The notes beneath the pieces are model-generated. The model searched no databases. It had not been told where the DNA came from and saw nothing but the letters and a program-made list of their open reading frames with translations. A stretch of 64,000 nucleotides of DNA from a virus (taxonomy: Duplodnaviria > Caudoviricetes): IMG/VR virus record IMGVR_UViG_2595698902_000001, positions 32,001-96,000 of that record, one strand, 5' to 3'. Positions 1-64,000 of this stretch are shown here, piece by piece (positions within the stretch are counted from its first letter, which is position 1; each line of letters opens with the position of its first letter). The position numbers and the translations under genes were made by a program.

Positions 1-469
1 GTTGAATTTTGAGGGCCTGCCCGCCGTTGTTAACCAGCTGAATCGGGCTAGTCGTCGTAGGCCACACGTCTTGCAACTCGGCGGTAAGAATCGGCGTATC
101 AGTTGTACGTCCGTCAGTCAGCGCAAATTTCATTGGTCTTTTGTATTCGCCCGGCAGCGAGTAAACGCCTGTATCCGGGTCCATAATTTTATTGCGCCAG
201 TCTTGAACGTATTTGAAACTACGCATGGAAACGTCTTCATAAAAGGTAATGTCAAATGCAGCCAATTCCCGAAAGCCGGGGAACTGCACAAAACGACCAG
301 CCATGAAAAACGGTTTCATGTTGATAGATGGTACAGGCAGCGTCACCGTCTCGACATACGAAGGCTCGAAATCAAACGGTAATTCCACACAATACCAATA
401 CATGTCCAGCATCGGCGAGCGGTCGCCGGACCGTTTGCCAATGAGTTCTTCCAGTGTGAGTATTGGCAT
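1..469 (-). CDS. Tail tube-like paralog (tube initiator / baseplate-tube junction type), 3' end runs off the window
   Basis: Not in the ORF track; translated by hand from ATG 469 (AGGA upstream): MPILTLEELIGKRSGDRSPMLDMYWYCVELP...VTLP...FPG...FDITFYED...YVQDW...VWPTT...GGQALK. It parallels the 531-1043 tube protein (MPKVTLEE, SLP, YHE, W, MFPT, GGQALR). Confidence 0.75.
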   Translation of the reverse strand, partial: MPILTLEELIGKRSGDRSPMLDMYWYCVELPFDFEPSYVETVTLPVPSINMKPFFMAGRFVQFPGFRELAAFDITFYEDVSMRSFKYVQDWRNKIMDPDTGVYSLPGEYKRPMKFALTDGRTTDTPILTAELQDVWPTTTSPIQLVNNGGQALKIQ

Positions 470-490
470 ATTTTCTTCCTGCAACAAGCG

Positions 491-525
491 AAAAAAGCCC
501 AATGCGTAAAACGCACCGGGCTTTT
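491..525 (-). terminator. Rho-independent terminator after tail tube gene
   Basis: AAAAGCCCGGTGCG-TTTTA-CGCATTGGGC-TTTTTT on the minus strand. Confidence 0.8.
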
Positions 526-530
526 GTGAA

Positions 531-1043
531 TCAGAGCACGCGTTCTACGTAACCGTAGGCAAACGTGGCATCTTGGCGCAGTGCTTGACCGCCCGCACCC
601 TCGAATTGGTATTCGCCAATTTCGGTAGGGAACATTCGGTGAATATTCCACTTCGCAGCGTCCGCACCGGTTTGGTCAAACACGGTAAATTCCGCAGTAC
701 GCATGTAATCGTCGTGGAAGCCACCAGTCTGAGTCGCGGTAGCACGGCCAACCGACGCCCAAGATTTGAGCTGGTTGTAAGTACGACCGTCGTAAACTTC
801 GTGGTAGGCAATGTTCATGCTGTGAGTGAAAGTCTTACGACCTGCAAACAGCAATTTGTGACCGAACAATTCCACTTCAACAGGGTTGAGGGAAGCGCCC
901 GGCAGCGAAGCGCTCAAGCATTTGATACGGAGTTCGGCACCGTCGTTGAATTCGCCCGGAATATCAGTGAACAAAAGTTCAAAGTTATCGTTCAGCATCG
1001 GGTCGAGCAACGAGTAGGCTTCTTCCAATGTTACTTTAGGCAT
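531..1043 (-). CDS. Tail tube protein (T4 gp19-like)
   Basis: 170 aa directly downstream of the sheath; gp19-like pattern (ASLPG, FAGRKTF, W, YMRTA, W..MFPT..G, ATFAY). Confidence 0.88.
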   Translation of the reverse strand: MPKVTLEEAYSLLDPMLNDNFELLFTDIPGEFNDGAELRIKCLSASLPGASLNPVEVELFGHKLLFAGRKTFTHSMNIAYHEVYDGRTYNQLKSWASVGRATATQTGGFHDDYMRTAEFTVFDQTGADAAKWNIHRMFPTEIGEYQFEGAGGQALRQDATFAYGYVERVL

Positions 1044-1057
1044 AAGTCACCTGTCCG

Positions 1058-2650
1058 TTAGGAGTTAAGAGCCAATTCGATTGCGGTGTTAATGTCACCA
1101 GTTTGCGCAACGGTTGCGGTAAACAGAATCCGCTTGGCATAACGCGTCGGCTGGATAATGTAAACGAGGCAAACGTCACCATTCGCAACTTGTTCTGGCG
1201 GGTTAGTGGTCTTATCGCAAATCACTTTGGAGAAGTACACACCCTGCGCACGCTTGATCGGTTCAAGAATACGCTCCACCACACCGCGCAATTGCGCCCA
1301 CAGGAATTCGTCGTTTGGATCGAACAGGCCGACCAATACGTCGTACTTCGCAGTGGTTTCAATCATGTTAATCAGGCGGCGAACAGGAACGTCCTGCAAT
1401 GGCGATTTTTGCGATTGAAGTGTTTGAGCACCCCACACGCAGAAGCCATACGAGGCCTGATAGTGAATCATGTTGATTTGGTTCTGGTCGAGAATGTTGC
1501 GCTCGGGCAGAGAGTAGCGATGACGCACGCCGCTAATATCTTCGATAACGCCACGATTCACACCAGCCGGTGCCCAAAATACGTCTTTGTCTCGGTCGGA
1601 CTGCGCGTAGACCGCAGCAATCGCACCGGAACATGGAACGTAAATTTCTTGGTTATCGTCGGTGCGTTCCAGAATGTCAGAGCAATACATAGCCGCAAAG
1701 CTAGAATTGCTGTTCAGAACGTTACGGCGATAATCAACAGCACGCGCAACGGTTTGCAGATCGGAAGGAATATCGAGAATTGCAGTGCAATCGCGACGGC
1801 CTTCTGCCAGAGCAATCATGGCCTGATGCACACCAGCGTCGGCATAACCGGCGTTGATCAAAATGCGCAGCTCAAAATCGTCTTCGTTGTCGAACTGTTC
1901 CCAACCGTCGATGATTTGCCCGGCGTGCGCTTTCGCGCCGTTAGTGCCGTAGGAAAGATCAACCTGCACAATCGCGTTAATCAAACGAGCGGCACCATTG
2001 GAACGAACATATTCCGGGTGATTTTCGTTGATCTTTAGGCGAATGCGAGAATCAGCCGCTTCCAGCTGATAGGCGATGTTGGTTTGTTGGTTAAAACCAG
2101 AAGTTTTATCACGCAGAGTACCCCGGTAGGTTTCGACCGGAACGCTCATGTTGGTTTCAAAAACTTGCAGCCAGAAAAGTTCGTTTTCTACGTCGTTCAC
2201 ATCCGGGTACATCAGGACGCGAATGCCGTTGTTCCACTCGCCGGGGTTTGCCCCGTAAATGAAAAGAATTTCTTCTGGAATCTGGTTGTGCTCAGTCGGG
2301 TCCAAATAGCCTTGGGTTGCCGCGTGAGGAACTGCAAAACCTTCAACGGTACGCACAGAGGCGTTACCGTATTCGGCGCCAGTATCAACGCGCAGGAACC
2401 ACAAACGTTGCGACTTTTTCAGGAACCGCTCAGCTGCGAAATGCGCAAAAGTCAGGGACGGATCGCGAAGGCCAAATTTTGCGCGGAATTCTTCTTTGCT
2501 TGTGGTAAGCACAGGAATGCCAACGGGGCCGCGATTCGATTCACCAACAATTGCCCCAGTAGACGGGTAGGTAGTGGTTGCAGAAATTGCATTATTCCGC
2601 TCCCCACCGTACACGCCAGACGACGTGTTACTGCCGTTCTGTAATGGCAT
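1058..2650 (-). CDS. Tail sheath protein 1
   Basis: N-terminal SGVY..GAIVG..RGP..FRAKFG; WAPAGVNRG; VWGAQTL; VRRLI; FDPND; VICDKTTNPP. Confidence 0.93.
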   Translation of the reverse strand: MPLQNGSNTSSGVYGGERNNAISATTTYPSTGAIVGESNRGPVGIPVLTTSKEEFRAKFGLRDPSLTFAHFAAERFLKKSQRLWFLRVDTGAEYGNASVRTVEGFAVPHAATQGYLDPTEHNQIPEEILFIYGANPGEWNNGIRVLMYPDVNDVENELFWLQVFETNMSVPVETYRGTLRDKTSGFNQQTNIAYQLEAADSRIRLKINENHPEYVRSNGAARLINAIVQVDLSYGTNGAKAHAGQIIDGWEQFDNEDDFELRILINAGYADAGVHQAMIALAEGRRDCTAILDIPSDLQTVARAVDYRRNVLNSNSSFAAMYCSDILERTDDNQEIYVPCSGAIAAVYAQSDRDKDVFWAPAGVNRGVIEDISGVRHRYSLPERNILDQNQINMIHYQASYGFCVWGAQTLQSQKSPLQDVPVRRLINMIETTAKYDVLVGLFDPNDEFLWAQLRGVVERILEPIKRAQGVYFSKVICDKTTNPPEQVANGDVCLVYIIQPTRYAKRILFTATVAQTGDINTAIELALNS

Positions 2651-2672
2651 CGTGGAATCTCCATTGAATCGA

Positions 2673-2706
2673 AATCCTAACGGTTGCTAGGATTATTAAT
2701 AAATTA
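2673..2706 (-). promoter_or_regulatory. Putative late promoter TAATTTA followed by 5' leader hairpin (AATCCTA-GCAACCGT-TAGGATT)
   Basis: Motif recurs before several structural genes; it overlaps the upstream stop codon. Confidence 0.5.
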
Positions 2707-4065
2707 CGCTTTTACCACAGTACAACGAACAGGTTTATCCGACATGAGTTTGATCGTCCCGGCAAAGCTGCCGTTCAAGAAAAAATGACCATTTACTGTC
2801 AGCACAACCGGGGCGCTAGCCACGACGCCGTTGTCTTTTACTACCGGGTTTTCGCAGTCCTGTTCGGGCATCACAACATGCAAAGATTTCTGCACGCGAG
2901 GATTATCCAGAGTTCCGCCGTACTGCACGACCAACGTGTGCCCCGGCAGACCGATACCCGCAATGTTTTCCACAATGTAATGATAGCGACCGCTGTACGG
3001 ATACGCCTCTTCCATTGGAACGTGCGTAACCATTCCGGTATTTTGGTTGCGGATTTGAACGAGCGGGCCGTCAGGCATATCGTCGTCGCGCAACGTCAGA
3101 TAAAACGGTTTCGATATCAGCTGCTGATCAATGAAATCCAGCGTAGGCACAGTCAGGCCCAGCGCATCAGCAACTTTGAATTCCTTCACAATTTGCACAA
3201 CGTTATTAAACACGTCGCGCCCATCGGTGACGATCTTGAAAGCATCGCCTTCCTGCACTGCAAAAGAGTTAGGGCCATCTGTAGCGCCAAGGTGAATCGG
3301 CGCCTTATTAAACAGCACAATATCCTTGCTCACGCCGCTGGTAACGTTTGTCACTACAGCTTTATTCGACACAGGATTCTGCACATTGAAATTCAGGTAC
3401 GAATCAAACGGAATCGTATCAGGCGCGTCGATCACCGTTTCTTTGAATGCCAGCTCGACAGGCACGTCTACTGTCACTTCACGCGAGGCGCCATTTGCCG
3501 CATACGCTTCGTTGTAGAAGAAACGCAGAATGTCGTCTTTGCGGCAGTACATCACGCCGTCGAAATCCACGCCTTTTGCGTCGTCGTTTTGCGTGGGCAG
3601 ATAACCCTGATACTCGCCTTGATTTACGCGCTGAATATCAAACTCTTCTGTCTCACCGGTACGCATGTTCATGGCGGAAACTTTGAGAGGCGCAGCCGTG
3701 AAAATATCTTTGTCAGTTACTTTCACTTCGACAAAGCGCGAGGCATACGCTGTGCCGACTTCCATTACCGCATCATGGAAAACCTGTTCTGAATTGGACG
3801 GGGCCGCAGGCATTAAACCGTGGCTGACCAATTCAATAGTAATCGGATGCGGGCATTGGATTGAAACGATGTTGTGTACGTCTACCAGCGTGTAAGGACG
3901 CTCGGGAGAAACCACGAAATCTTTTTGCTCTAATTCGACTTCGGTGATTTTGGTAGCGACACTGAATGCGTTCACAGCAGTTCGACGCACACGATCTACC
4001 GTGAATTGCCGCATTTCCGTGACAATTGTTTTTGCCAACGGGCGGTAAACTTGAGGTGTTTTCAT
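2704..4065 (-). CDS. Putative virion structural protein (beta-rich)
   Basis: 453 aa, between the head module and the sheath; beta-strand-rich composition. Confidence 0.55.
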   Translation of the reverse strand: MKTPQVYRPLAKTIVTEMRQFTVDRVRRTAVNAFSVATKITEVELEQKDFVVSPERPYTLVDVHNIVSIQCPHPITIELVSHGLMPAAPSNSEQVFHDAVMEVGTAYASRFVEVKVTDKDIFTAAPLKVSAMNMRTGETEEFDIQRVNQGEYQGYLPTQNDDAKGVDFDGVMYCRKDDILRFFYNEAYAANGASREVTVDVPVELAFKETVIDAPDTIPFDSYLNFNVQNPVSNKAVVTNVTSGVSKDIVLFNKAPIHLGATDGPNSFAVQEGDAFKIVTDGRDVFNNVVQIVKEFKVADALGLTVPTLDFIDQQLISKPFYLTLRDDDMPDGPLVQIRNQNTGMVTHVPMEEAYPYSGRYHYIVENIAGIGLPGHTLVVQYGGTLDNPRVQKSLHVVMPEQDCENPVVKDNGVVASAPVVLTVNGHFFLNGSFAGTIKLMSDKPVRCTVVKA

Positions 4066-4787
4066 TACACGTCGTCCGCTGTTTGAATGATGGATGTTTC
4101 TTCGTCTACAACGTTGCCCTCATGGTCAACAATGAGACTGTTAAATTCAACTTCGCCACGGTTGTTAACCTTGGAGATTTTCCGCTCGATACCGGTCCAT
4201 GTGCTCGTATGGCAATTAATCACCAGATCGAATGCTTCTGGTTCGGCTTCGTTGTCCTTGTCGGCACGCGGCAGCTGAATTTCTTTTGTGTCAGTGGTAA
4301 TGTCGAGGAACGACGACGGCAAACCACTTTTGATCTTGACGTTGAGCACTTTGGAATCAAACAAAATCAACGCTTCGCCGATGAAGCGAATGGCGTCGAA
4401 ATAATCGTTTGTAACGTAGTGGAATTCGTACTGCAAAGTGACGGGGAAATAATGCAGGCTGGTCAGCGTGCTATTCGATCCGTCTACAACGTGTCCAACG
4501 CCCCGGCGTCTCAGTGTAGGCCCGGACATTCCACCTTCTGTTTTCGCAATGCTGGTCATGCTCACATACGCATACGGATATTCCGGTTGCGCAGAAGCAC
4601 GCATTATTTGCTTAACGTCGTTGTTGTGAACAAACGGTAAATCTTTCAGCTTAAAAAACTTTTTCAGCGATGCCCGAATTGCAGCAAAGCTCAGATGCAA
4701 GTGCGTCTGTTTGAAGCTGTGGTTCCCGAACAAATCTCGCTCACGCATGGCAGCGCGCAGCGACGGAGAAACTGCCGTATCAGACAT
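4065..4787 (-). CDS. Putative neck/tail completion (terminator-like) protein
   Basis: ATG 4787 with GGAG upstream; YPYAYVS and PVTLQYEF pattern typical of tail-completion proteins; position between capsid and sheath. Confidence 0.45.
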   Translation of the reverse strand: MSDTAVSPSLRAAMRERDLFGNHSFKQTHLHLSFAAIRASLKKFFKLKDLPFVHNNDVKQIMRASAQPEYPYAYVSMTSIAKTEGGMSGPTLRRRGVGHVVDGSNSTLTSLHYFPVTLQYEFHYVTNDYFDAIRFIGEALILFDSKVLNVKIKSGLPSSFLDITTDTKEIQLPRADKDNEAEPEAFDLVINCHTSTWTGIERKISKVNNRGEVEFNSLIVDHEGNVVDEETSIIQTADDV

Positions 4788-4806
4788 TTTTTGGACTCCA
4801 GAAAGC

Positions 4807-4843
4807 AAAAAAGGCCGTCGTGATTTCTCACAAGCGGCCTTTT
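4807..4843 (-). terminator. Rho-independent terminator
   Basis: AAAAGGCCG...CGGCC-TTTTTT on the minus strand. Confidence 0.75.
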
Positions 4844-4845
4844 CG

Positions 4846-5379
4846 TTAAAGCTTAATCCTGATACGGCCCGGTCGTAACGGTGTAGTCACCTTCGGTTTT
4901 TCTTGACGAATTGCCAGCGACTCGGGGTCGTATGGTTCAACATCAACCGAAGCGAAAGCCGAAATTTGAGGATCGATAAGGAGATATTCCCCATCTTCCA
5001 AATACTGCTTTTGAGTGAAAACAGCAGACGCCATCGCAACGACTTGGCCGAATGCTACTTGATCATTTCCGTGCAGAGACGGGCTGATCGTGTTTTCAGA
5101 AATCGGGGCAGTACCAAATACGGTATTTGTGGGCGGAACAGAATCGATATTATCGACGTAACTATTCAACCCATCTGCACCATCGCCGTCCTTGCCTTCT
5201 GCTACGCAACCTTGCGTTACCGCTTGGGGCATACAGGTGGCAAGAGGCTGCAACGAACTGCTCAGGAGCGAAGGAAATTCACTGCTATTGCAGGCCTGTT
5301 GAAGCACCTGCAACGCAAGTTCATTTCTGCCGTTTTTGCAACACATTGCCGCAAGGAAAAGCAGAGCATTTGTATCCAT
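4846..5379 (-). CDS. Hypothetical protein, probably head-associated
   Basis: 177 aa downstream of MCP; carries VAMASA and SAFASV motifs. Confidence 0.55.
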   Translation of the reverse strand: MDTNALLFLAAMCCKNGRNELALQVLQQACNSSEFPSLLSSSLQPLATCMPQAVTQGCVAEGKDGDGADGLNSYVDNIDSVPPTNTVFGTAPISENTISPSLHGNDQVAFGQVVAMASAVFTQKQYLEDGEYLLIDPQISAFASVDVEPYDPESLAIRQEKPKVTTPLRPGRIRIKL

Positions 5380-5402
5380 GTTTATCTCCCAGTGAATCTA
5401 CA

Positions 5403-5444
5403 CCGTGTAAAGTTTTAAGGGGCGCTCCGAAAAACTCTACACGG
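5403..5444. other. 14-bp-stem inverted repeat immediately after the MCP stop (no U-tract)
   Basis: CCGTGTAAAGTTTT ... AAAACTCTACACGG, one mismatch. Confidence 0.6.
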
Positions 5445-5455
5445 CGCGGAGATAA

Positions 5456-6550
5456 TTAACGGACCAGACGCTTGCCTTTAACTACGGAACGGTTGTTCGC
5501 CAGAACGAACGAGAACATTTCCGACAGCATCCAACCTTTGGCGGTCGAACCTTCAAACGCGTAGTCAACCGGAGTCGAACGGATACCGCCGCGAGTGGAG
5601 TACGAAGCGTGGTTTTCTGGCGAAGCAACAACGTAGATTTCGCCGCGATCCAGAACTTTCTGGTTTGGTTGGCGGAAACCGTCGGTCAGCAGGGTCAGAC
5701 CAACCAGAGTACCGAGCTGACCATTCAGGGCCAAGTCGTATTTGGTGATCGGATCGAGCATGGTTGCGAAATCGTTGGAACCGATAATATCGGACCAGAA
5801 TTCGTTGGAGATAATTGCGGTAGTGGCTGGCAGGTTCCAGTCAGTTACAGCAGTACGCAGACGACCGAGGTTTTTGGTGGTCAGTTCGCCAGCGATATAT
5901 TCCAGCGGGTTCATCATGCCAACGGTGGCGTCAGCAGCACGTTTCCACAGGCGGTCTTCTTGAACCATGATGCTTTGCAGAGCATCGTTGTAAGCGTGTT
6001 CCAGCAGGTCGCCGCTCACTTGTTCCATATCGAGAGCGTTCACACGAACGTTCGCGATAATCTCGAATTCGGCAGGCAGGAAAACGCGCTGGCGAATATT
6101 CTGATAACCAACGCCAGCAGGGCCGGTAGCCACAACAGCTTGGGTATCATGCGGAGGCATTGGAACGCGCTGAACTTCACCAGTGCGCAGGGTATTACCT
6201 ACCGACAGTTTACGCAGGAAACCGTCACGGTCGGCCTGTTCGTAAACTTGTTGAGCGATGTTTGCGCCCAGTGCTTCCCAGTTTTCTTTGGAAGCCATTG
6301 CATCGCGCATCAGAGCGGTGCGCTCTTCGCGGCTGGAAGCGGTGGCAACTTGTTGTTCTGGAACAACGGCGCCGCTTTGAACGGCATTCAGCAGGCGGTC
6401 AATTTGCAGCGCCAGATCGCGCTTGTCACTGGCGTTGAATTCGCCGGTAGCGCTGGACAGAGCCAGAGAATCATTTTTACCGTAGCGCAGTTCGGTCAAC
6501 GGCTCGCCGTTAGCCAGAACCATACGAGCACCTTGCATTTTGTTAAACAT
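5456..6550 (-). CDS. Major capsid protein (HK97 fold)
   Basis: 364 aa with strong RBS and strongly biased codon usage, downstream of scaffold/decoration genes; EFEIIANVRV, SIMVQEDRLW, GQLGTLVGL, GEIYVV, GWMLSE patterns typical of HK97-fold MCPs. Confidence 0.88.
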   Translation of the reverse strand: MFNKMQGARMVLANGEPLTELRYGKNDSLALSSATGEFNASDKRDLALQIDRLLNAVQSGAVVPEQQVATASSREERTALMRDAMASKENWEALGANIAQQVYEQADRDGFLRKLSVGNTLRTGEVQRVPMPPHDTQAVVATGPAGVGYQNIRQRVFLPAEFEIIANVRVNALDMEQVSGDLLEHAYNDALQSIMVQEDRLWKRAADATVGMMNPLEYIAGELTTKNLGRLRTAVTDWNLPATTAIISNEFWSDIIGSNDFATMLDPITKYDLALNGQLGTLVGLTLLTDGFRQPNQKVLDRGEIYVVASPENHASYSTRGGIRSTPVDYAFEGSTAKGWMLSEMFSFVLANNRSVVKGKRLVR

Positions 6551-6586
6551 ATGAATTTCTCCAGAAGTTCTTTTTAGTCGTGAAAA

Positions 6587-7330
6587 TTAAGCGTTGGTTA
6601 CTTTCACGACCAGCGGGCCGTAAGAAGCTTGGTCGGCAACAGGCTGTTGCAGAACGACAACGGTAGTCAGTTCGGTGCCCGGACCGGAAGCGGTCAGACG
6701 GCCTTCGGCGCCCAGTTTCGGATGGATAACATCAGCCCAATCGGCAGAAGCATCGTAGAAAGTGGTAGCCAGAGAATCGACGCGAGTAGCGACAGCGATA
6801 CGATCCATTTCCGAGGAACCCAGACCGCCGATTGGCGCGTCACCGCGAACGGTTTTAGCTTCGGAAACAGTTGGTTCGTACATCATTTGAACAAACAGGG
6901 TTTTACCAACGTCGCCCGGAACTGCATCGCCAGCGCCCGGAGCGGTTTCGGGGGTGCCGGTGAAGAAGAACAGTTTGGTGCCGACGCTTTGTACTTTACC
7001 AGCAACCGGAGCACCGGCAGCGATGGTCAGAGTGGTGCCGTCAACTTGCACCAGAATTTGACCGGTAATTGGCAGACGACCAAGATCAACAACGCCGCTT
7101 TCTGGAACGGTAACATCCGAAATGATTTTCGGCAGGAAAGAAGGCGGGGTGTTACGGTTGATCGAGAAACCGGCGAAGATTTCACCAGCTACGCCTTGCG
7201 ACGGACGTACATACGAACGACCATTTACTTTCGACCAAACCAGTGCTTGGCCGTCTTCGCGCAGGTCAAGGCCCGGCTCGATATCGCGGAACTCGGTGTT
7301 GAATACGCGAGTGTATTTATCAACGATCAT
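6587..7330 (-). CDS. Putative capsid decoration / head structural protein
   Basis: Likely start ATG 7330 (GGAG upstream); Gly/Pro/Val-rich, directly upstream of MCP. Confidence 0.55.
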   Translation of the reverse strand: MIVDKYTRVFNTEFRDIEPGLDLREDGQALVWSKVNGRSYVRPSQGVAGEIFAGFSINRNTPPSFLPKIISDVTVPESGVVDLGRLPITGQILVQVDGTTLTIAAGAPVAGKVQSVGTKLFFFTGTPETAPGAGDAVPGDVGKTLFVQMMYEPTVSEAKTVRGDAPIGGLGSSEMDRIAVATRVDSLATTFYDASADWADVIHPKLGAEGRLTASGPGTELTTVVVLQQPVADQASYGPLVVKVTNA

Positions 7331-7346
7331 GTGAAATCTCCGATTT

Positions 7347-9251
7347 TTAGAAGAAGCGGTTAGCTTTGAGGCGTTCCGCAAAACTTGGTGCAGCCGATTG
7401 TTCTTGACGTGCAGAAGCAACGGCTACATGTTCAGTTTTTTGCTGCACTGGACGCTCAACCGGACGACCTACGCTCAGCGAGGATGCGGTAGCGACTTGG
7501 CGCGGTTCAATTTCAGTTACAGCGGTTGCGATTTGATTTCGGACTTCCTGATCATATCGCATGATATCGTTGGCTTTTGCCAGAATAGCGCGGTGATACG
7601 CTGGCGAATGTTCAACGAAAGCACGCTGCAACAGTTCGTCACCACCAGAAATGCCCAAGCTTTCGAGAGTCGAGGCCAGTGCAGTGATGATTGGGTTTTC
7701 GATCTTGCGGAAATAACCGTTGTTAATTCCGGTAGCAGCGGTGGCAAGTGCGGCTTCGTAGCTGGATGCCAGTTCGGAAGTATCGCGAGCGCTTGCCTCA
7801 GCGAGAGCGGCGCCTTGCTCAGCAACTTTGGTTGCGATTTGTTCTGCTACAACTTGATCGATTTGCAGAACTGGTTTCAGCTCTTCAAAACGCAGTTGAG
7901 TCAGTGCAGCCTGTACGCCTTGGTCAGCAGCGATTGCGCGGAAAACACGACCAAAGTTTTCGCTAGCGAATTCTTGTGGGTTTTCAGCAGCCGATGCAAT
8001 GGCTTTGGCGAAAGGAATACCGTCATGGAAAGCCATCCAAGTGGCTTCACCTTTGACGTTTCCTACATAATTAACATCAACAGAATTTCCTTTCATTTCG
8101 GAAGCTGCGATGGAAACGTAGGAGGCCTGCACTTCGACTTGTTCGCCTACGGCAACCGAGGATGCAGTGGCGACAACAGCTTTTTTCGCTTTTTTCGCTT
8201 TGCGAACTACGCCGCCTTTACGCGGTTTGCTGTTCGCGAGGCCGAGGGAAAGATCGTCATCGTCTTCTTCCTCTTCCTCTTCATCTTCTTCGTCGTCTTC
8301 TTCCTCTTCGTCCTCGTCCTCTTCCTCTTCTTCGTCGTCCTCAGATTCGTCGTCTTCATCCTCGTCTTCTTCGTCTTCATCATCGAAATCATCCGATGCG
8401 AGAGCGGCGAAATCAGCAGAGGCAGTAGCGCGCTCTTCTGCGCTCATATCCTCTTCTGGATCGAGGGTGCCCATACCGGTAGCAGGGCAGAAAATCGGCG
8501 ATTGTTTGGAAGCGATAATGTGCATTTGCTCACCGTCGTCAGACGCGGTAGTCAGATACACAACTTCCATTTGCTTTTTGCCATTGTCCAGAACAACGGA
8601 CGGAATAGCAGCAGCAACAGCCAGTTGAGGTTGATCGGTTTCGTTGGCAGCTTGCGCCATTTCTGGAATGTAGTTTTCCAGAGTTTCAGCAGGCAGGCCA
8701 CGGAACACGTCGAAATTGACGGGCTGATTCGACAGTACGACATGATCTTCGCACTGCGCAGCAAACACTTCGCAGGCACCGGAAGCCAGAGCGCGGAACG
8801 CTTCGGCAGCGGATTTGCGATCTGTTGCTACAGCAATCAGCATTTCTTTTTTGGGCGATTGGGATTTGTTCTTGCTCAAGTCTTCGGCTTCCATTTTAGG
8901 TAGAGCGGAAGCGCACGCAGGGCACTTATCCAGAAGGTCTTCACTATCTGCGATAACGTGAATGCCGCAACCACTAGAGCAAGCTTGATAAAAGGCGTCG
9001 ATATCGTCCTCAGCGGACGCGACGGCTACCAAATCGTGCTTTTCTTCTTCTGGAACAGCGACCATTTCTTCCCCATTAATGGGGTTGAGCATAGCCATTT
9101 CCGCGTCGGTAGTAGCGAGGGCAAAAGTGCCATCTTTACTTTCCATAACGCGGTAAGTACCAGAAGCAACAGCGCGGAAATGCTCTTGCGCTTGTTCTTG
9201 GTTGTCAGCCATAACGACGATGCCGCGCAGGCGCGAATTTCGTTTAGACAT
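7347..9251 (-). CDS. Putative prohead scaffold/core protein with internal duplication and long Asp/Glu tract
   Basis: 634 aa, acidic and Ala-rich, with a coiled-coil C-terminal half; lies between the protease region and MCP; D/E run at about 8260-8390. Confidence 0.6.
   Translation of the reverse strand: MSKRNSRLRGIVVMADNQEQAQEHFRAVASGTYRVMESKDGTFALATTDAEMAMLNPINGEEMVAVPEEEKHDLVAVASAEDDIDAFYQACSSGCGIHVIADSEDLLDKCPACASALPKMEAEDLSKNKSQSPKKEMLIAVATDRKSAAEAFRALASGACEVFAAQCEDHVVLSNQPVNFDVFRGLPAETLENYIPEMAQAANETDQPQLAVAAAIPSVVLDNGKKQMEVVYLTTASDDGEQMHIIASKQSPIFCPATGMGTLDPEEDMSAEERATASADFAALASDDFDDEDEEDEDEDDESEDDEEEEEDEDEEEEDDEEDEEEEEEDDDDLSLGLANSKPRKGGVVRKAKKAKKAVVATASSVAVGEQVEVQASYVSIAASEMKGNSVDVNYVGNVKGEATWMAFHDGIPFAKAIASAAENPQEFASENFGRVFRAIAADQGVQAALTQLRFEELKPVLQIDQVVAEQIATKVAEQGAALAEASARDTSELASSYEAALATAATGINNGYFRKIENPIITALASTLESLGISGGDELLQRAFVEHSPAYHRAILAKANDIMRYDQEVRNQIATAVTEIEPRQVATASSLSVGRPVERPVQQKTEHVAVASARQEQSAAPSFAERLKANRFF
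8258..8392 (-). repeat. Low-complexity GAA/GAG/GAC codon tract (poly-Asp/Glu)
   Basis: Directly visible tct/tcg/tcc repeats on the plus strand. Confidence 0.9.
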
Positions 9252-9273
9252 GGTTCACTCCGTTTATAGAGTT

Positions 9274-9302
9274 GTGGGCTTTCACCTCACATTTAAAAAT
9301 TA
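9274..9302 (-). promoter_or_regulatory. Putative late promoter TAATTTT plus leader hairpin with GAAA loop
   Basis: TAATTT-TTAAAT-GTGAGGT-GAAA-GCCCAC upstream of the scaffold gene. Confidence 0.55.
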
Positions 9303-9320
9303 CAACGGCCAAAAATTCTG

Positions 9321-9683
9321 TCAAATAAGCTTCAACAGTAGACCACGAACCTTTCGACAAATTGCCTGTATACTATTATGGGCAGTGTGCCCTTCATAGT
9401 CGATCACTTCGCCGTTAACGTTTGATTCGCCCGTATAACGCCAATTGATATCGTTATGCGAGAATTCCAAATAAGCCGTACCCATATCTGTTTCCAGATT
9501 AACGCGGGCATGTTTGTGTGGCTCACCTGTTCCTTTGTGGTCGTACTCAATGTTGAATTTAGCCATTCCCTTTCGTAGCTCAGGGATATTGGTTAAATGG
9601 TGTTTTAAGGAACGGGTATCAAACGTTTGCGGCAAATGCAGGTCAGTCAAAGGCGATGCAGCTATTGCAAGATACACCTTCAT
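9321..9683 (-). CDS. Hypothetical protein, possible internal head protein
   Basis: 120 aa, AGGAG RBS, TAATTTA element at 9709-9715, N-terminus MKVYLAIAAS. Confidence 0.6.
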   Translation of the reverse strand: MKVYLAIAASPLTDLHLPQTFDTRSLKHHLTNIPELRKGMAKFNIEYDHKGTGEPHKHARVNLETDMGTAYLEFSHNDINWRYTGESNVNGEVIDYEGHTAHNSIQAICRKVRGLLLKLI

Positions 9684-9753
9684 ATAACGCTCCTTGACGC
9701 TACAGGTTTAAATTATGGCAAACAGAAATTCGCCCAAATACAAAACGCGGGCC

Positions 9754-9790
9754 AAAAAAAACCCGCACAGGTCGGGGGAACCGGTGCGGG
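9754..9790 (-). terminator. Rho-independent terminator
   Basis: CCCGCAC...GTGCGGG-TTTTTTTT. Confidence 0.8.
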
Positions 9791-9837
9791 CTAAAGGCTG
9801 CGACATGGGGAGTTGAAGCAGAGCCTACGTCAATAGG

Positions 9838-10107
9838 CTACTCTGTTAAATTAGTCACAAAAGCGTAACCAAAAGAATCGTTTGCTTTCAACTCCTGAAT
9901 GGTAAGACGGCCAAAAGTACGGCGTGGATTACAGCACATATAGCAACCGGATACGCCGCAATTAAATGGATTACGTTTATTCCACTTATTAGAGGGCTTA
10001 ATACCGCCAGCCGAATGTGGGTAATGGTTCCAATCAAATACGCGCTTTGAGATAACACGTTTAGAATGGAACCGATTCAACGCCTTTGCTTCTTTATCGT
10101 ATGACAT
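9838..10107 (-). CDS. Small basic Cys-cluster protein (CxxxxCxxCCNPR)
   Basis: 89 aa, AT-rich relative to neighbours, CGVSGCYMCCNPRR...TIQELK. Confidence 0.65.
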   Translation of the reverse strand: MSYDKEAKALNRFHSKRVISKRVFDWNHYPHSAGGIKPSNKWNKRNPFNCGVSGCYMCCNPRRTFGRLTIQELKANDSFGYAFVTNLTE

Positions 10108-10163
10108 TAATCAAACCTACGTGCGATGCCCGCCCCGGTATTGAGACGGGCTATCGTATGTAG

Positions 10164-10382
10164 TTAAATGTCGGGGCGCACGTCATGGCGTTCCTTATTC
10201 ATTTGATTTCCTTGTGATTGATCGAATGGGCCGCGCACCATAACAGCCTGCATATGATCAGCAATGGTTTTACCAAATTCGCTTAATGCTTTGCGCTGTT
10301 CTGGTGACGGTTTACCCATTCGCATCATTAGAGATTGGAGCGCTTTACCGAATTCACCTTTGTTAGATATCGGGTCGCTCAT
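10164..10382 (-). CDS. Hypothetical protein
   Basis: 72-aa ORF tiling the operon. Confidence 0.55.
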   Translation of the reverse strand: MSDPISNKGEFGKALQSLMMRMGKPSPEQRKALSEFGKTIADHMQAVMVRGPFDQSQGNQMNKERHDVRPDI

Positions 10383-10387
10383 CGTGC

Positions 10388-10570
10388 TTACTCATCGCAG
10401 CCGATATCCTGCGAACCAATCATAAAACCGAGGTCGATTTCGCGAGCAATACCAGCGCCGACGCCGATTTCCTCAGCACCAATTACATTAACTGCAACAA
10501 CGCCCATAGTGGAATTCCTCTGTGCCCAAAGACGAATGTTCTGTTTATTCCGTTCAATTGCATCGTGCAT
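10388..10570 (-). CDS. Hypothetical protein
   Basis: 60-aa ORF coupled (TAATG) to the protease stop. Confidence 0.55.
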   Translation of the reverse strand: MHDAIERNKQNIRLWAQRNSTMGVVAVNVIGAEEIGVGAGIAREIDLGFMIGSQDIGCDE

Positions 10571-11379
10571 TAACGGATGCTCCGTGGATCAATTACATGA
10601 TCGCCAATTGCAGATACGTAAGACGGATCACCAAAGCCTTGACGATAGCCATCACCGCCGTGACGACCGCCAACGTTTTCCAGCAATGACAATTCAAAGC
10701 CGGTAATATTCTCGCAACGACGATAAGCCAATCGGCCATCCATCAAGCGATAAGTCGGTTTGCCCGGACGCGTATGCGCACACGGACTGCCTTCACCTTT
10801 ACCGGCGCGATGCCCACAAATAGAACAGGTATAAGACGAATAAAGCATACCCATCGAATACGTGTTATAAATGCGTTTCAAAACCTTGTCGCAACGGTCT
10901 GCATCGCGGGTACGATCCAGCGCCGCCAGCATTACCAGTTTATGAATGTTTTTGAATTGAGTGGGGCGCATATACGTCCCGAGAATCAATCCGCGCACCC
11001 ATTCCGGTTTATGCTGGTGTTCAATATACATCGGGCGACCTTCCCACGTTTTGTACGCGAGACGACCGCATTTTTCGTTCCACGCGGTAAACTGTTTCAA
11101 GTCAACAGAATCGCCGTTGGTGTTTGGAATGCGAGTAATCATTGCCGGAACAGGAACTAGAATATAGTCACTAAGACGCGGCGAAAGATTGTGATATTCA
11201 GCTGCACGCGGCAACCAAATTTGCGCTTCCAGAGTTTGAGTTTCACCCGTGCCGGAAACTTCACCGTTTACCGTTACGGAACCATCTTCGTTCGGAGTAA
11301 TTCCGTGCATTTCCGTCGCTTGCAACGGAGTGCCCAGCGTAAACCCTAACGCAAGTTCACCATCATCAGCATCAAACAT
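10570..11379 (-). CDS. Prohead maturation protease (assemblin/HK97-type serine protease) with Zn-finger insert
   Basis: NTNGD, GRPMYIEH (catalytic His), YSMG (catalytic Ser), CSICGH...CAH insert, FELSLL...DP; likely start ATG 11379. Confidence 0.8.
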   Translation of the reverse strand: MFDADDGELALGFTLGTPLQATEMHGITPNEDGSVTVNGEVSGTGETQTLEAQIWLPRAAEYHNLSPRLSDYILVPVPAMITRIPNTNGDSVDLKQFTAWNEKCGRLAYKTWEGRPMYIEHQHKPEWVRGLILGTYMRPTQFKNIHKLVMLAALDRTRDADRCDKVLKRIYNTYSMGMLYSSYTCSICGHRAGKGEGSPCAHTRPGKPTYRLMDGRLAYRRCENITGFELSLLENVGGRHGGDGYRQGFGDPSYVSAIGDHVIDPRSIR

Positions 11380-11752
11380 TGGATTTAGAACCCGTGTAGT
11401 GGTCGCGCACCCATTGGCGTGCATCGGATAGCGACTGTTTATTGGGATTCACCAACGACAACAAACCCTCCTCACTTCGCGCCACATGAACTTGCGGATT
11501 TTCTTCGTCAAATTCGTCGTGGTCGTGTGCGAAAGGATCAAATTGTTGGTGATGAATTCTTGCACTCCACATAGCCGTTTGTTGGCTACGGTCGGCGCTT
11601 TCATCGGGCGATTCGATACCGTCCATAGGTTTCGGCGTGGACGCATGAGACTCCAAAGTCGCAATGCGTTTATCCCCGTCACAAACCCACATTTTGGTAC
11701 GCTGCGCCATAGGCAAATGGCGTTCATCAGGATCGCACAAAAACGTCAGCAT
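11372..11752 (-). CDS. Hypothetical protein
   Basis: 126 aa, GGAGGT RBS, tiles the operon. Confidence 0.6.
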   Translation of the reverse strand: MLTFLCDPDERHLPMAQRTKMWVCDGDKRIATLESHASTPKPMDGIESPDESADRSQQTAMWSARIHHQQFDPFAHDHDEFDEENPQVHVARSEEGLLSLVNPNKQSLSDARQWVRDHYTGSKSNV

Positions 11753-13093
11753 TTAGATACCTCCCTGCATTCCGTTTTGGTGATAGAAATCCCCGTCACA
11801 GCAAAGGAAGAAATCTTGACCCACTTGGCCGATTGTCACGCGCCCGTATCCGTTATCGAAATGGTAGGCGTGATTATCTTCGTACTCGGTGACGCTGGAT
11901 TCATAGCCCATGTTTTTGAACAGGCGCTGCAAACCCCGGAAACCGGCGGGACAATTGAACATCAGGCCATTACCGTGCGGGCGGTAATTGTCGCAATAAC
12001 CGAAATTCAGCAGGTATTGCAGATCGGCAAAACGTGCATCAGAAGCAGTAGCGAAAATGGAATCGCCATGCTCTTTCAAATCAGCAGCCGATTGGTGACG
12101 AAGCAGATCGGCAACTTGATCGATAACCATGCCAATTACATGATCGTCGCTAAGTTCTTCGTTGTCGTCAATCGAATCGAATACGGAAAACGCAACAGCA
12201 ACAATCGGATCGACTTTGGATGATTTCTTGCCATTTTTGGAACCGGCTTTTACGTCGTCGTCATCGTCGTCATAATCACCGAGGTCACGCGACTTAATCG
12301 GCTCCAGCCCATCCGCTTCGCGTTGTGCGTTGATTCTTTTCAGTCTTTCCCTATTGCGCTTTTTCTCTTTCAGGCGGCGCAATTCGGAAACGTCGTCTCG
12401 CAGGTTTTTGCCATGCTTGGAACCAGCCCACATATTGAACATGGTTACGCCCAGCAATACGCCCAGCGGTGCAGCGGCTGCGCTACAGGCCAGAATACCG
12501 GCACCCAAAACCGCGACCGTAGCCATGCCACCTAAAACACGGTGCATTGCGTGCTTAGTGGTAATACTAAGTTCGTCGGGTTTTTGCTCACCAGAAATCA
12601 GCGATTTAATTGCGCCCAGTCCCTTATGGTACATGTGCGGCATACGCTGCGATTGCTTCTGGATCGCGGTGGCGATTTCTGTTTTATTTTTGTTGATATT
12701 GTCGGAGGCTTCGCGCAGATGCGTGTCCTTAACTTCCTGCAACGCGTGCAGGGAGGTCGGGTTGATCACCGCCACGTTCGACTTGTTGAATTCCGAAATA
12801 TCTTTACGGACGGCTGACAGGCGTTTGCGCCGTTCAAAGATATCCTCAGAATCCTTGAACCGCGCAGCACCAGTCTTTTTCTCTGGTGCCATTACCTGTT
12901 TGTTTTCCACATTGTCAGGATCGCCCTTGTGCATCAGGAATCGGTGACTGGAATGCGGATAGAGTTTCAAATAACGTTCGCGGGCGGCGGTAGATAGCTT
13001 GAGGAATTCAGATTTCCCCAAGCGTTTCTGCCATGTTGCCATTTCCTGCACATGGTCAGCATCTTTAAACGCCCATGCTATCGAGATAAACAT
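11753..13093 (-). CDS. Putative internal virion protein with hydrophobic hairpin
   Basis: 446 aa; MATVAVLGAGILACSAAAAPLGVLLGVTMF hydrophobic stretch; N-terminus MFISIA; FATASD motif. Confidence 0.55.
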   Translation of the reverse strand: MFISIAWAFKDADHVQEMATWQKRLGKSEFLKLSTAARERYLKLYPHSSHRFLMHKGDPDNVENKQVMAPEKKTGAARFKDSEDIFERRKRLSAVRKDISEFNKSNVAVINPTSLHALQEVKDTHLREASDNINKNKTEIATAIQKQSQRMPHMYHKGLGAIKSLISGEQKPDELSITTKHAMHRVLGGMATVAVLGAGILACSAAAAPLGVLLGVTMFNMWAGSKHGKNLRDDVSELRRLKEKKRNRERLKRINAQREADGLEPIKSRDLGDYDDDDDDVKAGSKNGKKSSKVDPIVAVAFSVFDSIDDNEELSDDHVIGMVIDQVADLLRHQSAADLKEHGDSIFATASDARFADLQYLLNFGYCDNYRPHGNGLMFNCPAGFRGLQRLFKNMGYESSVTEYEDNHAYHFDNGYGRVTIGQVGQDFFLCCDGDFYHQNGMQGGI

Positions 13094-14165
13094 GGCGTGC
13101 TTCCTGAATAGTTTTCTCTAAGATCGCAATGTCTCTTGCGAGTTCGAGCGACATTTTGCCGTCAAACATTTGCAGCAAAATATCGCGGTGTTGCGCAGCA
13201 GGGCGTAGGAAATTCAGCTGCTGATAACAAGCCATCAGCATGTGGTGGCCCCACGAATCCTGATAGAAATAATCCTCGTAGATCATGTCATAGTCAGGAC
13301 GTTCAACTTCCAGCATTGATTTCACGTAGGCAATGCAGTGTTCGTATTTCTTGTGTTGGAAATAGTACAGTGCAAGGTGGCCGTAGGATTCGCGGATGTT
13401 GTCGCAATGCTGAATTGCGTGGCGATACCACCACTCAGCGGTTTTGAAATCATCGCGATTCATGTAGGCAATTCGGCGGCAGCTTTCAGCGCGGAAAGGC
13501 GCAACCTCTTCGATATCCACATGTGTTTTATACAGCGGCTCAGCCATCTGGTAATTGCCCATACCGAAGTATTCGCGGGCGAGATACTGCACGCAGCGGG
13601 CGTCGTTTGGATTCTCTTCGTATGCCAGTTTCAGCAGGTCGAGATAATGCCCGGCGTCTTTCCGTTCCCCGTAGTGAACACACAGGAAAGAAATTGTCGG
13701 ATGTTTTTCGCTTACGTCGGGAACCAACAGCTCATGAATTGGGTATTGCCATGCCGCACGCTTGGGCCGGTGGATCGCCATGCGTGGGTAGGAACAGAGG
13801 ATATTTCCCTGCGCGTCATGCTCGTAAACAAGCGTGTAATTAGCGGCAGTCATTTCCTCGGTAAATTCGCTTTCGATAGCGGAGCGCCAATGCGACTCGA
13901 AACGCTCGTCGAAATCGAGGGAGACACAAACGTCATAGTCTGCGGGGATCAGCGATGCAGCTTCATTGCGGGCGTGGTCAAAACGGAAAGTTTTTCCGGT
14001 GTGCATCTGGTGAACGGTAACGCCCAGCTCGCGCAAGGCGTTAACCGTGCCGTCTCTGCTACCAGTGTCCAATACAAAAATGCCGTCTGCATCTTTGACG
14101 TTTTCGTACCAGTCAGCAACGTTTTCAACTTCGTTTAGTGCAATAGCATAAACGGCAATTTTCAT
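13065..14165 (-). CDS. GT2-family glycosyltransferase with C-terminal TPR repeats
   Basis: IALNE, VLDTGSRDGT, FDHARN, LDFDE (DxD), W..PIHE, followed by TPR-like helices (YLAREYF..G.Y..A; ESYGHLALYYF...YEHC). Confidence 0.9.
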   Translation of the reverse strand: MKIAVYAIALNEVENVADWYENVKDADGIFVLDTGSRDGTVNALRELGVTVHQMHTGKTFRFDHARNEAASLIPADYDVCVSLDFDERFESHWRSAIESEFTEEMTAANYTLVYEHDAQGNILCSYPRMAIHRPKRAAWQYPIHELLVPDVSEKHPTISFLCVHYGERKDAGHYLDLLKLAYEENPNDARCVQYLAREYFGMGNYQMAEPLYKTHVDIEEVAPFRAESCRRIAYMNRDDFKTAEWWYRHAIQHCDNIRESYGHLALYYFQHKKYEHCIAYVKSMLEVERPDYDMIYEDYFYQDSWGHHMLMACYQQLNFLRPAAQHRDILLQMFDGKMSLELARDIAILEKTIQEARHVYLDSMGV

Positions 14166-14482
14166 CAGGCTACTCGCTCAGCTTTCGGGATAGATTCGAG
14201 AATGGTTTTGACCAGTTCCAGCGCACCGTCATCGGAAGGCGGGAACATATGCTTAGGCCATTCAACCGCTGCATAATCATTGGTTTTTACGTCGGCGATA
14301 AACCAGCTTGGGTTTTGAGTCAGGGTCAAAACTGCAAGGCCGTTATGTTCGCCGTAAATCATCAGACTCAGACGCGTAGGCATATCCGCCTTGGCGCCAT
14401 GCTCAACGATTTTTACGTCTAGGTCTGTTCGTAGATGCTTTTGGATATAGGCTACGGTTTGGGACATGGGTTTAGATTCCAT
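14165..14482 (-). CDS. Hypothetical protein
   Basis: Likely start ATG 14482 overlapping the ligase end. Confidence 0.55.
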   Translation of the reverse strand: MESKPMSQTVAYIQKHLRTDLDVKIVEHGAKADMPTRLSLMIYGEHNGLAVLTLTQNPSWFIADVKTNDYAAVEWPKHMFPPSDDGALELVKTILESIPKAERVA

Positions 14483-16430
14483 ATTTCTTTCTAAAGTCTG
14501 CGATTGGGATAATCGGAATGTCCAGCTTGTTCGCCTCTGCGGTCTTGTTATTAGACGCATTTTTGTCTTTCACAATCAGCAGTGTGGCCTGCTTAACCGT
14601 CGAGGCAATTTTCCCGCCGTTTGCGACAATCCAATCTTGTGCCTGTTGGTCGCGCACGGAAGTAAACAGTACAGCTTGATCCTTCATTTTAGAACCCGTT
14701 ACCGCTTTCTTTTCCTGCACAACCAATGTGATGCCGTTACGTCGCAGGAACTTCGCAAACACTTTGAAGTTCTCTGCGATTTGTGTAGCCAATTCTTTGA
14801 AGCCGCGCACGTTGCGAATCATACGGTCGAGGTCGCGAACGGTCGTGGTTTCTGCGGCTGCAATTTCCAGAATATCAGGGATCGCTTCGATTAACGCAGT
14901 AATGCGTTTCTCGCCGATGCCTTCACCGAATGCAGCAGAACCGCGTGCCACGTTCAAGAATGTCATCTTGCTTTTCGTGGTTTGCAGATTCTTGTGAAGC
15001 TCTTTTGCGCTGCGCTCTGCGTAGCCGGGCAACGCCAGAATATCCTGCACTTTCAAGCGCAGAATTTTCTTCACCGTGTCGTAACCAGCGTCAACCAATT
15101 TAGTGACCACGCCTTGCTTAACACCGTCGATTTCCAGCACGGTAAAGAAGTGAGTCAATTCCTTGATTGTTCGCAGGCTGGATTTCCCTTCCTCATGCAC
15201 CGCATACAGGAACGCACCTTTGCGCACAAATGGAACATCGGGAACAGCTGGCGCACGGGCCGCTTTCACAACTTCCATAATGTACGGAATTACATCACCG
15301 GAACGCACGGCACGAATGACCGCACCCTTGCCAAGTGGACGTGGTTTGTATGGAGGTTTCCCGCCATTCTTTTTCACGTCTTCGCGGCTATAACCGTTCT
15401 CGATATATTCGTAGTTGTGCGCAGTGAAACTGGTCACTTCTACGCCGCCAATAATGGTCGGATCGATCTTGATAACCTGCGTGATTTTTCCAAGGCGCGA
15501 CTCTTCAAAAACAACATCCACAACTTCGACCAGCACGGAGGAAGCGAGGCTGTTAATCTTGAACGCGTAGGAGTGCGTCGGGTAGCCGCCAGTGATTTTG
15601 TACGGAACGTTTTGGGTAACAACAATCCCGTCAATATCGCGACCGGCATCGCCTTTACGCTGGTCGTGAAATTCGGCCAGAATATCAGCAGTGATTTTCT
15701 TCACCACCATATGCGGCACAACATCGAACTTCCATTTCTCCAGCAAAGCGAGCTGCTCATTCAGCGGCTGGCCTGCGCCTTTGCCTTTCAGAATCTCATA
15801 GCAAACCACACGAAATCGTTTCATGTGAGGATTCGCTTCGTTTCGATTCAGCAGACCTGCGCCCATGTTACGGGAAGTCTTGTAGTCAGAGGCAAAGTAT
15901 TTCTGGAATACCGCTTTGTCTGCCGTGAATTCCGCACGCACGATCAGGCGACCTTTGTACGAAATGTTTTTCGGCAGCTTGAGGTATTTTAGTGCTTTAG
16001 AAACGTCTTTGCCGACCACACCGGTTTTACCCCGCGTAGTCAGCAAAATTGGATTGCCGTCTAGGTACGTAACGGCCAAGGAAATTCCGTCTTCCTTGTC
16101 CGATATTGTATAGCTGGACGCCTTCATAAATGCGTGCTGCTTCACCGGGCTAAGTGTGTGGAACTTATCCAGCGAAGACATTGGAACTTCTAGATCAATA
16201 TCGACGTTTTTGGAACCGCCAACATCCTTTGCTGTCTTTTTCTTTTTGGAAATCGACCAACGATAATCGTCCATGATATCGTAAGCTTCATCGCTCAGAA
16301 CTTCTTTGCCTTCGCGATAGCGCGTATCCAGCTCTTCCAGTACCGCATTCAATTCAGCGAGCGGCAACGATTGTGCAAACTTGAGGGGTTCACGCTTCAT
16401 TGCCCGCTTTTGTTCCAGCGTAAATTTCAT
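14472..16430 (-). CDS. ligA: NAD+-dependent DNA ligase
   Basis: Domain Ia Y..G...SDEAYD, MSSLDK, KEDG adenylation motif, TRG, RAE, DIDGIV, AFK, RSGDVIP, HhH repeats, C-terminal BRCT (VLFT..RD...GGK). Confidence 0.95.
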   Translation of the reverse strand: MKFTLEQKRAMKREPLKFAQSLPLAELNAVLEELDTRYREGKEVLSDEAYDIMDDYRWSISKKKKTAKDVGGSKNVDIDLEVPMSSLDKFHTLSPVKQHAFMKASSYTISDKEDGISLAVTYLDGNPILLTTRGKTGVVGKDVSKALKYLKLPKNISYKGRLIVRAEFTADKAVFQKYFASDYKTSRNMGAGLLNRNEANPHMKRFRVVCYEILKGKGAGQPLNEQLALLEKWKFDVVPHMVVKKITADILAEFHDQRKGDAGRDIDGIVVTQNVPYKITGGYPTHSYAFKINSLASSVLVEVVDVVFEESRLGKITQVIKIDPTIIGGVEVTSFTAHNYEYIENGYSREDVKKNGGKPPYKPRPLGKGAVIRAVRSGDVIPYIMEVVKAARAPAVPDVPFVRKGAFLYAVHEEGKSSLRTIKELTHFFTVLEIDGVKQGVVTKLVDAGYDTVKKILRLKVQDILALPGYAERSAKELHKNLQTTKSKMTFLNVARGSAAFGEGIGEKRITALIEAIPDILEIAAAETTTVRDLDRMIRNVRGFKELATQIAENFKVFAKFLRRNGITLVVQEKKAVTGSKMKDQAVLFTSVRDQQAQDWIVANGGKIASTVKQATLLIVKDKNASNNKTAEANKLDIPIIPIADFRKKYGI

Positions 16431-17704
16431 AGACGTTTTCCGGCGCTCATTTCAAGGTCTGCCGCTTTGGTCATAACCTTATCCAGCTCTTCGCCAACAA
16501 GGGTACGGCCCGGCGTTACGGATTTCATATTGCGCAAGTCTTCCATTGCTGGCACGTTGTAATGCCGCAATGCTTTCGACTCTTCGTTATACAGCAGGAG
16601 GATATCGGTCAAACCGTTTTCCTCAATGGAAACGACAACCCATTCATCACCTTTTTTCGTGGTGAGAACCAAACCTTCGTGGGCCATTACAGACTCAGGA
16701 TCGTCAACGATTTCACCCTCTTCGTCAACCTCTTGGTCCTTATGGTAATCCATTTCAGGATCGTCTTCGATTTCGTCGTCCTCTTCCTCATTATTTACAG
16801 TATTGTCGTCATAATACTCAAGCTCTTCGTCCTCAACATCAGGCGTCGGATTGAGCAATTCTTCCTCTTCTTCGTCCTCGAAATCAAACTCTTCATCCAT
16901 GTCCACGTAGTCGTAAGTGGAAACGAGCGGTTTGATTCGCGCTGCGTGGTCGGAGTCGCTGGTGCCATCGCTGGTTTTTCCAACGTGTTCCTTTTCCACA
17001 TTGTATTTTTTCGGGATACGAATGCGGCGCGAGGGACGCTCTACCTTGCTGTCGATATCTGCAAAGGTGACAATACCTTTTTGCTGTTGGGCAGCGTGCT
17101 GAATATCAGAGTTGTTCGTGATGGTTTCGTACAGGTCGTGCGAAATGTTGATGCGTTCCTCGGTTGGCAGGATCAGGTATCCGCCGTGCGATTTACGCGA
17201 GTATCGCATACCGATCACATCGCCTTCATGCAAAGGCTTGCGACTTGCTTTGTGTGTTTTCGTGTAGACTGGCGTGGTGCGCATAACGCGGCGCCACTGG
17301 TAATCCGCACGGTCGTAGCTGTCGGTTTCGCGTGGGCTTTTTGGTGCTACCCAAAATTGCGATTCCAGTTTGTCGTTTGCCAGTTTCGCTTTGCGCATGG
17401 GCGAATAGCGCTGGCCTTCTTTTTTGGGTTTATCCGGCGTACCAGTGTAGTCTTTGAACTGGTGGATAAATTCCTTGATCGTCTCTTCCTTGATCGCCCG
17501 GTAAACCTTTTGCGGATACTTGGCGAGAACTACCTGATATGCCCCGGTCGTAGGGCCGCGTGTGGCCTTGCGAAAACCAATCAAATCATCAGGATCAACA
17601 GTAACAGGCGTGCCGTCCAAATCCAGCTTGAACGATTTACCTGCGTTGTACATCCATTCAAATTGTTTGAAATCCGCCGCCGCTGCTGCTAGGGAAATAA
17701 TCAT
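16427..17704 (-). CDS. Putative virion protein with tandem small beta domains and acidic linker
   Basis: 425 aa; N-terminus MIISLAAAA; repeated D(L/V)IG(F/M)R...Y..(V/I)L units; long D/E-rich region. Confidence 0.55.
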   Translation of the reverse strand: MIISLAAAAADFKQFEWMYNAGKSFKLDLDGTPVTVDPDDLIGFRKATRGPTTGAYQVVLAKYPQKVYRAIKEETIKEFIHQFKDYTGTPDKPKKEGQRYSPMRKAKLANDKLESQFWVAPKSPRETDSYDRADYQWRRVMRTTPVYTKTHKASRKPLHEGDVIGMRYSRKSHGGYLILPTEERINISHDLYETITNNSDIQHAAQQQKGIVTFADIDSKVERPSRRIRIPKKYNVEKEHVGKTSDGTSDSDHAARIKPLVSTYDYVDMDEEFDFEDEEEEELLNPTPDVEDEELEYYDDNTVNNEEEDDEIEDDPEMDYHKDQEVDEEGEIVDDPESVMAHEGLVLTTKKGDEWVVVSIEENGLTDILLLYNEESKALRHYNVPAMEDLRNMKSVTPGRTLVGEELDKVMTKAADLEMSAGKRL

Positions 17705-19353
17705 ACTACTTCAATCTCTTTTATGGCGGACACGGTTTCATGCTGCAACGTATAGAAAACGTAGAGCACACGTTTACCCGGAACCGTGGCAGTCACCATA
17801 CCGAAATCGATATTCACATCGGTTTCACTAACCCACTTGGCGTTTACTGGGCGCTCAGAACCATCGCTGAATTTTGCGTTAGCGGTGAACTGGGTCGGGG
17901 TATCTGCACGAATGGCATCAGGACCGTCGATGGAAATCGAAATTGGGTAAATGGTAACGTCGATAATGACCAGCGGCAGCGAAGCGCTCAGCGGGACTCC
18001 CGAAATCGAAGTCGAAGCGCTAACCACAAGCTCTGCCGTTTCCATTACCTGCTCTGCATACAGCACACCAGACGGAGTAATCGTCGCAATGTTTTCGTTC
18101 GACAAACTCCAATTTGCAGGCAATACCGAATCGGTGCCGTCCGCGTAAACAACGTGGAATTTCAGCGATTGGTATTCGCCAACGTACATCGGGCTTCGCA
18201 GCTCGATATAGCAGGACACAGGCGCCACCGGAGACGGAACAATATCCACGGTTTTATATGCGACAATATCGCCGTATTCCGCCATCAGGTTTACAGGGAT
18301 TTCCCCGCTCACTTGAGAGGCTGCGTAGAACTGGTTTCCTTCAATGCGGCCAGCAATCGAAGAGGTCTGAATTCTCGCGTTAACCGCCTTGCGGGTGCCG
18401 TTGCTGAAAACCAATGTCGTGTAATACTGCACGACCAAACCTTCACGCACTCGCGCAGGCCCTTCAATCTCCAGCGAAACGGGGCGAACAGTAATGTCCA
18501 CTACGCTCAATTGCAGCGAGGCGCTAATGGGCAAATCGTCGTAAACGTAAGTGCCGATAATTGTGGTGTCTTCCACGGAATCAACAGAGGCCGCGACAAA
18601 GTTTCCGTTACAGTCAATCGCGCCCGCTTTTGGATTCGTGTTGAACCACGATGCCTGTACTTCCCGATGCTTGTTATTGTCGAACAAAACATCCAATGCA
18701 AATTTCGCACAACCACGCTCCACCAAAACGGCAGGGCCGTGCATGGATGCGCTAACTGGATAAATGGACGAATCCACAACCAGTACATCAATGTGCGCAT
18801 TTGCAGTTACAGAACCCACGGTGTAAGTGGCGGTGAAACGCACCGACGCACTACCGCGAATTTTCAGAAAATGAGCCACACCATTTACGCCAACGGTGGC
18901 AATAGATGGGCGGTTAGAAGCAAACGACGTTGGTGTAACTTGCCGCACAGTCCCGTCGCTAAAACGTGCGTTTACAACATAAATGCCTTCGCTATTCCGC
19001 GCTACTTCTTTTTCGCCAGTGATGGTGATAGACGTTAAGGTCGCTGGCGTATCAACGTCGCGCACCACAACAATTGTGTTTGCCGTCAGGAAAGTGCCAG
19101 TTTCTTCATGAAAATATTGGCCATTAACCTGCACGTTACGGGTGCCACTGGATACAGTACCTGCGGTAAACAATCCGGTAGAACTAACCGATCCATATTG
19201 GCTGTTCGGCACGGACCAAACGGTATCGTTTTCCACATAAACTTTTGAGTTGTCGTCAAAAGTCAGCAGTGCCCGCATTTGAAACGTTAAGCGTTCTGGA
19301 ATAGGCGCATCAGGTCCGACCAAATCCAGTTGTACCGGCCATAATTCTGCCAT
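17701..19353 (-). CDS. Ig-like (Big_2-type) repeat virion protein
   Basis: About six repeats of P.S..I.GP.....Y...A.FSDG....V...W......I...G...A; likely start ATG 19353 after the terminator. Confidence 0.8.
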   Translation of the reverse strand: MAELWPVQLDLVGPDAPIPERLTFQMRALLTFDDNSKVYVENDTVWSVPNSQYGSVSSTGLFTAGTVSSGTRNVQVNGQYFHEETGTFLTANTIVVVRDVDTPATLTSITITGEKEVARNSEGIYVVNARFSDGTVRQVTPTSFASNRPSIATVGVNGVAHFLKIRGSASVRFTATYTVGSVTANAHIDVLVVDSSIYPVSASMHGPAVLVERGCAKFALDVLFDNNKHREVQASWFNTNPKAGAIDCNGNFVAASVDSVEDTTIIGTYVYDDLPISASLQLSVVDITVRPVSLEIEGPARVREGLVVQYYTTLVFSNGTRKAVNARIQTSSIAGRIEGNQFYAASQVSGEIPVNLMAEYGDIVAYKTVDIVPSPVAPVSCYIELRSPMYVGEYQSLKFHVVYADGTDSVLPANWSLSNENIATITPSGVLYAEQVMETAELVVSASTSISGVPLSASLPLVIIDVTIYPISISIDGPDAIRADTPTQFTANAKFSDGSERPVNAKWVSETDVNIDFGMVTATVPGKRVLYVFYTLQHETVSAIKEIEVV

Positions 19354-19374
19354 GACTTTTTCTCCGCAAACGAG

Positions 19375-19407
19375 AAAAAGCTGGCTACTCGAAAGTAGCC
19401 AGCTTTT
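19375..19407 (-). terminator. Rho-independent terminator
   Basis: AAAAGCTGGCTAC-TTTCGA-GTAGCCAGC-TTTTT. Confidence 0.85.
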
Positions 19408-19412
19408 CACCC

Positions 19413-21761
19413 TTAAACGTAACGGATGGAGTGGTTATCGGTACGCGGGCTGAACTGGGCTGTGGTAGTAGCAGCACTACGCACAATAATCCAATCCTGC
19501 ATACCGTTACCGTCGTCGTATTGCACGGTCATGGTTTTCGGCAGGTTCGCATCGTAGCCCGGCAGGCCTTCGTTGTTACCCAGCAAATCAGTGCGATACA
19601 TAATACCGTCAAAGGTAACTTGGAAACCGTTTGCCAAGTCGATAATGAACGTACCGCCTGCGGACTTCGGCCACATCAAGTAGATATAATCATCCACTTC
19701 AATTGTGGTCGTGATAGTTTTCGCAGCATCGCCCGGTTTCAGGTCAAGAGTATTAGTCATGACTTTCGACACGAAATCATTCAGGCCAGTCCAACGGGTA
19801 TACGGACGCCCGGTGGAATCCAGATTTGCACCCGGCGCATTAGTCAGCGATACGCCATAATCCAATTCTTCCTGAGTGATTTCAGAAGCGATAGGACCGC
19901 CAGTGAATTCACGGTTGCTAAACATCGCAGTACCGTAACGCAGCTGGGGCAATACCGACGCGCCGGTCGCAACAGTGATGGATTTCGCAGCATTAAGGTT
20001 AACGCCGTCTTCACTGTAGGTCGCAACAATGTTGGTATTTCCGTCTGCAACGCCGGTAGCCAGACCGCTAGAGTTAACGGTTGCGGCAGCGGTGTTAGAC
20101 GACGCCCACGACGTTGGGTTTTTAACTTGCGTAGAACCGTCGCCGTAAGTAACGGTGTAGGTGTACTGCGCAGTATTACCAACAGTCAGGCTAGCCAGAC
20201 CAGTTACGGTCGCGGAAACAGGCCAGATTTTGGTGTCGATAATTGCAATGGTTTTCTTCGCGGTAACGGTCAGGCCATTCAAGGTGTAAGACACGTTAAC
20301 TTCTACCGATTTGCTGCCCGGTGCAGTCAGCGGTTTAGCAGTCAGGACGCCGGTTGCAGCGCCAATGGTTGCGTAAGTGCTGGCGGTAACGGACCACGAT
20401 GCGGTTACGTCGGAATTCGTGCCGTCGCTAAATACGACGTGTGCAAGCAGCGTAGTGCTAGCATTTTGATCAACGGAATTTGCGCCGTTAATAACAATCG
20501 AATCCGGGTAAACGTTCGGATCGGTAATGGTCACAGGCAGGGAAGCAGTACGAGTGATTCCGCTGTTAGTGTACGATGCCGAAATAGTGGTTTGTTTATC
20601 GCGAATCTGATTCGGGAACGGAGTCAGCACGCCACCGGTAAACGAACCAGCGCCCGAGTTACTGGACGAGAAAATGTTCGGGGTAACGGTGTTGGACGAA
20701 CCATCCGACCAGTGAGCCAGAACGGTATAAGTACCGGTTTGGTTTTTCTGGAAAGTGGACGGACCAACAATCTCGATATGATCAAGCAGCACAAGGCTAG
20801 GATCACCTTCGATTGTGATAACATAATCCACAAATACAACTTGGCCGCTTTCTTCGTGTTTCCACGATGCGCGAACAGTGACCGGCGTATCAATCGCAAC
20901 CGGGTTAGCGTGGAACACACCGGTATTTGGATTGAGGGTCGCACGCTCTTGGTTATCGCGCAGGGTCCACGTTGCTTGAACGCTGTACAGGTTTTGGCCG
21001 TCGTCCATTACCACGTCAGCGCGCAGAATGTGATTGGAATTTCCTTTCACTTTTTCTACCGGGCCGACAACGGCAATCGAAGCAGGACGTGGGCCGCTGT
21101 AAGCGAATTCAGTAGTCGCAGGCAACCATTCTGCAACAAAGTTTCCGTCTGGCAGCACTTCGGTAATAAACAGCATGGTGCCGTTTGGTGCGTCGGTGCT
21201 TGGAATGGAAACGTATTTATCGGTGCCGTCGCCAGCACTAATCATGGTGCGCGGAATATCCGGGTGCGAATGCGGCGCAGGTTCGCGGGCGTCACTCATA
21301 CGTGGATCATTGTCGCCAACCACAACCGGCTCAGTTTCGCTAGTGGTCGAACCATCAGCGATGAAGAAACCACCAAAACGATCAACCGATGCCAGCGCAG
21401 GACGGAAATCCTGAATTTCACCAACGATTGGGTCAGCTTCTTTTTTGAAATACTGCTCTTCGGTGTAAATCTCTTCAACCGACGACAGTACCGACCACGA
21501 ACCACGATAGTTTTTATCGTCGTATTTTTCTGCGTCAACGCGACGCATCAAAACCTTGTAGTCTTCATGTTCGGGATCAGCGTTGATCCACGAAACGTTG
21601 TAAGGAACAGTCAAGGTATCTGGTTCCAAAAGGGAAACGAGTACGACGAATTGTTTTCCGCCGTACTCTACCAGAATCTCGACCGGGTTTAGGCGAGAAA
21701 GACCGCGATAGTTTTGAGCAATCGCGATTTTCTCGTCAATGAACTCGGCGAGTGTAGGCAT
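19413..21761 (-). CDS. Fibre-like virion protein: N-terminal DPRxSDAR/HxH adaptor, Ig-like repeats, distinct C-terminal domain
   Basis: Likely start ATG 21761; VGDNDPRMSDAREPAPHSH; about four Big_2-type repeats (WASSNTAAATVNSSGLATG). Confidence 0.78.
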   Translation of the reverse strand: MPTLAEFIDEKIAIAQNYRGLSRLNPVEILVEYGGKQFVVLVSLLEPDTLTVPYNVSWINADPEHEDYKVLMRRVDAEKYDDKNYRGSWSVLSSVEEIYTEEQYFKKEADPIVGEIQDFRPALASVDRFGGFFIADGSTTSETEPVVVGDNDPRMSDAREPAPHSHPDIPRTMISAGDGTDKYVSIPSTDAPNGTMLFITEVLPDGNFVAEWLPATTEFAYSGPRPASIAVVGPVEKVKGNSNHILRADVVMDDGQNLYSVQATWTLRDNQERATLNPNTGVFHANPVAIDTPVTVRASWKHEESGQVVFVDYVITIEGDPSLVLLDHIEIVGPSTFQKNQTGTYTVLAHWSDGSSNTVTPNIFSSSNSGAGSFTGGVLTPFPNQIRDKQTTISASYTNSGITRTASLPVTITDPNVYPDSIVINGANSVDQNASTTLLAHVVFSDGTNSDVTASWSVTASTYATIGAATGVLTAKPLTAPGSKSVEVNVSYTLNGLTVTAKKTIAIIDTKIWPVSATVTGLASLTVGNTAQYTYTVTYGDGSTQVKNPTSWASSNTAAATVNSSGLATGVADGNTNIVATYSEDGVNLNAAKSITVATGASVLPQLRYGTAMFSNREFTGGPIASEITQEELDYGVSLTNAPGANLDSTGRPYTRWTGLNDFVSKVMTNTLDLKPGDAAKTITTTIEVDDYIYLMWPKSAGGTFIIDLANGFQVTFDGIMYRTDLLGNNEGLPGYDANLPKTMTVQYDDGNGMQDWIIVRSAATTTAQFSPRTDNHSIRYV

Positions 21762-21778
21762 TATTTTCCACCCTGCAA

Positions 21779-22420
21779 TTAACGTTGAATATCGCTGGAA
21801 GTCAGCTGGCGCCATACTGCGTTGCCGCTACCGTTCGATACCAGAGTAGCGCCGACAACTGGGGTCGGGCTATTGCTGATAGAAACAGTAGAATTTTTGG
21901 TTTTGAACATGGTCGCAGGTTTTTCTGCGTGGGTATGTTCGGTAGGCTTACGCGCATCGGAGAGTCGCGGATCGCCTTCACCAACAGCAACAGGAACAGA
22001 ACCAACTTTTGGCGCAACGCTCAGTTTTGCTACGCCCAGCGTGGTGACGGTCGCCGGAGGAACTGGATCATTTTGACTCAGAAGATCGGAATCTTCTTGA
22101 TCATAATATTGATCCACTTCGTACTCGGCCATTGTTTCGATTACTTGCCAAGTGTGAACCGTACCGGCTGCGGCGTCGGCCTGTTTGGAAACGCGGCGGC
22201 GAGCGGCACCGTAGTACGGGCTGGCAGGATTGAAATCGAACCAAATAACGTTAAGCGGCAGGATTTCTTGGTACGGTTCACGCAGCGCAGCCACGTCGCA
22301 ATGAACGCGGCGCACTGTGCTGTTAGAAATGCGGTGAATAATCGGATTGGTTTCATCCATGTTCTGGATGTTGGACAGGACTCGCAGGGAATCCCGAATT
22401 TCTACAAGTTGCTTTTCCAT
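21779..22420 (-). CDS. Short fibre-adaptor protein, paralog of the N-terminus of 19413-21761
   Basis: LPLNVIW, ATVTTLGVAKL, VGEGDPRLSDARKPTEHTH. Confidence 0.72.
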   Translation of the reverse strand: MEKQLVEIRDSLRVLSNIQNMDETNPIIHRISNSTVRRVHCDVAALREPYQEILPLNVIWFDFNPASPYYGAARRRVSKQADAAAGTVHTWQVIETMAEYEVDQYYDQEDSDLLSQNDPVPPATVTTLGVAKLSVAPKVGSVPVAVGEGDPRLSDARKPTEHTHAEKPATMFKTKNSTVSISNSPTPVVGATLVSNGSGNAVWRQLTSSDIQR

Positions 22421-22423
22421 GAA

Positions 22424-24064
22424 TTAACCCTCTTGGAAATCGATGGACGAACCGAAGTTCCGAATGTCGGCGGTAAGCGAAACGCGTTTCGCAGGAATGG
22501 ACGGGTCGAGTACGAAATCGAGTTTCATATCGTTATTTGCAATCACGTCCGGGGTGTTGTTGGTCGTATCGCAAATGGTTGCCCAGCCAGTCAGGCCACG
22601 GTTACGCTTGATAACCCGCGCTTCTGTGTCCACCAGATTTTTGAGCTTTTTCCGCTCGAAATCATTGTTCGGGTTAAATACCGAAGGCAGGAACGATTTA
22701 CGAACCATTGCCTTGATACCGTTAACCAGACGGCGAACGTTAACGTTCTGGAAGTGCGACGGGAACGCCTGCAAAGTATTCTGTTCCATGATCACATAAC
22801 CACGGCCCGGAATCCGGCGAATGTAGTTAATCTGCGCTTGTTCCAATGCGTTGCGTTCTTGCAGGTTGTATTTCTTGGACAGGCCGGTAACTTTGACTTG
22901 ACCGCGATCCAAACCAGCTGGCGCCCAGTAGTATTTACGCACGCGGTCGGTGTACGCGTATGCAGCGGCAACCATGCCGGAAACTGGGCACATGAAACGA
23001 CGCCCAGTAACGTCATCTGTTACTTCGCCACGCGGACCGTACAGAGTGCCGTAGCTGCTGTTTACGTTGAGGATATTTCGACGGTAGTTTACAGCGCGAG
23101 AAACTTCCTCATATGCGTATGGCAAATCCATGATTGGAATTGCATCACCGCGTTTCTCTGCAATGCTCACCATATGGCGCTGAATTGCAGGGGTTTCGTA
23201 ACCGGCGCCGATCAGCAATTGCACGTCGTATTGGTCGGTATCTTCAATGCCGTCCCACGCTGCAATAATCTGACTTTCGCTTGGGCGATTACCGTCTTCG
23301 CCGCCGTCCAGACGTTCAAACGCGGTGGTACGGATTTCAACAGCCGGGCAAAGCTGGTTATTTTTGACCTTAATGTATTTCGAGAAGGTGTTAACCCGCT
23401 GCTCGACATACATTTGATTTTGTTCGCCGTCCAGCTCGTATTTACGCGAGCACAGGAACGATTCTACAGGGACGCTGGAATTACCGGAATAATTCAGGAA
23501 AACGTCAATGTAGAAATGAGTCGGGTCGTTAAACGCGCCGATTTCAGTTCCTTCCGGGTTTGCCGGGCGGACGCGGACGCTAATGGCTTTCGACCATTCG
23601 CCCGGAGAATTCGCGCAGATGAAAAGCAGGGCATTAGAGACGCCCGGAGTGCCGACAACAAAACCCAGCTCGGTCAGTGGATCGCCAAGCACGCCTTGCG
23701 GCTGGTTAGTACCGTTGTCGAAATTCACCAGTTTAATCACTGGTTCGGTTGCGCCAAGATCGTCAACGCTGAGGTAGGCGCCAGCGGTTCGGGCAGTCGC
23801 GGAATCAACCGCACGTTTTACCCAAAGAACAGTTTCCGCCAACGTGTGTTCGGCGCAGTGCATACCGAAAGCGTATTTGGAAATGTCTTTAATGCCGAAC
23901 TTCGTTTTCAGATCGCCGGTATCAGTAACGCGAACCCAATTGCGGGTATCGCCTTTCTGCGCCTCGATCACAATAGCGCCAACGGAGCTACTAACCTGCG
24001 AACCACGGATCGAACCGTCAAGATCGCGGTCATACACACCAGCGCTGGAGTCTAGAAAAGCCAT
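22424..24064 (-). CDS. Tail sheath protein 2
   Basis: SAGVYDRDLD..VGAIV, NSPGEW, LDGGEDG, WAPAGLDRG, NVRRLV, VFNPNN, ICDTTNNTP. Confidence 0.93.
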   Translation of the reverse strand: MAFLDSSAGVYDRDLDGSIRGSQVSSSVGAIVIEAQKGDTRNWVRVTDTGDLKTKFGIKDISKYAFGMHCAEHTLAETVLWVKRAVDSATARTAGAYLSVDDLGATEPVIKLVNFDNGTNQPQGVLGDPLTELGFVVGTPGVSNALLFICANSPGEWSKAISVRVRPANPEGTEIGAFNDPTHFYIDVFLNYSGNSSVPVESFLCSRKYELDGEQNQMYVEQRVNTFSKYIKVKNNQLCPAVEIRTTAFERLDGGEDGNRPSESQIIAAWDGIEDTDQYDVQLLIGAGYETPAIQRHMVSIAEKRGDAIPIMDLPYAYEEVSRAVNYRRNILNVNSSYGTLYGPRGEVTDDVTGRRFMCPVSGMVAAAYAYTDRVRKYYWAPAGLDRGQVKVTGLSKKYNLQERNALEQAQINYIRRIPGRGYVIMEQNTLQAFPSHFQNVNVRRLVNGIKAMVRKSFLPSVFNPNNDFERKKLKNLVDTEARVIKRNRGLTGWATICDTTNNTPDVIANNDMKLDFVLDPSIPAKRVSLTADIRNFGSSIDFQEG

Positions 24065-24093
24065 GTAGAACCCCTTGTATGGTTGGAATACGG

Positions 24094-24140
24094 GAAAAGA
24101 AAAATGCGCTCAAATGAACGCAATTCCTGTATTTAAATTA
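24094..24140 (-). promoter_or_regulatory. Putative late promoter TAATTTA plus leader hairpin (TGCGTTC-ATTT-GAGCGCA)
   Basis: Between the terminator at 24175-24198 and the sheath 2 start. Confidence 0.6.
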
Positions 24141-24174
24141 CATAAAGGGGATTTAATGACTTATTTCAGGCAAT

Positions 24175-24198
24175 AAAAAAGGGCCACGAAGGCCCTTT
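24175..24198 (-). terminator. Rho-independent terminator
   Basis: AAAGGGCC-TTCGT-GGCCC-TTTTTT. Confidence 0.85.
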
Positions 24199-24955
24199 AA
24201 GCGAAGTAATCCTCGTCATCCATTTCGGATTCCGGTATTGGTTTCTTTTGCAGCTTTTCCGCGTACAGGTACTGCTTGAAAAGTTCCACGGCATTATCGA
24301 AGTTGCCTTCCGCCCATTCGATAATGGCAGGCATGAAAGGCTTTTGCATGATGAATGCAATGTGCTTATCGATTTGCTTTTTACGCACAATGACGTATTT
24401 GGCAACCGCCGGGTAAATGCGCTGCGGTTCGTTTCGGATCAGGCAGGTCTGCACATAGCAGAATGCCAATGCGTCGATGTTATCGTCTTCATAGAACTTT
24501 TTGGCCTCTAAGAAAACATCCATCAAACGGCGCTTATCGTCGGCGCTGAAACGCATGATTTTATCAGGATGCGAGAGCTGCTTAATGGATTTAAACAGCA
24601 TCAGTATTGTCGGCATTTCATCAGGCGGTGGCGTTTCCTTCGACGGGGGAATAACCGAACCATCGAAATGGTGCTCTTCCTCTTCCTCTTCATCCATGTT
24701 CAAATCGACAAAGAAACCCGACTCTACTACCTGCGTTTGAATGGCCAGCTCTTTGGAATCGGACAGCTCATTGTTTTCTTCCTCTTCGTCTTCGTCGTCT
24801 TCCTCTTCATCGTTCGATTTATCGCCGAATCCACCCATTGCAAAAGCGCATTTAGCGGCCAGCCAGCTATAGCCCATTTCAACCTTTTCAATCAAAGCTT
24901 TTCGCTTTTGATCTTCGATTAGAATGTCGTTTAGAGTGTCTTCGGTAATAATCAT
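24197..24955 (-). CDS. J-domain (DnaJ-like) protein with acidic tracts
   Basis: LFKSIKQLSHPDK...LMDVFLEAKKFYE: HPD motif between helices as in J-domains. Confidence 0.7.
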   Translation of the reverse strand: MIITEDTLNDILIEDQKRKALIEKVEMGYSWLAAKCAFAMGGFGDKSNDEEEDDEDEEEENNELSDSKELAIQTQVVESGFFVDLNMDEEEEEEHHFDGSVIPPSKETPPPDEMPTILMLFKSIKQLSHPDKIMRFSADDKRRLMDVFLEAKKFYEDDNIDALAFCYVQTCLIRNEPQRIYPAVAKYVIVRKKQIDKHIAFIMQKPFMPAIIEWAEGNFDNAVELFKQYLYAEKLQKKPIPESEMDDEDYFA

Positions 24956-25698
24956 AGAATGTCCATCAGATCAGCTTTGTCGGAACGGGCGCTGTTCAGC
25001 ATGATTGCGAATTGCAGCGGCATTCTCATTTTTTCTGCGAAGAAAGTAATGGGGTCACAGCCGTTAACCACTACGATTCGCGGGATGTTATCGTAAATCT
25101 CTAATAGATCGCGCACCTTTTCCAGCTTATGTTGGGGCGAATCCAGACCTACGTTGGTGATAATCAGCATGGAGATATTGCGTTTAACTTTGGCGTCTCG
25201 CAGTTCATCGGCAAAGCTGCCTAGAACGCGGTGCCATAGCGGCAACAGCTTGCCCTTATGTGAGCCAGAACGTTGCATATCGATTGCAACATCCATGATA
25301 TTCATCGCAAGGAATTTAGCGCGTTCATCCGTCACCATCGAACCAATACAGGTAATCGGGGAACCGTGCAACGGATTGGTCAGCATTCGCTGGCACGCAC
25401 TGATTTGACGAGGTACGTTTGTTTTCGGAATTACGTAATCTTCTGGCAACCATTTCGGCACCATTGGAGTAATCGAAACCAACGCATCATCCAGCAGGAA
25501 CGGCGAACGCATAACCTGCATCGCGGTGCCGTCCACGCCTTGGGATTTCAACAGCTTTTGTCGCGGCGTATCAAATCGGAATTTCAGAGGTGGAGCCGGT
25601 TGCCGCACAGACGTGACAGCGCCGCGCTTGGGCTTTTTAATACCCTCTACCCGCTCAACCTTTTTCCGTTCTTTCACGGGTACTGCATCGGTAGCCAT
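24952..25698 (-). CDS. Degenerate DnaC/IstB-like AAA+ protein (putative helicase loader)
   Basis: Secondary-structure-level match: ITCIGS...AKFLAMNIM (Walker A degenerate), MLIITNVG (Walker B position), PRIVVVN (sensor 1). Confidence 0.45.
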   Translation of the reverse strand: MATDAVPVKERKKVERVEGIKKPKRGAVTSVRQPAPPLKFRFDTPRQKLLKSQGVDGTAMQVMRSPFLLDDALVSITPMVPKWLPEDYVIPKTNVPRQISACQRMLTNPLHGSPITCIGSMVTDERAKFLAMNIMDVAIDMQRSGSHKGKLLPLWHRVLGSFADELRDAKVKRNISMLIITNVGLDSPQHKLEKVRDLLEIYDNIPRIVVVNGCDPITFFAEKMRMPLQFAIMLNSARSDKADLMDIL

Positions 25699-25716
25699 AG
25701 CACGTCTCTTTGGTAG

Positions 25717-25935
25717 TTACTTGTTATTTACAGTAAACGCAGTGCCGTAGGGCGTCACGTCCTTAGCGGCCTTGGCGCGCACCTTTTGGCAGGCCTCGAC
25801 AAGTTCTGCGCGTTGTTCCGGGTTGAAATCGCCACATTCGTGGCGCAGGAAATACTCAGCTGCATCACAATACTGGGCGAGTGGGAAACCATTCGGCGGC
25901 ACGCTCAAACCACGACTAAAATTCTGCGTAGTCAT
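25717..25935 (-). CDS. Hypothetical protein
   Basis: 72 aa, ATGA-coupled. Confidence 0.55.
   Translation of the reverse strand: MTTQNFSRGLSVPPNGFPLAQYCDAAEYFLRHECGDFNPEQRAELVEACQKVRAKAAKDVTPYGTAFTVNNK
25725..25734 (-). promoter_or_regulatory. Putative phage promoter ACTGTAAATA
   Basis: One of five identical copies 27-35 nt upstream of starts. Confidence 0.7.
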
Positions 25936-26270
25936 TCGTCGTCACCCATCATGGAAGCGATAAGGTCGCGGGCTTCCTGCGTGCTCACTTCGACTTGTGT
26001 TCCATCGGAGTAATACGCAACTGCAATTTCCCGGTCGCCTTGTGGAATGAATTCCACACGTTCCAGAAATGCCGACATGATAGGCCCTTTAACGATGATG
26101 CAGCGCCCATCGGTTGCCCATTTGTACTCTTCGCCTTCACGCAATTCGGGAACCGGCCACGTTCGGCTCCATCCGCCCAAATTGTCGTCTTTTTGGAAGC
26201 GCTCGATTCTGCGCTGTTCGACGCCAGTTTCGGTGTGAACTTCCATCGTCATTGCTTTGCTATTTTCCAT
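25932..26270 (-). CDS. Hypothetical protein
   Basis: 112 aa tiling the operon. Confidence 0.6.
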   Translation of the reverse strand: MENSKAMTMEVHTETGVEQRRIERFQKDDNLGGWSRTWPVPELREGEEYKWATDGRCIIVKGPIMSAFLERVEFIPQGDREIAVAYYSDGTQVEVSTQEARDLIASMMGDDE

Positions 26271-26279
26271 GATGTTTTC

Positions 26280-26528
26280 TCAGCAAAGAGGATCAGTCGG
26301 GTGTGCGACGTTGTAGGTTTCCAGCTGCAAACGCATACCCTTGTCAAAACCGGTTGGTTCGACGCCGCCTGTATCACACTCGGCCCACAAACGGTTCATT
26401 TCGTAGGTATTGCCGATGCCGTGTTTACCAACCTGCTCGCGCACATAATTGCGACCGTCTTCGATTTCTTCCTCGGGTGTACGCAAGCCGATTGCGCTGC
26501 GAATAACCGCCCAAAGCGAACTAAGCAT
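26280..26528 (-). CDS. Hypothetical protein
   Basis: 82 aa, AGGTG RBS, downstream of an ACTGTAAATA copy. Confidence 0.6.
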   Translation of the reverse strand: MLSSLWAVIRSAIGLRTPEEEIEDGRNYVREQVGKHGIGNTYEMNRLWAECDTGGVEPTGFDKGMRLQLETYNVAHPTDPLC

Positions 26529-26559
26529 AAACGCACCTATTGTTGTGTTGTCTACTTGT

Positions 26560-26569
26560 TATTTACAGT
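26560..26569 (-). promoter_or_regulatory. Putative phage promoter ACTGTAAATA
   Basis: Intergenic, 32 nt upstream of ATG 26528. Confidence 0.7.
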
Positions 26570-26592
26570 CTTCGCAGCGCGCTCGATTCAGC

Positions 26593-26808
26593 TCACTTCT
26601 TGGCCCGGCGATGCTTGGCGCTGCGGCGTTCGGCACGGTTCATCGGGCGGCGATCCATGACAGACGGATGCACCAGATTAGGATTGAGCTTTTGTGCCAG
26701 ACGCAAAGCTTCGTCGGGATCGTGCTTGCCCATTTCCAGAATCAGTTCCTGCAATTTCGCCGCTTGCTCTTCTGGCGTCATTTGCGCGATTTCGTCTTTA
26801 CTCAGCAT
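26593..26808 (-). CDS. Hypothetical protein with NRAERR basic tail
   Basis: 71 aa coupled to the helicase stop. Confidence 0.6.
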   Translation of the reverse strand: MLSKDEIAQMTPEEQAAKLQELILEMGKHDPDEALRLAQKLNPNLVHPSVMDRRPMNRAERRSAKHRRAKK

Positions 26809-28484
26809 CAGTATCCCCTGTTGTATTTTCGCTGTTTGCTTTGCGCCTTTTTCTCAGCGCGTTGTTTTTGGATGCCCGCACCGATACGGCTAAACATGCC
26901 GCCGAACATGCCGCCCGGCTCCCGCGTAACTGTAGAAACTTCGATCTGCGCATCAGGCTCAAAATCCTCAGTAATTGCACGTTTAACATTTCGCGTCCAT
27001 TCCTGCATACGCTGTTCGGCAACCGGCGTCGGCTGGTGCTTAAACGCCAGCGCTTGCTGCCATGTGTTCGCGCAGTATTTCAGCGATGCCGCCGCGCCCG
27101 TATCCACAAAGAATCGAATAATCGGCTGGCGCTTATCCGGGTCCGGTGTGAGAATACGCGAACTTTCCTGTTTCCAGTTCGGTTCGTTGTTCATCGGCAT
27201 AATGTAATACAGGCACGACCACGGCTTAACGTTGATACCGCGTTGCAGCAGTTTGCGAATGCCGACCACTACGCGGATTTTCCGTTCGGACGCCTGCGCC
27301 TTCACCCAGTCACGATGGTTCTTGTTTTTCTTGCCGCCACCTCCAACAAACTCGGCAGCAACTTCGTAGCCTACAGCGCTATTCACGCGGCGCACAATTT
27401 CCGAAATGTGATTCTTGAAATGGCACGGAATCACAATGGAATGCCCGGCTTCAAGGTCTTTCAAAATCCACTGGATAATGAAGTCATTTCGTTTCTTGTT
27501 GCTCGCCAGCGATTTACCCAGTTTGACGAATCCGGGCTTGCCCTTAAACACGCCTTTGGATTTCACGCCGGTATCAACCGCGATCATCTTGGCGACCAGC
27601 TGCGCACGCATGATTTTGGATTTGACGCCACCGACCACCAAAGCAGTGATTTTGTCCTTTCCATCTTTGCGCGTTTCTGTACCAGTGCAACCAAAACGAT
27701 AACGCATTTTCAGGCTGTTCATGACGCTAGCGAATTCAGGCGCACCCGTTGCCTGTACTTCGTCCACAATCACGGTGCCGAAAGTTTTGTTGCAGGCTTT
27801 CAGCAACTTGCGGCCTTTCTTCGACAGGAAACTCTGATAGGTAATAATACCAATCTGAATATCCTCAAGGTCTTCGACTTTCTTGATAAATCCGTACAGC
27901 TTTTTGCCAGTCTTGTTTTGCAAGGCAGGCAGGTTGGTGGACTCTTCAATATCGCCGATGAACTGGTTAAGAAAGTCGTACTGGTCAGCCATCAGCAAAA
28001 CTTTGTGGCCCAGCTCAATCGCCAGTTTCAAAGCAGTCAGGGATTTACCCGAACGCGGAGGCAGAACGAACAGGCCGTATTTAGCCTCTTTCATTTTGCG
28101 CACTGTTTTCAACTGGTAGCTAAACCAATCGCGATCTTCCCCGAGGTCGATTTTCACCTTGTAATCGAAGGGCGCCCGCGTGCGCTTATCAACGATTTTG
28201 TAATCGCTGAAACGGATACGCATTTTCTCTTCGATGTTTTCCCGGTCGCCCAGTGGCAGGCCAATGTATTCGGTATTGCCGAACACTTGCGACTTGGCGA
28301 GCCGATAGGAACCGTTGAAGTTTTCGCAGCCCTTACAAGCGGCAACAGGGCGCTCAGGCCGCAAGTCGCAGGCCCGGCACCCTTGATCGGAAAAGAAGTC
28401 GTGAAAGTATTCTTTCTTGACGCGCTTTTCACTCAGGTCAACACGCGGAACATACAGCTTGTCTGTAACAATGATTTTTCCCAT
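26808..28484 (-). CDS. Superfamily 2 DNA helicase (UvsW/XPB-like)
   Basis: YQ Q-motif, LPPRSGKS, IVDEVQ, GCTGT..RKDG, LLQRGINV, QESSRILTP; N-terminal CxxC...CxxC. Confidence 0.9.
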   Translation of the reverse strand: MGKIIVTDKLYVPRVDLSEKRVKKEYFHDFFSDQGCRACDLRPERPVAACKGCENFNGSYRLAKSQVFGNTEYIGLPLGDRENIEEKMRIRFSDYKIVDKRTRAPFDYKVKIDLGEDRDWFSYQLKTVRKMKEAKYGLFVLPPRSGKSLTALKLAIELGHKVLLMADQYDFLNQFIGDIEESTNLPALQNKTGKKLYGFIKKVEDLEDIQIGIITYQSFLSKKGRKLLKACNKTFGTVIVDEVQATGAPEFASVMNSLKMRYRFGCTGTETRKDGKDKITALVVGGVKSKIMRAQLVAKMIAVDTGVKSKGVFKGKPGFVKLGKSLASNKKRNDFIIQWILKDLEAGHSIVIPCHFKNHISEIVRRVNSAVGYEVAAEFVGGGGKKNKNHRDWVKAQASERKIRVVVGIRKLLQRGINVKPWSCLYYIMPMNNEPNWKQESSRILTPDPDKRQPIIRFFVDTGAAASLKYCANTWQQALAFKHQPTPVAEQRMQEWTRNVKRAITEDFEPDAQIEVSTVTREPGGMFGGMFSRIGAGIQKQRAEKKAQSKQRKYNRGY

Positions 28485-28501
28485 AGCGTTTTTCTGGCGT
28501 C

Positions 28502-28909
28502 CTAGTTGGCGCCACTAGGGGAACTCCCGTGGCAACCGTCAGTGCATGGATGTGTTAAGCGTGCATATTCCAGATTTACAATAACCGGCCACTGCTCTTT
28601 TTGGACGTATTCGATCAGGTCCAAAATCATGGAGTCATTGCCCCACCGCACAGGATAAACCTCTAAGTTGTACGGCGAGTTTTCCGGCGCGGCGTAGTAA
28701 TACCGATTTACCAGACGTTTGGCGTCTTCGATACCGGTCACAACCGCAATGAAAATCCCGCCGCCAGTATTAGCCAGCTGGGCGCCCGCGACGATGGTTT
28801 CTAGCAGTGGCTCGCTGAACAAATCTCGCACGTTAAAGAACGATGCGTAGTTGCTGAAAACCGACCACGATTCCAGTTGCCCACGCAGCAGAATTAAACG
28901 GCTAGCCAT
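28502..28909 (-). CDS. Hypothetical protein
   Basis: 135 aa tiling the operon. Confidence 0.6.
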   Translation of the reverse strand: MASRLILLRGQLESWSVFSNYASFFNVRDLFSEPLLETIVAGAQLANTGGGIFIAVVTGIEDAKRLVNRYYYAAPENSPYNLEVYPVRWGNDSMILDLIEYVQKEQWPVIVNLEYARLTHPCTDGCHGSSPSGAN

Positions 28910-29481
28910 GCTTCATCCTCTTTCGGCAAAGCGTGAACCATAATCACCGGCAATTCGTTTGCACGCACGTAGTCTTGGGCCTCGCACACAAGCGGCATTT
29001 GCAGATTCAAATTGAAAAGCAGGTAGGCGTCCGGGTGAGCGGCCACCTGCGAATCAAACAGATTGGAAACTGCCGCAATATCTTTGGTTTCCAGAACATG
29101 CACGGCATCGAAGGAAGTGGCGCCAGTGCTGACAGTCACCGCGCCTTCCGATTCATCCGACAATACATACAAATTATACGGCTTGTAACCTTCCAACAAT
29201 TTGCGCTGAATTTGCGTCAATTCAAACACGACCATATTGCTATGCAGCAGGTCGGTCATGATGAGGTGCATGAAATCAAGGTTTGTTCCGTAGGCACCGA
29301 CATAAACCGGCTCGCCAGTTTCCTCGATTTGTTGCAGCACATGCGCATGGGCGTCATGCAGAACAGATGCGGTATCTTCCAGAATAACCACGGTTTCGCA
29401 ATCTGCCAGTTTGCTACCAACAAGGGAAGCCATAACCGCCGTTTGCTCAACGCCAAATTCTGCATAAACAAAAGCTTTCAT
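28894..29481 (-). CDS. Hypothetical protein
   Basis: 195 aa tiling the operon. Confidence 0.6.
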   Translation of the reverse strand: MKAFVYAEFGVEQTAVMASLVGSKLADCETVVILEDTASVLHDAHAHVLQQIEETGEPVYVGAYGTNLDFMHLIMTDLLHSNMVVFELTQIQRKLLEGYKPYNLYVLSDESEGAVTVSTGATSFDAVHVLETKDIAAVSNLFDSQVAAHPDAYLLFNLNLQMPLVCEAQDYVRANELPVIMVHALPKEDEAWLAV

Positions 29482-30014
29482 AGTAATACCTGTTCTGGTC
29501 GGGAAAGAACCTTGACCAGCTCAACCATGTTGCGGAACATGTAGTTGGCTTTATCAATGTCCTCAATGATGATTTTTGCAGCCTTTTCCAGCACTGCAAC
29601 GTCGCTCTGGAATTCGTAAAACTGTTTCATGGACGATTCCACGAATGCCTTACGTTCTGTTGCCGTCGCGATCACCTTGAAATTGCCTGCATATTCTGAC
29701 AGCAGATAATCGCGCACATTGGAAAGCGTGCGGGTCATGGCGTCGTTAATCTTGGCACAGTCGCCAAGGATTTCCGCACACCGGGATCGAACGGCTTGGT
29801 CTTGCAGCATTGCCTCTGCAAGTTTTTCAGGGAAAGAACGGGAACGTTTGCGACGTAACTCTCGCGTGATACGGGTGGCGTGGAGGCGCTGCAACTCAGA
29901 ATGCAACTCAGCAAAATCAAGATTGTATGCCGGGTTGCCTTGGAAGTTTTTCAGGAATTGCTTGAATCGCGAATCCCGTTTGATAACGCGGCGCAGCGCT
30001 CCAATATCCGACAT
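29478..30014 (-). CDS. Helical hypothetical protein (possible UvsY-like recombination mediator)
   Basis: 178 aa, all-helical heptad pattern, near the UvsW-like helicase; function speculative. Confidence 0.4.
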   Translation of the reverse strand: MSDIGALRRVIKRDSRFKQFLKNFQGNPAYNLDFAELHSELQRLHATRITRELRRKRSRSFPEKLAEAMLQDQAVRSRCAEILGDCAKINDAMTRTLSNVRDYLLSEYAGNFKVIATATERKAFVESSMKQFYEFQSDVAVLEKAAKIIIEDIDKANYMFRNMVELVKVLSRPEQVLL

Positions 30015-30018
30015 TGAT

Positions 30019-30441
30019 TTACACCTCTTCCGCTTGTGGAATCGCCGAGCTGTAATGACCGGCCATCGCGATCAGGAAGGAAGCCACAGACAAAACAAAT
30101 TCGTGATGAATATGCGGCAGATTCAGCGGCTCCGGTTCACCCCACGGGAACATACGCCAGCTGCGGCGATACCAGATATTCACGTCTGCCAGTTTGTTGA
30201 TTTCTTGGCCCAGTGCTTCGGCTTCGGCTACGTCTTCTGCGCTAGGCTCGGCGTGGAAACGTACCCACTGGTCAAGGTCTTTCACACCCGCGATATAATA
30301 TTCGCGCTCTTCCGGCGTCAGCTCTTCCCATTTGCGCCACTTATAGCCGCATAGCGCTGCGTAAGAGGCGATCATGCAATAGGCCATAAAGGCGTTTTGC
30401 GGTTCATCGTAAACAACATAAGTGGTTTCGTATTGGCTCAT
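30019..30441 (-). CDS. Hypothetical protein
   Basis: 140 aa ORF. Confidence 0.6.
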   Translation of the reverse strand: MSQYETTYVVYDEPQNAFMAYCMIASYAALCGYKWRKWEELTPEEREYYIAGVKDLDQWVRFHAEPSAEDVAEAEALGQEINKLADVNIWYRRSWRMFPWGEPEPLNLPHIHHEFVLSVASFLIAMAGHYSSAIPQAEEV

Positions 30442-30881
30442 GATTCCGTCACCAGATAAGGGGAATCGGCGTGGCCGCTAATGGCCAACACCGATCCAGT
30501 GCCTGTCTTGAATATTAACAGTTTTTGCTTGTACGACGTTACCGGCATCTGTTCAAAATCAAACGACTCGCGCTTATTGCACGATACGATCAGCTTATGC
30601 TCAGACAGATCGGCCTTTGACGCATCCGCGACAACGAACAAATGCCCGTAGATTGAACCACGGGCATTCACGAAGTTGTACATTTTGCAGAAGCGGTTTA
30701 ACTCATACGGATTTTCGTAGTCAATGTGCATTGGCGTGTTCACCAACGGACGAAAAAACAAACCGATATGGTAGCCGTCGTGTGCGCTTCCGAACTCTTC
30801 AAAAACATCCACTTGGCGAACCGTATGCGTGAACGTATCCGCCAAGCTAAAAATTGGACTTACATCCGGGCGCCTAATCAT
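30438..30881 (-). CDS. Hypothetical protein
   Basis: 147 aa, ATGA-coupled. Confidence 0.6.
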   Translation of the reverse strand: MIRRPDVSPIFSLADTFTHTVRQVDVFEEFGSAHDGYHIGLFFRPLVNTPMHIDYENPYELNRFCKMYNFVNARGSIYGHLFVVADASKADLSEHKLIVSCNKRESFDFEQMPVTSYKQKLLIFKTGTGSVLAISGHADSPYLVTES

Positions 30882-32020
30882 TTGGCCTCGTCGTATGTTC
30901 CGATCAGCGTGAGTTTACCGCCATCGACTTTTGTTTCCAGCCGGTAGGAGGACATGGCGCCCACCACCTTGTAAAAATTCATGTCGATTTCGATACCAGA
31001 AACTTTACCGAACAGGTCCATGAAAATGCGCGGGTCTACGCGAATATCCAGAGGCTTGCCGGTTACGCTGGCTTTGAATTTGTCAGAGACGCGACCGGCT
31101 TTACCCTGCACGCTCATGGTTGCTTCTTTCGCTTCAAGTTTCAAAGCCATTTTTGTTTCACCGTCCGACAGCACAGCCATGTTCGATACAACCGAAACGG
31201 CTTTGGTGTCGAAGGTCATTGCGCTAATGGTTTTCAGATCATCCAGCGCATTATTGTACTGCACGGCCTGCCCTACGTCGCCGTATATCAACTGGCCTTC
31301 TGGTAGCGATACCAAAAACGTGTCGCTGGTGGCTCGCACGCGACCGCCTTCAATAGAAAAAGAGATTTCATCGGAATCAATGAATTTCTCCAACACACCG
31401 AACGCTTTGGCAGGCAATGCAGTCTTGAGCGGTACGGCATTTTTCACTTTGGTTTTGAACAGTGCGACGTGGTGTTCGTCGTGGCAGTACACACGCATTA
31501 TCTTTTCGCCGACTTCAAAAATAATCGGCAATTCCGAACCGCCGTAGAAGTCGGTCAGGCGTACCCGCTTCACTGCATCGCGCAGTTTTGTCACAACTTC
31601 TTTTGGCATCGGTTTGGCTTTCTTGCCGACCATCTGATGCTCAAGCATTTGGATATCGTCAGCGTCGAAGTCTACCGCGTCAATTTGCGCAGTGAAATTG
31701 CCTTTCTTTTCCTTGAATGCGATCTTGCCACCGCCCGATTTGAAAACACAATCACTTCGGGATTTTAGCAGGCCGCACAACAGCATGGCGTCCACGCGAA
31801 TGGTGCCGGATTTCGTCGCTTCGCCATCGATCTTGGCACACGCCAGCGCATCGGTGGACGTGCCGATCAGGTAAACGCCTTTGCCTTTTTCGCTGGCAAT
31901 AATAAACTTGGCGTCGTCCGCTTTAATGTAGGTTGTAACGTTGTTGATCTTGGCGAACGTGGCGGCAATATCCTTGCCGTTCGCGATGAATTCCAGCTCG
32001 TTACCTTCGTGTAATTTCAT
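30878..32020 (-). CDS. dnaN: DNA polymerase III beta-type sliding clamp
   Basis: 380 aa, three-domain beta-clamp pattern (G.IRVDA..L..LLK; LPAKAF..L; LDIRVDPRIFMDL); just downstream of the DNA polymerase. Confidence 0.78.
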   Translation of the reverse strand: MKLHEGNELEFIANGKDIAATFAKINNVTTYIKADDAKFIIASEKGKGVYLIGTSTDALACAKIDGEATKSGTIRVDAMLLCGLLKSRSDCVFKSGGGKIAFKEKKGNFTAQIDAVDFDADDIQMLEHQMVGKKAKPMPKEVVTKLRDAVKRVRLTDFYGGSELPIIFEVGEKIMRVYCHDEHHVALFKTKVKNAVPLKTALPAKAFGVLEKFIDSDEISFSIEGGRVRATSDTFLVSLPEGQLIYGDVGQAVQYNNALDDLKTISAMTFDTKAVSVVSNMAVLSDGETKMALKLEAKEATMSVQGKAGRVSDKFKASVTGKPLDIRVDPRIFMDLFGKVSGIEIDMNFYKVVGAMSSYRLETKVDGGKLTLIGTYDEAK

Positions 32021-32382
32021 TGTTTTGTGTATCCGAAAATTGGCGCAAATTCGTAAGGCGTCATGGTGACGCGAGCGATCAGGGTTTCCGACTCTTCCTC
32101 ATACAGCAGGAAGCAATTCCAGTGGAAAACAAGTTGGAAACTATGCAGCACTCGGGATTCCAAAGTGTCGATCAGCATGTTCAGCGATTCGCTGGTGGCA
32201 ACCAGATCAAATTCACCGTCGTACACATGCTGGATGCACTGTTGCAGAAATTCCTGAAACTGCGCAAGGCGCGGATCAGTATCGTCCACGCCATGCACGT
32301 CAAACGCTATCAGGTGGATGGGAGAACCTTCTAGATTTTCACACCCTTCTTCTTCCAATATTTCGCCTGTTTCAGCGCCCAT
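32017..32382 (-). CDS. Hypothetical acidic protein
   Basis: 121 aa between polymerase and clamp; start uncertain. Confidence 0.5.
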   Translation of the reverse strand: MGAETGEILEEEGCENLEGSPIHLIAFDVHGVDDTDPRLAQFQEFLQQCIQHVYDGEFDLVATSESLNMLIDTLESRVLHSFQLVFHWNCFLLYEEESETLIARVTMTPYEFAPIFGYTKQ

Positions 32383-35282
32383 TCGGGTCCGTCCTCTTTC
32401 ATACGGCTCATGATTAGTTTCATTGTCTTCTTAACGTCCACGTCGTACTTGAGCACGTCGCGCTGGCCTTCCAGAGTCTTTTTCAGAATCGTATCAAGGC
32501 TGTCCTTGTCTTTCATCCCGAAATCACCAGTGAGCGAATAGTTCCAGCCTTCGCACTGGTCGAGCGCATAACCAAATTCAAAGTCGATTGCCAACGGAAT
32601 GTCGAACTTGAATCCATGACGTTCAATCATCTGTTCTTCCACAGCAGAAGTCAGACCTTTTTCGATCATGGTAATTGCAAGCCAAACGTCCTCGTATGCG
32701 CAACTGAATTCGAGGGAGTCGTGTACGCTGTTCGCCTGAATGAAATCAGGATAATGGCCGGTCTTTTGGTAATGCTCAAAACGCTGGCGTTCAATCTGCC
32801 GTGCGCCTGTCATCATAAAGTCAGAACCCATGCCCTGTACTGGACTGTTTACAGATTGACGCTCAGAACGCGACAGGATGTTGCCCGCGTCTTCGTGTGA
32901 TTGCGGAGTCATCAGGCCCCACAGGTTACGACGACGGCCAAGCGGCGATTCCACATACAGGAATTTTCGTGCATGTTCTTTGATCTTGTCGAACCAACCT
33001 GCTCCCACCGGGAAGCGTTTAAAGAACTTGGTTGTCAGATCACGAACCATTTCCACCGTGGCGTCAATCGCCTTGGCAGTACCCTTTTCACCCTGTTGGT
33101 AAATCAGACCGAAAATTACCTGCTTAACGCTGTCCCGTTTCGGCTTCTCAATTTTCTCAATTGGAATTCGGAAGAAGAACGATGCGTTAACCTTGTGAAT
33201 GTCACCCTTGAGTTCCCATTCCTGCCCGAGTTCCTTGTTAGGTGCGGTGCGGAAACGGTCGCGCAAATCCATACCAACACGGAATGCTTTTGCTACATCT
33301 TTGTCGCCGGAAATCAGCGACCAGCAACGGACTTCGTGAACCGCATAGTCCACCTTGATAATGATTCGGCCTTTCGGCGAAACAAAAAGACGTTTGATCA
33401 GCTTACCCATTTTGCTTCGCGTTGGAATCGTCTGCAAAGTAGGATCGCGTGCCGATGTTCGACCGGTCACAACGTCAAGGTAGCCAAAGCGTGGCCGCAT
33501 ACAACGGTCATAACGGAAGTCTTCATCCTCCGACCACTTCTTAATAAAGCTTTTGACGTATGCGTTGTACAGCTTCTCGATTTTGGTCAGCTCGGTGAAC
33601 AAGGCAATCTCAGGAACATCCTTATATTTCTTCTGGAAGTCCTTGTCGATTTTGCCCTTGCCTTTCTTGTTGACCGACAGCGGTTTCAGCTTGAGCACTT
33701 CAAAGAACAAAAGCTCTTTGTGCTCGGATTTCCTGATGCTGAATAGCTGGGTTTTCGTGCGACCGAACAGGCCCATAGACGGCACGCCTGCGCGCTTCGC
33801 CAAAAGCTTGTTGGCTTTCTGCACACCCTCGGACGCATACAGCTCTTTGACGACGCGGTTACGTTCCTTAACAATGTGCGAATCTTTCGACTTCAACTGG
33901 AACAGCCAATCGATATCAACGAACGAACCGTTGAATTCAAGGTTGCTCAGCGTGTGAATCTGGTCGCTCAATTGGTGCGATACTACAGATTCGTATTTCT
34001 TGTAGCCAATTGTCTTAGCGTATTTCATTTGCAGACGATGAATATGCAGCAGCACGATCACGTCCACGGCCATGTACGTAAGCACCGGCCCTTCTAGTTC
34101 CATGTCCGCGATGAACGCCCGCTGCTCTTTACCGAAATCGGATTCGTAGTAAGCGCGACAGCCGTACTGCATCGTGATATTCAAAAGCGAATAATAGTTC
34201 CGCCCTGTAATACCGCGAATCGCTTTGTGGTTTTCATCCTTGGCAAACTCCGCCGCGATAACACACCACAGGCGGGTTTTGAACCAACGCACCCCGAGGT
34301 CACGACGCGCTGCAATCAGGTCGAACGCGGCGTTAGCGTAGAGGTTGTATTTGTTCTTGGATTTGTACTCGAAGTAATCCCGCAATTCCTTTTTGATATA
34401 CTCCAGCTCTTTCGGCAAGAACGGCGTATCCTTGTGGAACAGAGGGAGGATGAATGCCCTGCCGGTTTCCGTCGCAAACTGATACGTTACCGTATAGTTT
34501 TTTCGCCGGTTAAGCGACCGGGACTCGGTGTCGATAGCCACCACTTCGGCGTTGATAATCACCTTCATCATTTTGTCGAATTTCTTAATCGTATCTACCA
34601 TCACGATTTCATAATCCAACTTCGGAACCTTGTACATCAACTTGCCGTCATTGAGGGCAGTAGTCAGGTTCCGCGACACGTAACCAGCAGCCGCCATCGT
34701 TTCGTCGTCTTTCTGCAACGAACGAAGCGACAGGGTAGAAACGTGTTTGAATTTGTGGCGTTTGTCTTTGTGCGTAACCGTGGTTGAAATCGGCACGCCA
34801 TAGAAGTGTTGCCACTGAATGCCTTTGTTGCCGACGTGTTGCGAAATGTAATCGCCGTTTAGTGCTTTGGTCGGATCAGGTCCGAACGTTACAACGGTGT
34901 CCGGTTTGTAAGTGGTGATAATGTATTCAAGACGTTTCTTGAATTCCGCATGTGCAATTTCCATGAACGCAGGCACACCGCCTACGGTCTTAAAGCTGTG
35001 ATAGGAAATCGCCAACCAATTGTAATCGTCAAGCTTGTTCGGGGCCTTGTTGTAATCCTCAGCAGCCCATATCAGGTTGCCGAACAAATCCCCTGTAGCG
35101 CCATCGAAAATTTTCTTTCGACGGAGTGCCTCCCCCGGCATGTAGTCCAAAACAAACAGAATTTTCCCACGCGGCTTTTTGGTTGTGTGCTTCGCCAGTT
35201 GTACGTCATCGAAGCCGGTAACGTCGTACTGCCTTAGCGCCTTGCCGTATTTGTGGGTAAACTCTACATATTCATACTTCAT
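32331..35282 (-). CDS. polA: Family A DNA polymerase with N-terminal UDG-like domain and 3'-5' exonuclease
   Basis: UDG-fold N-terminus (KILFVLD.PG...FDGATG; KPDTVVTFG); ExoI IDTES, ExoII NAAFD, ExoIII YMAVD; TGRTS..P.LQ.IP; motif A DYAVHEVR; motif B R..K...FGLIY; NSPVQG; motif C VHDS. Confidence 0.95.
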   Translation of the reverse strand: MKYEYVEFTHKYGKALRQYDVTGFDDVQLAKHTTKKPRGKILFVLDYMPGEALRRKKIFDGATGDLFGNLIWAAEDYNKAPNKLDDYNWLAISYHSFKTVGGVPAFMEIAHAEFKKRLEYIITTYKPDTVVTFGPDPTKALNGDYISQHVGNKGIQWQHFYGVPISTTVTHKDKRHKFKHVSTLSLRSLQKDDETMAAAGYVSRNLTTALNDGKLMYKVPKLDYEIVMVDTIKKFDKMMKVIINAEVVAIDTESRSLNRRKNYTVTYQFATETGRAFILPLFHKDTPFLPKELEYIKKELRDYFEYKSKNKYNLYANAAFDLIAARRDLGVRWFKTRLWCVIAAEFAKDENHKAIRGITGRNYYSLLNITMQYGCRAYYESDFGKEQRAFIADMELEGPVLTYMAVDVIVLLHIHRLQMKYAKTIGYKKYESVVSHQLSDQIHTLSNLEFNGSFVDIDWLFQLKSKDSHIVKERNRVVKELYASEGVQKANKLLAKRAGVPSMGLFGRTKTQLFSIRKSEHKELLFFEVLKLKPLSVNKKGKGKIDKDFQKKYKDVPEIALFTELTKIEKLYNAYVKSFIKKWSEDEDFRYDRCMRPRFGYLDVVTGRTSARDPTLQTIPTRSKMGKLIKRLFVSPKGRIIIKVDYAVHEVRCWSLISGDKDVAKAFRVGMDLRDRFRTAPNKELGQEWELKGDIHKVNASFFFRIPIEKIEKPKRDSVKQVIFGLIYQQGEKGTAKAIDATVEMVRDLTTKFFKRFPVGAGWFDKIKEHARKFLYVESPLGRRRNLWGLMTPQSHEDAGNILSRSERQSVNSPVQGMGSDFMMTGARQIERQRFEHYQKTGHYPDFIQANSVHDSLEFSCAYEDVWLAITMIEKGLTSAVEEQMIERHGFKFDIPLAIDFEFGYALDQCEGWNYSLTGDFGMKDKDSLDTILKKTLEGQRDVLKYDVDVKKTMKLIMSRMKEDGPEWALKQAKYWKKKGVKI

Positions 35283-35316
35283 AGCATGACCCGCAATATG
35301 TGAACCCCATGTCCTA

Positions 35317-35326
35317 TATTTACAGT
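35317..35326 (-). promoter_or_regulatory. Putative phage promoter ACTGTAAATA
   Basis: Between a terminator and the DNA polymerase start (35 nt). Confidence 0.72.
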
Positions 35327-35338
35327 TTTCGCAGACAC

Positions 35339-35374
35339 AAAAAACCCGCCAGTCCCTAATGAGAAAGGCGGGTT
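35339..35374 (-). terminator. Rho-independent terminator
   Basis: AACCCGCC...GGCGGG-TTTTTT. Confidence 0.8.
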
Positions 35375-35379
35375 AGTCG

Positions 35380-35862
35380 TTAGAACAGACGCACATACCG
35401 ACAGATTTCATCGATACGGTCTTTGCACTCTTGCGGTGTTTCGTAGGCGAAGTGCTGGCGCCCCATCGTCAGCAGTGTTTCACTGGCGAGAGAGCGCACA
35501 CCTAGCTGCGTGTAAACTTCCCAGTTGATAGGAAGTTCATAAAGGCTTTTCGGCCCACCACGCAAAACTACTACGGGTTTGTGTTGGGGAGCCGCGTCGA
35601 TGAATCCCAAAAATCTAGGATGATCTTTCCACAACATCAAAGCGTATTCGGTGTCAGGAATTTCCTGAGTGGAAACGCCGTCGTCCAGCCCGTCAATCCG
35701 TGGTCCCCAAAACTCGCCAGAACCTAGACCGAAAAAGCCGAACAAATCAGACGTAAAGTGACCGGCCACCAATTGCGGGAAATTGGTAGTTAGAATCCGG
35801 TACTCTTTTCCGTTCACCTTGAGGTAGGCGTAGTGAAGCGCGATTTCACTACGCGTCATCAT
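35380..35862 (-). CDS. Hypothetical protein
   Basis: 160 aa ORF. Confidence 0.6.
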   Translation of the reverse strand: MMTRSEIALHYAYLKVNGKEYRILTTNFPQLVAGHFTSDLFGFFGLGSGEFWGPRIDGLDDGVSTQEIPDTEYALMLWKDHPRFLGFIDAAPQHKPVVVLRGGPKSLYELPINWEVYTQLGVRSLASETLLTMGRQHFAYETPQECKDRIDEICRYVRLF

Positions 35863-36226
35863 CGCCGCTTTCCTCGTTTGTTTCGGGGCGCACGCTCACC
35901 GGATTCGGAATCGGATTCGGCGTCGGCGTCACCGGCTTTGGGGCACGGGTACGCGTCTTAATGATTTCTGCCATTTTTTCCGGCGTCATGCTGCGGTGAT
36001 TCAGCAGGCGCTTTCCGTCCCAATACAAACCCTTCGGCAATTTGCCTTTTGGTGCGAATGGCAAACCGTTAGACGGTACGCCCGGAACGTATGCGTCTTC
36101 GCGCTCAAAAGCTTGTTTTGCGCGAATGCTTTCGCCACTCCAAATGCCGTCAATGGCACCCTTGTAAAAACCGAGGAACGCCAGCACGACCTGTTGCGCC
36201 ATCAGTTCTGCTTTACCAGTTTGCAT
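35849..36226 (-). CDS. Peptidoglycan-binding (PG_binding_1-like) domain protein with Pro-rich tail
   Basis: QQVVLAFLGFYKGAIDGIWSGESIRAKQAFE matches Q..L..LG.Y.G.iDG..G..T..A...FQ; GGAGG RBS. Confidence 0.7.
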   Translation of the reverse strand: MQTGKAELMAQQVVLAFLGFYKGAIDGIWSGESIRAKQAFEREDAYVPGVPSNGLPFAPKGKLPKGLYWDGKRLLNHRSMTPEKMAEIIKTRTRAPKPVTPTPNPIPNPVSVRPETNEESGDDDA

Positions 36227-36268
36227 AAATCCTCCAGTGCTAAATGGGCCTTCCTTGGCCCGTGCTAC

Positions 36269-39200
36269 TTAGCGGGTTTTGTATTTGAAGTTGATTTCGG
36301 TCAACTCTTTGATCGCTTGTTCTTTGTTCGACACAGTGACGTTGCGCGCCACTTCGTTGATCTTGGAACGCAGATCAGTTTTGTTTTTACCGAAATACAT
36401 CCACTCGCCATCACTGCGCTGCCACTTCACACCACCGCCCGGAATTGCTTTGCCAATGTGTTTGACAATGGCTGGGTTAGTGCGAATGTCCACGCAAAGC
36501 ATAACGTGCTCCTCGGTGAAAATCGGGAATACACGAACGGCTTTGCGGTTGCTGCTCATGCGTTTCTGCACGGCAAAGAATGCAGGCAGCTCACTTACCG
36601 GGGCCAGCTCAAGGCTGTACCAAAGTTTGTGAGTGTTTTTCGTACCCGTTTCAAAGGCGCTGTTAAGCTTCTCGAATAGGGTGTTGAAGCGAGTGTCCAC
36701 TTCAAAGTTATCGTAGAACCACTCGTAAATCGTGTGGAACTTTTTCTTGTTGTTGACGGTGATATACGCGTAGGCCGGAGTATGCTTGAAGCCGAATTCT
36801 TTCAGGCTTACTTCCTGCTCGGTTTCCATCATGGCTTCCAGAGTTGCAAAGCCGTGGTAGTACGCCGGGTGCAGAGAAATAGACGCGACTTCTTCGTCTT
36901 CATATTCCAGCTCTTCGTCTTCCACCTCTTCCTGCATAACGCCCATGTTCGGATCGTCGGTCGGCTTGAGTTTCTTGCCGCCGCCAATCTTGATCACGCC
37001 GCCAGTATCGTAGATACCGTCGTTGAGCGGTTTGCCTTTCTTCTCGTTCTCTTCGCGCTTGTCGCCGTCCGCTTTTTCTTTCTTGATGATGCTTACGTCT
37101 TTCTTCTCTTGCGCTTCGCGGATTTTCCGCTCCTTTTCTTCCAGCTCTTCCTGAGCCTTACGCTGTTTCTCCAGACGGATATTGCGCTTGTTGTTCCGTT
37201 CCTCTTCGGTGTTGGTCGCGTCGGTCGAAACGTCGAAGTATTTCGCTTCGTGTTCCGGCGATACCGGGTTAGTAGCCATGTAGCACATGCTAACCGGGAT
37301 GTTTTGACGGGAATCCATACCAGCAGGAGGATTTTTCAGGTTCACAACGATACTGGAAATTTCCTTGCTTCCTTTCTTCTTCAAGCGGAAGCCAACAATT
37401 TTACCAGTACCCCACTCGGTCAGAGCGGGTTTAGTGCGCATCCGGGCAACGTGGTCGGCGGCAAATTCCTTGTCACGCAACAGAACTTCGACGTTTACCA
37501 GACCCCAGTTGTGCGGATCGTTTACCTGCATGTTTGGAACGAACGGACGCATTTCCATTTCTTTCGCGCCAGCCACGTTCGGAGCAGCTTCGATCACAAG
37601 CATTTCTGCTTTGTTTTTCGCACGCATTTCCGCGAATTCTTTCGCTTCCACGGAGTTCAGGGCTTTGTAGTTTGTAACCATGTCGCCGAATGGTTCATCA
37701 CGCAGACCTGCGGTAGTTGCCAGCATTTCGATACTGAGGGAAAGACGGCGATCTTCCTTCTCGGTCAATACTTCGGCATTATTCAACAAGTCTTGATACA
37801 GCGGGTTTGCAGCTTCGGTGATTCGTGCGATACCGAAAGTTTTGGAAATAACGCGAGCAAGTTTTGCAACTTCCATCGTGTTATCAGCCAGTACCCAGTC
37901 GAGGAACACAACGTCACGGGTAAGACCGCCAGTGCCTTTCGCCGCTTCAATTGCGCCCTTAGCGTCTGGTCGCCATACACGGGCTGCGGTTTGGTTCAGT
38001 GCGCCCGGACCCCAAGGGGCTTCGGCACGAATCATACGCGATGCCAATTGCAGGTTGTGACCTTCGGACATGCCCTGTTCGTTGGCGATCAGAATCTGAA
38101 TTTTGTCATCAGTTTTAAACTGGTTAAACATCTTGACTTTATCAGGTTCGTCACCAGTGAACTTCACAGCTTGATCTTTGTAGTTCGGCGGCAACGCATC
38201 GTAAACAGCGGACGCGGAGTGGTTGAAACGGGTGATAATGATCAGCTTGCCGCGAGGCTCAGCTTTCCAATATTCGCTGTTTTCGTCAGGCGGCAGACCG
38301 ATTTGCGAATCCGGCAATTTAACGCGAATTTCGCCGTCGGTGTATTTCCGCGCAACGTACAGCTGCCCGTTGTGCTCGACCAGATCAAGCTCGACGTATT
38401 GCTTATTGCGCTTCCACTGGTCAGGGTTGAAGTGCTTGTGAACGAGGTTAGCGATATACGACGCTTTCCGCGAAACAAAACCTTCGCCCATGTCGCCGAA
38501 TACTTCTTCAAACGCAGGATCGTACTGCGGAGCAATAATCAGACGCTCGAAACGTGCGAGGTGTTTCTCCCACATTTTCTGCGACAGATGCTCGCCAGCA
38601 AAGTCTTCGTCGTTATCCTCAAACTTATTGTCGCCTGCTGGGCCATCGTCTTCGGAGTCCCGGTCAACTTCGCGATCCAGCTCTTTGTTAGCAGCCTTTT
38701 CCGCTTTCTCTTTCTGAATCATCAAGTTTGCAATTTGTTCTGTGGTTTGTTTCAGAACAAGTTTGTACAGCTCTTCGTGCAAACGTTGCTGTTCGATTTC
38801 TGCCGGAGTAGTACCGTCCACGCCGTCGAAGTCCACCATTGGAACCGGGTGGAAACTCTCAATTGCAGACGGCAGCATGTAAGCCCAATCCTTTTTGTTT
38901 TTCACAATAAAGGAAATGTAGTTACTCAGCTTATCCACTGCGCGCTTACCGTTGAGCGGGGTAAACGTACCGATAACACGATCACCGGCTTTTACCACAC
39001 TTTCTTGTGCGTCGGCGTTCGGGTTAATGTTTGCAATGTCGCCAGCACGGAAAACGTGCGGAGCTTTCAGTGCAATTTGACCTTCGATATCCTTTGCACG
39101 GTCAGGCATGATCGTACCGGTCAACAGGCGCAACCATTTAACCGTAGTCGAAGTGGTCAGAGCCTTAACCGCACGGTGACGCGCAGACGTGAAGTTTTTC

Positions 39201-42200
39201 AGGTTGTGCGATTCGTCAATTGCCACGTAGGTCGGAGCAATACGGCGAATCATTTCGAGGTTTTGCGACAGACGAATCTGCGTAGAACCTACGCTGACTT
39301 TTACGGTACGGCCACCGATGAAAGTCATGGAAGTGATGAAAATGGTGTTTGGTGGAGCGGCCAGAGCAGCTTCCATCAGACGTTTTTCGCCCCAACGCTT
39401 GAGCGTACCGGCGGTAATCGGGAACGGGTTCCAGTTAGAGCCGAGGAAATACTTCATTTCATCACACCACGTCGGCACCAGACCGTTCGGGCAGATGATC
39501 AACGGAACCACTTTAGCGCCACCAGCCGCCGCCATATCCTGCATCAGGCAGGTAATGTCGATAACGCCTTGACCGGTTTTACCGCCGCCCGGAGCCACCG
39601 CAATAATTGCGAAGCTTGGCGGATTTTCTTTACGCAGATAACGCTGAATATCTTCTTGGTGCGGGAAGATTGCGCGAGCATCTTTGGTTTCCAGACCGGG
39701 AACCTTGATATCGTCGGCGCTGAAAGATTCGTCGGGTTGAATCGACTTCACTTGCGCTTCCGCTTCCGCGAAAATGGTTTCAGAATTCGGTGCGTATTTG
39801 CCGAGCATCAGGGAGAACGGCAGAACATCACGGAAAATCTGAGTGTTCGTTTGCGGGTGCAGCTGTGGAACGATATGACGCGAACCTTCCTGATCCGGCC
39901 ACGGACCGAAATCGAGGTTTACATCAGCGCCTTTTGCATCCAGCCAGTGCTCTTGCGGAACGCTGTTAATTGCGTCCAGCATTTGCTTGTAAACCTGACC
40001 GCCGAAATAGGTGAACAGTTTCGCGAAATCAGCAGTAGTCGAAGACGACGCACGGAAATAGTTCGGGTGATTTTCCAATTCGTCTTCAACTTCAATCGAA
40101 GTCGGAACGGTGTCGGCAGTTTTCAGCGAATCGTAGGTTTCTTTCCAGATGAAAGTACCTTGCTTGCCCGACGCTGCGTCAACAGCCGCAAAGAACAAAC
40201 TGTTGATAACCGATTGAGGTTCGTGCGAGAACCGTTCGATTACAGTGCCGTCTTCATTCAGGAAAGTTTTGTAACGGGTGAGGGCGTCGTGGCCTTCGGT
40301 CGGCAGTTTGGTGTAACCGAGGTTGCGCATTGCGGCTGCCAAAAGTTCCGGCAATTGCGGAACAATTTTATCACCGTAAGCGACACGCATATACGCACGT
40401 TGCAGACCAACGAAAACTGGCGCATTGGTGAATTTTGTTGCTTCGCCCAGCGAACCGTAAACCATTTCTGCTTGTGCGTAAGCAGCCATAGTGTGGTCAG
40501 GACGGTTAATGGTGAACATCGCTTGCGCAAAAGTACGCTTTACCGGACGCTCGCCTTCCTTCGCCATGTTGTAACCGAGCCAATCCGCAATTGCCAGCGA
40601 ATCAGTGCTAACGGCGCCAACTTGGTGAGTGGTGGTAACGGCGCCAGCAGTTTTACCTGCTACGGCATTCAAACCAAAGTCCCAGTCGTAACCGAGAGTA
40701 CAGCCGTTAAAACCTTCGATTTGAGCACGCAGTTTTTCCAGACGTTCCAATTCCTGCGGATCGACATGCGGCCAGAATGCAGCATACGGCGACCGCATAT
40801 AGGCAGCAACGGTCATTTCGTTGCGAGCGATAATGTCGAGGAATTCGTCCGAAATTCGTTCGTGCTCTTCGGACAGTTTACTTTTGGTCAGAGTTTCCGC
40901 GTCTGGACGAACACTCAGAGTACCGTTGCTCTGAATGAACATACCGTCAGCGTTACCCTTGGTTTTTTCAACCGAGAATCCGTTTTGCGCACGCAGCGCC
41001 GGAATCTTTTTCAGGGTAGAGGCGCTGGTGGTGTAGCGCGGAATGTTTTCGATCTTGATCGCTGCGGTGTTGTGCAGGTCGTAAGTGATCTTGGTTTTCT
41101 TCGCACGCATTACCTGCGAAATGTACACGCTAAACCATGCGTTTGCACGCGACAGGCTAACGGTTTCCGATTCGGCAGATTGCGTAACGAAATGCGCAAT
41201 ATCAGCTTCCAGCGTATAGCGAATTGCAGTGCGCAGGGTAACGTTCAGCAGTTCGGCTTCAAGCGCGATATGCTCAGGATCGTTTATCAGTTCGTTAATG
41301 CGACCGTTAATGGTGTGCGCACCGGCAGCATCATTGGTGGCGGCTTTGCGGGTTTCCCGCGCCAGTTCCTGCACTTTTCTGCTTGGCTGTTTCAGCACTT
41401 CAATTTGCAGGAATTGTTCTGCAAGCGGATTCGCCAAAACCATATCGGTAACAATGTCGCCGCCACTTGGCAGTTTAATGCCGGTGTGTTTCAGCCAGAT
41501 TGCTTCGATATCGGTAAACTTGGTGTCGATTGGAATGCCGCGATGAATCAACCGCTCGCTAACGGCAGTGGTGCCGAACAGGAAAACGTTGATTTCTTTT
41601 GCAGCTTCCAGAATAGCCAAACCTACCGGAGACTGCCAGCGACCACGACGACTATCGTTTACGAAATAGTTGTCTTTTCCACCTTCGCGCAGTTTGTGCT
41701 CAGGGTTGGTGTTTGCGTCTTCTTTACCAAAGAACGGCGCAGGCAAACCTTCTGCCGGGTCTTCACCGTCACCCATCATCACGATATCCAGACCGCCCGG
41801 ATAACGCTTAGAGCGCAGGATGGTATGGAAATCGGTTTCAGGACGGCGCGAAGCACGAACGAAGTTATCTACCTCGGTAAGGATCGATTTCGATTCGCGC
41901 TTGCCTTCAAAAATCTTGACGAAGATTTCCGAAATCAGACGTTCGCGTTGTTCCTCGTTGTAGCTCGACAGAGTGTTCGCGTAGAACATGCAGGCCCGCA
42001 TAAAGCGGAAAAACATGTTTACGTTGGACGTTACGTCGGCCAGCGATTCCAGAACAGGCAGCATGAAATCGCGGCCAGCCTTGGGGAAAAAGAACGATTC
42101 AAATTCGGCGTTACGCGATGGTTCCAGCGATACGGTACGCAGCGCTTTTACAAAGTTGGATGCGGTTTCCGACAAAGAACCTTTGCCTTCGCCGTCACCT

Positions 42201-42331
42201 TCATCGCCTTCGTCTTCCCCGTCGTCTTCATCAGAAGCCGCGAAAGCGTGATACAAATCTTCTTCCATTTCTTGTACTTGACCGCGCACGGCAGCGGCCA
42301 GCGGAGTCTCATTCCAGTTAGCACGTTTCAT
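36269..42331 (-). CDS. Very large SNF2/SF2-family helicase, probably virion-associated
   Basis: Likely start ATG 42331 (ATGA overlap), 2020 aa; FPHQ, APGGGKT, LIICP, IDESH, LLTGT, SEGHNLQ, WGPG...QTAARVWR. Confidence 0.85.
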   Translation of the reverse strand: MKRANWNETPLAAAVRGQVQEMEEDLYHAFAASDEDDGEDEGDEGDGEGKGSLSETASNFVKALRTVSLEPSRNAEFESFFFPKAGRDFMLPVLESLADVTSNVNMFFRFMRACMFYANTLSSYNEEQRERLISEIFVKIFEGKRESKSILTEVDNFVRASRRPETDFHTILRSKRYPGGLDIVMMGDGEDPAEGLPAPFFGKEDANTNPEHKLREGGKDNYFVNDSRRGRWQSPVGLAILEAAKEINVFLFGTTAVSERLIHRGIPIDTKFTDIEAIWLKHTGIKLPSGGDIVTDMVLANPLAEQFLQIEVLKQPSRKVQELARETRKAATNDAAGAHTINGRINELINDPEHIALEAELLNVTLRTAIRYTLEADIAHFVTQSAESETVSLSRANAWFSVYISQVMRAKKTKITYDLHNTAAIKIENIPRYTTSASTLKKIPALRAQNGFSVEKTKGNADGMFIQSNGTLSVRPDAETLTKSKLSEEHERISDEFLDIIARNEMTVAAYMRSPYAAFWPHVDPQELERLEKLRAQIEGFNGCTLGYDWDFGLNAVAGKTAGAVTTTHQVGAVSTDSLAIADWLGYNMAKEGERPVKRTFAQAMFTINRPDHTMAAYAQAEMVYGSLGEATKFTNAPVFVGLQRAYMRVAYGDKIVPQLPELLAAAMRNLGYTKLPTEGHDALTRYKTFLNEDGTVIERFSHEPQSVINSLFFAAVDAASGKQGTFIWKETYDSLKTADTVPTSIEVEDELENHPNYFRASSSTTADFAKLFTYFGGQVYKQMLDAINSVPQEHWLDAKGADVNLDFGPWPDQEGSRHIVPQLHPQTNTQIFRDVLPFSLMLGKYAPNSETIFAEAEAQVKSIQPDESFSADDIKVPGLETKDARAIFPHQEDIQRYLRKENPPSFAIIAVAPGGGKTGQGVIDITCLMQDMAAAGGAKVVPLIICPNGLVPTWCDEMKYFLGSNWNPFPITAGTLKRWGEKRLMEAALAAPPNTIFITSMTFIGGRTVKVSVGSTQIRLSQNLEMIRRIAPTYVAIDESHNLKNFTSARHRAVKALTTSTTVKWLRLLTGTIMPDRAKDIEGQIALKAPHVFRAGDIANINPNADAQESVVKAGDRVIGTFTPLNGKRAVDKLSNYISFIVKNKKDWAYMLPSAIESFHPVPMVDFDGVDGTTPAEIEQQRLHEELYKLVLKQTTEQIANLMIQKEKAEKAANKELDREVDRDSEDDGPAGDNKFEDNDEDFAGEHLSQKMWEKHLARFERLIIAPQYDPAFEEVFGDMGEGFVSRKASYIANLVHKHFNPDQWKRNKQYVELDLVEHNGQLYVARKYTDGEIRVKLPDSQIGLPPDENSEYWKAEPRGKLIIITRFNHSASAVYDALPPNYKDQAVKFTGDEPDKVKMFNQFKTDDKIQILIANEQGMSEGHNLQLASRMIRAEAPWGPGALNQTAARVWRPDAKGAIEAAKGTGGLTRDVVFLDWVLADNTMEVAKLARVISKTFGIARITEAANPLYQDLLNNAEVLTEKEDRRLSLSIEMLATTAGLRDEPFGDMVTNYKALNSVEAKEFAEMRAKNKAEMLVIEAAPNVAGAKEMEMRPFVPNMQVNDPHNWGLVNVEVLLRDKEFAADHVARMRTKPALTEWGTGKIVGFRLKKKGSKEISSIVVNLKNPPAGMDSRQNIPVSMCYMATNPVSPEHEAKYFDVSTDATNTEEERNNKRNIRLEKQRKAQEELEEKERKIREAQEKKDVSIIKKEKADGDKREENEKKGKPLNDGIYDTGGVIKIGGGKKLKPTDDPNMGVMQEEVEDEELEYEDEEVASISLHPAYYHGFATLEAMMETEQEVSLKEFGFKHTPAYAYITVNNKKKFHTIYEWFYDNFEVDTRFNTLFEKLNSAFETGTKNTHKLWYSLELAPVSELPAFFAVQKRMSSNRKAVRVFPIFTEEHVMLCVDIRTNPAIVKHIGKAIPGGGVKWQRSDGEWMYFGKNKTDLRSKINEVARNVTVSNKEQAIKELTEINFKYKTR

Positions 42332-42744
42332 TCGGAAGCCTCTGAGAAAATTCCACCTTGTTGGATAAGAACGGTCCACACGGAACTCGGTTTGCGTTTG
42401 TGTTCCTGTGCAATTCGCACAAGCGCACGGCAAATCGCTACGCGGACATGTGGGTCGCGTTCATCGCTGAGGGTGTCGGCGGTGTAGTGTGCGTAAAGGT
42501 TATTGTAGATTTGTTTACTGAGCTGTTGATACAGCGCCTCTACCACTTCCTCCATATCGAAGGTAGGCGGTGGCAGTTCAGGAACATAATCGGCGTAACG
42601 TTCCTCGGCCAAATCCTGAATGGTGTTACGCAGGCCTTCAACGATTGGCAAAATTGCCGAAAGTTTTTGGGCAGCGTCCGCATTGCCTTTTTTGATAATT
42701 GCCAAGACAGATTCAACACTGTCTAGCGCGGAACTATGACTCAT
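42328..42744 (-). CDS. Hypothetical protein
   Basis: Likely start ATG 42744 (GGAG RBS, ATGA overlap). Confidence 0.6.
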   Translation of the reverse strand: MSHSSALDSVESVLAIIKKGNADAAQKLSAILPIVEGLRNTIQDLAEERYADYVPELPPPTFDMEEVVEALYQQLSKQIYNNLYAHYTADTLSDERDPHVRVAICRALVRIAQEHKRKPSSVWTVLIQQGGIFSEASE

Positions 42745-43427
42745 TGTAAGTCTCCAATAGATGCCCGTCGCCACACGGCAAAGAGGGTTTGTTTTAGATC
42801 AGGATAATTAGGCAGCTCCACGTCGAAATACACTTCGTAGAACAACGCCAAGTTATCGCTTTTTAGTCGAGCGATACTGATTTTGTAGTCGCGCCCTAAT
42901 GCAACGGAAACCTTATCCCATTCTTTAACGTCTCGCACCTTTGACGGGTGGCGATCTTTGTAAACGGTTGTGGCTTTTCCATCCTTTATCGCTCTGCTGG
43001 CAGTAAGCTTTAGGGATTGAGGTACTTCTTTCAGCACCTTGACCGAGGCCATACGCTCCAGCAAATGATTTAAGGAAAACCGTTGCGCTTTCAATCGCGC
43101 ATTGCCGCGCACAATGAAACGTTTAGCGACATTGGTTAAACCGTCGCTTTCGATTTCGATATCAAACGTGTGCTTTTGGGGCACCAGATGGTACAAAAGG
43201 AACTTAGAATGCAAGGCATTGCTAAACTCCGTATACCTCTTATTTACAGAAAAGAAATTGCGCAGGTCGTACAGGCATTTGGTTCGGGAACCAGCCTGAG
43301 TCAGCAAAATGCGAAAGCACTCCGACAAAACCTTTTCATCAAGTTTCTTAGTCGCAGGCAATTCCGTAAAAGCTTCCCACGCTTCTTTGAAGTCGGTGTT
43401 AATGTCGGAGGGTATTTTTCGCTTCAT
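42741..43427 (-). CDS. Hypothetical basic protein
   Basis: 228 aa ORF. Confidence 0.6.
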   Translation of the reverse strand: MKRKIPSDINTDFKEAWEAFTELPATKKLDEKVLSECFRILLTQAGSRTKCLYDLRNFFSVNKRYTEFSNALHSKFLLYHLVPQKHTFDIEIESDGLTNVAKRFIVRGNARLKAQRFSLNHLLERMASVKVLKEVPQSLKLTASRAIKDGKATTVYKDRHPSKVRDVKEWDKVSVALGRDYKISIARLKSDNLALFYEVYFDVELPNYPDLKQTLFAVWRRASIGDLQ

Positions 43428-43761
43428 CTTTTTTCTTCTTTGCCAGAATTAGATGCTTAGAATTCCTACTCGACGCACATTGCGCGTGGCAGTCAGCGCA
43501 AAGGGTGCGCAGGTTCGCCATTATGGATAATCCGCCCTTGGCTACCGAGCGAATATGGTCTACCTGCAAATAGGACGTGGCCGGGCAACGTGTGCATTTG
43601 TAGCCATCACGTTTCAGAACTTTTTCACGGAGCGCCATCCAATCGCCAAACGATCCGTAGGCCTGTTCTTTCGTGCGGCGTACCTTCGCGACAACCTTGG
43701 CTTTACCCGGAGAAGAAATCACACTTTTTACACGCTTGGGCGCCACACGTTTTCTTTGCAT
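43399..43761 (-). CDS. HNH endonuclease
   Basis: W..LR..VLKRDGYKCTRC...LQVDHI....GG....NLRTLCADCH. Confidence 0.92.
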   Translation of the reverse strand: MQRKRVAPKRVKSVISSPGKAKVVAKVRRTKEQAYGSFGDWMALREKVLKRDGYKCTRCPATSYLQVDHIRSVAKGGLSIMANLRTLCADCHAQCASSRNSKHLILAKKKKDEAKNTLRH

Positions 43762-44528
43762 TACATGAGTACCTTGTTAATGCGGTCCACGGCTTTGGCG
43801 TAATCCTGAGTCAGCATTTCTGCGGCTTCACCTACAGAGTTTTTCAGCTTTTTCAGAATCTCTTCGCGCACGTCTTCGTCTGCGACGAACTTAGTCAAAG
43901 CGCCGTGCATGTGGAAATAAATGTTAGTGAATTGCTGCGCCACTTCCATATGGTATGGCTTGAGCACACTCACTTCCATCTGTTGAACTTGGGCCGTGAT
44001 ATCCCGCGATGCGCGCAGGTCGGCGATCACTTCGCGAATCTGAGAATAAATGGTGTTAAGCGCATAAACGTCTTTGTTGTAAATGCGATCTTCCATTTGC
44101 TCTTCAAGGCGCGTAGCCAGACTTACCAGCTGCTCAAAAATCCGACGTGTTTCTTCATCGAATTCATCAACAGGCGCTGGCAGTGCTGCATACTCTTCGA
44201 TTGCCTCGACAAGCATTTGCTTACCTTTCCCGGCTTTCTTGAGTGCAGCAGGCGAAGCAGGCACAAGGTCTTTGACCTCTTTCAAAACGGTGCCGTCTTT
44301 CGACTTCTTTTTCTTTTTCTTTTCGGTAGGTTCCTGTCCAACCTTGTAGGTATTATCCTCAATGGTGAACGGCTCTTTTGCTTCTACCTTTTTCTTTTTC
44401 TTTTTCAGGTTCTTGCCACGGCTACCTTCCTCGGCATCGCGGTTGCGGAACTTGCCACGCTCGTCTACACCGTCGTCATCGCCGCCACGAACGGAAATAG
44501 GTTTTACGGCAGAACTTTTCTTAGCCAT
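43761..44528 (-). CDS. Hypothetical protein (Lys-rich N-terminus, helical C-terminus)
   Basis: Likely start ATG 44528, since the track's GTC/TTG extension runs into the terminator. Confidence 0.6.
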   Translation of the reverse strand: MAKKSSAVKPISVRGGDDDGVDERGKFRNRDAEEGSRGKNLKKKKKKVEAKEPFTIEDNTYKVGQEPTEKKKKKKSKDGTVLKEVKDLVPASPAALKKAGKGKQMLVEAIEEYAALPAPVDEFDEETRRIFEQLVSLATRLEEQMEDRIYNKDVYALNTIYSQIREVIADLRASRDITAQVQQMEVSVLKPYHMEVAQQFTNIYFHMHGALTKFVADEDVREEILKKLKNSVGEAAEMLTQDYAKAVDRINKVLM

Positions 44529-44550
44529 AACTTTCCCCACCACAACAGAC

Positions 44551-44574
44551 AAAAGGGGACCGAAGCCCCCTTTT
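44551..44574 (-). terminator. Rho-independent terminator with cUUCGg loop
   Basis: AAAAGGGGGC-TTCG-GTCCCC-TTTT. Confidence 0.85.
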
Positions 44575-44588
44575 GTATATTGCGAAGC

Positions 44589-45449
44589 TTAGAAGAACAC
44601 GTAAGAACGAACGCGATCCATGAACGCTTGGAAGTAAGCAGGACGGCGAGCGAAAACGCGGCTGTAGAAAGCTTGGAAACGGTCAACGTCGGCAGCGGCA
44701 GCGGTTGCTACAACTTCGCCAGCTTCCTGCACGTCTTCTTCTTCCAGATGGTCAGCGCCAGCGATAGCAACGATCATTTCGCGGTGAACCATTTCTTTCT
44801 GACCGTTCGGACGAACAACCATGATATCCGGGGTTGGCGAACCGTCGTGATTGTCTACGGCAGCGGCAGCAAATGCCATTTGCATATCGCAGGATTGCTG
44901 CGAAACGTAGAAAATCAAATCGCCGCCCTGTACCATTGCGCGATCCTGAGCGGATTGCAGGTGCAGGTTTTTGTTGTTGAAATCGTTGTGGTCGGTCGAA
45001 GCGCAAGCCAGCAGGTTTTGCATGATTTGCAGATCGTCGGTGCCAACGGCTTTAACCATGACTTCGCCGGTTGCGGTTTTACGCAGTGCCCACAGCGATT
45101 CGGCTTCGCCATCCATCATGTACATGTTGGCGGCAACAGCTTTGAATTTGTCGCGGTTATTGTCGTTGTAAACAACGCGCTCGGAAACCACACCGACAAT
45201 ACCTTCAAACACATGCTTGGCGGCGTCGGTCGCCAGAGTCATGAAGGAACCCGGAATCGGAGTAATGCCTTTGAATTGTTGGCGAATGCCTTCAAAGACT
45301 TGCTCTTTGGTTGCGTTTGCAGAAGCGGTTGCAACGATACGCATAAAGCGATCATCAACTTCAAACGCTTCACGAATATCAACTTTGGTTACAGCGGTTT
45401 TAGCCGAAGTTACGAGGGCAGCTTGGGCTTTGGAAGCATTGAACGACAT
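44589..45449 (-). CDS. Putative abundant head/core protein
   Basis: 286 aa with its own TAATTTA element (45478-45484) and terminator, GGAG RBS, highly biased codons, several AxA(S/A) motifs. Confidence 0.55.
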   Translation of the reverse strand: MSFNASKAQAALVTSAKTAVTKVDIREAFEVDDRFMRIVATASANATKEQVFEGIRQQFKGITPIPGSFMTLATDAAKHVFEGIVGVVSERVVYNDNNRDKFKAVAANMYMMDGEAESLWALRKTATGEVMVKAVGTDDLQIMQNLLACASTDHNDFNNKNLHLQSAQDRAMVQGGDLIFYVSQQSCDMQMAFAAAAVDNHDGSPTPDIMVVRPNGQKEMVHREMIVAIAGADHLEEEDVQEAGEVVATAAAADVDRFQAFYSRVFARRPAYFQAFMDRVRSYVFF

Positions 45450-45476
45450 AGGAATGTCTCCAGTTGGTTATATCAG

Positions 45477-46340
45477 TTAAATTACGAATTGTTTTAATTC
45501 AGCGTTCCACAAGTGTTTGAATTCATCACGAATAACAAACACCATCTTGCCACGCGGCAGGCCGGTTGTGTCCTTTGCTTCGGGGCTATGGAACGCATCG
45601 CTGTACAACTCACATCCAATTACCGTTCCCAGTTTGGCCTGAGATAGGATATCGCTTTTAGTAATCGGGTCCAGCATGGTTGCAAACAGATCAGAACCTA
45701 GAATGCTTGACCATGCGTCCGCATGAACCAAAACGTATTTGGATTTGCAGGCAAAACCCATCACGTATGCAGGCTCGGTTTCAATAAGTTCTACGTCAAG
45801 CTGTACGCCGTGAGTCATGGCTTCGGGCAACCGTTTAAAGTATTCCGAATTCGCTATTTCTTCCTGAACTGGGGTTGTCTCAGGAACGTCGTGCTTAGCC
45901 GCATGGTGCGGAACAAAAATCACTTTGCCTTGCGTTTCAGGCGAATGATCTTTCAGGTGCGGCGGCAGAAAGGCATCTGTGTAAACGCGACAATTGGCCA
46001 GCGTGCCTACGCTGCCATCCAGCACTAAATCGTAACGGGTGATCGGATCAAGCAAATAGGCCCAGTGATTCATGCTTGCGATGCTCGCCCACGCACTATT
46101 ATGGATGAGAACATAAGCAGCTTCTGCAAGATAAGGAAGCGCTTTATCGGGGTTGTCGAAAACGTTTTCGTCTACAATCTCGCCGTGCTCCAAAGCCTCT
46201 TGCAGCCTTACGAAATACTCACAGCCTGCCTGCTGTTCATCATCCGTCGTGTATTGCTTCGTCGGATGTTTTGCGGCAGTGGCCTCAAGCAGTTGCACAA
46301 TTTTTTCACGCAATTCTTCGTTACAAGGATGCTCGCTCAT
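45477..46340 (-). CDS. Protein made of two tandem copies of a major-capsid-protein segment
   Basis: WSSILGSDLFATMLDPITKSDILSQAKLGTVIGCELYSDAF and WASIASMNHWAYLLDPITRYDLVLDGSVGTLANCRVYTDAF vs MCP WSDIIGSNDFATMLDPITKYDLALNGQLGTLVGLTLLTDGF. Confidence 0.85.
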   Translation of the reverse strand: MSEHPCNEELREKIVQLLEATAAKHPTKQYTTDDEQQAGCEYFVRLQEALEHGEIVDENVFDNPDKALPYLAEAAYVLIHNSAWASIASMNHWAYLLDPITRYDLVLDGSVGTLANCRVYTDAFLPPHLKDHSPETQGKVIFVPHHAAKHDVPETTPVQEEIANSEYFKRLPEAMTHGVQLDVELIETEPAYVMGFACKSKYVLVHADAWSSILGSDLFATMLDPITKSDILSQAKLGTVIGCELYSDAFHSPEAKDTTGLPRGKMVFVIRDEFKHLWNAELKQFVI

Positions 46341-46367
46341 TTATTAAAACCCCATGTCATTTTAGTT

Positions 46368-47582
46368 TTAGAAGAAATTGCGGAAGAAACCGCCAGTAGA
46401 GCCACGGCCCGGATATCCCGGCAAACGCGTCATTGGTGTATTGGAAACACCCAATACGCCGAACGCTCGGCTGGAATCAATGAAGCCTCCGCCTGCGCCA
46501 CCATCGCCACCCAAAATGCCAGCACGACCCAGCAGTTTTTTGTATGGCTTTACCTGCGATTCAATTTGCGCATCGATACGACCCAGTGCGCTTTCGAGTG
46601 CAGGCGTGCGGTCTACGTTTAAGCTAACCGTTTGACCGCCGAAATCAAATGCTAACGAACCCTCTGCCAAGTTCTGCGAACCCAGCGCGTAAATTGCGGA
46701 ACAGGTCAACCAGCAATCAAGCAAAGCACCCTGCATATTCGTGCCGGTGAAATTCGTGATATTTGGTTGCAGACTGTTGAAGAAACTCAAGCCACGGCTC
46801 AAGTATTCCATGAGGTCGGATTGCGTGTATTCCAATTCAGGAATGATATTCGCAACTCGCGCCCGGTTAATGTAATCCTCAAGCTGGCGCGCAGCTGTAA
46901 GGATTTGCGGAGTAATCATCCACACTTTGTAGGTCAGCGTGGTTTTCGCCAGCTTGCGCGCAGGCGTATGATCAACCAGCAAAGTCAGCGGGAACATTTG
47001 CGCTTTACCTATCACGGTCGGCATATCAATAACGGTGCGCTTTGCTTGCGCTTCCACCTTGATTTGCGGATCGGTAACATCCCAATCGTTAAAGATCGTT
47101 TTGTTGTTGTAGAAAAGCGAAACGGTAAGGGAATCTCCCTCTTTTCCCGGCTTGGCTTTAATCCCATTTTTGAAGTCTGCGGGAGTCGCGGCAACAGGCG
47201 GTTTGTATTTGATCGGCACGGTCAATTGCATACGGGTATCACGCCCGCACAAAACAACCAGATCAGAGTCCCGCCCTAATGTCGCCGGTTCAACTGTGAT
47301 TTTTGTTCGCGCCTGATGGTGCCCATCCTGTCCTTGGAAAGTCCAGCGCGCAACTAAATCAACAGAGTCCCGCAAATCCATGTTGGGGATTGGCAAATCT
47401 GCCATCCATACGCCCGGCTGCGTGGCGTGGTTTTTGGCGTAGACCTCGGCAATCACGGATTTATCAACGTCAAACAATCGTACTAACGGCGCGGGGCTAT
47501 CCTCTGCCGGTAATACAGGATCGTCAAAATCGTCAAAGAATTCTTCTGTGATTGTGCATGTAGTGCCTTCGTAAACACTCAT
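46368..47582 (-). CDS. Putative neck / head-tail adaptor protein
   Basis: C-terminal helical region (YTQSDLMEYLSRGLSFFN..P; FDFGGQTVSLNVDR...L) typical of myovirus neck proteins; Gly-rich tail. Confidence 0.55.
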   Translation of the reverse strand: MSVYEGTTCTITEEFFDDFDDPVLPAEDSPAPLVRLFDVDKSVIAEVYAKNHATQPGVWMADLPIPNMDLRDSVDLVARWTFQGQDGHHQARTKITVEPATLGRDSDLVVLCGRDTRMQLTVPIKYKPPVAATPADFKNGIKAKPGKEGDSLTVSLFYNNKTIFNDWDVTDPQIKVEAQAKRTVIDMPTVIGKAQMFPLTLLVDHTPARKLAKTTLTYKVWMITPQILTAARQLEDYINRARVANIIPELEYTQSDLMEYLSRGLSFFNSLQPNITNFTGTNMQGALLDCWLTCSAIYALGSQNLAEGSLAFDFGGQTVSLNVDRTPALESALGRIDAQIESQVKPYKKLLGRAGILGGDGGAGGGFIDSSRAFGVLGVSNTPMTRLPGYPGRGSTGGFFRNFF

Positions 47583-48481
47583 TAGTCAATCACCCCTTGC
47601 GCCAACTTATTCGTCAGCGTTTCGATATCATGCAAAGCGGAATCATCCAGCGGCAATAGGCTCACCAATCCAGTTTCATCCGGCCCCACTTGGTTTTGCA
47701 CGTAACGCAACAGGAATTGGCGGATATTATCCTTTGCCTCTTCCTCATACTTTTCGTAGTATTTGCTACGGCGCCGCATGGGCAGATTCGGTGCAATGTA
47801 GCGGACATAGTATTCAGTGAATTTCGGTGTCCATTCTACCTGCAACAAATCCGGCATTCGTTTCCAGAAATCCAGAACGTATTTCCAGTCGGGCATTGCG
47901 GTGTAAAACATTGCCCGAGGGATGTTCTGCCGTAGAAACTTGGTTGCCGTTAAATCTACGCCACCACTGAATTCTCGCATGGAACGAATCACGGCTTTTG
48001 TGTAGCCGCCAGCGATATCAAAAAGATAACGCTGGTCGCGTTCCATCATTTGCTGCATACGCGCTCTGGTCAGCACAACCATCGGAATGGAAATGCTAAT
48101 GAATTCGTCCGATTGTACGTCGGTCGGTCCCCAAATTGCGGTGTACCCGCGCAGCCATGCGACATGCGCAGCTTTTGCAGCTTCGTTACGCTGAGTCCGG
48201 GCAAACGTGAAAACTAGACCAGTACGGCGCACATTCGCGGGCGGCAAATCAACTAGGCCGACGCTAGTGTTTGTGTACTGGCTCCAAACGTTCACTAGGG
48301 TAAACGTCGTTTTCGTCAAGAATGCTAACGGAGTTTTTCGCAATTGTTCCTCAAGGTAATCGAGGACCATTTTGATATCGATCAGGTAACGATCAGTGTT
48401 GTAAGTGGTGATGTAGCGGTCGCCACCGTAGGGCCATGCCGAAAGACGGAAATCTAACGGCATGGGAATGTAGATTTTCAC
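47582..48481 (-). CDS. Hypothetical protein, probably structural
   Basis: 299 aa in a late operon. Confidence 0.55.
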   Translation of the reverse strand: MKIYIPMPLDFRLSAWPYGGDRYITTYNTDRYLIDIKMVLDYLEEQLRKTPLAFLTKTTFTLVNVWSQYTNTSVGLVDLPPANVRRTGLVFTFARTQRNEAAKAAHVAWLRGYTAIWGPTDVQSDEFISISIPMVVLTRARMQQMMERDQRYLFDIAGGYTKAVIRSMREFSGGVDLTATKFLRQNIPRAMFYTAMPDWKYVLDFWKRMPDLLQVEWTPKFTEYYVRYIAPNLPMRRRSKYYEKYEEEAKDNIRQFLLRYVQNQVGPDETGLVSLLPLDDSALHDIETLTNKLAQGVID

Positions 48482-49683
48482 TTCAACACAAGGCTGTAGG
48501 AGTGCATGTTGCCGTCGATAGAACGCAGCGAACGTGCATAACCAGATTTAACCAGCTTGGCGATATTCGGGAATCGATCAAACGCACGCAGAATCTGCGC
48601 CTGAATTTCGCGATCACCTTCGGGGAATTCCAGCAGCACTTCGTTATTTTCAACGGTAATGCCGGTAATGCCTTCGATAGCACCGACGCGGGCCTGCACT
48701 TCGGTAGCGTCAAGATTCAAATCAGCTTTAACGCTAAACGTTACGACTTCGTGCAGCGCCACTTCGCGCTCTACGCGGTTGATCAGTTTGTTTGCGATAT
48801 CGGCGGTATCTTTACCAGCAACTGGGCGGCCAATTTCGTATTTGTTCGGCAGCACAATACGGTCGTGAACATTCACGAAAGTAGTGAGGTTGAATTTGTC
48901 ATCAGCCGGAGCCAGACGCGCAGTAACCACAACTACCAACGCTTTGTGGAAGCCGTTGGTCATGTCGCGCCAGTGAGTGATATCGATGTTGAAAACGAAA
49001 TCAGTAACGCCGTCTTTGGTGCCGATGTTGACGAAATAGCCAACGGTGTCGGCATCGTCCAGCTCTTGCTGCGCGTCGGTTACGTCTTCACCTGCTTCTT
49101 TGCGGGCATCGATTTCTTTTTGCGCAGCTTCGATACGGGCACTTTCGATTTCTTCAAAATGCTTTTGCACACGGAAGAAAAGGTCATTAACTGCTGGCGG
49201 GGTATTACCCTTCGACAGTTCGGTCATGCCGTTAATGGCTTCCATGTACAGATCAACCATTGCGCTATGACGTTCGGTCATTGGTACAATTTCAGCGCGC
49301 ATACGTTCGTTCTCGGTTTTCGAGCACGCTTCGATAATCGCTTCAATCTGATCAATTGCATCGCGCATTTCCAGCGCGTCGAGGTTTTTCTGTAGCTGGC
49401 GTGGACCGGGCAAATCCAGTTTATCGACAACCAGCGAATGACCAGAACGACCACCAATTTTCTTTGGTCTGCCGCCTACGTCATCGCTGCCGCCACGAAC
49501 TTCGATAACGCTTACGCCCGAGGCAGTAGCGAGGTGACGGCCACGGAATACTTTACCGAACAAAGTACGCAGCAGACTGGTAAACTTGGAAATCAGTTTG
49601 CTGTAGCGGCCTTCGTTCTTTTTGTAGTATTTCAGCGCCTGCTCTGGCGTCATCCGTCGGATATAGCTGTAGTCTTTTTTCAT
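48478..49683 (-). CDS. Putative virion protein
   Basis: 401 aa; HLATASG motif. Confidence 0.55.
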   Translation of the reverse strand: MKKDYSYIRRMTPEQALKYYKKNEGRYSKLISKFTSLLRTLFGKVFRGRHLATASGVSVIEVRGGSDDVGGRPKKIGGRSGHSLVVDKLDLPGPRQLQKNLDALEMRDAIDQIEAIIEACSKTENERMRAEIVPMTERHSAMVDLYMEAINGMTELSKGNTPPAVNDLFFRVQKHFEEIESARIEAAQKEIDARKEAGEDVTDAQQELDDADTVGYFVNIGTKDGVTDFVFNIDITHWRDMTNGFHKALVVVVTARLAPADDKFNLTTFVNVHDRIVLPNKYEIGRPVAGKDTADIANKLINRVEREVALHEVVTFSVKADLNLDATEVQARVGAIEGITGITVENNEVLLEFPEGDREIQAQILRAFDRFPNIAKLVKSGYARSLRSIDGNMHSYSLVLK

Positions 49684-49686
49684 TCT

Positions 49687-50685
49687 TTAAGAATCCATGA
49701 TTGTGTTGAGTTTATCTTTCTCAGTCTTGCCGACGTTGAGCAGTTTTGTCAGCTTGTTAAGAGAGCGTGCATCATAGATTTTTCGTTTACCTACGATGAA
49801 CGAAATCATCTTGTTGTTACCGTACTGGGATACGCGGTGGATGATATCCGTGTTCGGCAGATTCACGGCCCGGCGCAGGTACGGCAAAACCCGCTGCAAA
49901 AACTTGTTGATATCGTCCGGTTGAACAAACGATTTCAGCACAACGTTTAAGCGGTCTTCGGTGACTTCGATGTTCTTAACCAGCTTAGACGCCAACAGCT
50001 TATCGTCTTTCGGTTCGGGCGTGCCGATATACTCGAAATCCGACAGGTTATTGGTTAGATACAGTTGAACATCCTTCGCAGTATCCACGCGTGATTCGTC
50101 GCTGGAAACATACGGAGAATCTGGAACGGAAATGCGATATTCCCCACCGAGCAAAGTGAGTTTAACGGTAATGGGACCACTAACGAATCCGTTAGCGTCG
50201 GCAATACCGCCGTCCGTGCGGAAACAAATCATTTGATAGTCAGGCAAACGGACGTGCAATTGCGTGGTGTGGCTAATCTTCGATAGCAGCTTGTAAACAG
50301 GCTCTGCCAGATAGCTCAAGTGCTTGTCCATTCGAGTGGAACAAACACCATCAATCAGATTCAAAAGGCTCTTTTGGAAATCGTGAATGTTGGACTGCAT
50401 AACGCCAATCATTTGGAAACAGCGGTCGCGTTTGGAATCGCTGAATTCCTGCACAATGGATCGAGCACAACGCAGTTCAAGCAAAGAATCAACGCAAAAC
50501 GTAAGCGCTTCAACACCATCCGACACTTTCAGCTGGGATAGTTTCTTTTGGTTGAATTTGGAAACCAAAACGCTAGTGGTCATGTTAATGCGGTTTAATA
50601 CAGCGACAACCTCATTGGCGTTTCGGGCGTTTTTTAGATCAATGACGTTCTTTGAGTCATCAATATACTTTGATTGTATTTGCAA
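49687..50685 (-). CDS. Putative virion protein
   Basis: 332 aa, TTG start with AGGTG RBS, TAATTTT element at 50721-50727. Confidence 0.55.
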   Translation of the reverse strand: MQIQSKYIDDSKNVIDLKNARNANEVVAVLNRINMTTSVLVSKFNQKKLSQLKVSDGVEALTFCVDSLLELRCARSIVQEFSDSKRDRCFQMIGVMQSNIHDFQKSLLNLIDGVCSTRMDKHLSYLAEPVYKLLSKISHTTQLHVRLPDYQMICFRTDGGIADANGFVSGPITVKLTLLGGEYRISVPDSPYVSSDESRVDTAKDVQLYLTNNLSDFEYIGTPEPKDDKLLASKLVKNIEVTEDRLNVVLKSFVQPDDINKFLQRVLPYLRRAVNLPNTDIIHRVSQYGNNKMISFIVGKRKIYDARSLNKLTKLLNVGKTEKDKLNTIMDS

Positions 50686-50740
50686 TGCTCGAACACCTAA
50701 GAATATGGTGGGTATATCGTAAAATTACCGTCCAGATAGC

Positions 50741-50776
50741 AAAAAACCCGCCTTTCCTAATGGATTGGCGGGTTTT
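50741..50776 (-). terminator. Rho-independent terminator
   Basis: AAAACCCGCC...GGCGGG-TTTTTT. Confidence 0.85.
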
Positions 50777-50803
50777 CTGTATTACCTTAACTCAACCTAG
50801 AAA

Positions 50804-52093
50804 TCAGGAGAAGCTAAGTTTCTTCGGCATAGCGCCGCTTTGTTTCTTCACTGCGCCACCGCTGGCCTTGGCAGCTGGTTTAGCAGCGGCGGCTGGTTTA
50901 GCGGCAGGAGTTTTCTTGCTTGGGGTTTTCTTGTCAGCTTTAGCTGGTTTTGCGGCGGGTTTAGCTGCCGGGGTTTTCTTCGGACGACCCGGAGATTTTT
51001 TAGCTGGCTTTTCAGCTGCGGCTGGAGCGGCTGCGGCTGGGGTTTTCTTTGGACGACCCGGAGCCTTCTTCGGGGTGCCGTCTTTTTTCACGCCATGCGG
51101 AGCTGCCGGAGCGGCTGCGGCTGGGGTTTTCTTTGGACGACCCGGCTTTTTCTTTTCAGGCGCTGGAGCTGCTGGAGCTGCGGCGGCTGGAGTCTTTTTC
51201 GGACGGCCCGGTTTTTTCTTTTCTGGAGCGGCGGCTACTGGAGCGGCAGCGGGAGTCTTTTTCGGACGACCCGGTTTGCGTTTTTCAGGAGCGGCTGCGG
51301 CTGGGGTTTCAGCCGGTTTTACTTTTGGCTTACGGCCCGGAGTTTTAGCCGGGGTGCCGTCTTTTTTCAGCTTTAGACCCGAGGTTGCTGGGGCTGCGGC
51401 TGGAGCAGCGGCTGGAGTCTTTTTAGGACGACCCGGAGATTTCTTCTGAGCACCACCAGCGGCTGGCTTCGGATCAGTATTTACCAGACGTTTGCCTTTC
51501 GAGCTGATTGGCTGCTTCTGGAAGTTGCTGATGAAATCTTTCAGGCGGAACGCACCTTTCTTCTTGCTCGCCTTTTTGATTTTATCAACCACTTTCGAGT
51601 GGGCCTTGGTGGACTTCATACGCTCGGCTGCCAGAGCAGAACGCTCTTGTGCGTAACGCTGCTTTTCAGCAGTGCGCAGTTGAGCACGCTTGGCCGGGGT
51701 GACTTTGAGGTCACGGATTTTTTGCAGAGCTTTTTTGTGCTTGCTTTGTACCTGACCGCTCTTTTTACGCAGCGCTTCACGCACTTGACGCTGAGCATCA
51801 CGGGCGGATTTCAGCTGGCCGGCAGCGTGAGTACCGGCGTGGCGGTGCTTACGGCGACGAACATAGGCAGCTTTAGCTTTTTTGGCTTCGGCTTCGGTCG
51901 CACCGTGGCGCATGGCACGCAGGAAAACTTGGTGGGCCAAGTGAGCCAGTTTGTCCTCATGGGACATTTTCTGGTATTTCTCTTTGGCCTTTTTGTTGAT
52001 TTTGTGCTTATTCTTTTTGTAATAAGCTTTGTGTTTCTTGGCGTCCTTGACGACCTCGGCGCCCTTTTGCTTCTGTACAGCTTTAGTAGCCAT
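50804..52093 (-). CDS. Histone H1/HMGA-like basic DNA-binding protein with AT-hook-like repeats
   Basis: 429 aa, Lys/Ala/Pro-rich; six KxxPGRPKKTPAA units plus TPGRKPK and KPAA repeats; GAGG RBS; monocistronic. Confidence 0.8.
   Translation of the reverse strand: MATKAVQKQKGAEVVKDAKKHKAYYKKNKHKINKKAKEKYQKMSHEDKLAHLAHQVFLRAMRHGATEAEAKKAKAAYVRRRKHRHAGTHAAGQLKSARDAQRQVREALRKKSGQVQSKHKKALQKIRDLKVTPAKRAQLRTAEKQRYAQERSALAAERMKSTKAHSKVVDKIKKASKKKGAFRLKDFISNFQKQPISSKGKRLVNTDPKPAAGGAQKKSPGRPKKTPAAAPAAAPATSGLKLKKDGTPAKTPGRKPKVKPAETPAAAAPEKRKPGRPKKTPAAAPVAAAPEKKKPGRPKKTPAAAAPAAPAPEKKKPGRPKKTPAAAAPAAPHGVKKDGTPKKAPGRPKKTPAAAAPAAAEKPAKKSPGRPKKTPAAKPAAKPAKADKKTPSKKTPAAKPAAAAKPAAKASGGAVKKQSGAMPKKLSFS
50960..51446 (-). 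repeat. Intragenic tandem repeats encoding PGRPKKTPAAA
   Basis: Recurrent GGACGACCCGG / GCGGCTGG blocks on the plus strand. Confidence 0.9.
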
Positions 52094-52120
52094 CGGGATG
52101 TTCCTCGATTAAAGGTTTGT

Positions 52121-52174
52121 TTAGGTTGGCTTTAATCGTAGCGCCACGATGCTAACCAACTTAATCCTAAATTA
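52121..52174 (-). promoter_or_regulatory. Putative late promoter TAATTTA plus long leader hairpin
   Basis: TAATTT-AGGA-TTAAGTTGG...ATCGT..ACGAT...CCAACCTAA. Confidence 0.55.
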
Positions 52175-52239
52175 GTATGTAAAAACAAATACGCTTTTGC
52201 GACCTAACCCGAGGAACCGCCCCAATAACTACCGTTTTA

Positions 52240-53295
52240 TTACACGCTAAAACCGAGCTGATTACAGGTGGCTTTTGCTTCTTTTAATGCGCGTTTGATT
52301 TCTTTTTTATCGAAACCTTCGGATACGAGGAAATCCGCTAATCCTGAAAGGGGATCAATATCCGACCGATCAATCGTAAATACTTCCTCAGTATCTACGC
52401 CCTTTTTATCACCTTCGCCAACCCAAACAATGCCACCAGTGATATTCGGATATTGCAGCATTAAATCAGGAGGCAAAGGAACCTCACGATCAATATGCAG
52501 CTTATAGCGAATATTCTGGTCGTTTTTAAGCTTTTTGTAATCGTTCAAATCGTTGATGAAAACGTTTTCCAGCGTGAAGCCCGGTTTATTCTCAACGAAC
52601 TTGTGTTTAACGTCTACAACGTCACCGTCCAGCGTGGCCTTGAAATGCACAAAACCTTTCGGTAATGCCTCGCCGAAATTCTTCTGGAACGGATTACCGC
52701 AATACACAGCACGTTTCGCTTTCATGTACTGGTATTGGTGGATGTGTCCGCTAATGGTGAAATCGTTTTTATGCGTGACCAATTCCTGCTTGGTTTTGAG
52801 GGCACGCCCATTATCACCAATTGCGCCGCTGTATTCAACGTGCGCGAAATTCAATGCACCCTGCTTTTTGCTCAGGGTTTTCAAACACGGATAAGGCAGC
52901 AGGTTTACCGGCACGCCTTCTATTTCGATACGCTCCGGTTTCAAGATAATGCGCAGGTTTTTGAAGGCGCGAGTCTTGGTCAGACGCTGCATGAAATTCA
53001 TCGCCATCTTTTCGATGTTTTCAAAGTCGTGATTGCCCGCGATGTAGATGATGGTTAGCAGCTTGTCGTATTTGTAGAACAGATTAAACAGCGCGGTGTA
53101 GGTGTCAAACGGCAGGTTCGGATGATCGGAAATATCACCGGGAATCATCACGTATTTAATGCCGTTATTCAGCGCGTATTGGAACATCTTTTCTGCTTCT
53201 GCGAGGATACGTGCATCGCCATCCTCGAAATGCTTATTCAGCCCGGTCAGGTGCCAGTCGCTGGTCGCAATACCTTCAAACGATTTGATAGCCAT
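52240..53295 (-). CDS. sbcD: SbcD/Mre11/gp47-like DNA repair exonuclease
   Basis: SDWH, PGDISD, AGNHD, AH, SGHIH, YCGNPFQKNFGE metallophosphoesterase motifs. Confidence 0.92.
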   Translation of the reverse strand: MAIKSFEGIATSDWHLTGLNKHFEDGDARILAEAEKMFQYALNNGIKYVMIPGDISDHPNLPFDTYTALFNLFYKYDKLLTIIYIAGNHDFENIEKMAMNFMQRLTKTRAFKNLRIILKPERIEIEGVPVNLLPYPCLKTLSKKQGALNFAHVEYSGAIGDNGRALKTKQELVTHKNDFTISGHIHQYQYMKAKRAVYCGNPFQKNFGEALPKGFVHFKATLDGDVVDVKHKFVENKPGFTLENVFINDLNDYKKLKNDQNIRYKLHIDREVPLPPDLMLQYPNITGGIVWVGEGDKKGVDTEEVFTIDRSDIDPLSGLADFLVSEGFDKKEIKRALKEAKATCNQLGFSV

Positions 53296-53326
53296 AAATC
53301 CTGCTCTAATTGTGCCGTCTTCTATC

Positions 53327-53336
53327 TATTTACAGT
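53327..53336 (-). promoter_or_regulatory. Putative phage promoter ACTGTAAATA
   Basis: 32 nt upstream of the SbcD start. Confidence 0.72.
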
Positions 53337-53767
53337 TAGCCCGTACCGGCTATACCACGCTCTAGTTCGCGTGTGATCGTGGTCTTAAATACGATCTTTT
53401 CTAGAGGACGATCAGGCCTCCAGTCATACGAAACAATAACGCTGTGTTTTCTACCACGGCCAACCTTATTTGCTTTGCGGCGACCCCGCAGGATTACACG
53501 ATCAACCTGCTTACCGTCTTCGTCTAGCAATGCGACTTCGCAGCGGTTTTTTCTATCGCGAATTGTGTAGGATTCGACAAGGTGAGATTTGACGTTGAAA
53601 AAGTCTGGCGTTTTGTGGCGAGCCAATGCGCGCTCAAGTACCGCTTGGCACTCGTTCATCATTTGGGCGCGCTGCTGTTCGGGCGTTTGCTCTACATGCA
53701 GGGCCTCGTAAATACGGCGCTGGATTTCTTTGAGCAAACGCATTTGGTTTATTTCTTCGAGGCCCAT
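53336..53767 (-). CDS. Stand-alone tail-sheath C-terminal-domain-like protein
   Basis: LEEINQMRLLKEIQRRIYEAL..EQ.....RAQMMNECQAVLE and IVSYDWRPDRPLEKIVFKTTITR align to the sheath C-terminal consensus; AAGGA RBS. Confidence 0.55.
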   Translation of the reverse strand: MGLEEINQMRLLKEIQRRIYEALHVEQTPEQQRAQMMNECQAVLERALARHKTPDFFNVKSHLVESYTIRDRKNRCEVALLDEDGKQVDRVILRGRRKANKVGRGRKHSVIVSYDWRPDRPLEKIVFKTTITRELERGIAGTG

Positions 53768-53776
53768 TGTTGTTCC

Positions 53777-54403
53777 TTAGCGGAGTTTGATCAGCTGGCC
53801 GGGGAAAATCAGGTCAGGATTTTTCAGATTGTTAATGCGCGCCAGTTCGCGCCAATCGGTGCCGGTGTACATGCCGATTTCGGACAACGTATCGCCCGCA
53901 CGGACGCGGAAATACCCAACGCGAATAGCAGCGATAAATTCCGAATAATTGTGAACGATGCTAAGGGCACTGCGATCCACACTATCCGGTACGTTGTCAA
54001 TCATGGCCTGTACAGCTAAAGGCAGGTTATCTGCAATTGCGTTGTCGCACAGGAATTCCGGCTCAGCGGGCTTCCACATTTTTGCGAACTTCAAAACGTT
54101 TGGCACGTTGTCCGATTCGACTGGCTCAACCACAAGGCAGGTGGCCGCGCCGTTGCAGATGGTATTTTCGTGGCCCGCCCAGCAAGTGAGCGTGTTACGA
54201 ATCTTTTCAAATTCGCGGTGATTCACTTTCAGTACGACTTTGCGGAACGAGCGGCGGTGCCAATCGTTGTACCACTCAAGCTGCTCATGAGAACGACCGG
54301 GCGAAGTGAAAAATTCGTGTGCATTCAGCATCGAATGGGCGACCAGCGTAGGCACCATGTAATCCGGCGCTTCGTCAATTACCGCAATGTACATTTTCTT
54401 CAT
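53777..54403 (-). CDS. Pth2 (peptidyl-tRNA hydrolase 2)-like domain fused to LysM
   Basis: KMYIAVID...VAH...W...FRKVVLKV...E...TCLVVEP; C-terminal YFRVRAGDTLSEIG...WRELARINNLKNPDLIFPGQLIKL. Confidence 0.78.
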   Translation of the reverse strand: MKKMYIAVIDEAPDYMVPTLVAHSMLNAHEFFTSPGRSHEQLEWYNDWHRRSFRKVVLKVNHREFEKIRNTLTCWAGHENTICNGAATCLVVEPVESDNVPNVLKFAKMWKPAEPEFLCDNAIADNLPLAVQAMIDNVPDSVDRSALSIVHNYSEFIAAIRVGYFRVRAGDTLSEIGMYTGTDWRELARINNLKNPDLIFPGQLIKLR

Positions 54404-54410
54404 CGGAATC

Positions 54411-54911
54411 TCACAGATATTCGTCGAGTTTGGTAATGCCTGCGCGAGTGCAATATTCCATCAGCGTGCCAATGCAATATTCGTCAATGTGCCCGGCGCG
54501 AAGGTCGGCTAAATCTTCGTGCGTGATCATCAATTGCGTGCAGAGTGCTACGTCGTCTTTGCGCGATGCTTTGATCCAGCGGTTCAATGTACGCAGGATA
54601 CGGGCTTTAATGCGTAGCTCGTCACGCATACAGTCTTCGTCAATCAGCGAATCCCACACATCAGGAACTGGTTTTTGCGGTTCGCGGTAGGAATCGGTAA
54701 TCAGCGTCACGTCTTCGCTAAGCTGGGTGATTTTGCGCTCAGGCGTGTCCTCGACCACACGCGGATAGGTAACGGTATTTTTCGGACCTGTTTCAGACGG
54801 CACCACAATCGCGCCCATTCCGTGCAGTGTGATATCCACATTGAGATTATTATTCTCCACGTCTTCCGGCGTATTGTTGGTTTCGTCGCAAATGACTTCG
54901 TAGTTACTCAT
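54411..54911 (-). CDS. Protein with N-terminal tail-sheath ICDxTNNTP motif and C-terminal XRE/HigA-like HTH
   Basis: YEVICDETNNTPEDVENNNLNVDITL; C-terminal helices LCTQLMITHEDLADLRAGHIDEYCIGTLMEYCTRAG. Confidence 0.65.
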   Translation of the reverse strand: MSNYEVICDETNNTPEDVENNNLNVDITLHGMGAIVVPSETGPKNTVTYPRVVEDTPERKITQLSEDVTLITDSYREPQKPVPDVWDSLIDEDCMRDELRIKARILRTLNRWIKASRKDDVALCTQLMITHEDLADLRAGHIDEYCIGTLMEYCTRAGITKLDEYL

Positions 54912-55729
54912 TCCATACCTTCCTTTTTCTCGACGCCAGAATTAATGGCTCGGATATAACGCATTTCGTAGGCACTGATTTTTAACTTCATCGCTACGTC
55001 GTCTTCATCGCCTTCCATCTGCAACGCTTTGCGGTACAGATCGACCACTTCGCCGCTCAGCAAATCCATCAATTTGGCGACTTGTTTGTCAGTCAATTTG
55101 ATTTTCTTGCTAAGCGAGGCAACCCGCGATTGCAGTTGCTTTTCGGTTTCCGTCGAGGCCAACCATTTGCACACAAGCTGGCGCACCGGGGTTTGGTGGG
55201 TAGCAGACGGCATGGTATAAACGAACGACATGAAATTCATCAGGAAAGTATGCTGTTCGCGAGCGACTTTCTTGGCCGCTTCCACCACGTCGAATTTGGT
55301 ACGCGTGATATGCTGCTGCTTTGACGCAGGAATGCTTTTGAAATCGACAAGATTAAACCCGTCAACGTGGAACGCTTCCGCTGCTTTGTAGTCTACCGGA
55401 ATCACGTTGTACATCGACAGGGAAATAGGATCGTCACAGACGTAGCAAATGGTTTTATCAGTGATGCTTTTGCGGTGCGCCTCAAACGTAAACACGTCAG
55501 AGAAAATCACATGCTTGCGCTGCTCAAACTTGGCAGGGCTAGCCACAAGCGCAATGGCGGATCGTGGCGTACCGAGTTTGCGCAGGTGAACCAAAACTTT
55601 GTCAGGCGCAGTGTGCGCAAACCCGTATGCGATCATTTCTTTTTGCTCTTTCTGACTTGTTTCAACAGGCTGGCGGTCATCGCTTTCGCGCTCACGTCGA
55701 ACCGATAGGAGGCCATGAAATACGTACAC
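54908..55729 (-). CDS. Hypothetical protein (possible C-terminal HTH)
   Basis: 273 aa; start uncertain; ends EDDVAMKLKISAYEMRYI. Confidence 0.6.
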   Translation of the reverse strand: MYVFHGLLSVRRERESDDRQPVETSQKEQKEMIAYGFAHTAPDKVLVHLRKLGTPRSAIALVASPAKFEQRKHVIFSDVFTFEAHRKSITDKTICYVCDDPISLSMYNVIPVDYKAAEAFHVDGFNLVDFKSIPASKQQHITRTKFDVVEAAKKVAREQHTFLMNFMSFVYTMPSATHQTPVRQLVCKWLASTETEKQLQSRVASLSKKIKLTDKQVAKLMDLLSGEVVDLYRKALQMEGDEDDVAMKLKISAYEMRYIRAINSGVEKKEGME

Positions 55730-55766
55730 ATGTTCGCGTATTTCAGGTTACGCATTTCAACCGTTT

Positions 55767-56048
55767 TCATCGAACGTCACTCAGTTTGGCGCCCGCTTTG
55801 CATAACTCGTAAGTCATGCGCGACAGGCTGGTAAGATCGAGCACAAAAGAAACGGCAACATCGAAGCTTTCTTCGCGCCACTGTACACCGAGAATGCACG
55901 GATAAAACGTTGGCAATTCGTCCTCGTTACGAACGTAGGGCAAATCACCATTTCGTTCGTCGTCATTGTCGGCGTACACGGCACGCAGGAAATCGTCTAC
56001 TTCGCGTTTGTCTTTTACGACTTTTGCGTAGACGCTAGCTGGCAGCAT
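55767..56048 (-). CDS. Hypothetical protein
   Basis: Likely start ATG 56048 overlapping the SbcC end. Confidence 0.55.
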   Translation of the reverse strand: MLPASVYAKVVKDKREVDDFLRAVYADNDDERNGDLPYVRNEDELPTFYPCILGVQWREESFDVAVSFVLDLTSLSRMTYELCKAGAKLSDVR

Positions 56049-58347
56049 CGTATCGAACACTGGAAACCCCTTTATGTTTCGTGACTGTAACGTAAGAGCA
56101 CTTCGGATGGGAGTGCTTGCCCTTTTGCGTGATGATGAAAACTTGTGGAACAATTCGGCGCAGGAACGGCACGTAACGCTCGACAAAAAGATTCGTCGTG
56201 GCTGCGTCCATGTGCGCGTCGGGTTCGTCAAGAATAGCCAAGTTAACCCGGCGATCATCCTTCGCCATAATCACACAGGCAAGGAAGTGTAGCAGACGGA
56301 AACTATCCGATTCAGCGCCGGACAATTCGCGCACGTCGGAAACGTTACCTTGGCCCCGGTCTACCGTAATATGCACGCCGTCTTCTTTCGCCACTACTTC
56401 AAACTTGAACGGCTCAGCGAAAATCAGCTGTGCATGTTTGTTGTAGTTTTGCTGGAGGCCGTAAACGATTTCGTGCATCGCATTTCGTTTCAAGCCCTTG
56501 CTGGAGTAGGCTTTCGCCATAGCACGGTACAGCTTGAGCTTGGCAATTAGCGGGTTGATTTCTTCAAGCTTTGTGCTCACTTCATCGCGCTGTTTGGTCA
56601 GCAGTTTATGCTCAGCGCGATAGGCGTTGTATTTCACCGTAACCTTGTGGGCTTTGGTGTATTTCTTCTCAACCTTTTTCAGTTGCTTTTCGACTTCCTT
56701 GAGCTGGGCTGCAAGATTGTCGTTTTCCGGCACTTCATCGAATTCAGCGAGGCGCGCTTCCAGACGTTTGATATCGTCCAGCATTTCCGCGTGCGCTTCC
56801 AGTTCTTCGACCGTCATGGAGGCCGAACCTTTCGGCTTCTTCGGCTTTTCCAGTTCGGAAAGCTGTTCGTTGATTTCGTCAATCCGCACAGAGTTTTCCA
56901 GCTTCTCTTGTGCGTCGTCTATTGCAGCGCGCAGCTTTTTGATTTGCTTGCGTGCCCTGTAGAAACCTTCCTCGTCGAAGCCCAGCTTTTCGATGATTTC
57001 GGTATTCTTGGCTTTGGTCATCCGAATGTCCAGCGCATGGATCATCGAATGCAAAATGCCTTTGCGTTTCTTCGCCGCTTTGACAGTGGCTTCAATGTCT
57101 TTGAGGTTTACTTTCTGGTGACAGGTCGGGCACTGGTCGCCGCCTTCGTGGTTGTGCAGCAGGTCAGCAAGTTTAAGCGTGGTTTTAACAACGCTCATTT
57201 CTTCCTGCAAAGTATCCATCGGATTGAGCTTTGCTTTGTTGCAGCGCGACAGGAACGCCCGCAGCTCCGGCTCGGTGTGATCGTCAAGGTTTTCCAATTC
57301 GCGCACGGCTGCGTCGTGTTTGTCGCGAATTTTTACCAGACGTGCATCGTCCGCTTCCAGCTTGTCGAGTTCTTGGCGCATGGCTTTTACAGAGCCGCGC
57401 AACTCTTTGCCACCAACCGCACCGCCCAGCTCTTCCAGCTTAGCCTTGAGCTTTTTGGAGCGGCGATTGTAATCCTGCAAAGCGTCTTCGTATTTCTCCA
57501 ACGCTTGCAAGTATTTGTACTGCTCTTTCAACTCGGCTTTGGTGAACTTTACTTTGCCCTTGAGTTTCTTGAGCTGCTTTGTCGTCTCCGCGTAAAACTC
57601 TACCTGCTTCAACAGGCTTTTGAGTTCCTGTCGCTTGGACTGCAATTTGGTAACTTTTTTCGACGTGGCCTTAACCGTTTCGGTAGCTTCGTCCAGTTCC
57701 TTTTGCTTGTCGCGGTTCCACCCGTTTTTATTCAGGGCGTCATTGATATTCAGCAGGTTGTGTGAGTGAACGTCGGCCTTGTTTTGCGCGATTTTTACTT
57801 CGTCTACTTTCTTTTCGTAGAACCGACGCAGCACGTCGAACTGATCTAGGCGCCACACATCGGTAATATACGACATTCGCGCACGCGGCGTACCGTACAG
57901 GAATTCCAGTTTCTTCTGCGATTGCAGATGCACGTAGGAATACCATTCCTCGGTTGTCAGCGGAATGATTTTCTCAATCTGCTCCCGCTGCGCGGCCTGT
58001 CCGCGTACCTGCAAATCAACGCCGTCGCGGAAGATTTTGTAACCAGAACCTTCCTGCCGAATTGTCCACTTGTGCCCAAGGTTGTTCACGTCAAATTCAA
58101 TGAACGAACCTTTGGAGTGAATGCGGTTTTTCTTGCGGGTATCTGCCAACGGCGTCTGCTCGAAACGCACGTTGGGCAGCATGGAGAACAGCAAGGATTT
58201 ACCAGCGCCGTTATTCTGATCTTTTGCAATCAGGGAATCGCGGTTGTGACCGCTAACCGTAGTCAGGCCGCAGTTGTTGGTAAAATCAAACTCGCCTTTC
58301 TTGTAGGAAACGATGCCCTCGAAACGGCTGCCGGTAATCTCGATCAT
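56035..58347 (-). CDS. sbcC: SbcC/Rad50/gp46-like ATPase
   Basis: NNGAGKS Walker A, Q-loop, long coiled coil, CPTC zinc hook, LSGAE signature, ILDEP Walker B. Confidence 0.93.
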   Translation of the reverse strand: MIEITGSRFEGIVSYKKGEFDFTNNCGLTTVSGHNRDSLIAKDQNNGAGKSLLFSMLPNVRFEQTPLADTRKKNRIHSKGSFIEFDVNNLGHKWTIRQEGSGYKIFRDGVDLQVRGQAAQREQIEKIIPLTTEEWYSYVHLQSQKKLEFLYGTPRARMSYITDVWRLDQFDVLRRFYEKKVDEVKIAQNKADVHSHNLLNINDALNKNGWNRDKQKELDEATETVKATSKKVTKLQSKRQELKSLLKQVEFYAETTKQLKKLKGKVKFTKAELKEQYKYLQALEKYEDALQDYNRRSKKLKAKLEELGGAVGGKELRGSVKAMRQELDKLEADDARLVKIRDKHDAAVRELENLDDHTEPELRAFLSRCNKAKLNPMDTLQEEMSVVKTTLKLADLLHNHEGGDQCPTCHQKVNLKDIEATVKAAKKRKGILHSMIHALDIRMTKAKNTEIIEKLGFDEEGFYRARKQIKKLRAAIDDAQEKLENSVRIDEINEQLSELEKPKKPKGSASMTVEELEAHAEMLDDIKRLEARLAEFDEVPENDNLAAQLKEVEKQLKKVEKKYTKAHKVTVKYNAYRAEHKLLTKQRDEVSTKLEEINPLIAKLKLYRAMAKAYSSKGLKRNAMHEIVYGLQQNYNKHAQLIFAEPFKFEVVAKEDGVHITVDRGQGNVSDVRELSGAESDSFRLLHFLACVIMAKDDRRVNLAILDEPDAHMDAATTNLFVERYVPFLRRIVPQVFIITQKGKHSHPKCSYVTVTKHKGVSSVRYDAAS

Positions 58348-60446
58348 TTTGGTTCCAGATATTCTCGGATTTCTTTGAGTTGGTTCGCTGCCATGCCCTG
58401 ATGCTCAAAGCGCAGGCGCTCTTCCATCATTTGCAGCGTAACAATCCACGAAGGTTTTACTACGGGCACCGGCAGTTCGGACAAGAACGCCTTTTCACTT
58501 TCAGAGTACACGCGAGGACGATGCACACGCACCGGCTCTTCACTGCGACCGCCGCGATACTCTTCGATCAATTCGCCGTTTTCATTTTCGCGTGGCAATG
58601 CGTCAACGTCGATTCCCAATTCTTCGGCCATGTCGCTGCTCATAATGATAAGTTCCGGTAATTCAGTGGATTCAGATGCTGCCAGAACCTCAGCGAGTTC
58701 TGCGAGTTTTTCGCCAAACTCTTTGCTTACTTCTGGATGCTCGCCAACGCGAACAAAACCGTCGTCTGCTTTGCTTACGTCAGGCAGGCTCGGGTCCAAA
58801 TCTTGCGCAGTGGTCAACCGGTTTTCAGCTACTGCAACTTCTTGCAAAGCTTCTACCAATTTTTCCTCTTCGCCTTCGGTCCAAACGTGCGGTGGTGTAC
58901 CGATTGGTGCAGGCGGTGCGGTAAGGGTAAGCGTGCCGTCTTCCAAACCCTGCTTGAGCTGTTCGACAATTGCAGGATCGACACTCATACTATTTACATT
59001 TTCCAGACCGGCGACTTCGCTAGCGTCACGCTCAGCAATTTCGATCTGTTTTTGCTCTTCCTCTTCGATGCAAGCGACAAGTTCTTTCGACAGCTCGTCG
59101 GACAACAGGTGATCGGCAGGCAGCTCGATTTCCACTACCTGTTTTTCTTCTGCGCGAGGCGGGAAAAGCCACTGCGTTTCAGCGTCGAATTCCGCCAGCT
59201 TAGTCAGGGTCAGCGCGTCGAGAATCTTTTTACGATCCGACAGATTCAGCTGGAATTTTTTCATGAACGCGGAGAAGCGGACGCCAGTGCTGATGAAATC
59301 AACAATGTCCTTGGAATCCAGCTCTTCGATTTGCTTGTACTCTTGCGTCGGGAAAGACGACGGTTTGTGATGCTGGAAATTCTCGGTTTTGTGCGGTTGT
59401 TTGGGCGAATGCTGGAAGCGCCCAAGGTGTTTGCCTTTGCTGATGTTGGCGAGATTACTAAGGTTGTAATCCAGCTCTTTCAGCACAGAGATAATCGTTT
59501 TCGGAGCCAACCGCAGCTCCATCACAACAGCAAGCAAAGAGAAACGATTATTGCGCTCAACGAATTCAGAAACGCGGGCGCGGATTTGATCCGGCTCAAG
59601 CCCAACCACGCGAATCATATACAGCGCTTCTGGATTGTAATCCGCCGTCGGGTCAACAAACTGGCCGTCGTCGTAGCAGATAACGTCATCGCTTTGCACA
59701 ACGTCGTCAAAAACATTCATGAATGCGTTGTAGTCACACTCATGGTCTTTGCAAAGGTCTTCGTAGCAGGATTTCGCGGTGAACGAATCAGTCTGCGCAC
59801 GAATGAAATCAGCAATATCAGAATCGCTAATGTGTTTGCTTTCTGGCTCTGCAACTGGCGCCGGTTCCGACGTAACCGGGATCGGTTTCACAGCTGCACG
59901 CTTGAATGCTTCGCCCGGATTGGCGAGTTCGTAGAACGAATCGATTTTAATCAGCTGTCCAGACTGACAAAGCGCACGCAACGGGCGCGCAACAGAACGC
60001 CCGTCCGTGTGCCCAAGTTTGCCCGCAATCCACGATGCTGTACGACGTTGGCCGTCGTTCATGTAGTACATAATGGATTCTTCGGTAATCACACCGACAC
60101 CAGAACGCGGCGGCAGATCGTCATTGTTTTTCGGCTTCATCGCCTCTTCAATCAATTCTTGCTTACGATCTACCATTGGCTCTACTTCCTGTGTGCTCTG
60201 TTCTGGCTCAGGCAGGCCGTAGGTTTGTGCAACCTCGGCCTGCTCTTTCTTCATGAATTCGTCGCTGATATAAAAACGGTTGTCTTCATTGCAACGAACA
60301 TACATAAGTGATTTTAGGCGTGTCACCGCACGGCTGATTTGCGTGTAAGACGACATGCACATGTCGGTGTAAACGGTAAGAGTACGCCCCGGCGCTTCAA
60401 TGATCGAAAGCAGCAGTGCGGCCTCTAATGCGGACAAGTCTTTCAT
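58344..60446 (-). CDS. Multi-winged-helix putative DNA-binding protein with acidic C-terminus
   Basis: Several wHTH-like blocks (SYTQISRAVTRLKSLMYV; TASWIAGKLG...VARPLRALCQSGQL). Confidence 0.55.
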   Translation of the reverse strand: MKDLSALEAALLLSIIEAPGRTLTVYTDMCMSSYTQISRAVTRLKSLMYVRCNEDNRFYISDEFMKKEQAEVAQTYGLPEPEQSTQEVEPMVDRKQELIEEAMKPKNNDDLPPRSGVGVITEESIMYYMNDGQRRTASWIAGKLGHTDGRSVARPLRALCQSGQLIKIDSFYELANPGEAFKRAAVKPIPVTSEPAPVAEPESKHISDSDIADFIRAQTDSFTAKSCYEDLCKDHECDYNAFMNVFDDVVQSDDVICYDDGQFVDPTADYNPEALYMIRVVGLEPDQIRARVSEFVERNNRFSLLAVVMELRLAPKTIISVLKELDYNLSNLANISKGKHLGRFQHSPKQPHKTENFQHHKPSSFPTQEYKQIEELDSKDIVDFISTGVRFSAFMKKFQLNLSDRKKILDALTLTKLAEFDAETQWLFPPRAEEKQVVEIELPADHLLSDELSKELVACIEEEEQKQIEIAERDASEVAGLENVNSMSVDPAIVEQLKQGLEDGTLTLTAPPAPIGTPPHVWTEGEEEKLVEALQEVAVAENRLTTAQDLDPSLPDVSKADDGFVRVGEHPEVSKEFGEKLAELAEVLAASESTELPELIIMSSDMAEELGIDVDALPRENENGELIEEYRGGRSEEPVRVHRPRVYSESEKAFLSELPVPVVKPSWIVTLQMMEERLRFEHQGMAANQLKEIREYLEPK

Positions 60447-60448
60447 TA

Positions 60449-61570
60449 TCAATCCTTGGCAATGAACGCACCAACCGCAGAATAAAATGCTACCGTTTCA
60501 TCGACGGTGGTGGTGTTCAGCTTGAGTTCAATCTCACTCAGCAAATTCTGGATTTGCACCAGTTCGGGAAGCTTGGATTTAACCTTGAGCGCTTCAAACA
60601 ATTTGCCATTGTACGGCGTGTATTTGTTCAGGCCGGTATGCTTGCCGATGCAGTATTCCACCAACCAACGGGTTTTGCTGATCAAGCCACGGGCACCGCC
60701 GCAGGTCTTGATTGCCTGAATCATTTTCACGTAGTCGGCTTGCAGGATCGCCGCCAGCAAGTGCGCGGAATACTGATCGAGGTCCGCTTCCATATCGACA
60801 AACGACGACATGTCGTCTGGATTGTAATCGGCACCAGAAGCCAGAACAGAAAGAAAAATATCCAGCTTCGACACTGCTTCACGAAGCGAGCCGTTACTGG
60901 ATTCTGCAATGGTGCTGATCGCTTTCTTCGCGGTCTTCTTGATCGTAGCGCCTTCGGCTTCGGCGATGAACAACAGACGCGAAACCATTGTTTCCATTTC
61001 AATCTGTTTAAGGCGCAGGTGAGTCGCACGACTTACCAAAGCTTTGTTCATTTTTTCCGGGTTGGTGGTACAGAGAACCCAAATGGTATTCGGGCTAGGA
61101 TTCTCGGTCGCAACCAACAGTGCTTTTTCACTGGCATCGCGCAGGGCGTGAACCTCGTCCACGATCACCACACGTTTGCGGAATGCTGGCGCGTTATTCG
61201 ATCCAGAAATCAGCGCACGAATTTCATCGATCTTGCCATGCACGGCGGCGTCGTGTTCGATGATATCCGGGTGCTTGTTGAATTTGCAGCTGGTGCATTT
61301 GCCGCACATGCTCAGCTTTTCGCAGTTGATCTGCTTAGCCATGATTTTGGCAAAGGAAGTTTTGCCGCAACCGTAGTGGCCGGAGAACATGATAACCGCA
61401 GGAACTTTTCCGCGTTTGAACATGCCTTCCAATGCAGCAACGGTTGCGTCTTGGCCTACCACGTCTTTCAGCCTTCGCGGGCGGTACTGGTTAGCCAATT
61501 GCGAAGTTTCAAGCGTCACCTTTTCCGAGGATTCGCCTTTCTTCTTTTTCACTTTCTCTTTAGTCGCCAT
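60449..61570 (-). CDS. dnaX: DNA polymerase III gamma/tau-type clamp loader
   Basis: LANQYRP..L.DVVGQ, SGHYGCGKTS, CGKCTSC, IEHDAA, VDEVHAL, LL...E.P, SR, GSLREA. Confidence 0.93.
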   Translation of the reverse strand: MATKEKVKKKKGESSEKVTLETSQLANQYRPRRLKDVVGQDATVAALEGMFKRGKVPAVIMFSGHYGCGKTSFAKIMAKQINCEKLSMCGKCTSCKFNKHPDIIEHDAAVHGKIDEIRALISGSNNAPAFRKRVVIVDEVHALRDASEKALLVATENPSPNTIWVLCTTNPEKMNKALVSRATHLRLKQIEMETMVSRLLFIAEAEGATIKKTAKKAISTIAESSNGSLREAVSKLDIFLSVLASGADYNPDDMSSFVDMEADLDQYSAHLLAAILQADYVKMIQAIKTCGGARGLISKTRWLVEYCIGKHTGLNKYTPYNGKLFEALKVKSKLPELVQIQNLLSEIELKLNTTTVDETVAFYSAVGAFIAKD

Positions 61571-61601
61571 GTCGAAGCTCTTTCGTTGTGGGTATACCTA
61601 C

Positions 61602-61611
61602 TATTTACAGT
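61602..61611 (-). promoter_or_regulatory. Putative phage promoter ACTGTAAATA
   Basis: 32 nt upstream of the dnaX start. Confidence 0.72.
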
Positions 61612-61919
61612 TAGATAACCATAGATGCAGGTGCGGGTTTAGGTGGCGCTGGGACAGGCGCGGGCAGAGCCTGTTTAGGTGGAATGCCGCACAAAATAAC
61701 TTTGCTATCCGTTCCAAACTTTGCAGTGTAGGAAACTGTGTTGCCGGTGTAAATGCGAATGTACACAATGCCGTCCACACAGATTTGATCTTGAGTGGAG
61801 CCGCTTCTGTAAACCATCGCTTGCCCTTCTTGCGAAAGGCTATACACAGGCGGAGGCGAGTCGGAACCACAACCGGCCAGAGCCGATGCCAGTGCGGCAA
61901 TCAAAAATACCCGTTTCAT
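61611..61919 (-). CDS. Small lipoprotein
   Basis: Signal peptide II with lipobox LAGC; CVDGIVY...C; Pro-rich tail. Confidence 0.78.
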   Translation of the reverse strand: MKRVFLIAALASALAGCGSDSPPPVYSLSQEGQAMVYRSGSTQDQICVDGIVYIRIYTGNTVSYTAKFGTDSKVILCGIPPKQALPAPVPAPPKPAPASMVI

Positions 61920-61937
61920 GTCCCAGTACCTATTTCG

Positions 61938-63104
61938 TTATTCGGCTTTGGCCGCTTTGATAGTTTTTTCGAGAAGCTTTGTGCAAGACTTCGGAATTTG
62001 CTTGCCTTTGAGGTGCGCTACAAATACTTCGGCAAACATTTTCTGCACGGAGGTGGCAGCGACTTGGCCCAACACGGCAGTTACCGAACCAGTGTTAGAA
62101 GTTGCTGCCGAGGTCGGCCAGATATCACCGAGAACCTTGCTGTTTTGGTTCAGCAGAATGTTCACGTCTTCTGGCGACATTTTGTGAATTTTCTTGAGGT
62201 AGGCCAGCGCCTCTTTGAACAGCGCGGCTTCGTCTTCTTCAAGATCACGCTGGAATTCGCGCACGCTCATTTGCGAGGAAACCAGCGAAGTGAACAGCGC
62301 TTCCATGTCGGCTTTTTTCGCCTTGGAAACTTTGGTCAGGGAGTTGTAAAGTTCCAGCCATTCCGAACGCACTTTCTCAGGAACGTAACGGAACCAAATG
62401 GCAAGGCCCGTTTCGTGGAGAACGTAGGTTTGGTTTTCGATCTGATCCTCAAGGATGACCGGGTGGAGTTTTACCAAATCAATCGGCGAGCCAGTTTTGA
62501 AACTGACGTTGTAGGTGCCGGTGGCTTTGCCTTTTGGCGAATGCACTTCGACACGCGCAAACGGATAGACTTTACCGAGGCCAATTTCTTCGACTTTCGC
62601 TACGGCTTTCTTGATGCCGATGCGCAGCGCTTTGGCTTCCGCTTCGTTGATCTTGCGGTAGTCGTGAATCTGCCCGATTGGCGAATCGATTTCACCGTGA
62701 CGCGGATTAATGGAAACGCCGAAAGCAGAACCGGGCGACGGCTGCTTACCGAGGTTGGCAACCAGCGAATCCGCGTCATATTCCACGGTTACTGGTTCGT
62801 CCATTTCCATTGTGTCCTCGACGTAAGCGGTATTGCGCTTAGGCGAGTGAGCGAAACAGAGTTTGTTTTTCTTGCCGATGCGGACGATGATGAAATCGTC
62901 TTTTTCGACAGTGATCATTGTCTTGTTGGAGACTTTGACCTTTTTCTTTACTTCGGTCGGTTCAGCACTGCCAGACACGTCGATGCTCTGGTCTTTCATG
63001 CTTTTCTTCGACTTCTTTTCTTTCTTCGGTTGCAGGTCGAGTCCTTTGGACAGGGCTACGTCCTTAGACTTCTTTTTCTTCTTTTTCTTTAGATCATCAC
63101 TCAT
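61938..63104 (-). CDS. Hypothetical protein (degenerate zincin-like LHETG motif)
   Basis: 388 aa, Lys-rich N-terminus; YVLHETGLAIW lacks the second His. Confidence 0.6.
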   Translation of the reverse strand: MSDDLKKKKKKKSKDVALSKGLDLQPKKEKKSKKSMKDQSIDVSGSAEPTEVKKKVKVSNKTMITVEKDDFIIVRIGKKNKLCFAHSPKRNTAYVEDTMEMDEPVTVEYDADSLVANLGKQPSPGSAFGVSINPRHGEIDSPIGQIHDYRKINEAEAKALRIGIKKAVAKVEEIGLGKVYPFARVEVHSPKGKATGTYNVSFKTGSPIDLVKLHPVILEDQIENQTYVLHETGLAIWFRYVPEKVRSEWLELYNSLTKVSKAKKADMEALFTSLVSSQMSVREFQRDLEEDEAALFKEALAYLKKIHKMSPEDVNILLNQNSKVLGDIWPTSAATSNTGSVTAVLGQVAATSVQKMFAEVFVAHLKGKQIPKSCTKLLEKTIKAAKAE

Positions 63105-63429
63105 TTTTCAGTACCTCTATGTACGCTACTTCTCCCTCGTAAGGAATGCCTGTAGCGGCGTGAAAGAAACGGGAAAGCTTGCGGGAATTCGCGGTGTGCA
63201 GTTTGTGTGCATCGACATGCACGCGAGAGCCTGCAAGCTTCACATAATGAATTTGCGAGAATGGAATCTCACGCTCTTCGACAATCGTGCGGATACTGGC
63301 GAACTTTTCCTTTTGGAAATCGCCCATGTACCAACCGCCTGTGAACGTTGGCAGGCTGGTCGGTGCGGGCGAACCGAACGTGCAGCGCCACACTTTTACT
63401 TTACGAAAATTTACTCTGCGAGATTTCAT
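63097..63429 (-). CDS. Hypothetical protein
   Basis: 110 aa ORF. Confidence 0.55.
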   Translation of the reverse strand: MKSRRVNFRKVKVWRCTFGSPAPTSLPTFTGGWYMGDFQKEKFASIRTIVEEREIPFSQIHYVKLAGSRVHVDAHKLHTANSRKLSRFFHAATGIPYEGEVAYIEVLKNE

Positions 63430-63453
63430 AGGTTTGCATCTTGCAATAGGGCG

Positions 63454-63711
63454 TCACGACGGACGGCTTAGGCCTGCCAAATAGACAGCTGGGTTAAACG
63501 ATTCGTCGGCTACCACTTTCAGTTCCAATTTCTGGACTTGGTAGTGGCAGTTGCCGTTACGAATTGCACTAAGAATGTCGTTGTACTTTTGCTCACTGAT
63601 GAATTCCCAATCGTCCCAGTCGGCTTCGATTTGTTCATCGGTGTGTGGGCCGCGACCGGCTGTGTCGTAGCGATACCAGCTCCGCTTTCGGTAAACGAAT
63701 TCTGTAGACAT
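63454..63711 (-). CDS. Hypothetical protein
   Basis: 85 aa, TAATG-coupled. Confidence 0.6.
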   Translation of the reverse strand: MSTEFVYRKRSWYRYDTAGRGPHTDEQIEADWDDWEFISEQKYNDILSAIRNGNCHYQVQKLELKVVADESFNPAVYLAGLSRPS

Positions 63712-64000
63712 TAGCGCGTCCGTTCGTGTTCTGGATTGTGGAACGTAAACGTGGTGTGCAGCACGTTGCCGATTTTCAGCGAACCGTAGGTGCCTTGGAA
63801 TTCCAGTGCAGCCGCGTATTCAATCTGCGCAATTCGTTCGTTTGCATTTGCGGCATACACATGGTTTCGCTCAGCAAGCAACCACGGCGTCCACTCTTTG
63901 CCGTCGAAGCAACGGAACAGCGAAATACGTTTCGTTTTTGCAGGTGTCGGGATGTTCTGCTTTGCCCGTTCGTGCTCGATGTATTTCGCCGGGTTAAACG
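63711..64000 (-). CDS. Hypothetical protein, 5' end outside the window
   Basis: Open frame FNPAKYIEHERAKQ...NPEHERTR* ending at 63711. Confidence 0.6.
   Translation of the reverse strand, partial: FNPAKYIEHERAKQNIPTPAKTKRISLFRCFDGKEWTPWLLAERNHVYAANANERIAQIEYAAALEFQGTYGSLKIGNVLHTTFTFHNPEHERTR

Follow-up and report, generated by a model that had tools for sequence, protein, structure and literature searches.

The question raised by this locus is why a giant phage should carry small genes that resemble pieces of its own major capsid protein (MCP) and tail sheath. The window, that is the whole stretch of 64,000 nucleotides analysed here, comes from a 280.5-kb jumbo myophage whose relatives are the Pseudomonas phages HRDY3 and PaBG. 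The original prediction, made from the letters of the window, was that three such genes, here called P0001, P0002 and P0003, belong to a single system of structural decoys. The genes, their candidate parents and their neighbours are collected in Table 1.

Table 1. Coordinates of the virion-derived genes, their parents and neighbouring features in the window.
Feature	Position	Strand	Basis or remark
Tail sheath paralog 1, 530 aa	1058..2650	-	phrog_23, E 2e-76; PF17482
Parental major capsid protein P0006, 364 aa	5456..6550	-	phrog_2522, E 8.3e-119
Tail sheath paralog 2, 546 aa	22424..24064	-	phrog_23, E 5.7e-73; PF17482 above cut-off
Terminator-like hairpin after ORF 44589-45449	44551..44573	-	8-pair stem, intergenic gap
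P0001, 287 aa, tandem stand-alone MCP A-domain core ('mini-MCP')	45477..46340	-	homology to own MCP
P0001 repeat 2, residues 156-274	45519..45875	-	hmmsearch envelope; 44% identity to MCP 246-308
P0001 repeat 1, residues 31-148	45897..46250	-	hmmsearch envelope; 44% identity to MCP 242-298
Head-tail connector gene, immediately upstream of P0001	46368..47582	-	phrog_17327, E 1.3e-199
SbcD-like nuclease, immediately downstream of P0002	52240..53295	-	domain and PHROG profile matches
P0002, 143 aa, tail-sheath C-terminal ('handshake') domain copy	53336..53767	-	profile and fold evidence
P0004, 208 aa, PTH2-like domain and LysM	53777..54403	-	PF01981, PF01476
P0003, 166 aa, whole gene	54411..54911	-	start overlaps stop of upstream ORF 54908-55729 by 4 bases
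P0003 HTH_37 DNA-binding domain, residues 96-159	54435..54626	-	PF13744, E 1.8e-6
P0003 sheath-type β-hairpin, residues 1-30, ICDxTNNTP loop	54822..54911	-	N-terminal; BLASTP and PHROG
SbcC-like ATPase, upstream end of the variable block	56035..58347	-	phrog_77, E 6.9e-66

By sequence homology P0001 repeats, in two diverged versions, the core of the axial (A) domain of the HK97-fold MCP of its own lineage. BLASTP aligns residues 74-130 with residues 242-298 of the MCP encoded in the window (25 of 57 identical, E 6e-10) and residues 204-269 with MCP residues 246-308 (29/66, E 1e-9). Two stretches of the protein are likewise matched by the 'major head protein' profile phrog_2522 (E 2.9e-14, profile positions 198-268 of 318) and by NF042927, 'HK97-fold major capsid protein' (E 2.4e-13, positions 167-235 of 280), the latter with 49.7 bits, under the cut-off of 80; neither profile match spans a complete HK97 fold. 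Each repeat spans about 115 residues and lacks the N-arm, the E-loop and the P-domain. Repeat 1 and repeat 2 share 39% identity (E 2e-28), no DNA-level repeat being found between the halves of the gene, and identity to capsid proteins falls from 44% for the phage's own MCP to 40% for that of HRDY3 and 34% for that of PaBG. Modelling lends weak support to a capsid fold for this protein. The AF2 model has a pLDDT of 77.8, with repeat 1 mostly above 85 and repeat 2 lower; Foldseek gave no match in the PDB at E <= 1e-3, and the best Z in VIA was 4.9, the match of repeat 2 to Pelota/eRF1 C-domains being as good as that of repeat 1 to capsids.

Profile matches place P0001 in a family, as yet unnamed, whose members are A-domains standing alone, either singly or in tandem; a search of 1.84 billion protein representatives yielded at least 22 cluster representatives of it. 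In that search the A-domain profile gave 114 matches at E <= 1e-3. By our own length and coverage rules, 46 of these are as long as an MCP, 12 are complete single-domain proteins (112-169 aa), 10 are tandem proteins of less than 330 aa and a further 46 are short proteins of other kinds. Members of the family occupy a variable position adjoining the connector gene as well as other positions. Only 4 of 14 related loci have a P0001-type gene at the connector site; single-domain orthologs are found at this site in L004, L006 and L013, and PaBG has a peptidase M15 in place of the A-domain gene. No copy of the P0001 type was found elsewhere in genomes G001 and G003-G006. A second, diverged tandem type is encoded outside the window in the phage's own genome and also in G001, G002 and HRDY3, so that the number of A-domain genes differs between phages. 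The orthologs are 37-54% identical to P0001 (whole or either repeat), compared with 78-82% for the adjoining connector protein. Such low identity, variable presence and varying copy number are, at the level of sequence, typical of accessory or conflict genes. The P0001 reading frame is intact in all relatives found, and 11 of the 15 substitutions among the variants listed are synonymous and four non-synonymous, a count that covers those variants, which cluster within about 150 bases, and not 646 further rows.

For P0002 profile comparisons and a predicted model together confirm that it was copied from the C-terminal domain of the sheath, each line of evidence being modest and all of them agreeing. 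Pairwise BLAST of P0002 against both sheaths was not significant (E 0.23 and 32). A profile built from seven family members found the tail sheath 9ev2 as its best PDB match (E 0.036), its match to uS17 being not significant (E 0.24), and hhalign of the family against an alignment of 14 sheaths gave a probability of 63% (E 7e-5) with P0002 residues 2-133 colinear with sheath residues 417-516. Phage_sheath_1C (PF17482) was the commonest Pfam domain in the family, detected in 4/7 members (best E 0.0011) and then in 4 of 11 further ones (best E 0.00025), across profile positions 7-88 of 104 and with at best 21.5 bits for a cut-off of 26.9; P0002 itself gave no match to PF17482, and none of the 18 family members scanned matched PF04965 (GPW_gp25). 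When the AF2 model (pLDDT 70) was compared in VIA, ranks 1-4 were taken by sheath C-terminal domains and gp25-like proteins with middling Z values of 7.0-5.9; the 50 rows listed include eight contractile-tail or injection-system proteins (ranks 1, 2 and 4 among them), with gp25- or baseplate-like proteins at ranks 3 and 46. Foldseek placed OB-folds ahead of sheaths at E 0.014-0.1, which is not significant.

The model of P0002 also resembles the gp25-like protein 2ia7 (Z 6.4, 93 aligned of 111) and the T6SS baseplate chain 6gj1_D (Z 4.6), and the likeness to 2ia7 is compatible with a distant relation to gp25. JGI gives one relative the name 'phage baseplate assembly protein W'. In place of the TNNTP hairpin loop of the sheath, P0002 carries a basic insertion (about residues 71-104, GRRKAxKVGR) that is absent from the sheath, and the 14 invariant non-start residues of the family (D71, K73, N74, C76, V78, L80, D82, G95, R96, R97, A99, K101, G103 and R104) all lie inside this insertion and outside the sheath-like part, a distribution that suggests P0002 has taken on a new function, putatively nucleic-acid binding. 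The gene is separated from its neighbours, SbcD among them, by gaps of 9 and 40 bases, and is present, with an intact reading frame, in every HRDY3-subgroup relative covering its site.

P0003 is, as judged from domain and BLASTP matches, an Xre-type HTH protein with a sheath hairpin as its N-terminal extension. Residues 1-29 align with residues 491-519 of sheath 2 (12/29 identical, E 7e-7), the hairpin matches sheath 1 (10/19, E 3e-4), and two sheath PHROGs match the protein at E 7.8e-6 and 5e-4. The HTH assignment scores 28.1 bits for a PF13744 cut-off of 27, the same domain being annotated in the relatives P0007 and P0008. The gene is intact in relatives; in their corresponding ORFs the N-terminal sheath motif is 64-83% identical and the remaining protein diverges, which suggests that the sheath-like feature is under selection. 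Hairpin and HTH are fused, by two modes of fusion, in the window, P0007, P0008 and L004-L006, and are split yet adjacent in HRDY3, L007-L009, L013 and L037, an arrangement that suggests the two are functionally linked. The HTH part also has stand-alone relatives, annotated HTH/XRE, in other Pseudomonas jumbo phages.

Thus three genes do reuse pieces of virion proteins as had been proposed, P0001 as a tandem MCP segment with two separate matches to the phage's own MCP, P0002 as a sheath C-terminal-like domain on which profile, hhalign, Pfam and AF2 comparisons agree, and P0003 with a loop that matches both sheaths. Each of the three goes back to an ancient copying event in which a domain or sub-domain was taken from one of the lineage's own virion proteins. 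The neutral decay that would have spoken against the proposal is not seen, the genes being intact and conserved in relatives and the listed P0001 substitutions mostly synonymous. In keeping with the description of the fragments as assembly-incompetent, the parts for building a shell or a sheath are missing.

The arrangement of the genes argues against a single system, which we reject: they belong to two different gene arrays, and the genes vary in presence independently of one another. P0001 lies about 7 kb away in the connector-gene array and is found in the minority of related loci described above, as opposed to P0002 with its presence in all covering HRDY3-subgroup relatives. The coordinates place P0002, P0004 and P0003 between SbcC and SbcD, in keeping with the predicted location of the sheath-derived genes in a block separating the two. 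The LysM domain that had been noted between those genes is real (PF01476, E 4.3e-10, 39.8 bits, cut-off 20.9) but is part of a PTH2-LysM protein, P0004 (PF01981, E 2.7e-5, 24.8 bits, cut-off 23), for which comparison with virion-protein families gave no match and whose PTH2 and LysM parts are separate genes in L004-L006. By synteny the P0001 array includes, besides the connector gene, a homolog of gp191, a PaBG virion protein (Table 1 of PMC7412058), a context that would also fit an assembly role. The hairpin in the intergenic gap is a possible end of the P0001 transcription unit, although terminator-like sites across the region are no more frequent than expected by chance. The PADLOC defence-protein library gave no match.

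The best reading is that these are probably exapted virion-protein domains that act through parental interfaces, each protein working via the protein-protein interface inherited from its parent. The whole explanation, in which the genes are three old domain copies, P0001 acting in conflict with the host and P0002 and P0003 in binding sheath, is possible and is offered tentatively. A 2026 preprint reports that three Avs sensor families, Avs7, Avs8 and Avs10, attach to MCP monomers at the capsomer-forming face of the A-domain, and that Dsr1 likewise recognises MCPs through a homologous sensor domain (preprint 10.64898/2026.01.04.697583). The isolated A-domains of P0001 may present or cover this face, which is what such sensors recognise, and P0001 could act as a non-activating competitor (a sponge) or as a cap over free capsid monomers (a shield). 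Because these sensors are described there as binding the A-domain, the putative decoy function becomes concrete and directly testable for the capsid fragment; for the same reason an isolated A-domain could set these sensors off instead of blocking them. P0002 and P0003 would most likely bind to sheath subunits or to the exchange strands of these, by which P0003 may link its DNA binding to tail-assembly status.

Other explanations have to be weighed against this one. The three proteins could be morphogenesis accessories, with P0001 an assembly chaperone, capsomer cap or decoration binding the MCP A-domain while the head is assembled, P0002 an initiator, terminator or regulator of sheath polymerisation of the gp25/TssE kind, and P0003 a late-gene regulator. 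The position of P0001 directly after the connector gene, the virion protein gp191 in the counterpart array of PaBG, the terminator-like hairpin after the gene next to P0001, the likeness of the P0002 model to 2ia7 and 6gj1_D and the JGI name of its relative all favour this; however, P0001 is absent from its site in 10 of the 14 related loci with no copy elsewhere in the genomes named above and is therefore dispensable for virion building. P0002, for its part, is packed tightly among recombination genes away from the tail genes, PF04965 goes unmatched across its family in Pfam scans, and the same genome has a separate gp25-like candidate (G000:C1:175604-175858; PF04965, E 2.2e-4 and 1.2e-3); we consider an accessory role unlikely. 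We are similarly doubtful that the copies are re-used scaffolds with functions unrelated to the partners of the parent, P0002 being a nucleic-acid binder with SbcCD, P0001 binding some host target and P0003 an Xre regulator of the usual kind or a protein resembling an antitoxin, with a hairpin that binds a non-virion partner. The confinement of the invariant P0002 residues to an insertion that the sheath lacks, its short distances to its neighbours and the stand-alone relatives of the P0003 HTH are in its favour, as is the weak likeness of P0002 to OB-fold nucleic-acid binders and uS17, but these likenesses lie below significance and the P0003 hairpin retains the sheath motif across relatives.

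It is very unlikely that the fragments serve as dominant-negative subunits poisoning capsid or sheath assembly of co-infecting relatives or tailocins. The fragments do lack parts needed for a full assembly unit, and the family is limited to one jumbo-phage clade whose members co-occur in wastewater and aquatic metagenomes, yet P0001 is nearest to the phage's own MCP, and therefore its own assembly would be expected to be poisoned first. That the genes are neutral remnants of partial duplications, or that the similarity is due to chance, is already disfavoured and highly improbable: the P0003 match is short, at some 30 residues, and P0002 has no significant pairwise match to the sheaths, but frames are intact in every relative found, alignment columns are invariant, synonymous changes prevail among the listed P0001 variants, the sheath motif is kept across relatives, and independent profile and fold evidence is concordant.

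This giant phage thus carries three intact small virion-derived genes, one of them from a hitherto unnamed family of stand-alone capsid domains, and each can be set beside known proteins. Avs7, Avs8, Avs10 and Dsr1 would form the host side of the proposed P0001 interaction, and the text of the preprint, as far as available, reports no phage-encoded A-domain copies (preprint 10.64898/2026.01.04.697583). The sheath initiators gp25, TssE and gpW (PF04965) resemble P0002 as modelled in being small, in standing alone and in folding like the C-terminal domain of the sheath; P0002 differs in being nearer by sequence to PF17482 than to PF04965, in its invariant basic insertion and in its location between SbcC and SbcD. 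HigA2-type antitoxins combine an Xre-type HTH_37 domain (PF13744) with an N-terminal partner-binding extension, and P0003 similarly joins a C-terminal HTH to a short N-terminal segment that may bind a partner, although its extension copies a sheath hairpin and no toxin-like partner was found. T4 gp24 is an MCP paralog that builds the capsid vertices, keeping the whole fold and forming pentons. Both gp24 and P0001 stem from duplication of an HK97-fold capsid gene within a large myophage, but the P0001 family consists of the A-domain core only, single or tandem, and is dispensable in most relatives. DSAD1 reportedly blocks DSR2, a sensor of a virion protein, and the same logic, that of preventing a structural protein from setting off a defence sensor, is proposed for P0001. 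To our knowledge, the known inhibitors of virion-protein sensors are not copies of the trigger, whereas the candidate inhibitor P0001 would be a copy of the sensed domain itself.

The window is made up of bases 32001-96000 of a virus record of 280,538 bases that is rated complete, and nearly all of its long ORFs are carried by the minus strand. PHROG and Pfam scans describe a jumbo myophage with a tail tube, a prohead protease, an HK97-type major capsid protein (MCP) and two sheath paralogs, the presence of two sheath proteins being given as a hallmark of the group in the PaBG paper (PMC7412058), together with replication and recombination genes encoding a DNA polymerase, a clamp, a clamp loader, a SNF2 helicase, SbcC and SbcD. 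The closest cultured relative is Pseudomonas phage HRDY3, followed at greater distance by PaBG. The SNF2-type helicase corresponds by synteny to PaBG gp202, which is among the virion proteins in Table 1 of that paper (PMC7412058), and the conserved block that runs from the helicase to the head-tail connector contains an HNH endonuclease gene shared with HRDY3 and PaBG. Promoter-like and terminator-like sites in 44000-58500 are no more frequent than in shuffles.

Features of the virion-domain genes and their surroundings (window coordinates unless another sequence is named)
Feature	Coordinates	Strand	Remark
Sheath paralog 1	1058-2650		
MCP	5456-6550	minus	HK97-type
Sheath paralog 2	22424-24064		
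SNF2-type helicase	36269-42433		2054 aa
HNH endonuclease	43399-43761		
Variable site	45450-46367		connector to next conserved gene; PaBG equivalent L052 10216-10656
P0001	45477-46340	minus	capsid-derived, 287 aa
Head-tail connector	46368-47582	minus	
ORF after SbcD	50804-52093		429 aa
SbcD	52240-53295	minus	
P0002	53336-53767	minus	sheath C-terminal copy, 143 aa
LysM gene	53777-54403	minus	
P0003	54411-54911	minus	hairpin-HTH, 166 aa
ORF overlapping SbcC	55767-56258		candidate, 163 aa
SbcC	56035-58347	minus	
Second tandem A-domain gene	G000:C1:171861-172547 = L050 1471-2190	minus	239 aa; outside the window
ORF downstream of second tandem gene	L050 1108-1440		110 aa

The capsid-derived protein P0001 contains two repeats that match the MCP of the same phage, one at residues 74-130 (E 6e-10) and the other at residues 204-269 (E 1e-9), each with 44% identity and both within MCP residues 242-308. 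Two stretches of P0001 are likewise matched by the MCP PHROG and by NCBIfam's 'HK97-fold major capsid protein', in both cases through the middle of the profile only, so that the repeats are assigned to the core of the axial (A) domain; the N-arm, E-loop and P-domain are absent. As the repeats are 39% identical to one another and have no DNA repeat in common, the duplication is an old one. With the AF2 model of P0001, obtained from a 25-row alignment (pLDDT 77.8, repeat 1 high and repeat 2 lower), Foldseek gave no match in the PDB at E <= 1e-3, the best rows being capsid proteins at E 0.27 and above. In a VIA search of 48,161 chains, HK97-fold capsid and encapsulin entries account for 26 of 50 among the matches listed, in which the highest Z is 4.9; for repeat 2, Pelota/eRF1 C-domains were just as good a match. 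The predicted HK97 A-domain fold is thus supported strongly by sequence and weakly by structure: the tandem MCP segment of the original prediction stands as far as its kinship with the MCP is concerned, while the structural check of the parental fold came out weak.

A word-indexed search of 5.8 billion proteins with P0001 returned one relative, at 97% identity, and tblastn against 50,697 phage records matched a single place per record, the matches listed being mostly annotated capsid genes and the rest 'hypothetical' or 'Phage protein'. Among 14 loci holding both the connector gene and the conserved gene that comes next, an A-domain homolog lies exactly between the two in four, namely the window and the related loci L004, L006 and L013; in these three relatives the homologs are single-domain proteins of 127-173 aa. 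No gene occupies the site in HRDY3, L005, L010-L012, L014 or the three near-identical contigs L007-L009. PaBG gp196, which occupies the connector site in that phage, was considered as a member of the family and rejected, being a true peptidase M15.

A domain profile compared with 1.84 billion cluster representatives gave 114 matches at E <= 1e-3, which rules on length and coverage divide into 46 proteins as long as an MCP, 12 with a single domain (112-169 aa, whole profile covered), 10 tandem ones below 330 aa and a remainder of 46 short proteins; several of the last nest among MCPs in the tree and therefore look like truncated MCPs. In this midpoint-rooted FastTree of A-domains, which with 61 columns is suggestive only, both repeats of P0001, its three syntenic orthologs and singles of ~115 aa form one clade apart from the MCPs. 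Clustered at 50% identity, the stand-alone A-domain family has 22 or more representatives. For the 24 members scanned there is neither a Pfam family nor a dedicated PHROG, and NCBIfam holds no model specific to the family. Viral and metagenome scans for loci of the ~115-aa singles gave no true locus, the two loci returned being without a family member. The genome itself carries a second, more diverged tandem A-domain gene adjoining a DHFR-like ORF, a type that also occurs in the related genomes G001 and G002 and in HRDY3 and that was looked for and not found in G003-G006. The ORF just downstream of this gene appears by eye to be a further single module and has no match to the family profile.

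Four metagenome runs, each from a different study, contain contigs with near-identical copies of the whole stretch. Among the variants listed, 11 of the 15 substitutions in P0001 are synonymous and 4 non-synonymous, the corresponding counts for neighbouring genes being 22 and 3, and the listed variants of P0001 concentrate within ~150 bases. This pattern, taken from the listed variants only and not a measurement, indicates purifying selection on P0001 and speaks against its neutral decay, an outcome named among those that would count against the original prediction. Compared whole or per repeat, P0001 is 37-54% identical to its orthologs whereas the adjacent connector protein is 78-82% identical, so that P0001 evolves fast.

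The sheath C-terminal copy P0002 has no Pfam or PHROG match of its own and no significant pairwise match to the sheaths of the window. Homologs with 26-36% identity lie beside SbcD in every HRDY3-subgroup relative covering the site and make up a family of 14 clusters at 90% identity, of which HRDY3 is the only cultured phage representative. The family profile finds its best PDB match in a tail sheath, 9ev2, at E 0.036 (query 2-60 aligned with chain 545-606), hhalign of P0002 with 14 sheath sequences gave a probability of 63% and E 7e-5 with residues 2-133 colinear with sheath 417-516, and the commonest Pfam match in the family is Phage_sheath_1C (4 of 7 and 4 of 11 members, all below cut-off). 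For the AF2 model (pLDDT 70), VIA placed the phi812 sheath at the top (Z 7.0), ahead of an Anabaena injection-system chain (Z 6.7), the gp25-like 2ia7 (Z 6.4) and, with Z 5.9, the phiCD508 tail, contractile-system entries making up 10 of 50 among the matches listed. Foldseek found no match in the PDB at E <= 1e-3 and put OB-folds at the head of its list, with E values that are not significant; the ESM Atlas yielded nothing of use for P0002. Another gp25-like candidate lies elsewhere in the genome. The hhalign alignment, the top PDB match and the sheath-like VIA rows, each of modest strength, agree in bearing out the earlier view of P0002 as a sheath C-terminal-like domain. All 14 invariant non-start residues of the family (D71 to R104) fall within an insertion of ~35 residues that replaces the sheath TNNTP loop. 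Given this invariant basic insertion and the SbcCD neighbourhood, P0002 may have acquired a new function, possibly nucleic-acid binding, and this is about as likely as sheath binding. Within residues 67-76, the invariant 'Y-x-I-H/R-D-x-K-N-R-C' resembles a motif of the OB-fold protein uS17 at a non-significant E of 0.24.

P0003 combines an HTH_37 domain (residues 96-159) with a stretch, residues 1-30, that is similar to the hairpin conserved in the sheath C-terminal domain. The hairpin matches sheath 2 (E 7e-7), sheath 1 (E 3e-4) and two sheath PHROGs (E 7.8e-6 and 5e-4), in agreement with the ICDxTNNTP-type sheath loop that had been predicted for this protein. The motif shows 64-83% identity in relatives, of which P0008, a close one, has a loop shorter by 8 residues and retains both strands. 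Hairpin and HTH are fused through a linker of ~50 residues in the window and in the relatives P0007 and P0008, and through a short linker in L004-L006. In the split form a hairpin ORF of 61-190 aa lies upstream of an HTH ORF of 91-96 aa, the two being directly adjacent in HRDY3, L013 and L037 and separated by a 110-aa ORF in L007-L009. The repeated fusion of these neighbouring genes argues that the two parts of P0003 would cooperate. Relatives of the HTH part on its own occur in Pseudomonas jumbo phages of ~270 kb. A capsid A-domain motif discerned by eye in P0003 residues ~57-83 (window 54675-54740), and at the C-termini of the split hairpin ORFs of L007 and L013, found no statistical support (BLAST E 0.13-0.76, HMM <=8 bits).

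The original prediction had joined the three genes into one decoy system, from which their arrangement departs. The genes of the sheath block (P0002, the LysM gene and P0003) are closely packed between SbcC and SbcD, separated by 7-40 bases and, on the upstream side, overlapping the preceding ORF by 4 bases, in a region that differs completely in PaBG. P0001 lies ~7 kb away behind the connector gene, in another array that includes a homolog of PaBG gp191, a virion protein (PMC7412058), with a terminator-like hairpin one gene further on, and its presence varies independently of the sheath-like genes. The LysM module expected between P0002 and P0003 is present, in a fusion with a PTH2-like (peptidyl-tRNA hydrolase family) domain, the two parts being separate genes in L004-L006; the suggested connection with virion proteins is not supported, no match of this gene to them being found. 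Its HRDY3 homolog is annotated as an endolysin. The ORF after SbcD is markedly skewed in composition, and its homologs in the HRDY3 group are rich in Lys/Ala/Pro and differ in length; one metagenome contig shows a 129-base duplication-like joint there, and the position of the ORF corresponds to that of PaBG virion protein gp191. A candidate ORF of 163 aa shares 224 bases with the 3' end of SbcC, read in a different frame, and is 52% identical to HRDY3 sequence across 162 residues.

It is highly probable that P0001, P0002 and P0003 are all exapted, selected domain copies. P0001 shows what would be expected of a host-interaction gene: it is patchily present at a site whose cargo is swappable, varies in copy number and diverges fast while under constraint. 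Avs7, Avs8 and Avs10 are reported in a 2026 preprint to recognise MCP monomers and to bind the A-domain on its penton/hexon-forming face (10.64898/2026.01.04.697583). For an A-domain standing alone, three effects are conceivable: competition for such sensors, capping of free MCP monomers, or activation of the sensors by the A-domain itself. That P0001 acts as a decoy or shield is a tentative proposal, falling short of an even chance, and its main rival is that P0001 has a role in assembly.

A broader proposal, in which A-domain proteins would be a widespread and unrecognised counter-defence of jumbo phages and the sheath copies would read the pool of unassembled sheath, we consider unlikely. 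Stand-alone A-domains would here copy the very surface sensed by Avs7, Avs8, Avs10, Dsr1 and others, and would sponge up the receptor without activation or cap free capsid monomers until assembly. The copy of the sheath 'handshake' domain and the sheath-hairpin-tagged repressor would gauge unassembled sheath, and spare virion interfaces would both hide the phage from its host and time its gene expression. The literature on capsid decoys and on truncated or paralogous A-domain genes yielded no description of such genes, within a partial coverage that does not prove novelty.

Capsid and sheath folds are usually seen only as whole building blocks. This clade has excised single interface domains and keeps them as independent, selected genes. 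Whatever their function, these genes are clear cases of virion-protein domains exapted for other roles, and two of them represent new architectures: the sheath-domain copy bearing a basic insertion, and the fusion of hairpin and HTH. Since several immune receptors have recently been reported to recognise the A-domain face of capsid monomers, the A-domain family offers a direct and cheap test of whether phages counter structure-based sensing with copies of the sensed structure.
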